From the NCBI RefSeq assembly GCF_006345805.1, contig NC_043009.1:67332001-67396000 (forward strand): a stretch of DNA of 64,000 nucleotides, given 5' to 3'. Origin of the DNA: Octopus sinensis. Its lineage: Eukaryota. A model generated the notes under the pieces. That model was not told the DNA's origin. It did not search any database and saw only the letters and a list, made by a program, of their open reading frames with translations. Both the position numbers and the translations under genes were made by a program. Every line of letters begins with the position of its first letter. Position 1 is the stretch's first letter. Positions 1 to 64,000 of this stretch are shown here, in pieces.

Positions 1-2273
1 TAATATTAAATATATTAAATGACTCAATTTGGCTTATTTTGATCTTAACGATCATTTCATTGATGAGTTAGTATTAGTTATAATTAAAAATAACAAACAA
101 CAGCATCAGTAACAAACATTGCCCAACACATAAAAAAAGGAAAAAAAAATAATAATATCCTCCCCCACTCCCCACATATTTGCTGATTCTTAATTAACAT
201 GAATAAATTATGTGTAAAGAAATCCCACATCAGATCAAAACATTTGTTGTTTGCAACAAATTTTGACAAAAAGTAAAGTTTCTTTTTTTTACTTTACTCT
301 AATCGTAACCAAATTCCAATATTCTTAATCTGTTCGATTCTTTTACCTTATTTCATGAGATACCTATTGAAAACAATGCTTGTGACACACAGACACACAC
401 ACACACAGTATTGAAATTGGAGGAGAAATGAAAACCCACTACATCACTCAAAATACATATATCTGTGTTCTTCTTATCTTTGTCTGTTTACAACAACAAC
501 AACAACAAATAAATTACCTTGCTAATGGCTTTTTTTTTGTTGTTTTTACTTGAAAAAATGATCAAGGTTTGAACAGACAAAAACAAATTTTGCTATAATA
601 CATCAAAAGGAGAAATAAAATTAAATCAATGCTAAACACTAATATATGTATGTATATATATGTACGTATATGTATGTATATATGTGTGTGTATATATGTG
701 TATGTATGTATATGTATGTGTATATATATGTGTATATGTTCATCATATATATATATGTGCATGTATGTATATATATATATATATAGTCATATATTCATTA
801 TAAGTTTGTGACAGCTCCAGGTTTTGGAAAATGGTTCCAAGGTTGACCTACCATTTTGACACGTTATTTAAATAACCATTTCTCTAGAGTTTGTTTCCTC
901 CTGTTCTGGAAATATATCCACTTGGAATTAATTTTCTAAATATTTCTCCTTCTTTAACAATAATAAATAATGCAAATATTTTAAACAAATAATATTAATG
1001 ATACACACATATTCTTTCTTTTATCTTAGTAGAAAGAGATAGAAAAACAGCAGACGTATTTGTTCAATTCAACATATGAAGTTGTTTTTTCAGAGTGTTT
1101 TTTTATATATCTGATGTTTCTTTAATATAAAAAGTGTTCATCTGAAAAGGCCACTTATATCATTAAGAAAATTTAAATGAAATTAATTAAAAAAACAAAA
1201 AAACCTCCAAAAACATCCTCAACTAAAACAAAAACCAAAAAACAATAAAATCTCTCAACAAAACCAAAAAAATAAGAAAAAAGATATTAAACGAATAACA
1301 AGTCTGTTAATTAGATTAATGAAATATCTTAATGAATTTTGTAGTTGACTGGGAATATTTTTATTTTCCCCATTTCCATCTTGGCTTTGACATTTTTTAC
1401 TCTCCGAATTGAAGACTTCTGGTGTGACCCTCTTAAATCCTTTCTCCTTGAATCTAAGTCGGAAAGGCACCAGCGAAACCGATAATTGCAAAAATAAAAA
1501 CAACAAAAAAAAAAACCACCAACAACAACAACCACCCACCAAAAATAAGCAATTGGCACCTGGACACATTTTGTTATTCGATCAGTTGTCTGTTACTGTT
1601 CACATTTATTATATCTTTTTTACAACAGAAAAAAAAAAAAAGCAAAACACACAAACAAAACATTCATCATTCGGATTTCAGCATCAGTTGTTTGTTATTT
1701 ATTTTTATTTATTTATTTATGCTCATTAAATATTTGAAATGTTCTAATTCTGGGCTTTTTGGTTTTTTATTCTTTTTCTCTTTTTTTGTTCTTAATGTGT
1801 TGCTTTTGAATCTCTGTCCCTTGGGGCAGGGACGTCTCATCGCTACTATCGATCACTTTGTAGCCCCTACTGATCATCTCCCATTTCTCTTTCTCCCTGT
1901 CCCTTATTAAAGGTCAGTAGCCCTGTAGATCCTCTGGAAGAACCTGCTTTGCACCCTCCCACCATCCTTTAACCCTTCGTTCCCTAGTATAAAGGTTAAA
2001 TGGTACGGAATAGAGACAACTGCCTTTGTTTTGCAACCAAAGAACAAAGAGAGGAGAGTCCTTGTTAAAAAGTGATGATATGATAGGACATACAGTTCTA
2101 TAACTAAGAGATGAGGAATTATTTACATTTGATGGATATTTGTCCTCATCTTGATTGATTCGATTGATTCTAGTTTCAGCTCATGAGCTGTGGCCATGCT
2201 GGGGCACCGCCATCTTGTTTGTTATTAACACGTTTTGGGTGATATACCCTCCAGCCTTCATCACTACACCATA

Positions 2274-3095
2274 TGCCCACAGGCATATGGCGTAGTGTTT
2301 AAGAGCATGGGCTACTAACCCAAGATTCCAAGTTCAATTCCAGGCAGTGACCTGAATAATAATAATAATAATAAATGCCCTGATGCAGTACCAGGCAGTG
2401 GCTCTCATGGCTTCTGATCTTAACTGATTGGAAGTGTTATCATGTACATTGTTTTGTCTTGGTATAAAAGATGGGCTACAGCAAATATTCTGCTCAATAC
2501 CACAGATTTGCTTGTCAGTTGTTTGACCTTAACCATTTGAGCATGTCCCTTGGTGGCTGACGATATGTGCATCTCTGATCACGAGCAGAAGTAGTGGGGG
2601 AGCATCATAGCTGTGTGTTGAAAGGAATTCTTGGAGGTTTGAATAATTCACCTCTGGAAACATGGGTGGTTCATTCAACATCCTTAAACAATCCTTATTC
2701 AGGGACCTTTTGAGTGGGATGGGTTACTCGACCAGAAGAAAATTCTAACTGGGCCCCACCTGCAAGGTCATGCGCTGTTTATCTTGATATGAGATCACTA
2801 TCTCGCGCACATATGGTTGTGATGCATGTGCCTGGTGTACCCTTATCAGACAGGTAGTCATGATGGGTATACTTCGTATATTTTACCCCAGTGTCACTTT
2901 GATGGCATGCACTGCTGTCTCACTCAATAATAATAATAACAACAACATTGAAAAATACCTTAGGAATGAGAACCCAGGTTTGAAATTTCCCCAAGACACC
3001 TGATGAAGGCTGGAGGATATATCAGCTGAAACGTTGTGTTAACAATAAACAAGATGAGGACAAATATCCGTCAAATGTAAATGATGTAAATATTG
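2274..3095 (+). mobile_element. Same hammerhead SINE, interrupted in its AAT linker by a ~550-bp repeat (about 2376-2925)
   Basis: Head 2274-2375 and tail 2930-3095 match the 43.7-44.0 kb copy. Confidence 0.7.
2995..3040 (+). ncRNA. Minimal type I hammerhead ribozyme motif (second copy)
   Basis: gacac-CTGATGA-a-ggctg(gaggatatat)cagct-GAAAC-GTT-gtgtt; basal stem II pair is G-U. Confidence 0.7.
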
Positions 3096-3416
3096 ATAGG
3101 ACACAGTTTTATTGGAAGGGAATCACTTGTGTAAGATGAGGCAGGAGCATGCAGCCAAATGCAGATATATGGACAAAGACAATGGTCAACAAGGAGACAT
3201 TATTGAAGAATGAGCTAGAATAAGACTTGTAGAGAAACTTCATATAAAAGATAAAAGTGAAAGGATTGGACTTGGCATTGATGCTGATTGAAGGTCAATG
3301 GTGAGATGGAATTGCTGGTCAACTGAAGAATGACCGATCCTACTTGGTATGAAAAATAGTGGAACAGAGAAATTAGCCAAAATTTAATAGATGTTATCCG
3401 AAATTAAAAAGAACTA

Positions 3417-4845
3417 CAGTGGGGTGGGGGGTGAATAAATATTCGTACATGTCAAAATTCTTCATTTATTTAATTTCTAATGAACATAAATGGGATATAC
3501 CAATACTATATTTGCATACACATGCATAAACTAAGAATATGCAAAAGAAACTAATAAATTATAGTAACTAATGAATTTATATGCAATCATAAATATTTAG
3601 GGGTGAAAAAAGTATTCGTACAGAATAAATTTGATTTTCTATGCCACCAAATACTGTTAAATACTTCTTTTTTTTTTTTTTACTAGAACTTTCTCATTTG
3701 TTCCAATAATCTTATCAGTTGTCATTTTTAAGTGTCAAAACATTAGCTTCTTCATTCAGCATTGAGACAAGATAAATAGTATTGTAATAATTGCGAAAAG
3801 TAAAGAACTCACAAATTCAGTGAAAATTTTAATTATTGAACAGTGGAAAGCAGGTAAAAGTTACAGGAAAATATCAGAGACCCTTTGTATTCCATTTTCT
3901 ACCATATCTTCATTTATTCAAAGATATAAAGAATCGGGAACTGTTGTAAACAGAATAAGATCCGGTGCACCATGCAAGATTTCTCCTAGATCTTTAAGAA
4001 AAATGAAGTGAAGAATCGAAAAAAAAATGCAATGACCACCAGAAAGGAGTTGCAAGATTTGTTAGCTTCAGAGACTAGTGTTACACTACGAACAATCAGC
4101 AATGAACTTCATAGGAATGAACTGAAGTCACACTCTCCTAGAAAAACTCCGCTGTTGATTAAAGGCATAGAGATGCCATTTAAAATTTGTTTATGAACAT
4201 AAAGATAAATCTGATACATTCTGGGAAAATGTTCTATGGACAGACGAGTCGAAAATTGAATTGTTTGGACGAAATTCGCTTAACCATGTTTGGAGGAAAA
4301 ACACAATTCCTACCGTAAAGTTTGGAGGTGGCAACATCATGGTGTGGGGGTGTTTCTCTGCAAATGGTACTGGCAATTTACATGTGATAGATGGTAGAAT
4401 GAATGCAGAGATGTACCAAAATATTTTGAACAATAATTTATGGGACTTTGTAGAAAAGCTCCAGCTTTGTGAAGGGTGAGTTTTACAACAGGGTAACGAC
4501 CCTAAGCACATGGCGAAGTCTACCAAAAAATGGATTGTCGATCACAACATAAAATTATTACAATGGCCAAGCCAGTCACCTGACTTAAACCCCATTGAAA
4601 ATTTGTGGCGTTATTTGAAAATTAAAATTCATTCAAGAGCCCCAACATGCATTGCAGATTTGAAGAAAATTTGTCAAGAAGAATGGGAAAAAGTTCCTAA
4701 AGAAACATGCGAGTCATTGATTAAGAACTACAAGAAGAGATTGGTTGAAGTGGAACTGAATAATGGTTATGCTACGAAGTATTAAATCAGAATTATCAGT
4801 TATTTATGTTCTGTACGAATACTTTTTTCACCCCTAAATATTTAT
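3417..4845 (+). mobile_element. Tc1/mariner (DD34E-type, IR/DR) transposon relic; transposase pseudogene at about 3790-4785
   Basis: TA|CAGTGGGG left end; [26 protein letters not shown], (D>G)NDPKH, WPSQSPDLNPIENLW; perfect 37-bp inverted match 3589-3625 / 4809-4845; frameshifts and stops. Confidence 0.92.
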
Positions 4846-7390
4846 AATGGTCAGGGATTTAGGGACATCCTAATTGAGAAATTTGATGAGAGGGAGGAGG
4901 AACTACAGACTTGTGACATAGAGGGCAACTGGGAATTCCTGAGGGATAGCTTGCTGAGTGCCACAGACCAAATCTACAGCTGGTGCAAAGTCCCATCCAG
5001 ACCTAGGGTAACGTCGTGGTAGAATGATGCAGTAGACAGGTGCATTAGAGCAAAGAAACAGGCGTAGAAGAGTGGGGGTAGCAGGGAACTCTATCAGATA
5101 GCCAGAAGGGAAACTAGGAGACAAGTATATCTAGCCGAAAAGGGAAGCAGAAAAGAATAAGTTTGCCCATGTTCAGTAATGTGAGGACCAAAGAACTGAA
5201 GTGTTTCAGATTGCAAGTCAGAGTGTGAGAGAAAATCATGATGTCATAGGCAAGATATGTGTCCAGATGGATGATGGTGCACTTGCATTTAATGATTCTT
5301 CAAAGAAAGAGGCTTGGAGATGCCATTATGAAAGACTGCTGAATGTGGAGAATGAATGGGGAGGAGGAGAGTCTGCCAAATGTTGACCCAACTGAGGGAC
5401 CAAATTGACAGTTCCTTGGTAGATAAATTGATTAAGGATATGAAGACAGAGGAAGTCCCCAGCCCATCAGGAATCACTGCTGAGATGCTGAAAATATCCG
5501 GCAGTGTGGGTTATGGTCAAGTCACCTGTATTGTAAATCAGGTGGTTCACGAAGGAGTCATACCTGTTGACTGGTGTCAACTGCTACAAAGATAAAAGTG
5601 ATACCTTAGATAAAAATAATTACAGAGGTAACAAATTGTTGGATCAGGTGATGAAAGTTACAAAAGGTTACAGTCCAACTAATTATAGGGAGAGAGTTAG
5701 CCCAGATGAGATGCAGTTTGGTTTTGTGCCAGGGAGAAGCACCACTGATGCTATATTTCTGGTAAGGCAGGTGCAGGAGGAATACATAGCCAAAGATAAA
5801 CCACGATACTTGCCCTTTGTTGATTAGGAGAAAGACTTTGACAGGGTCCCTTTGATCCCTTATCTGGCAGTCAATGCAGAAACTAGGGATAGGCAAGTGG
5901 TGGGTGAGAGCTGTACAAGCTATGTACAGGGATGCTACCAGTAAGGTGAGGGGTGGCAATGAGTACAGCAAAGAATTCAGGGTACAAGTAGGGGTTCAGC
6001 AAGAATCGATGCTCAGCCCCCTCTTGTTCATCATAGTCTTGTTCAACAGAGGAATTTAAGACAGACTGCCCCTTGGAAGTGCCTCTATACTGATGACCTT
6101 GCTCTTATTGCTGAATCACTACCAGGACTAGAGAAGAAGATCCAGGTATGGAAGGATGGTATAGAATTGAAGGGCCTTAGAGTTAACCAAGCAAAAACCA
6201 AAGTCTTAATAAGTTGGAAGGCAGACAAATCACAAATCCCTTCAGATAGATGGCCCTACTTGATCTGTAGAAAAGGCATAGGTAGAAACTCCATAAGATG
6301 CACCTGATGTAAGCTTTGGACACATAAAAGGTGCAGCAATATCAGAGGAAGGTTAACAAGGAAAATAGCTTTTGTATGTGGAAGATGCACAAGCACAATA
6401 AACGCTGAAAATGTACAGAAAATAGACTCCATCAACTGCCAAGAGGGTAAACTAGAGGTAGTAGATAGCGCTTCCGTTATCTTAGCAGTGGAGGTGGATG
6501 CTCTGAGAGCGTAGCTGTGAATATAAGATTAGGCTTGACAAGAGCTCCCACCCCTGCTGGTAACAAAGGGCTTCTCTCTCAGAGTGAAAGGTAGATTGTA
6601 TGATACCTGTGTATGAACAGTTATGCTACATGGACGTGAAACAAGGGCTGTGACAGCTGAGGACATGTGTAGGCTTGAACGAAATTAAGCCAGTATGCTT
6701 TGCTGGATGTGCAATGTCAGTGTGCATGGTCGACAGAGTGTAAGCATCTTGAGAGAAAAGTTAAGCATAAGAAGCATCAGATGTGGTGTGCAAGAGAGAT
6801 GACTGGTAATGGTCATGTGATGTGTATGGATGAGGAGAGCTATGTAAAGAAGTGCCAATTGCTAAATGTGGAAGGAACTTGTGGTATAGGTAGACCCAGG
6901 AAGATATGGGACAAAGTGGTGAAGCATGATCTTTGAACTTTGAGCCTCACAGAGGCAATGACTCATGACCGAGATCTTTGGCGATGTGCTGTGTTTGAGA
7001 TCTGTCAAGCCAAGTGAAATTGTAGTCATGGCCAATGCTGGTGTCACGTAACTGGTACCTGTGCCGGAAGCACATAAAGAGCACCGTTCGAGCGTAGGGC
7101 CTCACAGAGGCAAAGTGACTGAGTTCCTTTTGAGTGTTGGACCTTATCGAGGCAATGACCGAGACCTTTGGCATTATGTTATGCTTGAGAAGAAGACCCA
7201 TCAAACCAAGCAAAATCGCAGTTGTGGCAGATACTGGTGTCACACAAATGGCACCCGTGTCGGTGGCACGTAAGAGCACTCATTACACTCTCAGAGTGGT
7301 TGGCATTAGGAAGTCCTCCAGCTTACCAGCTCTGGTCAAACCGTCCAACCCATGCCAGTATGGACAACGGATGTTAAATGATGATGATGA
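4846..7390 (+). mobile_element. 5'-truncated, degenerate RTE-clade LINE (RT domain, 3' UTR, (GAT)n tail)
   Basis: Fragments QFGFVPGRSTTDAIF, FVD*EKDFDRVP, WVRAVQAMY, LSPLLFIIV, YTDDLALIAES, GRPRKIW; tail ...ccaacccatgccag...gttaaatgatgatgat. Confidence 0.9.
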
Positions 7391-8606
7391 TATATATATG
7401 TATATATATATATATATATGTATAGTACCTGTAGCAGTGCATTGTAAATGCACCCAGTGTACTCTGTAGGAAGAGCATCCATCCACTGAAAAAACACCAA
7501 AACAAACATGGAGCCCAGGCAGCCTTTCAGCTGGTCATCTCCTGTCAAACCATCCAACCCATACCAGCATGGAAAATTGGAAAATGGATGTTAAATGATG
7601 ATGATGGGTATATCTATTTTCCCTCCTCTCTATTAGGAGGAGGAGGGCCCCCAAGCACTTACACACATGACAGAAACTTCTGCCAACCAAATTCAATCTG
7701 AAGGCTTTGTAGAAGACACTTGCCCAAAGTTCCACACAGCGGGACTGAACCTGAAAGCACGTGGCTGGGAAGCAAGGTTCTTAACCACACAGCCATGCCT
7801 GTATAAAGGGGGGAGGGTAACATAAAGATTAAATTTTGTGGGTTCAAATGACAGTCTTAACCCTGGCCCGTTTACTGCCACCAGAACCCTTCTAAAACAC
7901 CATCACTTCAATTCAGCCCAGTCTACCATGAAAAGATAGACAAGTTTAGACATGGCTGAGCAGCTACAAAGTTTGCTTCAAAATTACAGGATTTCTGGTT
8001 CAATTCCATTGTATGGCACCTTGGGCAAGTTTCTTCTGTTTATAGCTTAAGGCTGACCAATGCTTTACGAGTGAAATTTGTTTGAAAGAAACTGTATAGA
8101 AGGATACTGCAAGTGCATGCGTGTGTGTATGCATGGATGTGTGTGCATGTGTCTGTGTGTGTGCTTATGCATGCAGATGTTGATTTTTGCATATGTCTTC
8201 ATAGCCACCATTTGAACAACAACAGATGTTTGTTTACATTTCCCGTAAACAAGATGTCCCACAGTTTCAAGTAAAACGAAAGCATCTTACTTAAAAAGCA
8301 GAAATTGACAAGGACATCCAGCCATTGGAAGCTGCTGTCTCATTAAGACTCCTCCAACCCAAGCAAGCGTAGAACATCAAATGTAAAGACAATGAACAAT
8401 AGAACATGTAAACTAAGCAACAACTTCAAAAACTATTGATTCTCAATAATGCGCAGTATACACCACCAGTTAAGTGACAGTCCACCAAGAATCCCCTTTT
8501 ATCCTTTTGGGGTCAATTAAATAAAGTACCAGTACTGGAGTCAATGGTATTGACTAAGCCCGCTCCCTAAAACTGCTGGATTTTCGTGTCAAAATCCGAA
8601 ACAGTA

Positions 8607-8995
8607 GGTGCAGGTGTGACTGTGGTAAGTAGCTTGCTTACCAATCACATGGTTGCGGGTTCATTCCCACTATGTGGCACCTTGGGCAAGTGTTTTCTAC
8701 TATAGCCTCAGGCCACCAAAGCCTTGTGAGTGGATTTGGTAGATGGAAACTGAAAGAAGCCCATCGTATATATGTATATGTATATATGTATGTGTGTGTA
8801 TGTGTTTGTCCCCACAACATTGCTTGACAACTGATGCTGGTGTGTTTACGTTCCCCGTAACTTAGCGGTTCGGCAAAAGAGAACCGATAGAATAAGTACT
8901 AGGCATACAAAGAATAAGTCCTGGGGTTGATTTGCTTGACTAAAGGCGATGCTCCAGCATGGCTGCAGTCAAATGACTGAAACAAGTAAAAGACT
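8607..8995 (+). mobile_element. tRNA-derived SINE family A (CORE-like centre, internal TA/TG microsatellite)
   Basis: Head gtggtaagtagcttgc..gggttca.tccc, centre ccttgggcaagtg, tail gactgaaacaagtaaaaga. Further copies at 10050-10442(-), 16975-17355, 22605-22935, 27520-28110 and 56126-56552. Confidence 0.8.
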
Positions 8996-9548
8996 AACAA
9001 GGTGGCAAGCTGGCAGAATCCTTAGAACATCGGACAAATGATCAACACCATTTCTTCCAGCTTCTTACATTCCAAGTTCAAATTCTGGCAAGGCTAACTT
9101 TGCCTTCCCCCATCCTGTTGGGGTCAACAAAATAAGTATCAGCTGAGTGCTTGTGTTGAGGTAATCAACTTCCCCACCCCTCAAAATTGGTGGCCCTGGT
9201 GTCAAGTTTAGAAAGAATTATTAATCAAATGAGAAGCAGATTAGCAGAATCCTTACAGTTCTGTACAAAATGTCTTGCAGTGTTTGTTCTGGCCCTCTAC
9301 ACCCTTACTGAAACCAACCCTGCCCTTTGTCCAGCCAGGGTCAATGAAATAAAACACTTGTCTTGTACTAATGAGGATTTAAATGACTAAAACCAGAAAA
9401 TTTCCGGTCTTTTGTTTGTATTAGAAAATCAGAAAAGAACCATAGAATTTCTTAATCACCATTTTGTTGCTCCCAAAAATTCTTCCAAATTGCAAAAAGT
9501 AAAAATAAAAAAAAAAAATGAAAGAAATGTGAAAAAAATCAAACAAAT

Positions 9549-9918
9549 TTATTTTTTCTTGTGTATTTTCTGTTTTTTATGTTTTACTTCGTGTTTTGAT
9601 TTCTGAGAAGAATGTCTTTTCCTGTGAGATTGTGTTGTGTCTACAGAACCATTCCTGGCATTAGATTCAGGAGAAGAAGAGGGAGACTTTCTGGAGTCTC
9701 TTGGTAAATGTTCAGATTTCCGAGATGAGGAGGCAGGCGAACGATGTCTGCTACGATGATGGCTCGAGTTTGATGTGTGGCGATTCTTATTGCTTGGGAG
9801 GATATTACTTTTGATGACTGCTTCTCTTTGTCTTTGGCGCCGTTTGGAATCGCTGACGATGCTGAGCAGAGTGTTATTGAGGAAGACCTTATTTGCCTGC
9901 GGAATTGGGCATTTGCGC
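9549..9918 (-). CDS. POLR1D: POLR1D-isoform-2-like gene, terminal exon (RKCPIPQANKVFLNNTLLSIV... S/R/H/K-rich tail ...KIHKKK*)
   Basis: tttcag|G CGC AAA TGC; matches human MKCPLASTNKRFLINTI (recalled). TAA at 9551-9549; spliced product 155 aa. This is not the Pol I/III subunit RPAC2. Confidence 0.92.
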
Positions 9919-10443
9919 CTGAAAGTAAAGGGTGAATATAGTTTTGTGTGATGAGAGTAAAATATTTTAGGCTGCAAACTAATTTGTATGGAAGTGAAAT
10001 ATTTATGTAGCTTACATATCTATCTATATATATATACTCTTTTACTCTTTTACTTGTTTCAGTCATTTGACTGCAGCCATGCCGGAGCACCGCCTTTAGT
10101 CGAGCAAATCAACCCCGGGACTTATTCTTTGTAAGCCCAGTACTTATTCTATCGGTCTCTTTTTGCCGAACCGCTAAGTGACAGGGACGTAAACACACCA
10201 GCATCGGTTGTCAAGCAATGCTAGGGGGACAAACACAGACACACAAACATATACACACACATACATATATATATATATACATATATACGACAGGCTTCTT
10301 TCAGTTTCCGTCTACCAAATCCATTCACAAGGCATTGGTCAGCCCGAGGCTATAGCAGAAGACACTTGTCCAAGATGCCACGCAGTGGGACTGAACCCAG
10401 AACTATGTGGTTAGTAAGCAAGCTACTTACCACACAGCCACTA

Positions 10444-10517
<74 letters not shown>

Positions 10518-10537
10518 GACAAAAATAAAGGGTTATA

Positions 10538-11405
10538 CATAAGGGTGGGCTAAAATGTTCCTAGTTTGACTGTGAAGAAGTGATGCTAGAGCTGTGAAAT
10601 CTTGGATGCGTTAATTTCAACTCTTCTTCTTAATAACTGAATTGTTTCTTTTAGGGAAAATAATATCTGACTGTTCAACGAAGACTTCAAAAGTAAGTAG
10701 CAACCTCTGTTGAAAACAGACAAAATTTGGTTATCATGGTGTTATCAAATACCTGCAGAAAAGGGGTTTAGCCCTCAAGAACATTCATGCTAACACGGTT
10801 GCTGCAGTAGGGGATGATGCTCCAACTTTATCAACTGTGCAAAAATGGGCAGCTGAATTTAGGAGAAGGAAGAGAGAGCTTTGAAGATGACCCGAGGTCT
10901 GAACGTCCTGAAATTGCTACACCACATGCTGATAGATGACAGGCAATTAACTATAAATCAAATAACGAATGCTATTAGCATATCCCATGGGAGAGTTGAG
11001 AATATTCTGCACAATGAACTTAGCATGACGAAGGTTTATGCTTGGTGGGTGCCATGTCTTCTAAAACCTGATTAAAAGAGTACCAGGCTGATCACATCAT
11101 GGGAAATCTGACATCGTTTGAGGCAGATCCAGCTGGCCTCAAAGTTTTCTAACCTAGGACGAGTGTTGGTTTCATTACTTTGAGCCAGAGGCAAAGAGAC
11201 AATCCATGCAGTAGCAACACTCCTCACCCGCTCTAAAGAAGATCAAAGTTGTTTGATCTGTAGTGAAGGTGATGGCCTCAGCTTTTTGGGATGCAGGAGG
11301 CTTTGTGTTTATTGACTATCTTCAAAAGGGCCACATCAATCTGCCACTGCTGAGGCAGTTGGAAAAGTCTATCAAGACTAAATGCCCAGAAAAACTGACA
11401 AAAGG
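10538..11405 (+). mobile_element. Mariner (SETMAR-transposase-like) relic
   Basis: TA|cataagggtgggctaaaatgttc end; STVQKWAAEF, EDDPRSERP, WVPCLL, KVMASAFWDAGG; multiple stops. Confidence 0.85.
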
Positions 11406-11779
11406 GGCCACACAGAGTGTACTGGGTGCTTTTTACATGGTACCAGCACTGCTGAGCTTGCCAAGTACCTGCAAAATAAGACTTCCTAACTGAGAAGAAT
11501 AAGAAAGTATGATAGAGAGAGAGGAGGTGTTGTTGTCTTGCTGAAGAGGTGAATGCATGGCTTGCCCACCTGGAAAATGAGAAAGAGAAGAGATGTGAGG
11601 TCCAGGTACAACATGAATATGAGAGAGGTGATTAGAGATACGGAATGAATTGGACACAGAGGATATCAGTTCAATGTCGGGGAAAGTGAAGAAAATAGGG
11701 TAACATAAAAGATTGATGGAAGAGTGGGTGTCAGAAGATGAGTAGCAGGGGGAGGCTTGATAAAGCCTCAATCCTGCTG

Positions 11780-12215
11780 AGATGGGAAAGTCTTCTCAAG
11801 CACAGTATAATACCATTCTTCTCAGTTCCCCGTAATCTCCTCTGAGGTCAGTCTTCACCATTTTGTCCCACATCCTCTTCAATCTACCTCTGCCACATGT
11901 TCCTTCAACATTTAGTCATCAGCATTTCTTTATACAGCTGCCCACATCCATTTGCATCATATAACCATTCCAGATCAGTCTTCGCTCCTGCACACCACAT
12001 CTGATGCCTCTCGTAAGCAACTTTTATATACATTTCTCTGAAGTCTTCTTCGCATGGCCTCTGCATTTACAGCCCAAGTTTCACAGCCATGTAGCATTGC
12101 CATTTGTACACAGACATCATACAACCTGCCTTTCATTCTGAGAAAGAGGCCTTTTGTTATCAATAGAAGTGAAAGTTCACTGAACTTCCTCCAGCCAATT
12201 TTCTACTTTCGGAAC
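11780..12215 (-). mobile_element. RTE LINE RT C-terminal fragment
   Basis: KGRLYDVCVQMAMLHGCETWAV, homologous to about 6590-6950; similar fragments at 17410-17830 and 39040-39440. Confidence 0.8.
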
Positions 12216-12233
12216 ATGCTATGTATGGGTGGG

Positions 12234-12437
12234 AGGTGGTGGTGCTGGAAAGTTCCTGGCTTTGGGAAAAAGAAGTAGAGGAGGATCCGTGAATTAGGAT
12301 TCTATTCAACATATTCCCCTCTCACATTTACAAACTTCAGTTTTTCTAAGCCCTGTAAAAGAACTTGGAAGGTTTGGCCTCCAACCAGGCCTTTCACGAT
12401 ACCCTTAAAGCCAGGAACTTTTCAGCACCCCCTTGTA
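12234..12437. mobile_element. Mariner-derived MITE
   Basis: TIRs ggtgctggaaagttcctggcttt / aaagccaggaacttttcagcacc, ending in TA. Confidence 0.75.
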
Positions 12438-12759
12438 TGTGTGTGTGTGTGTGTGTGTTTGTCTCTCAACACTGTTTGACAACTGGTGTTGGTTTGCTTC
12501 TTGTGTTCCTATAACTTAGCAGTTCAGCAAAAGGGGTTGATGGAATAAGTACCAGATTTTAAAAAGTAAGTCCTGGGGTTGATTCATTTGACTAAATGTT
12601 TCAAGGCAGTGCCCCAGCATGGCCACAGTCTAATGAACAAAACAAGTAAAAAGATAAATGTATCCAATAAATTGGTTGGTAAGACATCGTAATGGTTGAG
12701 TGAATTATTATTTACTCTGGGCCATAAAATAACGTAGGTGCTTTTTGACGTAAAACAAA

Positions 12760-13980
12760 TATGAATACAAGAAAACGTAGTGTGTATACGGAACAAGAGG
12801 ATTCTGAACCAGAAGTTGGCGATCCATCATGAATTGCTTCAACAGTAGGGGCATTGTATGAAGCATTTGGTTTTAAATCGGTATCATCATTACCGGGAAA
12901 AGCTAAATGTGAAAGTACTCAAATGGAAGACTTTGACGAAGCAGCTAAACAGCAACTAGTGACACTAACCAGTACCATATTGCAAAAAGTATGCTCTATC
13001 ATTAGTCTGGATGATGCTGGAGGCCTTATAAAAGAGGTTGTTAAAAACGAAGGAGAAGGTGTCATTGATGAAGGCAAATTAGCAGAAAATATTGCAGATA
13101 GATACAACCTTAAACTTTGTACTTTTGTACACACTGGTGTACAAGATAGTAAAGGCAGTATCGACGCTTATTTTGCCACAGCTATGAGGCATTGTAATAT
13201 GGGTTCAGAGGTTTTAACTCCAGTTGAATTAGTTGATGCTTGAAATGCTAATGGCAGTGTAAGTAATACAGTGGCAGAATTGGTTGGTATTAATAGGCCT
13301 GCTGTTGAACAGTTTGAACAGGAAAACTTGGTGATAATTGGAAAATTACAAAACATAAGTGATCATATGGAAGTACAGTTTGATTTGACAAGAAATTCCG
13401 CTTCAGTTTATATCCCATTCATGAAGCGATCCAGCATAATAATGAGTGTTGTGGATTTGAAACCGGATGGGCAAGAACAAGAAAGCACGGTAATAAGTAT
13501 GGTCGAAAGTATGTGGATCCATTTAAACAAGAGATTATCAATATGTTTAATTTGGGTAATGAAAACGAAGCTATGAAACGAGGTCCAGGTAAAATGTTAG
13601 GGGAACTTAAACGTAAACATCCTGGGCGTTTGGATTTACCATCATCATCATCATCATCATCGTTTAGCCAGAAGGCTTCATCAGGCCCAGTCAAATCGGA
13701 AACAGAAATTCGAACTGTTATTTCATCCTTGATAGCAAAGAAAAGAAAGGGACAATCAACATTGTATGATGCCAGCCGTGGAACCCATGAACCATTCAAG
13801 TCAACAGCGCTGGAAATATTTCAGGAAGATCCTAATATTACACCACGCAGGGCATGGGAATTGTTCCAACAAAGACATCCTCCACACAAGAATATATCCA
13901 CATATCCAACTGACGCAAAGATAAAGAGCAAAATATCTTCTTTAAAGGTTATGTATAGGAAAACAAGTGAAATACCTTAG
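12760..13980 (+). pseudogene. Degenerate long reading frame, probably a DNA-transposon (possibly Sola3-like) transposase relic
   Basis: About 400 codons broken by in-frame TGAs (12828-12830, 13241-13243) and a frameshift near 13440-13510; protein-like motifs SKGSIDAYFATAMRH and GPGKMLGELKRKHPGRLDLP..SETEIR. Family assignment is inference. Confidence 0.45.
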
Positions 13981-14459
13981 GGATTTAAAGAAAGCATTGT
14001 CATTTTTCAAAAAATTGACAATTTCGAGAAAAAGTATTTTCGAAAATAATATAAATATGCGACACAAAATATATAATATTGCAGCTATAATCACGATTTT
14101 ACTGAGTTTTGGTAGTTTGGGTCTTTACAAAACTGGGTCAAACTTCCAAACTCTGAGACGTTAGATTTGCGCTCATAAAAACTTAAACAAGTGGAAGAAT
14201 TATCTCCCTTAGATTTATAAAAATTTTTTTCGTCTTTAAGATAAAGGAAAAGGGTGTGCCCTTATTCTAGTCTTTTTTTAGGGTGAAGGGGAGAGAAATA
14301 AATGGGTGAAACTAATAATTAACGCTCAGTTGGAATTATTAAATATTAGTGCTTACTCATGGTGGATGTATTGAGAGAATCAGCTGAGTAACGGACAAAA
14401 TGCCTTGCAGTAGTTATGGTCCAACATCAAATCCCATCAAATGTTGATTTTGCATTAAT

Positions 14460-15040
14460 CACCATCATCATCATCGATTAACGTCTGCTTTCCATGCTGG
14501 CATGGGTTGGACGGTTTGACTGAAGTCTGGCAAGCCAGAAGGCTGTTCCAGGCTCCAGTCTGATCTGGCAATGTTTCTACAGCTGGACGCCCTTCCTAAC
14601 GCCAACCACTCCAAGAGTGTAGTGGGTGCTTTTTACGTGCCACTGGCACAGGAGCCAGTCAGGCGACACTGGCATTGGCCACGTTTGGATAGTGCTTTTT
14701 ATGTGCCACTGGCACGAGAGCCAGTCAGCGGGCACTGGTCACAGCTACGATTTTGGTTTTACTTGACTCAACAGGTCTTAAGCATATCATATCGCCTGAC
14801 GCATCAAGGGTACTATTAAATGGGCCGAACATGTAAGACTGGCAACTTTAGTTGCCAGGTCTTCTCAATCACAGCATATCTCCAAAGGTCTCGGTCTCAT
14901 GTCATTGCCTCTGTGAGGCCCAACGTTTGAAGGTCATGCTTCACTACCTCATCACATCTTCCTGGGTCTACTTCTTCCACAGGTTCCTTCCACAGTTAGA
15001 GACCCAAGGACCATCAATTCTATGTCCATGGTTCCTGTTG
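14460..15040 (-). mobile_element. RTE 3'-end copy (reverse)
   Basis: (cat)n-cgattaacgtctgctttccatgc start. Same tail at 24600-25045, 26780-27065, 28730-28960, 36900-37165, 37840-38100, 41960-42630 and 51200-51650. Confidence 0.8.
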
Positions 15041-15620
15041 TTTTGTACATCTAAGTAATTTTCTTCAAGAAGAGGAGCATCGTCACCATTCAGCATCATC
15101 CCACAATTATATTTCCGTTGACCAGCAAATCTTGCCTCATTAATTACAATAGAGTTGTTGTCTGTTCTAGCCATCTTACCCTGTTGACGATGAGAAGCGA
15201 TGGTTCCACACACCTCTCTGCACATAGACCAGGCATTTACCATACTGGAAGACTTTCTGGTTAGAGTCACTGCTTTATTCATGGGTATCTCCATTACAAC
15301 AAAGAACACCAGAACACTAAGATCTTGCACAAACTCAAATTGCAGTGCAACTTGTTGTTGATGCCTGTGTAATAAAAAAAAAAAAATGGTAACCTTTCCG
15401 AACGCCAAGTTTGACACCCATTTTGAGGATAGTGAAATCTAGGCCAGTATTCTCCACTTCTGTTAGATTTTCATTTTTCTTGCCTGACGCCTACCACATC
15501 AATGACAAGGCTTTGCTTCTTGTGATGTATCCAGAAGATGGTTTTCTAGTAAAAATGCAACTACTGTTTCCTCTGTAAAAATTACACGTCTATAGAAATC
15601 CTTCAACAGCAATGTCATGG
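14990..15620 (-). mobile_element. Merlin / IS1595 (ISXO2)-like DDE transposase relic
   Basis: EETVVAFLLENHLL..CH*CG; AWSMCREVC; VINEARFAGQRKYNCG; HRIDGPWV. Confidence 0.7.
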
Positions 15621-17880
15621 TTAAAATGAACTCAGGTTAAGAAAAGGTAGACCGCATGCTAAAAGTAATTTCACAGCATAGACAGGATACTGCAATGGAC
15701 TGCACACTAAAGTAGCACAAAATGCTTATTTTTGTATATTTCCATTTTATATTTGAAAAGTTTTCTTAGTTTTTGTTTTTTAATTGCAAAGTCTTTGATC
15801 AGATCCTCAAAATTAATCTATAATTAGTAGAGAGATAAGATAGCCTAATTATTATTTTAGCAAGTTTAAGAGGATTCTTTTGTGCCATAAACCAGTTATT
15901 GCACTGCACTCACTGCACTTGCATTTAATTTTGATAATTATTTTGTAAAAAAAAAAAAAAAAAAGAAATTCTTTAGATATGGCACCAATTTAAGAAACCA
16001 CTGCTAAAACTATTTCTCTTCTCCAAGAACATGTAAGTTTTCTTACATCTTGTAAGGAGTTACCATATTCTCCTCAGTGCAGTGAACTGGCAGAAATGTT
16101 TTCTAGCACCAGGTTAAATAAGGTAAAGCAAGCAAATGAGGAAACCTCTACTGGCCACCTAGTCTGTTAGATATAGCAGCTAAATTCTCTCAAGTAATAC
16201 TTTATTGTCTAAAACAAAAGGAGGAACACAAGAGATAATGTAGTCCTAGATAAACGAAAACGATGGAATGGTGAGATCAACTAAATGAGCTGTTCTGAAA
16301 CCAACAAAAACCAGCCTCGCCATCCATATAACGGAAAAAATTTTGAAATTATTCCGCACCCTCAGTGTCTTCATTAATAAAAAGACGAAATAGTCCTTCA
16401 TTAAGGCGTTGCAACATGGCAACCCATCCGTCCCCTTTTCGTTCCTCATATCCTCCATAAGGAAGCTTGCCTCTTCTCCTATTGTGAAAACCACCAAACA
16501 CCTGCCATGAGTTCGATAAGTAAATTAAAAAGTAACCTTGGTAACCTAAGAGAAATCAATGATAGCGTCGAGTTATTCATTTAAAGGGAGATAACCTATA
16601 AAATTGAATCTGCCACGATGACGTTAATTGAATTGACCTGGCCAGCCAAGACACCGCCCCATCCCGCCACCACATTGTTCTACATTTTTTTGGTTTGCAT
16701 AAATGAAGTCGGAGTAATTATTTACGGAGCTGTGTGTTCTTCTTATACTCTCTCTTGAATTAAGAGTACGACTGTATTTTATTCAGAAGCCAGTATGGCT
16801 CTGTGCTTAAAGAATTTGTTTCCCCAACTACAGGGTTCCTGGTTCAGTCCTCACTATGCGGAACCATGGGCAATGGTCCCTTTCTATAGCGCTGGACTGA
16901 CCAATGCCTTGTGAGAAAATCTGATTGGCAGAAACTGCAGAACCCTGTCGCATGTTTGTGCGTGTGTGTGTGTGTAGGAGTGGCTGTGTGGTAAGAAGGT
17001 TGCTTCCCAACCACATGGTTCTGGGTTCAGTCCCACTGCGTGGCATCTTGGGCAAGTGACTTCTACTATAGCCTCGGGCCGACCAAAGCCTTGCGAGTGG
17101 ATTTGGTAGACAGAAACTGAAAGAAGCCCATCTTATGTGTGTGTGTGTGCGCGCATGTATGTGTTTGTACCCCCACCATTGCTTGACAACCAATGTTGGT
17201 GTGCTTACGTCCCCGTAACTTAGCGGTTCAGCAAAAGAGAGCGATAGAATAAGTACTAGGCTTACAAAGAATAGGTTCTGGGGCCGATTTGTTCGACTAA
17301 AGGTAGTGCTCCAGCATGGCCACAGTCAGATGACTGAAACAAGTAGAAGAATAAAAGAATACATACATACGTATATATACATGTATGTATATATATTCAA
17401 GGGCACTTAGCAGAGTGTAATGGGAGTCTTTTACATGTCATCAGCAATATTCTAAAGTCAAGTTTCACTATTTCTTCCATGGTCTTTCTCTTCTATTTTT
17501 CTTTGAATCATTTGCCACTTCTTCACCCAACTTGCATCCTTCATACACATCACATGACCATACCATTGCAGTCTTCTCTCTTGCACACTGCAACTGATTT
17601 GTCTTGTGCCATTTTTTGTTCACATATGCTAACATAACACACACAGGGGTTCATGCTCACCTAATTTCTTTGCAACCTTTGTGCATATTTGCTGCCCTCA
17701 GTGTCCGTGTTTTGCTACCACGAAAAATCTCATTATTCTTGTATACAAATCAAGGCCATTTCTTGCTGTGTTGGAATATTTCAAACTGTTCACAAACACT
17801 AGTTTTTGTCATGTAATGTTTGGACCTATCAACCTCAGTTCTTTGTTTTTTGTTTTAAAAAATGGTGAAGCCAAACTTAC

Positions 17881-17955
17881 CATCCTATTGCTCCCATTTC
17901 TTTAGCCCTCTCGGAACCTCTTTTAGCTTCTTGGAGAAGTTCAGCAACAGCTAAC
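17881..17955 (-). CDS. POLR1D: POLR1D-isoform-2-like gene, exon 2 (LAVAELLQEAKRGSERAKEMGAIGW)
   Basis: gtcag|G...TG|gtaagt, 75 nt, phase 2/2. Matches the human isoform 2 segment KAIEELLKEAKRGKTRAETMGPMGW (recalled from memory). Confidence 0.92.
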
Positions 17956-19436
17956 CTGACAATTAAAACATACGAAAAGTTAGATACAGTGTGAGCATTC
18001 TGAGATTTGGTGCTAAATAAATTAGAGATTTAAAAACCAAAACGACAAGAAATGGGATTCAAGATATAACATTGGTTGCAAAATATATAGAATTGATTGA
18101 AGAACGTTTGTTGTAATGCTGGGTTATTAATCATTTGGTATAAATTCAAGCCTTACAAACCTCCCAGACATGGTCCTCACACACGGGGACAGTCACCTCA
18201 GCATAAGGCTATGAGGTCAGCTATGTAAAACCTATATAAAGGTCTATATAATATAAACGTATATAAAGCTCTAAAAGACGTTTAATTCATTAAGGGCACA
18301 ATTTGCAGAGATTATTTTACAAAAGAAAATGGGCAATGATTATCAATAGAAATGGAAATTAGTCAAAAGATGTAGACATTCCGTCAATTACACTGTGCAG
18401 CAGGAAATATTGGTATCTGTCATTAAAAGTTGTTAAGGAAGCTAACTGTTGGACAATACAGCGAGTGATTGTAAAGTAAAATTGGCACTTCAACAGCCAA
18501 GCACACTCGTGAGCATCTTTTAATGCCTTATTGTGAGATATCAATGGTAACAGCGACTGAGGATGACTTTAGATAGTCACTCTACCTGATAGATACAACA
18601 GCAAAATGTTCTTTAAATTACATTATTGTATCACAAAAAAGAATTCCACAGAATGTATTCCAAGGTACCGAATACTCAAAAAAGATTGGAAAGCTGTTGA
18701 TCATAGGTATACTCGACCAGGGCTGAACTAGGGTTAAGCAACAACGATGTTAGTATCACCTCCATGACAAGAATCAGACGTTTAACACGCATTAATCTAA
18801 CCCATAAGAGCAGCCAGCTCTACAAAATAACCAAACATTCTGTTTTCTGCTCAAGCAGAGCACGATAGATTTGCTTTTAAAAGGTAGAACGTGTCAGCTG
18901 GGTTCTTCTAAAGCAACACAGTAACATAGTCAAGGTGAATGAAAAACGGTTTTGCTTTTTATTATCATGTTAGGAAAACAACAAGTGGAAATTAAACACA
19001 TTGGATATGAAATGAAGAGGTTTTTGTTTGCTTTACTTCTGTAGAATGGTTACACAAGAAAATGGAGGAAATATAATATATTGCGCCGTAAAACCTCGAA
19101 AAGTTCGAAACTCTTAAGTCTAAGCCATAATTAAACTACAAAAGGAAGACAGTCACGCAATATTACTATAAACCAAGAAAGCTTTAATAACGAAGGACAA
19201 CCCAAAACAACGAAACCCCAAAATGTAAAATATTCAGACAAGAAATGTCTAACAGGTACTCGCTGCCTAATTTTTTTCAAGTGATGGGAACTGAAATTCC
19301 GGACCCGAGGAAAATTTTCTAAATTCTTCCCAGACGCAAATTTTGACATCTCGATCCAGGACATGTCGGTACTAGTCCTGGAAACTACGAACGAATGATA
19401 ACGGTTTAATTACGGATATTTATAAAGTCCACTTAC

Positions 19437-19459
19437 GCATCAAGATCCTCCTCCGCCAT
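19437..19459 (-). CDS. POLR1D: POLR1D-isoform-2-like gene, coding exon 1 (MAEEDLDA)
   Basis: Minus strand aacatcATGGCGGAGGAGGATCTTGATGC|gtaagt in a locally CpG-rich patch; phase 2. Confidence 0.85.
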
Positions 19460-20857
19460 GATGTTACGGCCAGGCGGTGACGCAGGAAAATACGTCCCCT
19501 CCGAAAAGAAACCCCGATTGTTATAGTGCTTTCATCATTTTAAAGCCTTTCCTTTGGTATTTCAGCTTTGTATGTTATGCTTCTTGCAAGAGAAGTGATT
19601 TCAACGGAAAAGTAAAGTTTGTCTTTCTATCAGAGATACTTTACTCTTGTTGTTTAACCCCAGGTCAAACAAAAGATATTGCAACCATCTCTGCTACTTT
19701 TTCTACATTTTCGCAACCATAAAGAAGCAGGGAAACATATATATAGAACCACATTATCTAATATGTTTTTCCTTTTTTAAAGAAACCTGGCAGAATATTC
19801 TAGAATATTCGGATCTTTTCACTTTCACGAGCAGATTTTTAAAATAATTTCTTTGTAACTAAACACTTTTAAACTTCGTATACTGGTAGAATGTGTTACA
19901 TAAAACATCTTTTTCTCTTGGCTTTCTTGAGAAAATTCTGTAGTTTGTAAGCTATTTGTTGTTTAATTTCTTGCATTTCGGCAATTTCAACCAATCAATG
20001 ACGTCTATTGAGGTGAATACAATTTCTGCGGTTCTTTGTCAGCAACAATTATTTGCGGTGTCATATCAGTTTATTATGGCTAAAGAAAGAAATAGCAAAA
20101 AATATTTGAAAATTGGGGTGGGGGTGAAATTTCCGAAGATTCCACCTCACCCCGTTTTCCAGACCCAAAAAGGGGTTTTGTAGTATATTAGGTCACTGGA
20201 ATTCAATCAACGAAAAAAAAAATTTCCAATGATTCCGGGAAATGGCGGGGGAGAGGGGTCCGGTTTCCCACACACCCCTTTTTTCCCCGAACAAAAATAA
20301 GGGGTTTGCAGCATATTATGAGGTCAGGGTACTTGATTCCATGCAAAAAAAAAGAGATTGTTCTTTTTTTTTGTTTAGTAAAAATCGTGCTGGGAAAAAA
20401 GATCAATGGGGGGGGGGTTAAATTTCCGAGGCTTCCCCCTCAACCCACATAGTTTTCCAGAACTAAAAATGGATTTTGTAACATATTATGCGGTCACCGG
20501 AATTCATTGAACAAAAAAAAAAAAAATTCCAATGATTCCGGAATATGGGGTCTGCCGCCCCTCGTTTTTTTTACCGAACAAAAACTGAGTTTGCAGCATA
20601 TTAGGAGGTCAGGGTACTTGGTTCCAAGCTAAAAATCCGAGTTTTTTTGGGTTTTTTTTCTTAGTGAAAATCGTGCGGGTGAGAGGATCAAAATTTACCC
20701 ATTTTTATTTCTTAGGGTGTGGCATAACATAAAGAGGACGGTCAGCTGACAAAATCACAGAAACGTCGATGTGTATTTCAGCATTTTGTGCTCTGAATTC
20801 AAATGTTGTCGAGTTCATTCTTCCGTACTTGATTAAATAAAGTACTTGTCGAGACTG

Positions 20858-20896
<39 letters not shown>

Positions 20897-21604
20897 CGTT
20901 TTTTCACACTGTATATAAGAAGCGAGTTTGTACCCTAAATGTCCCTTGTCTGTGCTTGTAATGTCCCCTCTGTGTAAACCTTTTATAGGTTAATAAAGAA
21001 ATATCTCTTTCTCTCTAAAGCAAAGTCTTCAGTGTGAGTGTGTGGTTTTGGGGGTCGACCGCATCCTCCGCTTCATTTTGTGTTAATCACTCATTCTCAT
21101 TTAATTGTATATATTTTAATTGTTTGTTCATTCATACGTTTCGTCTCATTCGATACCCTGACCCCCAACGTTTGTTTTGTCTGTCCCCGTATCGTCCCCT
21201 CTTTTTCTCAACCTTATGCTGAATAAAGAAATTCTCTCTCTCTATCAGAATTGAATGCATTTCTCTGGGAAAAGGACCTTAAGAACCATATGGAAGAGTG
21301 TGATTGCCGGGGCTTTAGCAGAGTCTGGCGTATGAGGATATTATCTGATTGCTGACACAATTTCGCCGCTTTTCTTTTGTGTTAGTAACGTCTGATCTTC
21401 TCTTATCGTTTGAACTTTGACATAATTTACAGGGGATTTATTTAAACAGGGCAACAAAACACCGCCGACACCGGTTTGTGATTAGCTTAAACAAATATCG
21501 ATGTTTACATCGAGGAGTTGAGAGATCCTAAAGCACCGACCGTTGGCTCTGATCTGGGACAGGACACCAACAGCAAGTGCTTCCGACGGTTTGACCATAT
21601 CAAG
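19460..21604. promoter_or_regulatory. Putative bidirectional promoter/5' region between the divergent POLR1D-iso2-like and ILVBL genes
   Basis: Divergent ATGs 2.1 kb apart; CpG-enriched patches at about 19380-19520 and 21460-21600. Confidence 0.55.
19810..20075 (+). repeat. Dispersed repeat family beginning GGATCTTTT
   Basis: Near-identical reverse copies at about 57960-58252 and 60010-60215; class not determinable. Confidence 0.7.
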
Positions 21605-21718
21605 ATGGATCAGTACTTCAGTGGTTACCACCTGTTGACATTGGGGCTGTCCACACTCGCCTTTGGTTCTCTGTTCGGCCTGAAGCGGTTGGGGTTGCTT
21701 TATCAATGGAGACATAAG
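21605..21718 (+). CDS. ILVBL: ILVBL coding exon 1 ([38 protein letters not shown])
   Basis: ATG at 21605, donor GT at 21719, phase 0; membrane-anchor-like segment. Confidence 0.9.
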
Positions 21719-23892
21719 GTATGATATTCGTGTTTGTTTTCTCATTTGTTTGGCTTCTCCATGGTCTCACACAAAGGTCCTGAAAGATTGACAGCTAGCG
21801 AGATAGATAGATCGATCGATCGATAGATAGATTGATAAATAGATCGATCGATAGATAGACAGACAGATAAAGAGAAAACTATGAATTCTGCTCTACAGTA
21901 CACGAGATATTTCATAATGCCGATGTTTCACAGCTTCTCATAGCCAACACAACTGTCCATAGTTATTAGAAGTAGAGAAATTGGTTGCGGAAGTGAGATG
22001 AACAAAGATTAATTTAGAATGCTAAAAACAAGGACACAATGAAAAATGGGCGTTGAATTGACATAACCGTAATTGGGTCGGACAAAAGGCTGACAGCAGT
22101 TAGTTATGGTCGGTTTGTTATTTCTAAAAACCATCTTCAATGTGAATGGATAAAAGAAGACAAATTGACCAAATCCGAGTTGGTCATGGGCGGGTACGTG
22201 GAGGGGAGTAACACTTTTAAAAAAATAAATATGTAAATGCTTTATTTTTCAGCAGTTAATTATAAAACTGCTTAAAGAACTCACAATTTACAAAAGTAAA
22301 TTAACATTAACAATAAAAACGAGTAAAAACTATAAATATAATAAAGTCTATAAATTAAAAAAAAGTAATTCGTGTACACTCCCTCAATTATACATTATAT
22401 TAATTCTTTTGTTGGAATATAATACGTATGTATGTGATACATATATAATGCGAAGCCACATTAGTAATACAAACCTGAAACCAGGAGAAAAAACCCCAAG
22501 CACTCATGGGGCAATAGATAAACCCCAAGCACTCATAACAATACTGAGTGAATCACGAGATTAAAGTCTCTTATGAGCATCACTGATACTCAGGAAAAAG
22601 AATATACGTGGCTGTGTGGTGAGAAGTTTGCTTGCCAATCACATGGTTCCGGGTTCAGTCCCACTGCGTAGCACCTTTGGCAAGTGTCTTCTACTAGGGC
22701 CTTGGACCAACCAAAGCCTTGTGGGTGGATTTGGTAGATGGAAACTGAAAGAAGCCATCGTATGTATGGGTGTACTCCCACCACTGGCAATCAGGATTAG
22801 TGTTTTGGTAAAAGAGAACGCGAGAATAAATACCAGGTTTTAAAAAAAGAAATACTGGGGTTGATTTCTTTGGCTAAAAAAATTCACCAAGTTGATGCTC
22901 CAGCATGGCTACAATCTAATGACTGAAATAAGATAAAAGATAATTAATTGCATCATTAATATACCCAGTATATTTCAGTTTTAATTGTGAATCCACATAG
23001 GAACCCACAAATCAAATGTGAATCATTTTTATTTGATACTTCACCTGTCCTCCTCATTCACCTCTATGTCTCACTCTTACGCATTACAACTCATAGACAT
23101 GCTTCATAACTATCATCCATTTATATTCCGTGCCAGCCCCGACAGAGCAAACATAAGACCAAAGGCTATCTCATCTTTTATTCAGACATAGTATATCTAA
23201 GACAACTACGGCCAATGTGATTTGAGGGAGACTTAGCTACTGTTTTAAACTAGTTGAGTAACCATGTAGAGGTTTATACTTTGGCTCATGAAACCCTTGT
23301 TGCCAACAGAGATAACAAAAACCTGAACTACTACTTTGCTCACCTTTGCTATTAATCTTTTATTATGGCCTCTTCAAGCATTAATCAGGTTATCTAATGA
23401 TCAGAAATGAATCACTACTTCTAGCAACCCATACATGCAACATTATGAAGAAGTGGAGTTGAGCACCAACTCTATGGATTCCCAGGTGACACTAAGAAGC
23501 TAAAATTAGTAACTATTTACCGCTTACTGACAGTAACAATGTTTAACCCTTTTGTTACTGTATTTATTTTGAGATGCTCTGTGTTCCTTTCAATTAATTT
23601 TAAATCTAACAAAAGATTTAGTAAAATAATTTAGTTATCTATAAGCTAGTGGAACATAAATTGTGATTAAGGTTTGGTGGAAGATTTTAATTCAAAACTT
23701 ATGAAAACAAGACATTTGTACTACAGGGCCAGAGGAGGTTTCAGCCGGGTTGGTAACGAAAGGGTTAAAGAATTTAGGTGAATAGACTTTACTCTCTCAG
23801 TTCTGCTTATCAGGTAATCCCTTTGAGTTTTCTTTAACACTGTTCCTTCTCAGTACAAGTGTCCTCATAGAAAGTGCTTTTTTTTCTATTCA

Positions 23893-23929
<37 letters not shown>

Positions 23930-26900
23930 TCTCTTCCCTCTCTCTCCCTCTATCTCTCTCCTCTTCTTTTTTTTATTTATCTCTGTTCACTATGTAAAGA
24001 AAATCAAAACACTTGGTTCAAATAGTCTCAATATAAATAATATATAAAGGGCTTCCACAAATAGACTTAACCCTTTCGTTACTGTATTTATTTTGAGATG
24101 CTTTGTATTTCCTTCAATTACTTTGAAATATAACGAAGAATTTAGTGAAAATAACTTAATTAACATTAAGCTGGTGTTAGAAATATGAATTGTGACTAAG
24201 GTTTGGTGGCAGATTTCAATTCAGAACTTATGAAAGCAAGAGAATTGTACTACAGAGCCAGAAGAGGTTTCAGCCAGGTTGGTATTGAAAGGGTAAGGGC
24301 AGCGAGCTGGCAGAAATCTTAGCATGCCGGGCAAGATGCTTAGTGGTATTTCGTCTGCCGTTATGTTTTGAGTTCAAATTCCGCCAAGGTCGACTTTGCC
24401 TTTCATCCTTTCGGGGTCGATTAAATAAGTACCAGTTATGCACTGGGGATTGATGTAATCGACTTAATCCTAAAGTCTGTCCTTGTTTGTCCCCTCTGTG
24501 TTTATCCCCTTGTGGGTAGTAAAGAAATAGGTATTGAAAGGGTAAATCTTTTTCTCTTTCACTCAACATTGTTTATATCCTTGTGTTGGCATGAGTTAAA
24601 CAGCTGGACAGGATCCGGTGAGTCAGAGCACATGTCATGCTCCAACATCTGCTTTGGCATGATTTTGTATGGCTGGATGCTGGTGGCACGTAGAAAGCAC
24701 CATTCGAGCATGATCATTGCCAGCGTCACCTTACTGGCACATGAAAAAACAACATTCGAGTGTGGTCATTGCCAGTGCTGCTGGACTGGTTCCCGTGCAT
24801 GCAGCACATGAAAAATACCTTTTGAGCATGGTCGTTGCCAGAACCACCTGACTGGCCCTTGTACCGGTGGCACGTAAAAAGCACCCACTACACTCTCGGA
24901 GTGGTTGGCACTAGGAAGGGCATCCAGCTGTAGAAACATTGCCAGATCAGATTGGAGCCTGGTGCAGCCACTGGCTATCCAGACCTCAGTCAAACCGTCC
25001 AACCCATGCCAGCATGGAAAGTGGACATTTAACAATGATGATAGTGTATGTTTTTTGCAGAATTCTTGATGTTAAAATGTGTAACTTTCAGTACATAACT
25101 CCTTAACTGAGACAGTTTACTATTGAGTAAGGTGACTTTATGTCAGGTGATGAGAGGTTAATTTCTGACGGAGAGACAAAAACCGGTATCGTGCAGTCGA
25201 GGAAATATATGGGTACCCCTGCTAGAAAAGGTGGGAAGATGGTGAGGAGGTGTCAGGGCATACCCTCAAGTTACAGGAAGGGGGTCATAAGAGATGTGGT
25301 TCATAGGATTGGACAGGGTGATTGGGTCAGTAAGTTATTAAGAGTGTGAAAGGTGAGTACCACTTGGATTGAGATGGGGTTAGAGGTGAATGTCGTGGAT
25401 GCTGGACATGAGTGGAGATGTGGTCAACGGTGAATTCCAGTATGGAGGGAGAAAGGTGGAGGAAATAAGATTGAGTCAGACAGGTGGCAGCACTGGTGGT
25501 GTGGAGAGTGTGTGAGAGGTGCATAGGAGATGGTTAGAGATGATACTTAGAATGTGAAAGACAAAATAAGTGGTTACAGGGAGGGTGAGTGGGAGCCCTA
25601 AAAAGATGAGGGGTGAAATATGTTCAGTTCCACTCTTGTATAATTACAGCAGCTGAATGAATAGTGCCATAGACAGAAGAGTGATGGAGTGATGGGTGTT
25701 ATGTAAATGAGTTGTTGGGAAGAAATACTTCGGAGAGAGATTGGGTGCAAGGGTATAGACATAAAAGGCGGCGAGCTGGCAGAAACGTTAGCACGCCGAG
25801 CGAAATGCTTAGCGGTATTTCGTCTGCCGCTACGTTCTGAGTTCAAATTCCGCCGAGGTCGACTTTGCCTTTCATCCTTTCGGGGTCGATAAATTAAGTA
25901 CCAGTTACGCACTGGGGTCGATGTAATCGACTTAATACCTATGTCTGTCCTTGTTTGTCCCCTCTGTGTTTAGCCCCTTGTGGGTAATAAAGAAAGAAAT
26001 AGGTATAGACATAACCAGATTTGTTTGTTTGTATGTGTGTATTAATGATTGAATGAGTTCGTACGTTTTGAAAAAAATTTTCTCCACTCAATGTTTTCAT
26101 ATTCCAGGTTGATTCCAAGATAAAAAAAAATGGTGGAGATTTAGTGGCAGAAACTCTAAAGGTAAGTCATTATGACATATGTTTTAATTCATTTTGATAT
26201 CAGCTGACCTGAGACTGCTTCAGGTGCGATGAAGCAAAACTACTTGTTTTGGAGTTTTCAGTCCAATTAAAACATTCAATTAAGTTGTTATATTAGAACC
26301 TTTCCTCTGTTGTTATGTTCCAAACCCCAATTTATATTGTGATTAAAAGGGTAAGACCCCCACCCTTCGGTCATGAATGACCTTGGGGTTTCATCTAGAA
26401 AGTTCCCCTCCAAGGCTCAAGTCCGGGCAAGGTTGTTTTTGAAAGACCAGCAGTCTCCTATGCATACCAGCCTCTCATCTCCACACCATCATATGTACAT
26501 CGGGTAAAGGGTAAAGATCCCCTTCATTCATGAACGACCATAGGATTGCACCTAGAAAGTTCCCCTCTAAGGCACAAGTCCGGGCAAGGTTGTTTATGGA
26601 AGACCGGAAGTCTCCTATGCATACCAACCTCCCCTCTTCACGCCACCAATGTTATCCAAGGGAAAGGCAAAGGGGCCGATACAGCTTGGCACCAGTGATG
26701 TCGCAACTCCTTTCTACAGCTGAGTTAACTGGAGTAACGGGAAATAAAGTGTCTTGCTCAAGAACACAACTAACAGCCCAGCTGTAGAAACAAGAGTGGT
26801 GAGCATTAGGAAGGGCATCCAGCTGTAGAAACAAGAGTGGTGAGCATTAGGAAGGGCATCCAGCTGTAGAAACAAGAGTGGTGAGCATTAGGAAGGGCAT

Positions 26901-29900
26901 CCAGCTGTAGAAACAAGAGTGGTGAGCATTAGGAAGGGCATCCAGCTGTAGAAACACTGCCAGATCAGACTAGAGCCTGGTGCAGCCTCCTGGCTTCCCA
27001 GACCCCGGTCGAACCGTCCAACCCACGCTAGCATGGAAAACGGACGTTAAACGATGATGATGATGATTTGGAGCATATTTGAACTTGTAAAGGCTTTTTC
27101 ACTGCAATTTACCATAGAGAACAAGTTCTCATTTCGGGCCAAAAAAGGGGATAAGAACACAATAGTCAACTCAGAACAACCTCTGTGGATCGGTAGAAGT
27201 ATTTCTAGCTTCTTTGCTGTCTTCGGTTACCAGATACCAAGAGCTGACTGGAAAGCTTGGCCTAAAGCAAAACTTTTTTTCTCCGCAACAAACTGCAGTG
27301 AAAATGTCTTTACAAGTTGAAATATGTTCCAAATATATTCAAACTGATCTGAATTCTGTTTATTTTCCATCACTACTTTGCATCACTAATTACATATTAT
27401 TTTAAACTCATTTAAATTTAGGATTGTTTTCAAGATTAAGCACATAACGAGTGTATTTCATTAGGAATATTCTAATAGGGTTAACGAATTAAAGAGAAAT
27501 TTTCTTTTAACATTGAAGCGTAGTTGTGTGGTTGAGAAGCTTGCTTTGCAATCAGAATATTTTGGTTTCAATCCCACTGCGTGACACCTTGGGCAAGTGT
27601 CTTCACTTCAGTAGCCCCAGGCCAGCCAATGCCTTGCGGATGAATTTGGTTTATGGGAACTAGGTAGGAGTCCATTGTGTTTGTGTTTATTCAATCCCAC
27701 CACCACTCAGAGCTGTGGAGTCGACACAGAAAACTTTGACTCCGACTCCTCTACTATTGGCACCTGCGACTCTGACTCCTCTTTATGTAATTAAGTGATT
27801 GTGGTCTACATATCTCATAAAGCATATGCATACGCTTGTACTTTGAGTAGGTCTTTATGTTATAACTGGTTTATTAAAAAGAATAAAGATATTATGAATC
27901 GGAGTTGGTATAGTTTTACCGACTCCCGCTACCCCTTAATTGTTTCCAACTCCATGACTCCGACTCCACAGCCCTGCCACCACTTCACCACATCTGGTGT
28001 TGGTTTGTTTATATTCCTGTAACTTAGCAGTTCAGCTAAAGAGACCAGCGCAATAAATAACAAACTTCAAAAGGAAATAAGTCCTGGGATTGATTTGTTC
28101 AGCTAAAAGCTTTCCATGTTTACTCATATCATTGATTAATCTGATTCCAATTTTTGTCTTCTAGGCTCATGGTGTCAAGAACATATTCACCTTAGTTGGT
28201 GGTCATATATCTCCAATCCTGGTTGCCTGTGAAAGACTTGGTATTAGAGTTGTTGACACACGACATGAAGTAGGTTTCTTGTTATTCATTGTTTTTAAAA
28301 ATTGTTTTTCTTTACTACTCCATTATTTCATTGTTGTTGTTGTTAACCCCTGGTCAGCTCTGAACATTGTAGACCTACGACCAAAGTATCCCAACTGTGA
28401 AAATCATGTCTTTACAGACATAACATGTTTAAGAAATCTTTATCAAATGCTCCCCACCCACTTAAGGTGGCAGAATCGGGAGCACACCCGGCAAAATGCT
28501 TAGCAGCATTTCATCTGTCTTTACATCCTGAGTTCAAATTCTGCCGTGGTCAATTTTGCCTTTTATCCTTTCGGGGTCAATAAATTAAGTACCAGTCAAG
28601 TACTGGGGTCGATATAATCAACTTTCCTCATTCCCCCATAATTTCAGGCCCATTGTAAGAAAGGATTATTAAATGCTCCCTTCTTGATCCTTCATTTTAA
28701 TTTAGACTTCCTTATGAAAATATACATCCAAACGTGGCTGATGCCAGTATCCCCTGACTGGCTCCTGTACCGGTGGCACGTAAAAAGCACCCACTACACT
28801 CTCGGAGTGGTTGGCATTAGGAAGGGCATCCAGCTGTAGAAACCTTGCCAGATCAGATTGGAGCCTGGTGCAGCCACTGGCTCTCTAGATCTCAGTCAAA
28901 CCGTCCAACCCATACCAGCATGGAAAATGGACATTAAACGATGATGATGATGATGATGATGGTGTATGCTTTTTGCAGAATTCTTGATGTGAAATTGTGT
29001 ATTGAAACAGATATTGTTATACTTGGGGGTGGTCATATTTCGCCAGGTAAATGCACACACTGTATATTTGGTTCTCACTTCAGCTAACTTTTTGCTTTTG
29101 TACATATCTGTTGTGTGCGTCACATTTACTTCAAAGAAGTAGCAAAGCGAGAAAGAGGAGGACAGAGAGGAAGTAAGAGAGAGAGTGAAAGAGACAGTGG
29201 TGACGGCGTTTGTTTTGTGTTTTTAAATGTTTCAGAGAGGACATAAGACAAAGAGAAAGAGAGTGAAAGGAGAGAAAAGGTGGGAAAGAAAGAGAGAGAG
29301 AGAAAGAGACAGTGAGTGATGACAGCATTCGTTTTGTGTTTTTAAATATTCATCACATTGCAAGAGAAGTAGATACATATACACATTGTTAAATCAAAAG
29401 CGGGAGAGAAGAGGGACACAAAGGAAATGAGAGAGAAAGTGAGAGAGACAGTAGATACATAAATCCAAAGAAAAGTTCATACAAAAATACGTACAAACAA
29501 CAAATATTGGATGTCAATTTCACTTTTCATTACCACACGAGGATAAAATTAACTCACAAATGGCTGAGTGGGCCAGTCAATTAGAACAACCCCAGTACAC
29601 AACTAATACTTAATTTATCCACCCTGAAAGGACGAAAGGCAAAGTCGACCTCGGCAGAATTTTAACTCAGAACATAAAGACAGACTGTCATAATATACAA
29701 ACATTTCTCATGGCACCAGTACACTGTTTTCAGATGCTTATATTTTTTATGTTTTCCATGAATTTTTCATGAGTCCAGCTAGTTATTATTATTATTTTAG
29801 TTTATTTGTCAGTTCTTTCATCACACATCCTGTGACTTCCTCAGTGACCCTTTATTCCACATATTTCCTCTTGTTCTGAGAACAAGAGGTAAAAGAGTCA

Positions 29901-31994
29901 GTGAAAAGGTCACAGGATGTGTGATGAAAGAGCTTTGAATAATAATAATAGCAATAACAACGCTGAAGTGAAGGTCCAATATTTAGTGTGTGTGTTTGAT
30001 TGGCAAAATATGACCATCAACAAGTATGACAAAATGAAAATATGTTTGCAAAAATATGGCACCTGAAGATAATCACAGACCGAGATACATGGCATTATAG
30101 TAATAAAACAAAAATAAACAAAAGCTAAATCAAGGATCTAGAATTATTAAATTTTGAGCATTCTAATGTTTTACTGAATCCCCTGTAACTTACCATTTTT
30201 GTATTGAGAACATCTTTAGTCTCACATCATTTTATTTTCTTCTCATTGTGATAAACTGATTAGGTTACCAGTGTTTTTGCAGCTGATGCTGTTGCTAGAA
30301 TGTCTGGGACAATTGGTGTGGCTGCTGTCACTGCAGGACCAGGTACCTCTCTTTTTTCTTCATTTCCATGTTTTCTTTTCTTTTCTTTATTTTATCTAAA
30401 CCTAATTTAGATATACTTGATGCAGGTGTTAAAAGTTTCATGTTCCAAAGTGAATGTGCAATTTAATTTTGTTGCTAAGTTCCACGTCTCTTTCCTTTCT
30501 TTTACTAAATTCTAAATGCCCTTTCAATGTAAATGGTCCATTTTTAAAAAGAACAATCACAGATGATGAAAAATGGATGTGAATAAAAAAAATGGAGCGA
30601 GAAAGGTTCTGGAAAAAACTATGAACCACTTTTAATCACTCTAAAAACCAGTCAGTTTTCGAAGAAGGTGAGGATTTGTACCTGGTGAGATTTGAAGGGC
30701 ATTGTGTATAATGCACTCCCTAACCCTTCTTCCTAATCAGACATTGAATTCTTGCATTTACCACAATTATATTGATTAAGGGTAGCATTTGATGAAAAAC
30801 ATCCAGAATTGGCCAATAGGAAGAATGTTGTCTTCCTTCAGGACAATATTAGGCCTCCTGTTTCCTTGCAGACCCAACACAAATTGGTTCAGCTCAGTGG
30901 AGATATCCTACCATTCCCAATATGCTTCCCTGATCTTGCACTTTTGGATGACCATTTATTTCGATCTTTGCAAAATTCTCTTAATGAGAAGAAACTTAAT
31001 TCTTTGGAAGAATGAATTTCTGTACACATCTTATCTTTTGACATTATTTTTCATTTCTCCAGGTGTCACTAACACTGTGACTGCTGTCAAGAACGCTCAG
31101 ATGGCAGAATCTCCAGTTTTGCTCATAGGTGGCGCTGCAGCAACATTGCTCAAGGTAACTTTTGCTACATGCTACTACTTTCTTTATAGATTATAGTTGT
31201 TGTTGTTACTGCTATTGTTACGACACCAAAAGGTGGCGAGCTGGCAGAATCGTTAGCATGCCGGGCGAAATGCTTAACGGTATTTCGTCTGCCGTTACGT
31301 TCTGAGTTCAAATTCCGCCGAGGTTGACTTTGCCTTTCATCCTTTTGGTGTCGATAAAACAAGTACCAGTTGAGTACTCCAAAATTGCTGGCCTTGTACC
31401 GAAATTTGAAACCATTCTTAGGGTAGCAAGCTGGCAGAATCATGAGTAGGCCAGGTAAAATGCTTAGCAGCATTTCTTCTTTCCAGGGTCAATAAAATAA
31501 GTACCAGTTGAATGCTGGGGTTTGATGTAATTGTCTACTTCCCTTCTCCAAAATTTCAGTTCCTTGTGCCTAGAGCAGAAAGAACTGTCATTCTTTTTTA
31601 TTATCTGAGTTCACCTATGAGCAAAGGCATTCCAGATATATGTTACATATAGAACTACACACACACACATATATGTATATCACCGTCAACGTGACCGACC
31701 AGGCTATCAGATGTTGCTACACATCGCTGGTCACAATGCGCTTTGCACTGTTTTAGCCTTCAAACGATGCCACCCCGCTGGCTAAGCGAGCAGGCCAACA
31801 GAAGAAAGAGTGAGAGGAAGTTGTGGTGAAAGAGTACAGCAGGGATCGCCACCACCCCCTGCCGGAGCCTCGTGGAGGTTTTAGGTGTTTTCACTCAATA
31901 AAAACTCACAACGCCCGGTCTGGGAATCGAAACCACGATCCTACAACCGTGAGTCCGCTGCCCTAACCACTGGGCCATTGCGCCTCCATATATG

Positions 31995-32031
<37 letters not shown>

Positions 32032-35000
32032 ATACAACAAAGAATGAATAAAGAGGCAACTTTCATCAATAAATATCTTCCCCAACTAAATATGAACACA
32101 TAACATGATACAGAACGCTACTAACCTTTCAATTAATACCACTAACCCCCATACATCCCATACACCATTCACATGACAGATCTATATCTACCCTAATTGC
32201 ACCAAATCCAGAACTACTTACTTGCCTTACACATAATTTTTTTACTCTGAGACTTGTAGACCCGATACCGTTCATTAATCGATGTGCATTCAAAGCAATG
32301 ATTAGTAAATTTACGAAACCGGTATGCTTTTGAATCTCTTTAACAATTCACAATAATGACTTTTATTACTTTTATTCCTACCTCAGTTCATCTAATTGTA
32401 TATATATCTATCGTTACTTTTCGCTTATTTTTCTTCTTACTTTCCCCCTATATGTGTGTGTGTGTATATATCTATATATATATAGTCGCCATGATAGATC
32501 GTTAGCCACTATAGTCGCCATGATAGATCGTTAGCCACTACACACATTTTTTTCTCTCCTTGTTTTTTCTGTGTCCCTTTCTGTAGAAGAGCATAGGCTC
32601 GAAACGTAAAAGACTTTTTCTATTCCTGAGCGTTATACTAATACATCTATTTGTTTTGTACACCACCTGTCTCTGTCTTTTGTTTTTTTCGTAAACTCTC
32701 CCTTTATATATATATCCTTATTGTGTCCCTTCCCTATTTAGAACAACATGGTGTAATTTGAGGGAAACTTTACTATTATATCTAGCAATTTCAGTGACAA
32801 CATACAGGTACTTTCATTTTATTGTCTCCAAAGTTTTCTCATTATGCATTCATTCTCCTCACATAACCCAGCGTATCCCTATTTTTTTTTTTTTTCACCT
32901 GATTAACCCATTCTTCTGATCTGCAGTTTAGTGTTAAGGGACAGGTAAATCATCGATCCTTAAAACCATCTCATTTATAATTCAGTCTTTATTGGTAGGT
33001 AAAGTATCGATCTCTAAAATCAACCATTTTCCACTTAAATATTTAACGATAGTTAAAGCAATTATTCCACAGTTTACTGCTTTTACCTGTCTGTGATCAA
33101 TACATAACGATTCCATATGTATTCTGTTCATTTTGCACCTTTTTGTCTTAATTCTTTGGATTGAAATTTTTTTTTTTCCCTCAGGGCCGTGGATCTTTGC
33201 AAGACATTGACCAGCTTTCCTTGTTTAAGTCTCTATGTAAATTCACAGCCTCAGTGTTGACTGTTAAAGAAATTGTACCAACACTACAGAAAGCTATCCA
33301 AACAGCTCAAAGTGGAACACCAGGTAAGCCACTCTTTATTTTATTTCATTTCTTTTCACTTTTCCTCTTAGTTTCTTTATCTGACAAACTTCTTTGCAGT
33401 ATTTATCTTTCACTTGTTTCAGCCGTTAGACCAGGGGTTCCTAACCCTTTTTTTTTTATCTATGGACCCCATTTAATTACTATTTTATTTTGGTGGACCC
33501 CATAGGCATTCAATATTTAAAACACAGCACAGAATTTTGTCAGTGAACAGGTTGCGATCTCAAAGCAACAAAAATATTTTGACAAATCAAATTTAAATAT
33601 TGAAGTGAATCTAACGGTTTTTGTGTGTTTTTAAATGGCTTATAAACACTTTCCTTGCTGGAATTGTTTTCATTCCAGCACACGATCTCAGATCAGGTCA
33701 CTTGCTATACAAGTACATCTTCGTAATTTAAAAACTAGTTTTATAGAAACCTCTTCCAAAATTCCTATTTTGTTCTTCACACATTCCCCTCTGTAGGTTG
33801 AACTACGTACAATGGAAAGAAACCTGTTTCTTACAATACATACATCTAAAACAAAATTTTTTCAAGGGCCCTTAAAATACTATTGTGAACCCCCAAATAA
33901 TCTTATATGGACCCTGGTTGAGATCCATTGCATTAGACTGTGGCCATGCTGAAGCACCTCCTTTGATGTCTTTTAAACCCTAGTACTTCTCCTCTGTGCT
34001 GGTTGCTCAGCAAGTCGCAATGTGCTTTGCATCATTTTAGCTTTTGAATGATGCCACCCTGCTGGCTAGGCATGCAGGCCAACACTTCCCCTGATTGGAA
34101 GGGCTGCCCATTTACAGTTGAGTGGACTGGAGCTATGTGAAATGAAGTGTCTTGTTCAAGAACTCAATGCATGGCTTGGTCCAGGAGTCGAACCCATGAT
34201 TTAACGATCGTGAGTGCAACCCCCTAGCCACTACTAAGCCAATAGCCTCCATATATATACATGTATATATGTATATATACACGTGTGTAAATGCATTTGT
34301 GTGTATACATATGCACAAGGTCAGTTATCCAGGGATCTACTCTTGCTGTCGTCCAGTTTCATTGTCTTAAAATTGAGCAAGAAATATTATAAACTAACTT
34401 AAATGCAGCCCTATCGAGCAGCTTTTAAGCTAGCTCCTGTGGAGGGATCTTCATTGGGCCTTCAGCCCAATAATGACACTCCATGCATTGAGTACATATT
34501 AAATTTTATTAAACTTGAACAATATTTTTCAAGCAATGAACAATTTTCTGCAAAACAATGATATAATTTGTCGACTTGGAACTTATTGCAAAGCTGCATG
34601 ATAAACAACATTTGTCTTTCCATTCAGGGTGGGGGGAAGAAGTACAATTTTTTTCTTCTGTCTGACCTCTTTCTTTCTCTCTCTCTTTCTGTTGATTGTT
34701 TTCAACCATCACTAGTACCACCACCATTGCCACCATAACTACGAAATACACACCATTCAGACTTCTGACGCCACCACCATCAAGACCCTTGACTTTGCCG
34801 CCTTCCCCTCCACATCCCCTTTCACATCCCTTACTATCACCATCATGCTTGACCGCCTCAGCTACCACCATCATCACCGTCGCCACTGCCTCTATTACAA
34901 CTACAGCTCATGTATGCCTACTATTACTCTCACCCCAATAAGAGGAGTAGAAGAAGTGTCACTGAATAGCGAGAGGGGGAGTCAAAGTGTGACACACTGA

Positions 35001-38000
35001 CACACAGAAATTCGTTTTGGCATTTATTATTATAGAAGATTGCAGAAGGAAAATTGGTTCTCTTTTGTAACATCTTAAACATTTTTCCCATTTCAAAATG
35101 TTTCACTCTTCTGTAGTTCTTGCTGGATTATTTGGTGCTTTATTTCTGCTTTCCTTTGATATTTCAGGCCCAGTTTTTGTTGAATTCCCCATTGATGTTC
35201 TCTATCCTTATGAAACTGTGAAGAAAGAATTAGGAATGAAAGATTCTGGCAAAGGTTTGATGCAGAAAATTGTGAACTGGTAGGTTGTCACTCTCATCAT
35301 CATCATCATCATCCAACGAGTTGTAGTACAGCTGGGCATTGCATACAAAAAGCTTGCTATTATTGTCGTAGTCTTCATCATCACTGTTATCATCTTTGCC
35401 ATCATCACCATCATCATCATCATCATTTTCTGTTCTGAGCCTTAGGACTCATACCGTAAGGGCTTCACCCTTCAGCATTCAGATTACTCTGTCAAATGTT
35501 AAGTTTATTTATTCACTTTGTTTCGAATTAATCATACATTATCTCACAGCTGAGAGAATTCAATGATGGGATCGTTTATTTTAAGAATGACATTGTAGGG
35601 TAGGTGTGAGAGGCCAGATCTGGTCAGTTTGGGCATGAAATGGGTAGGAAACTTTTGGCTGGATATGACCCTTTTTAAGTGCTGAAGCGTTAACCCCATT
35701 TCCATGACAGATAAATGACTGAGATGACCCCCACCATTGAATGGGAAGTCAGCCTATTGCATTGCAGGAACTTGTTTACAGCTGAGTTGACTGAGTGGAC
35801 ATGAAACAGAGTACTTTGCTTGAGAACACACTGCACTGCCTGGTCTAGGACTTGAAACTCTGATCTTAGAATCATGAGTGCAACACCCTAATCTCTGGGC
35901 TTTCGCAATTGCCTCATTTACTGTTACTGTTTCTGGCCCACCTGTCATTGATGAGCACCTGTATTTCAGTCCCTTTCATGACAATTCACCTCAGATTATA
36001 CAGCTAACAAAGAAAATCCATTTTGATAAAGCCTGTGCCATGAATCCAGCTGTAGAAACTCTGCCAGATCAGATTGGAGTCTGGTTTGCCAGACCTCAGT
36101 CAAATCGTCCAACCCATGCCAGCATGGAAAACGGACGTTAAATGATAATGATGATGAAATTCACATTTCTAATCCTGCCCACGTAGTCAGGACTTAGTTC
36201 TCTCCCTTATATTAATGGCCATGGCTAGGGGGCACCATATGTATAAGAATTTGATTATCTTATATTTTTTTGATTTATTTTTTCTTTAGGTATCTCCAGA
36301 ATCACTTGAACAATTTGTTCTCGGGTGCTTTTGAAGACCGTAATATGTCTCCTCTTCATGTGGACATACCGAAGCCTTCTAACTCTCAAGGTACGTAAAT
36401 GAGCATCAGTGACATTCATCCCAGATCTATTAAAACACCACACACTATGAAATAGTAATGAAGGACATAGTTGCTTGACCTGCTAAAAATAACAGCCCAA
36501 TTTCTCTCAGATTGTGCTGTATCATCTTTAAAAAGGAAGGAGAAGGTCATCAAGATGATTCATTTTTAATCCTTTAGCATTCAGATTACTTTGTCAAATG
36601 TAAATGCTTATTTATCCACATTGTTTTGAATTAATCATGGATTATCTCATAGCTTTGAGAATTCAAGGATGTGATTGGTTATTTTTAGAATGACATTGTA
36701 GGGTAGGTGTGAGAGGCTGGATCTGGCTAGTTTGAACATAAAACTGATCGAATATTTGGGCCGGATATACCTGGTTTAAATGCTAAAGGGGTGAATAAAC
36801 AACAACAGTAACAAATAATTAAATGTAATTGAGGATTCTCCATTAATTTTAATCAAATTTTTCTGCCATGGTGCATGGATGAAGTTTGTAACCAGGGCAA
36901 CAGTGTCTCCCATGCTAGTGGCATTTAAAAAGTGCCATCCATACATGATCATTACCAGGCCCTCCTGACTGGCTTCTGTGCTGGTAGCATGTAAAAAGCA
37001 CCCACTATACACTCACGGAGTGGTCGGCGTTAGGAAGGGCATCCAGCTGTAGAAACATTGCCAGATCAGATTGGAGCTTGGTGTAGCCGCTGGCTCTCCA
37101 GACCTCAGTGAAACCGTCCAACCCATGCCAGCATGGAAAACGGACGTTAAACGATGACGATGAAAATACAGCAGTGATTTGAACCTCTACTATCTTGTTC
37201 CAGTGCAGAAATGTGCCGAGTTACTCTCCAAGGCCAAGAAACCTGTATTCTTATTGGGAAGTCAAATTACACTGCCACCAGTTCCCGTAGAAAACCTATG
37301 TCAATCTCTAGAGGTAAATATTTTTCTAATTTGTCTAAACACCCATATTTTCTTCATAATTACTCTTATTGTTATTGTTATTGCTGGTTATAATAATAAT
37401 AGTAATAATAATAATAATCCTTTTTACTAAAGGCACAAGGCCTGAGATTTGTGGGGAGGGGACGAGTCGCTTATATCGACCCCAGTGTTTCACTGGTACT
37501 TAATTTATCGACCCTGAAAGGATAAAAGGCAAAGTTGATCTTGGTGGAATTTGAACTCAGAACTTAGTGGTAGACGAAATACCTATTTCTTTACTACCCT
37601 CAAGGGGCTAAACACAGAGAGGACAAACAAGGACAGACAAACGGATTAAGTCAATTACATCGACCCCAGTGCATAACTGATACTTATTTAATCGACCCCG
37701 AAAGGATGAAAAGCACGTCAACCTTGGCGGAATTTGAACTTAGAACGTAGCGGCAGACGAAATACCGCTAAGCATTTCACCCGGCGTGCTAATGACTCTG
37801 CCAGCTTGCCCACTTTGCAGCGAAATATATTGACCTGGTACTTGGCTGCCATTTACTTTGTTCATTCTGTGCCGGTGGCACATAAAAGGCACCAACTGAT
37901 TGTGGCCGCTGCTAGCTTCCGCAGGCTCCTGTGCTGGTGGCATGTAAAAAGCATTCACTACACTCTCAGAGTGGTTGGTGTTAGGAAGGGCATCCAGCTG

Positions 38001-41000
38001 TAGAAACACTGCCTGGTGCAGCCTCGTGGCTTCCCAGACCCCAGTCGACTGTCCAACCCATGCTAGCATGGAGAACGGACGTTAAACGATGATGATGATG
38101 ATGTACTACATTTGTTTAGTCTTTATGACTGTTCACGCTTTACATTTGCTTGCTGTAGTCGCTCAGTCACTGCTTTTCAACTGCATCCATTACTGAGGCC
38201 CTGGTTTGGGAGTTCCAGTGTTTTGAAGAGTGTGGAACCACCTCCTTACACACTGTTGTTCCCAGGTCTATTCTCACCTGAAGAAGTAGCACCTGTCAGA
38301 GTCCCAACTAATGGATTAATTAGCATGTTAAGGCTTGTCTGTCTAGACACATGAAGTCTGGATCAGACCGACTCTGTGGAAGAAACCTTCAGGTTTCAAT
38401 GGAGAGGAAGGCAGCTGCGATGCATTGTGGGATGCTGCGAGCAAGATGAGGCAAGCAACAGATCTTGGTTGTCCACTGAATCCATCTCCATTCCTGGTCA
38501 TCTTGACCTGGTCTTACCAATGAACTGAAAACGGTCACAAACTGGAGAGTGAGATGACTGGTGTCTGACTCTTCTTCACTTTAAACAAAGTCACCATAAA
38601 AGTCATCAACCATTCTTAAGGATGACCAGATGGCCTTCATCACTATATTATTCTCTTAACTGTATTTACTTTCTGTATTTACTCATCTCTTTCATTCACT
38701 GACTCTGATGTTGTTTTTCTCTTCAAATCCGTTTCACCTAGAATATTGGTGTTCCATGTTTCCTTGGTGGTATGTCACGTGGACTTTTAGGAAGAAATAA
38801 CCCTTTACAGATGAGACAGCAGCGTCGGGATGCACTGAAAGAGGCTGACCTTATTATTCTTGCTGGTAACCTGATTTCTTTTTTATTTTCATTTCATTTC
38901 CTGTTAAAAAAAAAATACAAGTATTTTTTTATCTTCTAATAAATATTTTTAAAATTTTATCTCTTATTATTTAAAAAAAATCTATTGCATTTTATGTCAT
39001 AGCATTTTATCTTCATTTTACCATGCTTGCATAAGTTGGATGGGCCTTCCCAAGAGCTTAATATCTTACTGCTTGTTGTGGTCCCTTCAGAGTTCCAGCC
39101 TTTTGAGATCAACCTTCATCCCTTCTTTCCGTGCCTCCCTCAGTCTTCCTCTTCTCCAAGTTCCTTCCGCTTTGATCACCCCACAAACTTTACCCAACTC
39201 ACATCTTCCATACACACAATACCTCCACTTCAGTGCAGTGATCTCCTATTCTTCATCATCTATGCACACTAACATTACACATCCAGGGGAGCATGTTCAC
39301 CTAAGTTCTTTTAAGGCTTCACTCATTCTCTGCATCCACAGCCCATGTTTTGCTACCCTGCAGTATCACACTTTGTACTTAAGCATCATACATTCTGCCC
39401 TTCACTCAGGGAGAGAATCCTTTTGTTACCAGCAGATGTAATAGTTCCTTGAAATCTCTCCTCTTTTTCCCCGACTCCTTTTTTAATCAGGCTGGTTACC
39501 TAATAATAATAATAGAAGCTGTCAGATATTTCTAGAAGCATTTTCAAATTCATAGCTACTCTTATTACTAACTAATTCTTGTTTGTCTGCTACGTACAGA
39601 ATCATTCTCTCCTGGCAGCCTATTTGTGATCACACTGCGTCTGAAATGCAACTGTTGTTTACATTCGTCACACATTACAGAGATCCTACCGACTCCTTTT
39701 CTCTGCACGCTGAGCATGGCTGGTTCCCCGATGACAGCAGAGTTCTGTGTTCTTTCCTGCCAACCAAATAGTTGTCTTTGCTAGGTTTACTTTTAGATGT
39801 CTTGATTGTAAGGCACTGCTTCCTTATTTGGAACATTTTCTCTAATTCTTTGATTGCCATGGAGAACCAGTCTTGAAGTTCACTAGTTATGACCTGTATA
39901 ACTAGGATAAACACCTGACTAAAAGTTGATCCCCTGGGCCCTGAAACTGTCGTCTTGTTAATATCACCCCTGTATTTAGGTTGCATGCTAAATAGACATC
40001 TTGTATTTAGCTTAAGCTCTATCTACGACGATTTCATCTCAATCGAAGGAGAGGGGCTTTCTCTGTCTGGGTAGCGGATCCATGGACGACCGCTCGGTTC
40101 AAAGTCTCTCTTGACCAGAAATGGCCTGAACTCTTTGTATGACCACCCTCCCTGTACATAACTCCCTGTCCCCCTACGTGGCCTTGCTTTTGCTTTTTGA
40201 GCCAATAAAAATTGAATTGGGGAAAAAAGAAAAGCCATTTCTTTGCATCTAGTTCTGTTTGTGAGCAGGTTAATGAAAGTTGGGTTTATTCTTAGCTAAA
40301 TACTTCATTTCTGTTCCATTTACAAAAAATGCTTCAGAATATAAAATTTTGCTCAGATCGTCTGAAGAAAGAAATAAACGAAAAAGGAATGAATAAGAGA
40401 ATTTTTAAAGGTTTAAGGAACACTAATTGTTATTCTTAGAAGTTTTATACTCTCAAAAGAAAATCCTGTCACACCACTTCCTTCTCTTCCATCCTATGTC
40501 TGATGATTAGACAGAAATGCCTGACCGTTTTGTTAGCTTGTGCAAACCCTTAGCTTCTTAGGTTCCTAACTAGCGTCACTATATAGGGGTGGGTTGTAGT
40601 TTGTGATTCAGTTCATATACAGTAATCCCTCGCCATATCGCAGTTGATTATTTAAGCTTGCATCGATCCCTCTATGGTGTTGTTTTGAATTTATAATAAA
40701 ATAAATACATACAAATTATAAAAATAAGAATAAAAAATATACAGTACAAGTACTGTTTCTTCTTCGCGGATTTTCACCTCTTGTGGGGGGTTTTGGAACA
40801 TAACACCTGCAATAGTTGAAGGATCACTGTAATTACTTCTAACCAGACACAGTAAACTGTTCGTTAGAGAGAAGTTGGTTAAAGTAAACTCAATTACAGG
40901 TTCTTTCGTTAGCCTAATTTGCATTAAGTTTGCCTTGCCAATATCTTTTTGATTCATATCTTTTATGTTTTGATCACACATTATTCACATTTTTATTTGA

Positions 41001-44000
41001 TTCTTGCATCTTTTAATGTGATTCCAGGAACTGTTTGTGATTTCCGTCTTGGCTATGGTCGGTCACTGAACCGAAAAGCGAAAATAATTGCTGTCAACCG
41101 TTCCAAAGAACAACTGCATAAAGTAAGTATTTCCGTATTCTATGACTTGGAGATCTGACATAAAAGTAACATTTGAAACAATCACAATGGATTCCTGCTC
41201 ACCCCTGTGAGGGTCTGAGTGCAATTGGGGCCTCTGTTCGTTAAATCTAGTTGACAGAAATGTAGAATGTTGTATCAAATCATGCCGACATTTTTCAGCT
41301 GGTGGGGTTGGGGTGAACACTGATTAATTATGTTGGTCTCATTTAATTAATTATCTCCAGGGTGTGACTCGGCTGATGTTATGTTAAATATGCCTGCACA
41401 ACAACAATAACAACAATGACAATGTTAGCAATAATAACTGCAACAGCAACTGCTCCGGTTGTCTGTTTTGGCTTGGTTTATCCAGTTGGAAGAACATACA
41501 GAGTGCCACATGTGGCGCTGACACAGGTGCTTTTTGTGTGGCACCAGTATGGGTCTTTTTACGTGGCACCAGCACGGGTGCTTTTTATGTGGCGTCAGCA
41601 CGGGTGTTTTTTGTGTGGTACTAGCATGGGAGATTCTTATGTGGCACCACCATGGGTACTTTTTACATGGCACCACCATGGGTACTTTTTACATGGCACC
41701 AGCATGGGTGCTTTCTGCATGGCACCAGCATGGGTGCTTTCTGCATGGCACCAGCATGGGTGCTTTCTGCATGGCACCAGCATGGGTGCTTTCTGCATGG
41801 CACCAGCACATGTTTTTTACATGGCACTAGCATGGTAACTTTTTACATGGCATCATCACAATATGTTGAATTGGCTTAGTCCTCTGGTTTACCAAATCCT
41901 GTTCACCTGTTAAACCATGCCTGCACAGGAAATGGGCACTAAATGGTGATGATTAACACATCATCATCATTTAACGTCCACTTTCCATGCTAGCATGGGT
42001 CAGACGATTTGACTGAGGTCTGGCGAACCAGACTCCAATCTGATCTGGCAGAGTTTCTACAGCACCCACTACACTCTCAGAGTGGTTGGCATTAGGAAGG
42101 GCCTCACAGAGGCAATGACAGGAGACCGAGACCTTTGCTGTGATTGAGAAGACCTGGCAACTTAAGTGAGATCGCAGCCATGGCCGATGCCAGTGTTGCA
42201 TGTCCGACCCATTTAAGAGTACCCTTGATGCGTTGGGTGATATGATATGCTTGAGAAGACCTGTCGAGTCAAGTAAAACCAATATCGTAGCTGTGGCCAG
42301 TGCCCCCTGACTGGCTCCGATTCCGGTAGCATGTAGAATGCATCATCTGAACGTGGTTGATGCCAGGTCCACCTGACTGGCTCCAGTGCTGGTGACACAT
42401 AAAACGTACCATCCAAACATGGCCAATGCCAGTACCCCTTGACTGACTCCCATGTAAAAAAGCACCTACTACACTCTCGGAGTGGTTGGTGTTAGGAAGA
42501 GCATCCAGCTGTAGAAACACTGCCAGATCAGATTGGAGCCTGGTGCAGCTGCTGGCTCTCCAGACCTCAGTCAAACCGTCCAACCCATGCCAGCATGGAA
42601 AGCAGACGTTAAACGATGATGATGATTTAATAAAGTAATCTGAATGCCAAAGGGTTAATGTAAAATAAAGCAAAAAAGTCCTTTATTATCTCATTTCTTC
42701 TTATTTTCTTTGCTAATTTTGCCGATCCTCCCTGATTGACATCATAGAATTATTTAACCTGTTCTTCTGTTATTCTGTTCTCTTCAGAATTCTGATATGT
42801 TTTGGAAACCAACTGTTGCCATCCAGGGAGATGCTGCTACATTTGTCACTCAACTGTCTTCAACACTTCAAGGTTACAAGTGTGACCCAGAATGGTTGTC
42901 CACATTACGGGAAAGAGATAATCTGAAAGAGAATGCAAACAAGTAATTGATGTTTTCGTTAATTAGATGATGTGTAATTTTGTTGTATCTGTATCAAAGA
43001 TATAGACTAAAGCCTTGAGCATGTATTTCATTGACAGAATCTGAAAGTAGCCATCATGTGTGTGTGTGACTGTGTAGATATGTATGTGTGCGTGTGTTTG
43101 TGCCATTGTGTGACTTGTAAATAAGTGATATTCATTTCTATTATTCGGCAAAAACATGTCATCGCCTTGGCAAGACTGATGAGTAGGCTACCTCTCTTGT
43201 GCTGGTCTTATGTAAAACTCACCCAATACACTCTGCAGAGTGTAAGGTTGAAGACACGACACGTGTCTAGGGCAGAGGCCAAGGAAAAATTGGCCAATAC
43301 ACTTTTTAAAGTGGTTGGCATTAGGATTGGCATCCAGCTGTAGAAACAGTGCTGAAAAATGAAAACTGAGTGAGATGAGATCCCTTGACTTGTCTTTGTG
43401 AGCATTCCCAAGTCCTGCTGACTTCAATTGTGATAACCTATTCCAACTAATGAAAGCATGGAAAGCAAATGCAAAATGATGATGATGATGATGGTGATGA
43501 TGATATATATTGTAAATTATGTTCTATCCTTTTTAGGAAAAAAGGTGAAGAAAAAACAGATAAACACCTGAATCCTGTGAAACTGTTACAACTGACTGAA
43601 GAGATTCTTACAGACGACAGCATTCTTGTAGCTGATGGCGGTGACTTTGTGGGTACTGCTTCCTACATTCTCAGGTAAATTATTTATCAGTTCTATATTT
43701 AAGAGATGGGGAATTATTTACATTATTTACATTTGACGGATATTTGTCCTCATCTTGTTTGTTGTTAACACGTTTCGGCTGATATACCCTCCAGCCTTCA
43801 TCAGGTGTCTTGGGGAAATTTCAAACCTGGATTCTCATTCCTAAGGTATTTTTCGATGTTGTTGTTGTTGTTGCTGCTGCTGTAGTAGTAGTAGTAATAA
43901 TAATAATAAACATTCAGGTCACTGCTTGGAATCGAACTCAGAATCTTGGGGTTAGTAGCCCATGCTCTTAACCACTATGCCATATGCCCATGGGTGTATG

Positions 44001-47000
44001 GTATAGTAGTATGCCCACAGGTATATGGCGTAGTAGTTAATAGTGTGGGCTACTAACCCCAAGATTCCGAATAATAATAATAATAATAACATCGAAAGAT
44101 ACCTTAGGAATGGGAGCCCTGGTTTAGGACTAATGTTGCTGTAATTTAGCCCCAGGAGACATCGTCTTCAGCCTGCTATACGACACGATCTGTGTCCTTA
44201 TATTTTCGAACAAGGAATCTAGCACCTCCCACTCAGCTCAAAACAATATCTGTGTATCGCGATTTCTGAGTTATTTCCCTTCATCAGCACTGGGGCTAAA
44301 TTACAGCAACATTCGTCCTAAACCAGGACGTCCATGTTATGTTGGCAAACAATCTTTACTCCAATGTACTGTTGCTGAATATCTCTCGTTGTGAGATTTA
44401 AAAATAGTAATTTTCTAATAAACATTTTGTTGTGACAAATTTAATTCAATCAACTTGCACAGAAAAAACGTTTGAGAGTTTCTGTGGAAGGTAGATCCAC
44501 TGAGCAGACAAATTTCATCATTGTTATTCTCATTGATTTTATATTGATAAGAAATTATTGATATAATACCTTTGACTTACTCCTTTACCTAAAATTTCAG
44601 ACCTTGTTCCCATTGTAGAAAGAATTGTAGCTTTATCCACTACGAATTCCACCTTTGAAGTGATGTATTCCATATCTGTTTAAGTTTCTGAAAAAAAAAA
44701 TGTATATTGACATTAAATTTAATATTTTTGCAGACCACGTGGCCCTTTATGTTGGTTAGATCCTGGTGCTTTTGGAACTCTTGGTGTTGGTGGAGGATTT
44801 GCACTTGGCGCCAAAATTTGTCGTCCCGAAAGCGATGTGTGGATTATATATGGTGATGGTTCTCTTGGATTTAGTGTGGCTGAGTTTGATACTTTTACAC
44901 GACACAAGGTAACATTCATTTACAATTATTATGTAATATCAAGACAAGGAAACACACTTTCACACACACACACACACACACACACATCCATGCACATACA
45001 CATACACATATTTACAACAGATTTCTTTCAATTTTTGTCCACCAAATCCACTCACAAGGCTTTGGTCAGCTTGAGGCTATTGTAGAAAACACTTGCCCAA
45101 GGTGCCACTTAGTGGGACCGAATCCAAAACCATTTGATTAGAAAGCGATCTTCTCAACCACACAGCCTGCCTGACACCACAGTAATAACATGGAAAGCCA
45201 GACCCAGTAGAGTTTGAACTCAAAACCTGGAAGGTTGAAACTAGGTACTGCCTGACACCCCAGTAATAACATGGAAAGCCAGACCCAGTAGAATTTGAAC
45301 TCAAAACCTGGAAGATTGAAACTAGGTACTACCTGACACCACAGTAATAACATGGAAAGCCAGACCCAGTAGAATTTGAACTCAAAACCTGGAAGGTTGA
45401 AACTAAGAACTTATAAACTGTTCAGTTACTTTTATCATTTCTACCAATTGACCTTTCCGAACCAGTTTTAATTACCAGTTTTAATTACACTCCACTTCTA
45501 TGTCTTCTGTAGACAATTACACAACTCGTTTATATTATTTCTTGTTTTAGCTGCCTGTTATCGCTCTTGTTGGCAATGATGCTGGTTGGACCCAGATTTT
45601 AAGGGAACAAGTACCAATGTTTGGCAGCAGCGTCGCCTGCGATCTAAGTGTAAGGAATTACTTGATTACTTTTTAATTTCTGGATTTCTGAGCTGATATT
45701 CTAAATTCATGTTTCTGTAACTATCTAATAATGGTTTAAGTTTTTGGTAATTTGGTGGGAGGGGGTACTTATTTTATTGACCCCCAAAAGGACAAAAGGT
45801 AATACTGATGTCAGTGGAATGTGAACTCAGAACATAGAAAATTGGAAGAAATACTACTAAACTCCTAACTCAGTGTGTTAGCAATTCAACCAGCACATGC
45901 TTTAATAATAATAGTAATGATAATAATAATAATAATGACGATGACGACGACGATAATAATAATAATCCTTTCTACTGAAGGCACAATGGGTGAAATTTTG
46001 GGGGAGGGGAATAGTCGATTAAATACTGGTACTTTTTTCACTGATCGTGAAAGGATGAAAGGCAAAGTTGACCTTGGCAGAATTTGAACTCTGAATATAA
46101 AGACAGACAAAATGCCACAAAACATTTCACCCGGTGTGCTAACGATTCTGCCAGCTTGCCACCTTAACTTAATAATAATAATAACAATAATAATAATAAT
46201 AATATGATGGTGATGATAATAATGGTTTCAAATTTTAGCACAAGCCCATTAAATCCAGAGGAGTGGCCAAGTCAATTACATCATCCCTAGTATTCTACTG
46301 GTACTTATTTTATTGACCCCCACAAAAGGATGAAAGGCAAAGTCAATCTTGGTTGAATTTGAACTCAGAAACACTCTAAACACATCACTTTATTTCATTC
46401 TGTGATTGTGGTCTATTTTACCGACTCCGACTCCAGCTACCCCTTAATTGTTTCTGACTCTGACTCCCTGGTTATCTAAACACATCACTTTATTTCATTC
46501 TGTGATTGTGGTCTATTTTACCGACTCCGACTCCAGCTACCCCTTAATTGTTTCCGACTCTGACCCCCTGGTTATCTAAACACATCACTTTATTTCATTC
46601 TGTGATTGTGGTCTATTTTACTGACTCTGACTCCAGCTACCCCTTAATTGTCTCCGACTCTGACTCCCTGGTTATCTAAACACATCACTTTATTTCATTC
46701 TGTGATTGTGGTCTATTTTACTGACTCTGACTCCAGCTACCCCTTAATTGTTTCCGACTCTGACTCCCTGGTTATCTAAACACATCACTTTATTTCATTC
46801 TGTGATTGTGGTCTATTTTACTGACTCTGACTCCAGCTACCCCTTAATTGTTTCCGACTCTGACTCCCTGGTTATCTAAACACATCACTTTATTTCATTC
46901 TGTGATTGTGGTCTATTTTACTGACTCTGACTCCAGCTACCCCTTAATTGTTTCCGACTCTGACTCCCTGGTTATCTAAACACATCACTTTATTTCATTC

Positions 47001-47389
47001 TGTGATTGTAGTCTATTTTACCGACTCCGACTCCAGCTACCCCTTAATTGTTTCCGACTCTGACTCCCTGGTTATCTAAACACATCACTTTATTTCATTC
47101 TGTCTTTGTGTGTTTTGGACCAAATTTCAGTTCCACTTGTTATTTTACCTAAATTTAATTTTTCTCTCTTTGTTTTATTTTTTGTTATTTTCTTCGTATC
47201 TAGTTCTCGTCCTACCATACTGTTGCCCAGGGTTTTGGCGGTAAAGGTTACCAACTGGACAGAAGCAACGAAGAACAGATGTCGACAATACTCAGACAAT
47301 GCCAAAAGGATGCCAGGGAAGGTCACAGTGTTCTGATTAACGCTTTGATTGGTAAAACTAACTTCCGTGAAGGCAGCATATCTGTTTAA
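21605..47389 (+). CDS. ILVBL: ILVBL/HACL2 (2-hydroxyacyl-CoA lyase 2, acetolactate synthase-like), whole gene span, 16 coding exons, 1878 nt CDS, 625 aa
   Basis: All 16 exons are bounded by AG/GT, their phases chain without a break, and the total is 626 codons. Motifs: [17 protein letters not shown] (catalytic Glu), [35 protein letters not shown] motif GDG..GND and C-terminal [12 protein letters not shown]-terminal hydrophobic segment as in human ILVBL. Confidence 0.97.
23547..23764. mobile_element. TTAA-flanked (piggyBac-type) MITE
   Basis: TTAA|CCCTTT...gtaacgAAAGGG|TTAA; second copy at 24071-24293. Confidence 0.85.
24297..24529 (+). mobile_element. tRNA-derived SINE family B with 16-bp TSD
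   Basis: TSD ggtattgaaagggtaa at 24281-24296 and 24530-24545; B-box gagttcaaattcc; centre gcctttcatcctttcggggtcgat (Meta-domain-like, inference). Confidence 0.85.
25765..26001 (+). mobile_element. SINE family B, consensus-like copy with 13-bp TSD
   Basis: TSD ggtatagacataa at 25752-25764 and 26002-26014. Other copies at about 28460, 31230, 37430-37810(-), 46000(-), 48340(-), 53340-54180 and 60440-60880. Confidence 0.85.
26108..26161 (+). CDS. ILVBL: ILVBL exon 2 ([18 protein letters not shown])
   Basis: ccag|GTT...AAG|gtaagt, 54 nt. Confidence 0.92.
26778..26955 (+). repeat. 41-bp tandem repeat, 4.3 identical copies, inside an RTE tail
   Basis: ccagctgtagaaacaagagtggtgagcattaggaagggcat at 26778, 26819, 26860 and 26901. 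Confidence 0.95.
27708..27976. mobile_element. hAT-type MITE with perfect 8-bp TSD, nested in a SINE A copy
   Basis: TIR cagagctgtggagtcg / cgactccacagccctg; TSD ccaccact on both sides. Confidence 0.9.
28165..28269 (+). CDS. ILVBL: ILVBL exon 3 ([35 protein letters not shown])
   Basis: ctag|GCT...GAA|gtaggt, 105 nt. Confidence 0.96.
30264..30342 (+). CDS. ILVBL: ILVBL exon 4 ([26 protein letters not shown])
   Basis: tag|GTT...CCAG|gtacc, 79 nt. Confidence 0.96.
30650..31015 (+). mobile_element. Mariner C-terminal relic
   Basis: [27 protein letters not shown]. Confidence 0.75.
31063..31154 (+). CDS. ILVBL: ILVBL exon 5 ([31 protein letters not shown])
   Basis: ccag|GT...AAG|gtaact, 92 nt. 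Confidence 0.96.
31690..31990 (-). mobile_element. tRNA-derived SINE family C
   Basis: Minus-strand head ggcccagtggttagggcagcggactcacgg...ggtttcgattcccagacc; related copies at 34000-34250 and 49940-50230. Confidence 0.75.
32577..32612 (+). ncRNA. Hammerhead-like fold with variant core, unrelated repeat family
   Basis: cttt-CTGTAGA-a-gagc(atag)gctc-GAAAC-GTA-aaag; stems I and II pair, but core position A6 is T. Confidence 0.45.
33185..33323 (+). CDS. ILVBL: ILVBL exon 6 ([20 protein letters not shown]...AQSGTP)
   Basis: tcag|GGC...CCAG|gtaagc, 139 nt. Confidence 0.96.
33432..33930. mobile_element. hAT-type MITE
   Basis: caggggttcctaacc ... ggttgagatccattg; 8-bp TSD cgttagac/cattagac. Confidence 0.75.
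35168..35279 (+). CDS. ILVBL: ILVBL exon 7 ([23 protein letters not shown]...KIVNW)
   Basis: tcag|GC...TG|gtaggt, 112 nt. Confidence 0.95.
35468..35689. mobile_element. Second TTAA-type MITE family
   Basis: ccctt(c/t)agcatt...aa(g)tgct(g/a)aag ends; second copy at 36570-36790. Confidence 0.7.
36290..36390 (+). CDS. ILVBL: ILVBL exon 8 ([33 protein letters not shown])
   Basis: ttag|G...CAAG|gtacgt, 101 nt. Confidence 0.94.
37204..37313 (+). CDS. ILVBL: ILVBL exon 9 ([21 protein letters not shown]...QSLE)
   Basis: ccag|TG...GAG|gtaaat, 110 nt. Confidence 0.95.
38742..38865 (+). CDS. ILVBL: ILVBL exon 10 ([41 protein letters not shown])
   Basis: ctag|AAT...GCTG|gtaacc, 124 nt. Confidence 0.96.
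41028..41122 (+). CDS. ILVBL: ILVBL exon 11 ([32 protein letters not shown])
   Basis: ccag|GA...AAA|gtaagt, 95 nt. Confidence 0.96.
41500..41850 (+). repeat. 26-bp minisatellite (atggcaccagcatgggtgctttctgc)
   Basis: Homogeneous core at 41690-41808 with degenerate flanks; unit resembles RTE 3' UTR subrepeats. Confidence 0.9.
42788..42942 (+). CDS. ILVBL: ILVBL exon 12 ([20 protein letters not shown]...ENAN)
   Basis: tcag|AAT...AA|gtaatt, 155 nt. Confidence 0.95.
43537..43674 (+). CDS. ILVBL: ILVBL exon 13 ([17 protein letters not shown]...[13 protein letters not shown])
   Basis: ttag|G...AG|gtaaat, 138 nt. Confidence 0.96.
43700..43990 (-). mobile_element. Full tRNA-headed SINE-like element with (AAT/AAC)n linker and hammerhead tail
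   Basis: Head with A box TGGCATAGTGG and B box GAGTTCGATTCC, microsatellite linker, tail shared with 2940-3090 and 58300-58485. Confidence 0.75.
43767..43809 (-). ncRNA. Hammerhead motif copy lacking the cleavage triplet (probably inactive)
   Basis: Minus strand gacac-CTGATGA-a-ggctg..cagcc-GAAAC-gtgtt, with a 3-nt deletion relative to the + copies. Confidence 0.6.
44118..44327. mobile_element. MITE with 38-bp TIRs
   Basis: cctggtttaggactaatgttgctgtaatttagccccag / ctggggctaaattacagcaacattcgtcctaaaccagg (1 mismatch). Confidence 0.85.
44734..44908 (+). CDS. ILVBL: ILVBL exon 14 ([19 protein letters not shown]...[19 protein letters not shown])
   Basis: gcag|A...AAG|gtaaca, 175 nt; start of the TPP-binding motif. 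Confidence 0.97.
45170..45406 (+). repeat. 81-bp tandem repeat, about 3 copies
   Basis: Units at 45170, 45251 and 45332. Confidence 0.92.
45551..45649 (+). CDS. ILVBL: ILVBL exon 15 ([33 protein letters not shown])
   Basis: ttag|CTG...AGT|gtaagg, 99 nt. Confidence 0.96.
46375..47103 (+). repeat. 100-bp minisatellite, 7.3 near-identical copies, in the last ILVBL intron
   Basis: tctaaacacatcac recurs at 46375, 46475 ... 47075. Confidence 0.97.
47204..47389 (+). CDS. ILVBL: ILVBL exon 16, terminal ([15 protein letters not shown]...[11 protein letters not shown])
   Basis: ctag|TTC...TAA, 186 nt. Confidence 0.96.
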   Translation, partial: FSSYHTVAQGFGGKGYQLDRSNEEQMSTILRQCQKDAREGHSVLINALIGKTNFREGSISV

Positions 47390-47450
47390 CAACTGCAGCA
47401 GCAACAACACTTGGAACAACAACAACCATAATAATAATAATAATAATAAT

Positions 47451-47576
47451 AATAAATGATAATGATAATAAACAATAACAGTACAATGCAATTTGTAGGA
47501 AAAGCACTTTGTTTATTGAATTAAACAAATTGAACAATATTTTGAGATTGTTCTCAAGTTCAAAATGTAAAATAAA
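47451..47576 (+). promoter_or_regulatory. Candidate ILVBL polyadenylation signals
   Basis: AATAAA at 47451, 47467 and 47571, downstream of the stop; which one is used cannot be told. Confidence 0.4.
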
Positions 47577-47770
47577 AAGAATATATTGTTATATTTCTCA
47601 ATGGTCTTTTTTTTTTCCTTTGTTAAATAAACACAAGCTGTAAATATTCTTCACTTCAGATTTGGTATTGTTCTTTGTCTGATGTTTACAGGATGTGTGA
47701 TGAAAGATTTTTCAGACAAAAGACAATAAAATAAAAACAATGAAAAAAACTGAAGTGAAGAACAAGTACA

Positions 47771-47823
<53 letters not shown>

Positions 47824-50800
47824 TTTGTTTGACAAAAGCAAAACAAACTCGACCATCTTGAAATATAACAATATCTGTTTCAGCAAAAAACATATACATT
47901 CTAGAAAAGGACTCAAAAATAGGGAAATTCTATAATAAACAGGAATATCCTGTATCCTGTTTTTTTTAGAGAAAATGCTGTCCTCAGTTTTGGGTTTTTC
48001 CTGACTGGTAACAAGGAAAAAGGAAAAACCCGATGGCATCATTATGTTTAAAAAGAAACACAGGACATTCCCATTCATATTTTGGATTTCTGTGGTTTTA
48101 TTGGTTTTTTTTTCATCTTACATTTTGAACTCAAAGAAGACACAATCTGTTGAAATATTGTTCAAGTCATCCACTTCAAGGAACAGAGTCATCCTCTTTG
48201 TTGCAAATTGCGTCGCACCTCTTCTTATTGTTTAATTTACCTCTGTGAAGAGTTACGTCAATCTTCGTAAATTAATAATAATAATAATATAATAATAATA
48301 ATAATAATAATGGTGATTTCAAATTTTGTTTGGCACAAGGCCAGCAATTTCAGGGGAGGGGTAAGTTAATTACATCGACCCTGGTGTACAGCTGGTATTT
48401 ATTTTATCACCCCCAAAAGGATGAAGGGCAAAGTCGATTTTGGTGGAATTTGAACTCAGAATGTAGTGATGGGTGAAATACCACTAAGCATTTCGTTCAG
48501 CATGCTAACGATTCTGCCAGTTCATCACCTTTATGATAATAATTAATAATAATTAATAATAATAATATCAACAGAAACATGAACAAGCAGAAAATTGACG
48601 TAACTATGTAACATGGAAGTGAGAGGTATATCGTTATTGCCAGAGGAATACTGGAAGCAGCACACAGGGACACACACACACACACACATGCACACACACA
48701 CACACACACACACAGACAAGCACATACAAAACTAAAACATCACCTCGAAAAGCTGAAAGGCATTGAATTGCGGCTTTTCTCACAGAGTTGCAGAAAATTG
48801 TCATTTTCTAATTAGAGAGTTGAAGATAGTTGCGAAACAAGTTTAAAAGAATTACCCTATTTTAATGTGTATAAGGAACCCCTTTTTTTGGCAAAAATTA
48901 GGTTAAAAAATATGGGAGTTTCTTATAATAGATAGTATTATAATCCCTTAAAAAACCGTTTTTTCCAAATTAGGGGGTTTCTTATACATGTTAAAATACA
49001 GTAAATATCTAAATATATGAGATGAGTTGCTGTTCATAAGATTGTTTCCAGACTTTTTATTCCTCATCCACATTAGAGATGGAAATATTTTAGCATTTTT
49101 TGTTTGTTAAAGATGAAGTTATTAGCCCAACAATTTGCGACTTTAAAAAGCATTAAGGAAAATTCATTAGCAATTATGATGGTAGTAATTGAAATAATAA
49201 TTATAATCTACTTAATCTTTTTCAAGTAAAGTTGTGTCTGTTCTCAAGACAAATAAATATTACAATCATTGCCACCTACCTACATACATTCATACATACA
49301 TGAGTGTATATATATATATGTGTGTATCTGTGTGTTTCTATAAGGATGATAATGGTAGTGGTGTTAATTATGATAAAGAGTAGGTGAAAAATAAATTAAA
49401 TAAGCAGCCTTTTTATATTTATGATGGACTGTTTTTATAAAATACACACACACACATGCACACGCTATACGCACATACCTTGTTGCTATGTCTGTCAGAT
49501 CTACTGAAAATTTATTGAACAAGTTTTCATTTCCATACAAATTCCATTTCTATTTCTATAATAAAACAATTAAATCTTGTCAAAAGTGTTTTCTTGGTCA
49601 ATTGTTCTCTTACAAACCTTTGTGAGTTTCTCAACGTCTTCAGAAAGTTTATGCCAATTCATGTCAAGCCGTTTGATTTTGTGACAGCACCAGGAGCCGT
49701 TGTCTTCTTGTAGCATGTCAGGATGGGTTTGGAACCCATCGTCTTCCAGGCTATGAGATTCTTAATATTTCACCAGGCATAGATTTGTTACTGGACTGGC
49801 AGATGACATGAATTGTCTCCCCTAACTAACTACAAGTGTTTTGCTGTTTCTCAGTGGAATTGTGGTGAGCATAATTATGATGGTGGTGGTGGTGGTGGTG
49901 GTAGTGACGGTGGCTGTGGTGGAGGTATGACAGTGTCATTTTTTTGTTCCTTCTCAAGCCATGCCTGGCTCATAAGGGCCGGTTTCCTTGGCGTATAGGT
50001 ACCTCACCTGAATGGGATGCCAATCCGTCGCAGGTGGGCTGCAAGATGCAGGAGGAAAGAGTGAGAGAAAGTTGTGGTGAAAGAGTCAGCAGAAGTTTCG
50101 CCATTACCTTCTGCCGGAGCCGCATGGAGCTTAGGTGTTTCGCTCATAAACACACACATCGCCTGGTCTGAGATTCGAACCCACAATCCCTCGATCGTGA
50201 GACCGCTGCTCTAACCACTAGGCCGTGTGCCTCCACAACAGTGTCATTGCTGCCATCATCATTAGTTTTGAGGGGATGGTCATGGTTGGAATGCCTTTCA
50301 TCAAAAGTCTCCTGGATGAGGGCTGACCAGGGACTAAACAACAACAGCAATAAACAAAATAAATGAAATGATGTCAGTTTGTTTCTTGTGACATTTAAAC
50401 TTTCTCGTCTTTTAAACATTTCCTTTTATTTCCACTTTTCTTCCCAAGTCCTCTTCTCTTGTTCTTTCATCCTCTCTTGTTTTCTCTTTCTCTACACCAA
50501 CATTATTAGGGTGAGAGCCTTATCTCCTTGAGATCACACCCTTGCTCCCTTGAAAAAAAAAGGGAAAGGACATCACAATATCCCTACTTCTGTCTATGTG
50601 TCATATTATAATGATTTTTAAACTGACAAAGACCAGCCCCGTCTCTCCCCTCCCCCCCACCAAATATTAGTGAAATGTTTTTGCTGCCCCCTTTTTATTA
50701 ATGTTATCAATGTGGGGACAGTTTATAGTTGGCATCCACATTATTCTTCATTTTTCACTCTTTGTTAAATCATACAACATTTGTGTCTTACAAAAATCCA

Positions 50801-53118
50801 CCACCCTTCCATTGTCCAACATGCTACCGACATCACTCCATAACATCCTATTACAGTTCTCAGTGTATGTGTGTAATTATATCTAGCTGCCGAGCACTAG
50901 CATAGCTAGAGTGTGTGTGCCACCCAGGGTGGCCCTTCCGTTTCCCACTGCCGGACCCCACAAAAAAAAAAATACATATTGCCTGCAGCAGACCCAAAAG
51001 TGCCACCTGGGGCAGACTGCCCCTACTGCCAGCTACACTGTGTCCATGCTTCCTGAAATTCAACCCTACCCCTGATATCCACTCCCTCCATATGCATGCA
51101 CACATGTATATCATGACTCATACCCTGTTCATTTTCCTGACTTTTGTACATGCATCTTTGGTGAGTTGTTGTGCACCTGAGCACTATACACAATAATTTC
51201 ATTCATCATCCTCATCATTATTTAACGTCTGCTTTCCATGCTGGCATGGGTTGGACGATTTGACTGTGGACTGGTGAACCAGATGGCTGCACCAGATTCC
51301 AATCTGATCTGGTAGAGTTTCTACAGCTGGATGCCCTTCCTAACGCCAACCACTCTGGGAGTGTAGTAGGTGCTTTTACATACCACCGGCAAGAGGGCCA
51401 GTCAGCCGGTACTGGCAACGGCCATGCTCAAATGGTGTTTTTTATGTGCCACCTGCACAGGAGCCAGTCCAGCGGCACTGGCAACGACCTCGCTCAAATG
51501 TTTTTTCATGTGCCAGTAAGGTGATGCTGGTAACGATCACGCTTGAATGGTGCTTTTTATGTGCCACCAGCACAGAAGCCGGTTTGCTGCTCTGGCAACG
51601 ATCACACTTGGATGGTGCTCTTAGCGCTCCACTAGCATGGATGCCAGTCATCGAATTTGATTTCGATTTCAATTATTATTGATGATTCGTCAGCATTTCT
51701 TTTTCGTTACTTTTCTCTTATATATCTGACTGTTTGCCACCTGGTCTTACACCTGTCGCAACTTCCTTTTCCCCCTCCCTCTCTCTTTCACACCTCTTTC
51801 TCACCTGTCATTTGCCATCTTCTCCACCTTCATAGTGGTTTCAAATTTTAGTGCGAGGCCAGCAATTTCGGAGGATGGGGCAAGTCGATTACAATGACCC
51901 CCAGTACTCAACTGGTACTTATTTTATCGACCCCCAAAAGAATGAAAGGCAAAGTCGACCTCAGCAGGATTTGAACTCAGAACATAAAGAAGGAACAATC
52001 GTATCTGTTACAACATAAATGTTGACTTAAATAGAATAAAGTTATTGTTTAGTAGGACTGCTTTGAAGTAAACACAATCTTGAATCAGGTCAAGTATGTT
52101 TTGGCCATATTTCACCTGTAAAAAGCCCCCACCCCACCCTGCAGTTTGCTTTAAAGAAAATTGTTGCTTTAGGTGACAGGTGTTAAAACATCACATTCAT
52201 TTCTAAATGTTACCTGTAAACTGGTTTATGCATTTTTCCTATTGTCAGCACTTGCATACCAAATAAGATAGACCCAATTTTATTATCACTACCTTTATTA
52301 ATGCAGTTCAACAGCTGAATGTGAGCCACCACCACCACCACCACCACCACTCAAGTTTTAAGCTTTATTTGCAGCTTATCATCATCATCATCATCATCAT
52401 CATTTAACGTCCGTTTCCCATGCTTGGATGGGTTGGACGGTTCAACCCAGCATAATAAATAATAAATTAATGTAAATTAAATATACTCCATTATGTGAGA
52501 AACAAACATTAATATTTAATAATTAATGTTATAAAGTTTAATTAGGGGCTCAAATTTTGCCCCCTCCCCCAATTTTAAATCTTGAACTTTTTCATCCATT
52601 TATTTATTTGTCTGTCTTTCTATTTATCTCTGTCCGTTTATTCATAAAATATATTTGTCAGCTAAATGTGGTGGTCCTATAGAAGATGGTGTTACTGTTG
52701 TCTTTTTTTGGCTCCAGGAAGACATATCTATCTGTCTCTTTACACACCTATCTATATGCTTACACACCTGTCTATAAGTGTATACACCTATCTATATGCT
52801 TATTGAATTTAAAAGTTTCAAAATGTGGTTTCTGGCATCTCCGAAATCTACGTCATCTAAAACAAAAGGAAAAAAAATTTCAAAAAAGTCCAAAATTTTA
52901 AACGAGAGTGAAGAGTGGTGGTGGTTGCGGGGGGTTAATTATTTATTTTTTTTTGGCATATTTGTAAATCAACGAATCTGAAAAAAAAAAAAACTTTTCA
53001 AAAAAATGCCTTTTCAAGGAGAGGTGCGAAACTGCATTAGCCCCAATGGCCTCACAAACATTTGATTGAGTTTTCAAATCAGTTATTAAACTGCATCGTT
53101 TATAGCTACAAATGTACA

Positions 53119-53340
53119 TCTCTCTCTCTATATATATAAACAGCAAAATGTCTGTGTGTGTGTGTCCTTTATACAAATCCACAATTTTTCAGTTAGAGGG
53201 CTCAAACTTTCTATGGTCATTCAAAACCGTCCAAGGGTGGTCGTGCACATCTTTACATTTCCCCAGTCACCCCGCAAAGCCATTAAAAAGTCACTAGAAG
53301 CGACTTTTTTGTGAATTTTCTATCCAAAACCCAATCAAAA
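53119..53340 (+). mobile_element. Probable Helitron 5' end, truncated by a SINE
   Basis: A|TC..ctatatatataaa..tgtctgtgtg start resembling the 59.5 kb element. Confidence 0.45.
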
Positions 53341-54381
53341 TGACAGACGAAATACCGCTAAGCATTTCGTCTGGCGTGCCAACGTTTCTGCCAGCTTGCC
53401 ACCTTTGAAATACCAATTTCTTTACTACTCACAAGGGGCTAAACACAGAGAGGACAAACAAGGACAGACAAACGGATTAAATCGATTATATCGACTCCAC
53501 TGTGTAACTGGTACTTATTTAATCGACCCTGAAAGGATGAAAGGCAAAATCAACCTTGACGGAATTTGAACTCAGAACGTAGCGACAGACAAAATACCGG
53601 TAAGCATTTCGCCCAGAATAAAAAATTAGTGTTTGACCAATTCTTTGGGGCGAGATATAAGCAGCTACCTAGCCAGCTTCTTGTAATTTTCTTGTGCAGA
53701 AAATGGGTTGTTACAGAAAAGAAAAAAAACCAGAAACTGATAATGGCACTTGAGTTACATTTGAAAGCAAGTGATGGTGCACAAAGAAAATCATTAAAGC
53801 GGCGAGGAGCTGGCAGAAACGTTAGCACGCCGGGCGAAATGCTTAGCTGTATTTCATCTGCCGTTACATTTTGAGTTCTAATTCTGCCAAGGTTGGCTTT
53901 GCTTTTCATCCTTTCGGGGTCAATAAATTAAGTACCAGTTACGCACTGGGTCGATGTAATCTTAATCTCTTTGTCTGTCCTTGCTTGTCCCCTCTGTGTT
54001 TAGCCCCTTGTGGGTAGTAAAGAAATAGGTATTTCGTCTGTCTTTACAATCTGAGTTCAAATTCCGCCGAGATCGACTTTGCCTTTCATCCTTTTGGGGG
54101 TCGATTAAGTAAGTACCAGTTATGCACTGGAGTCGATGTAATCGACTTAATCCGTTTGTCTGTCCTTGTTTGTCCCCTTTGTGTTTAAGCTTTGTGCATA
54201 TATTAGAAAGGACTACCACCACCACCACCACCACCACCACCACCATCATCACATTTTTACTATATAGATGTACATGGGTACACACACATGTACATATGCA
54301 GGCCAAAAAGACGTACATAAGTATTTATGCTTGTCTTTCTGTTTGCATGTCTATCTATCTATCTATCTATATCTATATCTA

Positions 54382-54413
<32 letters not shown>

Positions 54414-55104
54414 TCTATCTATCAAACGGGAAGGAAGAGCTATTTTCATCATCCTTGTGGCTATGGCAAAAGAATGTATCTGGTGGACGCATCTGAAAGG
54501 ATTGGAGACAAACACTTTCCTCTCTGGTCAACCTCTCATCAACTTTTTCAAGTACCACTTGAAAAGGAAAGTGAGAGTAGAGAGGCAAGTTTTGTCTAGC
54601 GAATGTTTTAAAAAAAGATGGGTGAATGTAGCAAGGATGGCACGTATGAATGACGAAGCCACCTTGAGCATAATCCTATGAACCCAGAAATTGAAAACAG
54701 AGGGTTACCCACTTGCAAACAAATGTGGTAACATATAACAATATTGACCAAGGTTACCGTGGTCTTTTTCATAGGGTTTTCTTCCCACGGATAAACCTTA
54801 CTTGCTTTCCCCTTTACACCATACATCATGACACTGTGATACAAGATCCCTATTGATCGTTTTTTTTTCCTCTTCCCCTTTTTTTCTTCTTTTGTCTTCT
54901 TTTTTCATTTTTCTTTTCTTTTGGTCCTTTTCCCCTTTTTTTATCTCTTTTTTTCTTTTTTTTTTGTTCTTTTTTCCCTTTTACGATCCCTTTTGATCGA
55001 AAACCTATGCCATCTTTTTTTTTTTTTTCATCCCCCCAAAAGAAAAGCTCTACCTTGTAACTTGTCCCATCTGTGTGCAGCCTGTGTGGCCAATAAAGAA
55101 ACTT

Positions 55105-55155
55105 ATCTATCTGTATCTATCTATCTATCTATCTATCTGTCTGTCTATCTATCTA

Positions 55156-55187
<32 letters not shown>

Positions 55188-55307
55188 TCTGTATCTGTCT
55201 TTCTATCTATCTATCTGTCTGTCTATCTATCTATCTGTCTGTCTGTCTATCTATCTGTCTGTCTGTCTATCTATCTATCAATCTGTATCTGTCTATCTAT
55301 CTATCTA

Positions 55308-55354
<47 letters not shown>

Positions 55355-55371
55355 GTCTATCTATCTATCTA

Positions 55372-55406
<35 letters not shown>

Positions 55407-55470
55407 TTATCTATATCTATTTATTTATCTATCTATCTACCTCTCTATGTCTGTTTGTCTGTCTGTCTCT
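55105..55470. repeat. Compound (TATC)/(TGTC) microsatellite
   Basis: Direct reading; shorter ones at 54340-54425 and 21800-21870. Confidence 0.97.
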
Positions 55471-56290
55471 ATGTCTCTGTTTGTGTGAGGAGGTGGGGTG
55501 AATGTGTGTGTGCCATTTTGCTGGTACTATATCGTGTCACTTGTGCTGCAGGAAATATAACACCAAACTAATGTTTAGGAAAAGATAAGGAGAAGAGAAA
55601 ACATGCTACAGAATTATTAAGGCTTGGAGTGGCTACTTTAAAAGCCATGATGAATCAATCTTACAGAATATAAGTGCCCAAGCAAAACTAAAGTGGGTGT
55701 GACACTTCTAAACTAAAATATGCACAATAACAATTGATGATACGGAGAAATTGCTAAATATATCGGTAGATAATGTCATGGCGTTACGCGTGACTTTCAC
55801 AAGTCATTATCTGGTAAGAGGTGTTAAATTTTGTTAATGACTTTCGGATCAGTTACATCCGTTTTTGATGACAGATCTTTAAGGAATTTTAATTTTGTTT
55901 TTTTTACTTAGTTGAATACTATGACTAATGCCAAACACAAATTCACCGAAGATATTTGGACCGTGGGTGTGTGTCAAGAAGCTTGCTTTCCCACTAAATG
56001 GTTTCAGATTCAGTGCCATTGTGTGAGACCTCCTACAAGTGTCTTCTGCAATAGCCCCAGCCCGATCAAAGCATTTTGAATGAATCTGGTTGATGGAAGC
56101 TAAAAGGAGTGTGTCATTTATATACAGGCACAGGAGTGGCTGTGTGGTAAGTAGCTTGCTTACCAACCACATGGTTCCGGGTTCAGTCCCACTGCGTGGC
56201 ATCTTGGGCAAGTGTCTTCTGCTATAGCCTCGGACCGACCAATGCCTTGTGAGTGGATTTGGTAGACGGAAACTGAAAGAAGCCTGTCGG

Positions 56291-56324
<34 letters not shown>

Positions 56325-56616
56325 TATATGTATGTGTGTGTATGTTTGTGTGTCTGTGTTTGTCCCCCTAGCATTGCTTGACAAACGATGCTGGTGTGTT
56401 TATGTCCCCGTCACTTAGCGGTTCGGCAAAAGAGACCGATAGAATAAGTACTGGGCTTACAAAAGAATAAGTCCTGGGGTCGAGTTGCTCGATTAAAGGC
56501 GGTGCTGCAGCATGGCCGCAGTCAAATGACTGAAACAAATAAAAGAGAAAAACCCGATCAAAGCATTTTGAATGAATCTGGTTGATGGAAGCTAAAAGGA
56601 GTGTGTCATTTATATA

Positions 56617-57557
56617 CTTAGGGGTACTCAAAAGAAACCAGAATTTTGCTATATTATTTTATTCACTTAGTTTTACATATTTACACTTTTATCACCTTCA
56701 AAATATTCTCCATTTGAAGCAATGCATCAGTCCAGATGTGTTTTCCGCTGTTCGAAGCAGTCCTGGAACTCTTGCTAAGTAATGCCTTTTAACACCTCTA
56801 TCATCGATTTCTTCGCCTTTTCCACATTTGCAAACTCCGTAGCACCAGCTTTCATGACCAATGATGACCTTCGAAGAAAGATCTGGATCAACTCTGCAAA
56901 CTCCGTAGCACCAGCTTTCATGACCAATGATGACCTTCGAAGAAAGATCTGGATCAACTTCCAACTGTTCTTTCAGTTCATGTCATGCATTCAATCATGA
57001 CTGCTTTTGATCTTCTGTGAACAAGCGAGGCACAAATTTTGCTGCAACTCTTTTCCTTTGCAATTCCTCATTCAAAAATCGTTGGCAAGAGCTCCAGAAT
57101 GCACCAGTCATATCAACAAGTTTGGCAATTGGTCGTTGAATTTCCACAATGTTTTCATTCATTCGGGAGGTTGACAGACATTCTGAACAAGGTTAGATCT
57201 CAAGTGACCATTCCTAAGGCGTGAAAAACACTCGTAAGCTTGTGTTTTGCTCATAGCGGCGTCCTTGTAAGCTGTTAGAAGCATAACAACTGTTTCGACC
57301 GCCATTTTCCTCACCAGAAAGCAGAATTTGACAGAAGCATGCTGTTCCTTCATTTCAACCACCACAAAAATCGATGAACAGAGTAGAAGCACTGCAAAGC
57401 AAAGACGCACCACATGGCAGTAGGACTACACTCAACACTGCCAGTCGGCATACTGATGCCTGAGGGTCGCATCAAGTGGTTTCTATCAGCAGAAGCCTGA
57501 ACTATAATGGGCTTGTCCCCCAGAGAATGTTTCCGGTTACTTTTTGGTACCCTTTTG
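56617..57557 (-). mobile_element. Mariner relic with both TIRs and internal deletion
   Basis: TIRs ggggtactcaaaagaaaccagaa / ttccggttactttttggtaccc; MKEQHASVKFCF, SKTQAYECFSRL, DPDLSSKVIIGHESWCYG. Confidence 0.85.
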
Positions 57558-58350
57558 TAGCCTTGTACAAATTGAGTAGAACATGAGATTTATTGCCTTC
57601 TGATAAAGAAACCATTACTTGTGAAGGCAGTAAGGGGTTAGTAGAACTTCAAGAGTAGCAAAGAAGGGGCTTCTCTATAACTTTTCTTGAAACTGAAAAA
57701 ATTTTGTGAAATAATTCGTGCTTTAGAGCATCTTTCAGAAGACAAATTATGAATAAGGCACAGAAGTCAAACTATCTGTAATTGTGGCAAAAACTGGAAG
57801 TTTGTAAGAAAGCACAAAAGTCAACACTTAATTACATACTCCCACACTCAGAGAAGGAGAGGGAAAGAGAGTGATAATAAGTTATTCATATATTAAAATG
57901 TATTTATACATCACTATACACTTACAAATTTCAACACCCAAACCTTGTCCCCTTTTCTTTGTTTTTTCTTGTAAACACAAGACACCCACCCAGACACCGC
58001 CGGAAGTTGTTGTTGAACTTGTTGGCAAACAACAGCAGTAATTGTATTCACCTCAATAGACGTCATTGATTGGTTGAAATTGCTGAAATGCAAGAAATGT
58101 AACAACAAATAGCTTACAAACTACATAATTTTCTCAAGAAAGCCAAGAGAAAAAGATGTTTTATGTGACACATTCTACCAGTATACGAAGTTTAAAAGTG
58201 TTTAGTTTCAAAGAAATTATTTTTAAAATCTGCCGGTCAAAGCGAAAAGATCCTAATAATAATAATAATAATAATAAGAAGAAGAAGAAGAAGAAGAAGA
58301 AGATCGAAAAATACCTTAGGAATGAAAACCCAAGTTCAAAATTTCCCCAA

Positions 58351-58396
58351 GACACCTGATGAAGGCTGGAGGGTATATCAGCCGAAACGTTGTGTT
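58351..58396 (+). ncRNA. Minimal type I hammerhead ribozyme motif, intact core
   Basis: gacac-CTGATGA-a-ggctg(gagggtatat)cagcc-GAAAC-GTT-gtgtt: stem I gacac/gtgtt, perfect 5-bp stem II, palindromic AACGTT in place of stem III. Confidence 0.8.
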
Positions 58397-59126
58397 AGCA
58401 ACAAACAAGATGAGGACAAATATCCGTCAAATGTAAATAATGTAAATAATGTACATAATTCTTCATTCTTTAAATATAGAACTGGAAGATTAAAGATTGT
58501 AATGGAAAGTAAAAAATGAAAGATACTCCTGTTCTTGCAACAATAACATTTCCTGTTGAATCAACGATCGTTCATCCATTATTGTAATAACAGCACAAGA
58601 AAGCCAAATGCTTTCAATTCTGTCACTATACAAGCAGCCCTCATAAAACCCTTCTGTGATCCAAGTGTCCCGCAATGTAATTCGGGTTGGTCAGGCCTGG
58701 ACTAAACCCTTCAGGGTTTTGCGCAGCGTAGCCAGAGTCCATAAAAGCACATTTCATTAAATAATTTAGAACTTAACCCGAATGACAATTATGTTTTATC
58801 GCTGTTGTGTTAGCGAAAGAAAAAAAGACGATGTATTTGTGTTGTAATAGCCACTAACGTCAGGAGTGAAAACAAAAACTTCCATGACTTGCTCCGGGCG
58901 TTGAAAGACGCCCTCATACATACATTATGACAAGGCACAATGAACATTTTATATTGTTTGAAATATTTTCTCATGGACATTTTTATGAATCTGAACTCTC
59001 TCCCACATTCAGTTATTATTTAACTGAATGTTTCATTACAAACTGCTATTATTTCTCTTGACTGGTTGGTGTAGGTTTGCAAACGGTCATGGCGTATGTC
59101 TGTGCATTCAGCCATTTTATACTATA

Positions 59127-59515
59127 CTAGCAGTATCGCCCGGCGTTGCTCAGGTTTGTAAGGGAAATAACTATATAAGCATTTTTAGAGAGTTATAGCC
59201 AAAAAATTAGCAAAAAAATGCATTAAAAATGGAAAAAAAAATTATGGTAAATTTTTTTTTAAATCGTTGACTCATCGTAGACATTTTTAGAGAGTTACTT
59301 CCCTTATATAATAGCGAAAAAATGCATTAAAATGGAAAAAAATGATGGTAAATTTTTTTTTAAATCGTAGACTCATCGTAGACGCGCGCTAATACCCAGA
59401 AGGGCTCGATATGAATCATGACTATAAGATAAACTGCACCGCAAAATGTGGGAGTAGTTAGGAATCTAAATCGTAGGAGACAGACAGCACACAACTTCTC
59501 TTTTATATATAAAGA
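59127..59515 (-). mobile_element. Non-autonomous Helitron
   Basis: Minus strand A|TCTTTATATATAAAA ... subterminal GC hairpin (ctgagcaacgccgggcg) ... CTAG|T, no TSD; internal ~100-bp duplication. Confidence 0.8.
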
Positions 59516-61439
59516 TAAAAGATAAATTGTATGTTGCCATTTTTATACTGTGATAACTCTATATGTTCGAATTGTTTGTTTTGATAGGATCAGTTGTGAC
59601 CGACATGTCTGTTTATATCAGAATTAAGTGACATTTCTTAGAGGATACCATTTCGTTAATCCTCTCCAAATCTCTGGAACTATCAACTTTTTATTGGTTC
59701 ACGTTACAGCGTGCGTGTAGTATAAACTAAAAGAAAATATATTTGGTATTTTACACTTGTTAAACATTCACACATTTCTGTAGATTAACTGCCAGGATTA
59801 CATCATGGTTTGATACATAATATAAGCTTATTAAAAAAAAATTCCCCTCACTCTTTAGCCAAAAAAAAAAAGATAAAAAATGGTGTCAAGTGATATACGA
59901 TTATTGCTACGAATAAAACACATTTTTATTGCTATGAATAAAATACAATTCCAGGAGAAAAGGGCGTAATAATATTATTTAGGAGGGCGTACTTCTTTTC
60001 TTGAGGGGGGAACGTGAAATTACCGATTGGTTGAAATTACCGAAATAGGACAACTTTAACGTGAAATAACTTCATAAATATAAGTTTTTCTCAAAAATGC
60101 TAAGAGCAAAAGATGTTTTATATGACACATTCTACCACTGTCCGAAGCTTGAAAGTGTTTAGTTACAAAAAATTATTTTTTAAATCTGTAGGTCAAAAGG
60201 TAAAAGATCCCTCACTACAACTCTTTCTCATTTTGCTCCATGTTCACGTTTTTCCTTCACATATTTAGACTGAGCTTCGACCTCATCGATCTTACTAGTT
60301 TGGGGCAAATCTAATGAATGTGTGATCCATTGATTTATTCCAATTACTAATATTTATCGTAGACGATACATATGTGCCCCATCACAAAATATGTGACACT
60401 GGGGTCAAATAATAAATTATCATTATTAATATTATCCAAAGCGATGAGTTGACAGAATCATTCGTACGCTGAGCAAAATACTTAGCGGCATTTCGTCCCT
60501 ATTTACGTTCTGAGTTAAAATTCCGCCGCGGTTGATCTGGCCTTTCATCCTTTAGGGGTCGATAAAATAAGTACTAGTTGAGCTTTGGGGTCAATACAAC
60601 AGACTTAGTCCCCACCCTCTAGAAATTGCTGGCCTTGTGCCAAAATTTGAAGCCAATATTCTCCAAAGGCGGCTAGCTGGCAGAGTTGTTAGCACGTCGG
60701 ACAAAATACTTAGCGGCATTTTTTCCGGCTTTACGTCCTGTGTTTAAGTTCCACCAAGGTCGACTTTGCTTTTCATCCTTCTGGAATCGCTGAAATAAAT
60801 ACCAGTCAAGCGCTGGTATCAATGTAATCGACTAGCCCATCCCGCCCCCAGACTTCAGGCTTTGTGCCTATAGTAGGAAGGATTATTAATATCTATTATC
60901 CAATTTAATCGGTTCAAATATGTTGTAGTGCATCCGAGCACTGCTTACAAGTTTGTTATGTGTCAAACTAACTCTATATTATTCTCCTTCTGTGTACCAC
61001 GAGCCATCCCTTCGCTCACCTCCTTCTGATCATCCATGTTTTTTTCTCTTCAGATAACAATTAAAACAAGATAAAGCTGAAATTTCAGGCAGGAGGCCTG
61101 AAATTTATGGGGGCGGGCATAAGTCGACTGGTAGTTATTTTAACGGCTCCGGAAGGACAAAGGGTAAAATTGACCTCGACGGAATTTCAACTTGGAATGT
61201 AAAACCGGATGAAATGACTCAAAGCATTTTGTCCGGCATACTCACTGCCCCGCTGAACATATTAATTGGAAAGACCTCATTCATCAGTGTCTGTGGAAGC
61301 TATACCACTTTTTCTTTCTTCTTGGACTAAATTTAAAGAATTGAAATACTGGTAACATATTAGAATTCAGTAAATCCAAAAAGACATTCTTGTAATTAAG
61401 AAAAAAAAAAATGTATTATTAAATCTGTGTCTTCTATAT

Positions 61440-61745
61440 TTAATTTTGTCTTTAGACTTGGCTTCTAATACGAAGGGATTTATTTTAAACAGCACCTCCT
61501 TTTTTACTCTATGGAAACAAATAAATACAAGTAATATACTTGTGTTCAACCAACAACAACAACAAAAAAGCACATTTGTATCTTTTAAATTTAATTTTGT
61601 CTTTAAAGTTGGCTTCTAAGACGAAGGGATTTATTTTAAACAGTACCCCCTTTTATCTCTCCGGAAACAAATAAATACAAGTAATATACTTGTGTTCAAC
61701 CAAATAAAAAAAAAGCAAATTTGTATCTTTTAAGCTTAATTTTGA
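61440..61745 (+). repeat. About 151-bp tandem duplication
   Basis: ttaattttgtcttta..ttggcttctaa.acgaagggatt at 61440 and 61591. Confidence 0.85.
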
Positions 61746-62077
61746 ATATAAACTTGGCCTATACCAGGATGTAATTAACTGTGAAACCCACCTAAAGACA
61801 AGGTATTAATAAAGTATTTAAGTATCCGTGTAGAGTGACGTCCCTTGTTACTGCCGCTCTCCACCGAAAGCTGTCAATTACAGGTTAATGTTGTTATTAA
61901 ACAGTTATATATATATATACAAATAAAGTGTATATATATATATATATGTATATATTTACATGAATATAATCTCACACGCTGTGGCAAGCACTGTCTATTT
62001 ATTTATTTATATATACATGTAGCTATATATTTGCTTATTCGCTTTCGAAAGACTTTTTTTCCCCTCTTCCCCGCCAG

Positions 62078-62391
62078 AGTTTGTCTCGGTGTCGTCTACA
62101 GAAACTCTCATGGATCCTCGAGATAATTCCGATTTATACGATGGTGGAACGGTTAGTGTATCTACTGGGGCCAGTCGGTCGACCACTGGTGCCAGTAGTG
62201 AATCAGTGTCCATTTCGGACCGTTCCATGCCTCAGCAGTCTCCGAGTACCAGCTCAAAGGAGAGTGCTGGTTCGCCTTCCAAGTCACTCTGTTCCTCCAC
62301 ATCCACATCTTCGGAAAATGTCCCGGCAGCGACCACCGCAAACGTTGCTCACAGCGCTGTTTTATCAACTTCGGAACCTGCCACTGTCAAG
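62078..62391 (+). CDS. Exon of an unidentified gene: Ser/Thr-rich disordered segment (MDPRDNSDLYDGGTVSVSTGASRS...EPATVK)
   Basis: Strong polypyrimidine tract plus cag acceptor (62077), AAG|gtaagt donor (62392), open frame, CpG-rich relative to flanks; ATG at 62110; rest of gene outside the window. Confidence 0.7.
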
Positions 62392-63669
62392 GTAAGTGAC
62401 ATCTATATATATATACACACAGTACACACACAAACACACACACACAAATGGGTATTTATTCTGACTCGGGCAATTATGTGTATATACTCCAGAGGGTAAC
62501 GAATTCGAAGAATCTCTATCTGTCACTAAGAATAAAAAACTCCAAGAATAAACCTTAGAGTGAATAAACATTTAATCCATAATCGTTAGTTTGACAAATA
62601 TATTTTTGGTACTCGTATCGCAGTACCTATATTTTCTAGAAATAACGGTTTTGGATTATATATATATATATATACATACATACACATACTCCCACTTAGA
62701 TACACATCGTAACATTGACTTGTTTAATAGACAATTATATTAAGAAAGTGTATAAAGTTATTAAGATTTTTATTTTGTATAATTCATTTGGGAAGTATAT
62801 CCGTATCGTGGCATTGCGTATAAATTTGTGTACGCAAGCATAAACTGTACAAACACACACACACACACACACTCGTGTGTGTGTGACATAAACATGTGTG
62901 CGCTTCTCCCTCCGTTCCAAATTTCAAGTTTCATTTTGTAGATATATGTACAATGTGTCAACTCACACACACACACACACACATCAGAGATCATACAGTC
63001 TGCCCTTCACTCTGAGAGCAAAACACCGTTTCTAGTCGAAGTAATAACTCCCTAAACATTTTTTTCCATCCTATCTTCCCTCTGGCAGCTATGCTTGAGG
63101 GTCGCCCACCTCTGCTGCTTATTAGATCATATAAGGATCAAAATCTATCGATCACGTCTAAAGTACTGTCCAGGCATTTGGTAAAAAAATCTATTTCACG
63201 TGTTCTCTTAGTATTTATTGCTCTTGTAAATCTGTTGCCCCATTAGTCTACCTGTGATCCCTCTGCACTTCAAGTGTGCTCATAGTTTACTCTAGATACG
63301 TTGTACGGGGTCCTTTTCTGACCATTTCCCTGATGATAGCAGGATACCACTTTACCATCATCTTTCCTCGTCCGCAAAATTTAGTCATTGCTAAGTTTAC
63401 TTCTATAAGTATACGGTCTCCCCTTTCTCTCTTTATGTATAAATATCAAATCCAAAGGATGCTAAAAAGAACAATACCCCATTTTTTTCTCTCCTTCATG
63501 TATATAAACACACACACACACACACAAATACACGTTTATGTGTGTGTGTGTGTGTATATAGGTAGGTGGAATTTCATCTCTAAATGTGCTAAATTATCTA
63601 CACGAGCCAGGTCATTGTTTATAGGAGGAGGACTATAATAAACAGGAGGAAGATGAGGAGTGAGCCTAT

Positions 63670-63990
63670 TGTGACCCCCGACTCTCTACCTGTTGGCTAA
63701 ATTCATCTCTGCAGTCATTTCTTGTAGACTGCACTGCTGTACATAGCTTGCACAGCCCTTGTTAGCCATTCAGCTGTCAGTAATTTTTTTTTGTGATAAC
63801 CAGATTACAGATTCTGGAATCCTATCAGAACCCTTTTCCAGGACAATGAATGCCAAGTACGATGGCTTATCGCTAGCCAAGTACTTCTGCAAAGGTTTCT
63901 GTTGGAAGAGTGTATCAGTAAACCTTGGAATAGTTTAAAACTCCAGCATTTTGAGGCTTTTCTGCAAATTTGTTGTTACCTGGTGCAGTG
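63670..63990 (-). mobile_element. RTE RT fragment
   Basis: KYLASDKPSYLAFIVLEKGSDRIP ... EWLTRAVQAMY. Confidence 0.75.
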
Positions 63991-64000
63991 CATCCCACCC

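What the first reader, a model, noticed from the sequence alone, without database searches (positions are those of the whole stretch)
9549..19459. 'POLR1D isoform 2' protein encoded as an apparently stand-alone gene, without the RPAC2 exon
Seen in sequence: three exons (23+75+370 nt, phases 2/2) give a 155-aa protein whose N-terminal ~55 aa match human POLR1D isoform 2 (recalled sequence), followed by an S/R/H/K-rich tail. Established knowledge: in human, one first exon splices either to the RPAC2 (Pol I/III subunit) exon or to these unrelated isoform 2 exons. Here I find no RPAC2/RPB11-like motif (EDHTLGN, FCGY..HP) in intron 1 (17956-19436) or elsewhere in the window. Inference: 'isoform 2' may be an ancient independent gene of unknown, possibly nuclear or RNA-related, function, and the vertebrate arrangement a derived nesting of RPAC2 in its first intron.
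Basis: partly seen in the sequence, partly recalled or inferred. Interest (0 to 1): 0.75.

Follow-up and report, generated by a model that had tools for sequence, protein, structure and literature searches.

The report
Octopus 'protein POLR1D' gene, ancestral stand-alone form
This is a real three-exon octopus gene for a small conserved animal protein of unknown function, and it lacks the RNA-polymerase subunit (RPAC2) exon because only placental mammals were found to have that exon inserted into this gene, so the octopus arrangement is the ordinary one.

Summary
Exons 19459-19437, 17955-17881 and 9918-9549 (minus strand, GT..AG introns, phases 2/2) encode 155 aa. The product is 99% identical to an Octopus vulgaris protein carrying Pfam PF28113 'POLR1D'. 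It is 54% identical to cat 'isoform 2' over residues 3-50.

No RPAC2 coding potential exists anywhere in the window, or 0.5 kb beyond its left edge in O. vulgaris. The same probes find single RPAC2 exons in platypus and bowfin at E 1e-7 to 1e-18.

The family runs from a sponge to mammals and is already named 'protein POLR1D-like' as separate genes.

Among 120 vertebrate RPAC2 proteins, only placental mammals carry the shared exon-1 peptide. In bowfin the two genes lie on different chromosomes. Platypus RPAC2 has five coding exons. Mouse RPAC2 residues 9-133 sit in one exon 0.85 kb inside intron 1 of the PF28113 gene, which suggests a retrocopy.

The octopus locus is therefore the ancestral state and already catalogued. 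Function is still unknown. The model shows a confident two-helix hairpin followed by a disordered basic tail (pI 12). I could not locate the octopus RPAC2 gene itself.

The parts
19437..19459 (-). Coding exon 1: ATG plus 23 nt (MAEEDLD + 2 nt), donor GTAAGT, phase 2
   Evidence: The intron position and phase match mouse exon 1 (26 nt, phase 2), given the one-residue offset in the alignment.
17956..19436 (-). Intron 1 (1481 nt). This is the place where placental mammals carry the RPAC2 exon; here it is empty.
   Evidence: No RPAC2 hit by tblastn, regex or HMM. It is 93.8% identical to O. vulgaris, the lowest value among the blocks of this locus compared.
17881..17955 (-). Coding exon 2 (75 nt): LAVAELLQEAKRGSERAKEMGAIGW, the first helix of the conserved domain
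   Evidence: The same exon ending in GW is found in scallop (L009 11572-11649) and bowfin (L006 13741-13818).
9919..17880 (-). Intron 2 (7962 nt), with repeat copies and unexplained antisense ORFs
   Evidence: It is 98.7% identical to O. vulgaris over most of its length.
9549..9918 (-). Coding exon 3 (370 nt): the loop (KCPIPQANKVFL), the second helix, the basic Ser-rich disordered tail, and the stop codon TAA at 9551-9549
9548..9553 (-). AATAAA polyadenylation-signal-like hexamer overlapping the stop codon
   Evidence: This is a consensus match only; its use is not shown.
19460..21604 (.). About 2.1 kb between the two start codons, shared with the divergently oriented TPP-enzyme gene; likely holds the 5'UTR and a bidirectional promoter (inferred)
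   Evidence: Gene order in O. vulgaris locus L001. The first coding exon of the neighbour is read.

Best explanation
The region is the octopus orthologue of the gene that NCBI calls 'protein POLR1D' (human POLR1D isoform 2, Pfam PF28113). It is a three-coding-exon, stand-alone gene transcribed from the minus strand, head-to-head with a thiamine-pyrophosphate enzyme gene. It has nothing to do with the polymerase subunit RPAC2, and the stand-alone arrangement is the ancestral animal state. Among the vertebrates sampled, only placental mammals have an intronless RPAC2 copy, most likely a retrocopy of a five-exon parent gene. That copy sits 0.85 kb inside intron 1 of this gene and captured its first exon, which created the two-product 'POLR1D' locus. 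For the protein itself, shown: an acidic N-terminal domain of about 70 aa, predicted with high confidence as two long helices (3-33 and 43-72). The helices are joined by the near-invariant G..GW.KCP...NK.FL loop and followed by a disordered, very basic (pI 12), Ser/Arg/Lys/His-rich tail with NLS-like clusters. Inferred: it is a small nuclear, possibly nucleolar or speckle, adaptor. The hairpin would dock on a conserved partner, and the phosphorylatable basic tail would give nuclear targeting and non-specific RNA or chromatin binding.
For: Gene model: canonical splice sites and an open frame. A contiguous cDNA-like contig from another cephalopod joins the same three exons. There are 4 synonymous and 1 non-synonymous differences from O. 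vulgaris. Family: the O. vulgaris protein is 99% identical and carries PF28113. The representative search finds 192 proteins at E<=1e-3, and none of the 151 sequences read (150 listed plus P0002) carries an RPAC2 motif. Named members include 'protein POLR1D-like' in scallop, locusts, damselfly and sponge, 'protein POLR1D' in bowfin and lamprey, and unnamed proteins in tick, mosquito, tardigrade and amphioxus. The consensus L.RLA.EELL.EAKRG..RA...G..GW.KCPL..TNKRFL.NTL has G29 invariant and W33, N42, K43, F45 and L46 at >=90%. Stand-alone state: no RPAC2 in the window, in O. vulgaris L001, in clam L002, in scallop L009 or in bowfin L006, with positive controls. Bowfin PF28113 gene is on CM071089.1 and bowfin RPAC2 on CM071096.1. 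Derived nesting: only placental RPAC2 starts with [10 protein letters not shown]+ISGLKTS before the ancestral Met. Mus pahari exon 1 is shared and RPAC2 residues 9-133 lie in one exon at L003 10872-11249. Platypus RPAC2 has 5 coding exons and bowfin RPAC2 at least 4. Protein architecture: AlphaFold2 pLDDT is mostly above 90 for residues 1-70 and about 50 for the tail; composition is.
Against: The octopus RPAC2 gene was not located, so exon-1 sharing with distant exons is excluded only by inference. The direct Pfam test on the window protein failed because the local Pfam copy lacks PF28113; the family assignment rests on the precomputed hit of a 99%-identical protein and on phmmer. The functional part has no experimental or structural support: there is no PDB fold match, no PDB sequence match, no extra domains in longer members and no paper on the protein in the library. 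A marsupial RPAC2 is also intronless but lies at a locus with no PF28113 exon within 10 kb, so the timing and number of retrocopy events are unresolved.
Confidence: 0.85

Rival explanations
1. The octopus locus is a two-product gene after all. RPAC2 exons would lie more than 10 kb downstream, beyond the left edge of the window, and would be spliced to exon 1 by skipping exons 2-3 and their poly(A) site.
For: The octopus RPAC2 gene was not found here.
Against: In the one lineage found to share exon 1, the RPAC2 exon lies inside intron 1, 0.85 kb from exon 1, and octopus intron 1 is empty. All sampled non-placental RPAC2 proteins have their own start. The 9.5 kb downstream in the window, plus 0.5 kb more in O. 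vulgaris, hold no RPAC2, and no gene is called there in O. vulgaris. The clam and scallop loci also lack RPAC2 within 10 kb.
Confidence: 0.04
2. The ORF is a mis-modelled or decaying gene (pseudogene or chance ORF) rather than a functional gene.
For: The last exon is low-complexity, and the 97-99% identity to O. vulgaris gives little power to see selection.
Against: The conserved domain spans all three exons, with intron positions and phases shared with scallop, bowfin and mouse. A spliced transcript exists in another cephalopod. The domain scores E 1e-14 to 1e-17 against clam and amphioxus proteins. The only amino-acid change against O. vulgaris is in the tail.
Confidence: 0.02
3. Same gene, different mechanism. 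The helical hairpin would be a regulatory docking module for a conserved enzyme such as a kinase or phosphatase. The Ser-rich tail would be a substrate or regulator rather than an RNA- or chromatin-binding nuclear targeting region, and the protein need not be nuclear.
For: The invariant residues cluster in the loop and at the start of helix 2 (G29, G32, W33, N42, K43, F45, L46), like a short linear docking surface. The tail is Ser-rich with SP sites.
Against: No recognised docking consensus was identified. Tails with pI 12 and K/R clusters (KRRQR, KKQK, KKK) are typical of nuclear or nucleolar proteins (general knowledge, not tested here).
Confidence: 0.2

Closest known systems
Human 'Protein POLR1D, isoform 2' (UniProt P0DPB5; NCBI 'protein POLR1D') and its mammalian orthologues (e.g. 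cat P0048)
   Same: The same N-terminal domain: 54% identity over residues 3-50, E 4e-17. The same position and phase of intron 1. A basic disordered tail.
   Different: In placental mammals exon 1 is also spliced to an RPAC2 exon nested in intron 1. Octopus has no such exon. The tails are not alignable.
Invertebrate and non-mammalian 'protein POLR1D-like' genes (Pfam PF28113): scallop Ylistrum XP_060080919.1, Schistocerca, Ischnura, sponge Corticium, bowfin, lamprey
   Same: A stand-alone gene. Three coding exons with the same junctions where checked, in scallop and bowfin. The same motif set. No RPAC2 within 10 kb.
   Different: Only the lineage-specific tail sequence and length differ. In the octopus the gene is paired head-to-head with a TPP-enzyme gene.
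RPAC2 / POLR1D isoform 1 / yeast Rpc19 (Pfam PF13656, PF01193)
   Same: Only the gene name, and in placental mammals the first 8-10 codons.
   Different: There is no sequence or fold relationship. The octopus protein has no RBP11-like dimerisation domain, and none of the 151 family sequences read has the EDHTLGN motif.

Membership tests
Pfam PF28113 'POLR1D' (protein POLR1D / POLR1D isoform 2 family) | Significant match to the family model | tested here: met
   The precomputed PF28113 hit is on the 99%-identical O. vulgaris protein P0001. phmmer with residues 1-69 finds 192 representative proteins at E<=1e-3. Caveat: the local Pfam copy lacks this model, so the direct hmmscan gave 0 families.
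Pfam PF28113 'POLR1D' (protein POLR1D / POLR1D isoform 2 family) | Conserved motif L.RLA.EELL.EAKRG..RA...G..GW.KCP...NK.FL.NT | tested here: met
   In the alignment of 117 members, G29 is invariant, and A10, R24, G32, W33, N42, K43, F45 and L46 are conserved at >=90%. All are present in the octopus protein.
Pfam PF28113 'POLR1D' (protein POLR1D / POLR1D isoform 2 family) | Shared gene structure: a short first coding exon with a phase-2 intron, and a second exon ending in the GW codon | tested here: met
   Octopus; scallop L009 and bowfin L006 exon 2; mouse exon 1 of 26 nt, phase 2.
RPAC2 / RBP11-like RNA polymerase subunit (PF13656, PF01193) | RBP11-like dimerisation domain with the EDHTLGN and FCGY..HP motifs | tested here: not met
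   Absent from the protein and from all six frames of the window. Positive controls score 1e-7 to 1e-18.
Placental-type two-product POLR1D locus (exon 1 shared by RPAC2 and the PF28113 protein) | An RPAC2 coding exon inside intron 1 | tested here: not met
   Intron 1 (17956-19436) has no RPAC2 coding potential. Compare Mus pahari L003 10872-11249.
Placental-type two-product POLR1D locus (exon 1 shared by RPAC2 and the PF28113 protein) | Transcripts that splice the exon-1 donor to RPAC2 exons | not testable with these tools
   No octopus RNA-seq junction data and no similarity search of eukaryote genomes were available. The only transcript-like contig (L005, another cephalopod) joins exon 1 to exon 2 of the PF28113 gene.
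Classical SR / SR-related splicing proteins | An RRM plus an RS-dipeptide-rich domain | tested here: not met
   There is no Pfam domain, and only 2 RS and 3 SR dipeptides. The tail is basic and Ser-rich but is not an RS domain.

The most novel reading that the evidence does not exclude
The mammalian POLR1D gene would be a chimera. An ancient, pan-metazoan gene of unknown function (PF28113, represented here in its ancestral form) was invaded in the placental lineage by an RPAC2 retrocopy. The retrocopy replaced the five-exon parental gene and took over the host's promoter and first exon. If so, 'isoform 2' is the original owner of the locus. Lesions of the POLR1D promoter or exon 1, and whole-gene deletions, would then hit two unrelated proteins. 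I found no paper stating this in the library searched, which does not show that it is unpublished.
Probability: 0.7. Interest if true: 0.45.

Novelty: already known. Interest (0 to 1): 0.28.

Why it matters
For this window it matters little. The gene is an ordinary, already catalogued member of a conserved family in its normal arrangement.

Three wider points follow.

1. The name 'POLR1D(-like)' misleads. These proteins are not polymerase subunits, yet some records already call them RPAC2 or 'Polymerase (RNA) I polypeptide D', for example the alligator and elephant-shark entries. The octopus annotation should therefore not be read as a Pol I/III subunit.

2. A small protein conserved from sponges to humans still has no known function, solved structure or dedicated literature. 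It is a clean target for a localisation and knockout study.

3. The comparison indicates that the mammalian shared-exon arrangement is a recent retrocopy capture. This is relevant when interpreting human POLR1D variants that affect exon 1, the promoter or the whole gene.

Tried and rejected
- Local Pfam scan of the octopus protein, its N-terminus and human isoform 2: 0 families, because the copy lacks PF28113.
- Word-indexed homologue search with the octopus protein: only 3 hits. It missed clear relatives later found by the exhaustive search.
- RPAC2 homologue search to find the octopus RPAC2: only the best 120 of 599 hits are listed, and all are vertebrates.
- The third allowed homologue search was not used. 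No query could be designed that ranks a cephalopod RPAC2 above the roughly 600 vertebrate clusters. A family search would have added nothing beyond.
- Look-up of bowfin isoform X2: not on record, because only the longest product is kept. It was solved with isoform X1.
The 99%-identical P0001 was used instead.
- Foldseek against the PDB, and PDB sequence searches with the family profile and with human isoform 2: no matches.
- Pfam on ten longer family members, looking for informative domain fusions: none.
- Rfam and tRNA scans of the window, looking for intronic snoRNAs and similar: none.
- Literature searches (POLR1D with isoform 2, retrogene, retrocopy, eutherian, P0DPB5, POLR1D-like, Treacher Collins with exon 1): nothing on the nature or origin of isoform 2.
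- An RVxF-type PP1-docking reading of 'NKVFL/NKRFL' was considered and rejected by inspection, because the residues do not fit the consensus.
Full report
**1. The observation**

On the minus strand, ATG at 19459 opens a 23-nt coding exon that ends at a GTAAGT donor. A 75-nt exon (17955-17881) follows a TGTCAG acceptor and ends at GTAAGT. A 370-nt exon (9918-9549) follows TTTCAG and ends in TAA.

An AATAAA hexamer overlaps the stop codon. The window has 38.6% G+C.

It is about 97% identical at the DNA level to Octopus vulgaris chromosome OX597826.1, 79.22-79.25 Mb. It therefore comes from a very close Octopus relative.

**2. Identity of the gene**

The protein is 99% identical to an O. vulgaris protein that UniRef calls 'Protein POLR1D' and that carries Pfam PF28113 'POLR1D'. 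The local Pfam copy does not contain that model. I therefore relied on an exhaustive phmmer search with residues 1-69. It returned 192 representative proteins at E<=1e-3 and 26 at E<=1e-10.

Named members of the family include:
- 'protein POLR1D-like' in a scallop, locusts, a damselfly and the sponge Corticium candelabrum;
- 'protein POLR1D isoform X1-3' in bowfin and lamprey;
- uncharacterised proteins in ticks, mosquitoes, a tardigrade, amphioxus, elephant shark and birds.

Against the cat orthologue of human isoform 2, the octopus protein is 54% identical over residues 3-50, E 4e-17. An alignment of 117 members gives the consensus L.RLA.EELL.EAKRG..RA...G..GW.KCPL..TNKRFL.NTL. G29 is invariant, and A10, R24, G32, W33, N42, K43, F45 and L46 are conserved at >=90%.

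The gene structure is conserved too. Exon 2 begins at (R)LA and ends in the GW codon in scallop and bowfin. Mouse exon 1 is 26 nt, phase 2. With the one-residue offset of the alignment, that is the same intron position as in octopus.

A cDNA-like contig from another cephalopod (SRR8281684) carries the three exons already joined. Between the window and O. vulgaris the CDS differs at 5 sites: 4 synonymous and 1 in the tail. The gene model is sound.

**3. Absence of RPAC2**

My recalled human RPAC2 sequence is identical to PDB chain 7a6h_K, and the yeast and S. pombe sequences were checked in the same search. Three methods found nothing in the window:
- tblastn with these three probes gives nothing at E<=1, and at E<=100 only noise;
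- a regex for the EDHTLGN and FCGY..HP motifs in six frames finds nothing;
- a profile HMM built from 15 RPAC2 sequences scores at best E 9.9 on 3346 six-frame fragments.

The same is true of the O. vulgaris locus, which reaches about 0.5 kb beyond the window's left edge. It is also true of the clam, scallop and bowfin PF28113 loci with 10-kb flanks.

As positive controls, the yeast and S. pombe probes find individual RPAC2 exons in the platypus and bowfin loci at E 1e-7 to 1e-14. The HMM finds them at 1e-10 to 1e-18. The negative result is therefore robust.

**4. Where the shared-exon arrangement exists**

The RPAC2 search listed 120 vertebrate proteins, and their N-termini are decisive. All placental mammals sampled begin [31 protein letters not shown]. 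The sample includes primates, rodents, bats, cetaceans, elephant and golden mole. All the others begin directly at the equivalent of that internal Met (MAE..ERK..LEMVQ) and are about 114 aa long. They comprise a marsupial, platypus, birds, reptiles, amphibians, lungfish, sharks, chimaera and ray-finned fishes.

In Mus pahari, the RPAC2 gene and the PF28113 gene start at the same base. RPAC2 residues 9-133 lie in a single exon 0.85 kb downstream (L003 10872-11249). The PF28113 gene runs on for more than 10 kb.

In bowfin, the PF28113 gene is on CM071089.1 and RPAC2 is on CM071096.1 of the same assembly. RPAC2 has five coding exons over 12.4 kb in platypus and at least four over 6.8 kb in bowfin. 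In both it lies next to a 7tm_1 receptor gene.

An intronless RPAC2 block that still contains its ancestral start codon, preceded by seven codons with no counterpart outside placental mammals, is what a retrocopy would look like. Such a copy would have landed in intron 1 and been spliced to the host's first exon. That reading is inferred, not shown.

A marsupial RPAC2 is also intronless. It has its own ATG and no PF28113 exon within 10 kb. The number and timing of retrocopy events therefore remain open.

**5. Consequence for the finding**

The nesting, however, is a feature of placental mammals among the vertebrates sampled, not of vertebrates in general. A stand-alone gene is what every other sampled animal has.

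I could not retrieve the octopus RPAC2. The protein search lists only the best 120 hits, which vertebrates fill, and no tool searches eukaryote genomes by similarity.

Four indirect arguments make exon sharing in octopus unlikely, and I put it at about 4%:
- intron 1 is empty, and intron 1 is where placental mammals carry the RPAC2 exon;
- the 10 kb downstream contain no RPAC2 and no called gene;
- non-placental RPAC2 proteins have their own start;
- the cephalopod transcript joins exon 1 to exon 2.

**6. What the protein may do**

AlphaFold2 with the family alignment gives two long helices (3-33 and 43-72) joined by the conserved loop. pLDDT is mostly above 90 over residues 1-70, and the rest is disordered with pLDDT around 50.

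The N-terminal 56 residues are acidic (pI 5.0). The tail has pI 12.0, is 63% S/R/K/H, and carries KRRQR, KKQK and KKK clusters and SP sites.

There is no fold match in the PDB, no sequence match to any solved chain, no additional domain in longer family members and no dedicated paper in the library.

My best guess, at about 40% confidence, is a small nuclear adaptor. The hairpin would be a protein-docking module, and the basic, phosphorylatable tail would provide nuclear or nucleolar targeting and non-specific nucleic-acid binding. This is inference from architecture only.

**7. Verdict**

This is a real, correctly modelled gene, and it really lacks RPAC2. It is an ordinary member of an already catalogued family (PF28113, 'protein POLR1D-like') in its ancestral arrangement.

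Three side results are worth keeping:
- the family name is misleading;
- a sponge-to-human protein remains uncharacterised;
- the mammalian two-product POLR1D locus appears to result from retrocopy capture in the placental lineage.

Noticed in passing
window ~21605-47390, + strand: A multi-exon gene for a thiamine-pyrophosphate enzyme, oriented head-to-head with the POLR1D-like gene. Its product in O. vulgaris is 590 aa with TPP_enzyme_N/M/C domains. From its hydrophobic N-terminus it looks ILVBL/HACL2-like, which is my inference. The two start codons are about 2.1 kb apart.
   Followed up: partly
L003 (Mus pahari) 10001-11249; L010 (platypus); L004 (bowfin); L007 (marsupial): Placental RPAC2 is encoded by one exon nested in intron 1 of the PF28113 gene. 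Platypus RPAC2 has 5 coding exons and bowfin RPAC2 at least 4, both at a separate locus next to a 7tm_1 receptor gene. This suggests retrocopy replacement of the parental gene. The marsupial copy is also intronless but is not next to PF28113 exons.
   Followed up: partly
proteins P0045 (alligator) and P0033 (elephant shark): These PF28113-type proteins are named 'DNA-directed RNA polymerases I and III subunit RPAC2' or 'Polymerase (RNA) I polypeptide D' in public records, although they have no RPAC2 domain. This is likely annotation carried over from the shared mammalian gene name.
   Followed up: no
window 4510-4782 (+), with neighbouring fragments at ~4090-4740 and ~5400-5700 (+): A degenerate Tc1/mariner-type transposase remnant (Pfam DDE_3, E 1.3e-9) lies downstream of the gene. 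A weak tblastn chance hit nearby reads like a reverse-transcriptase fragment; that was not tested.
   Followed up: partly
window 12854-13980 (+), inside intron 2, antisense to the gene: Three adjacent ORFs of 101-155 aa in different frames have no Pfam match. They could be a frameshifted relic of an unknown mobile element or gene. The region is 98.7% identical to O. vulgaris, like the rest of the intron.
   Followed up: partly
window ~14460-14660, 24850-25040, 28730-28960, 36900-37160, 42370-42630, 51200-51480 and others: Many copies, 83-91% identical, of a short interspersed repeat of about 200-280 bp showed up as secondary matches when the O. vulgaris locus was aligned to the window.
   Followed up: no
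L005 (Logan SRR8281684 contig, another cephalopod) 3-674 (-) and 1157-1696 (+): The cDNA-like contig joins the POLR1D-like mRNA head-to-head with the start of a protein that reads like GatB (my reading, not tested), not the TPP enzyme. This is either a transcript-assembly chimera or a different neighbour in that species.
   Followed up: no
window 54840-55570 (+): A long ORF of 216-243 aa that is only the translation of a CT-rich simple repeat ([10 protein letters not shown]... units). It is not a gene.
   Followed up: no
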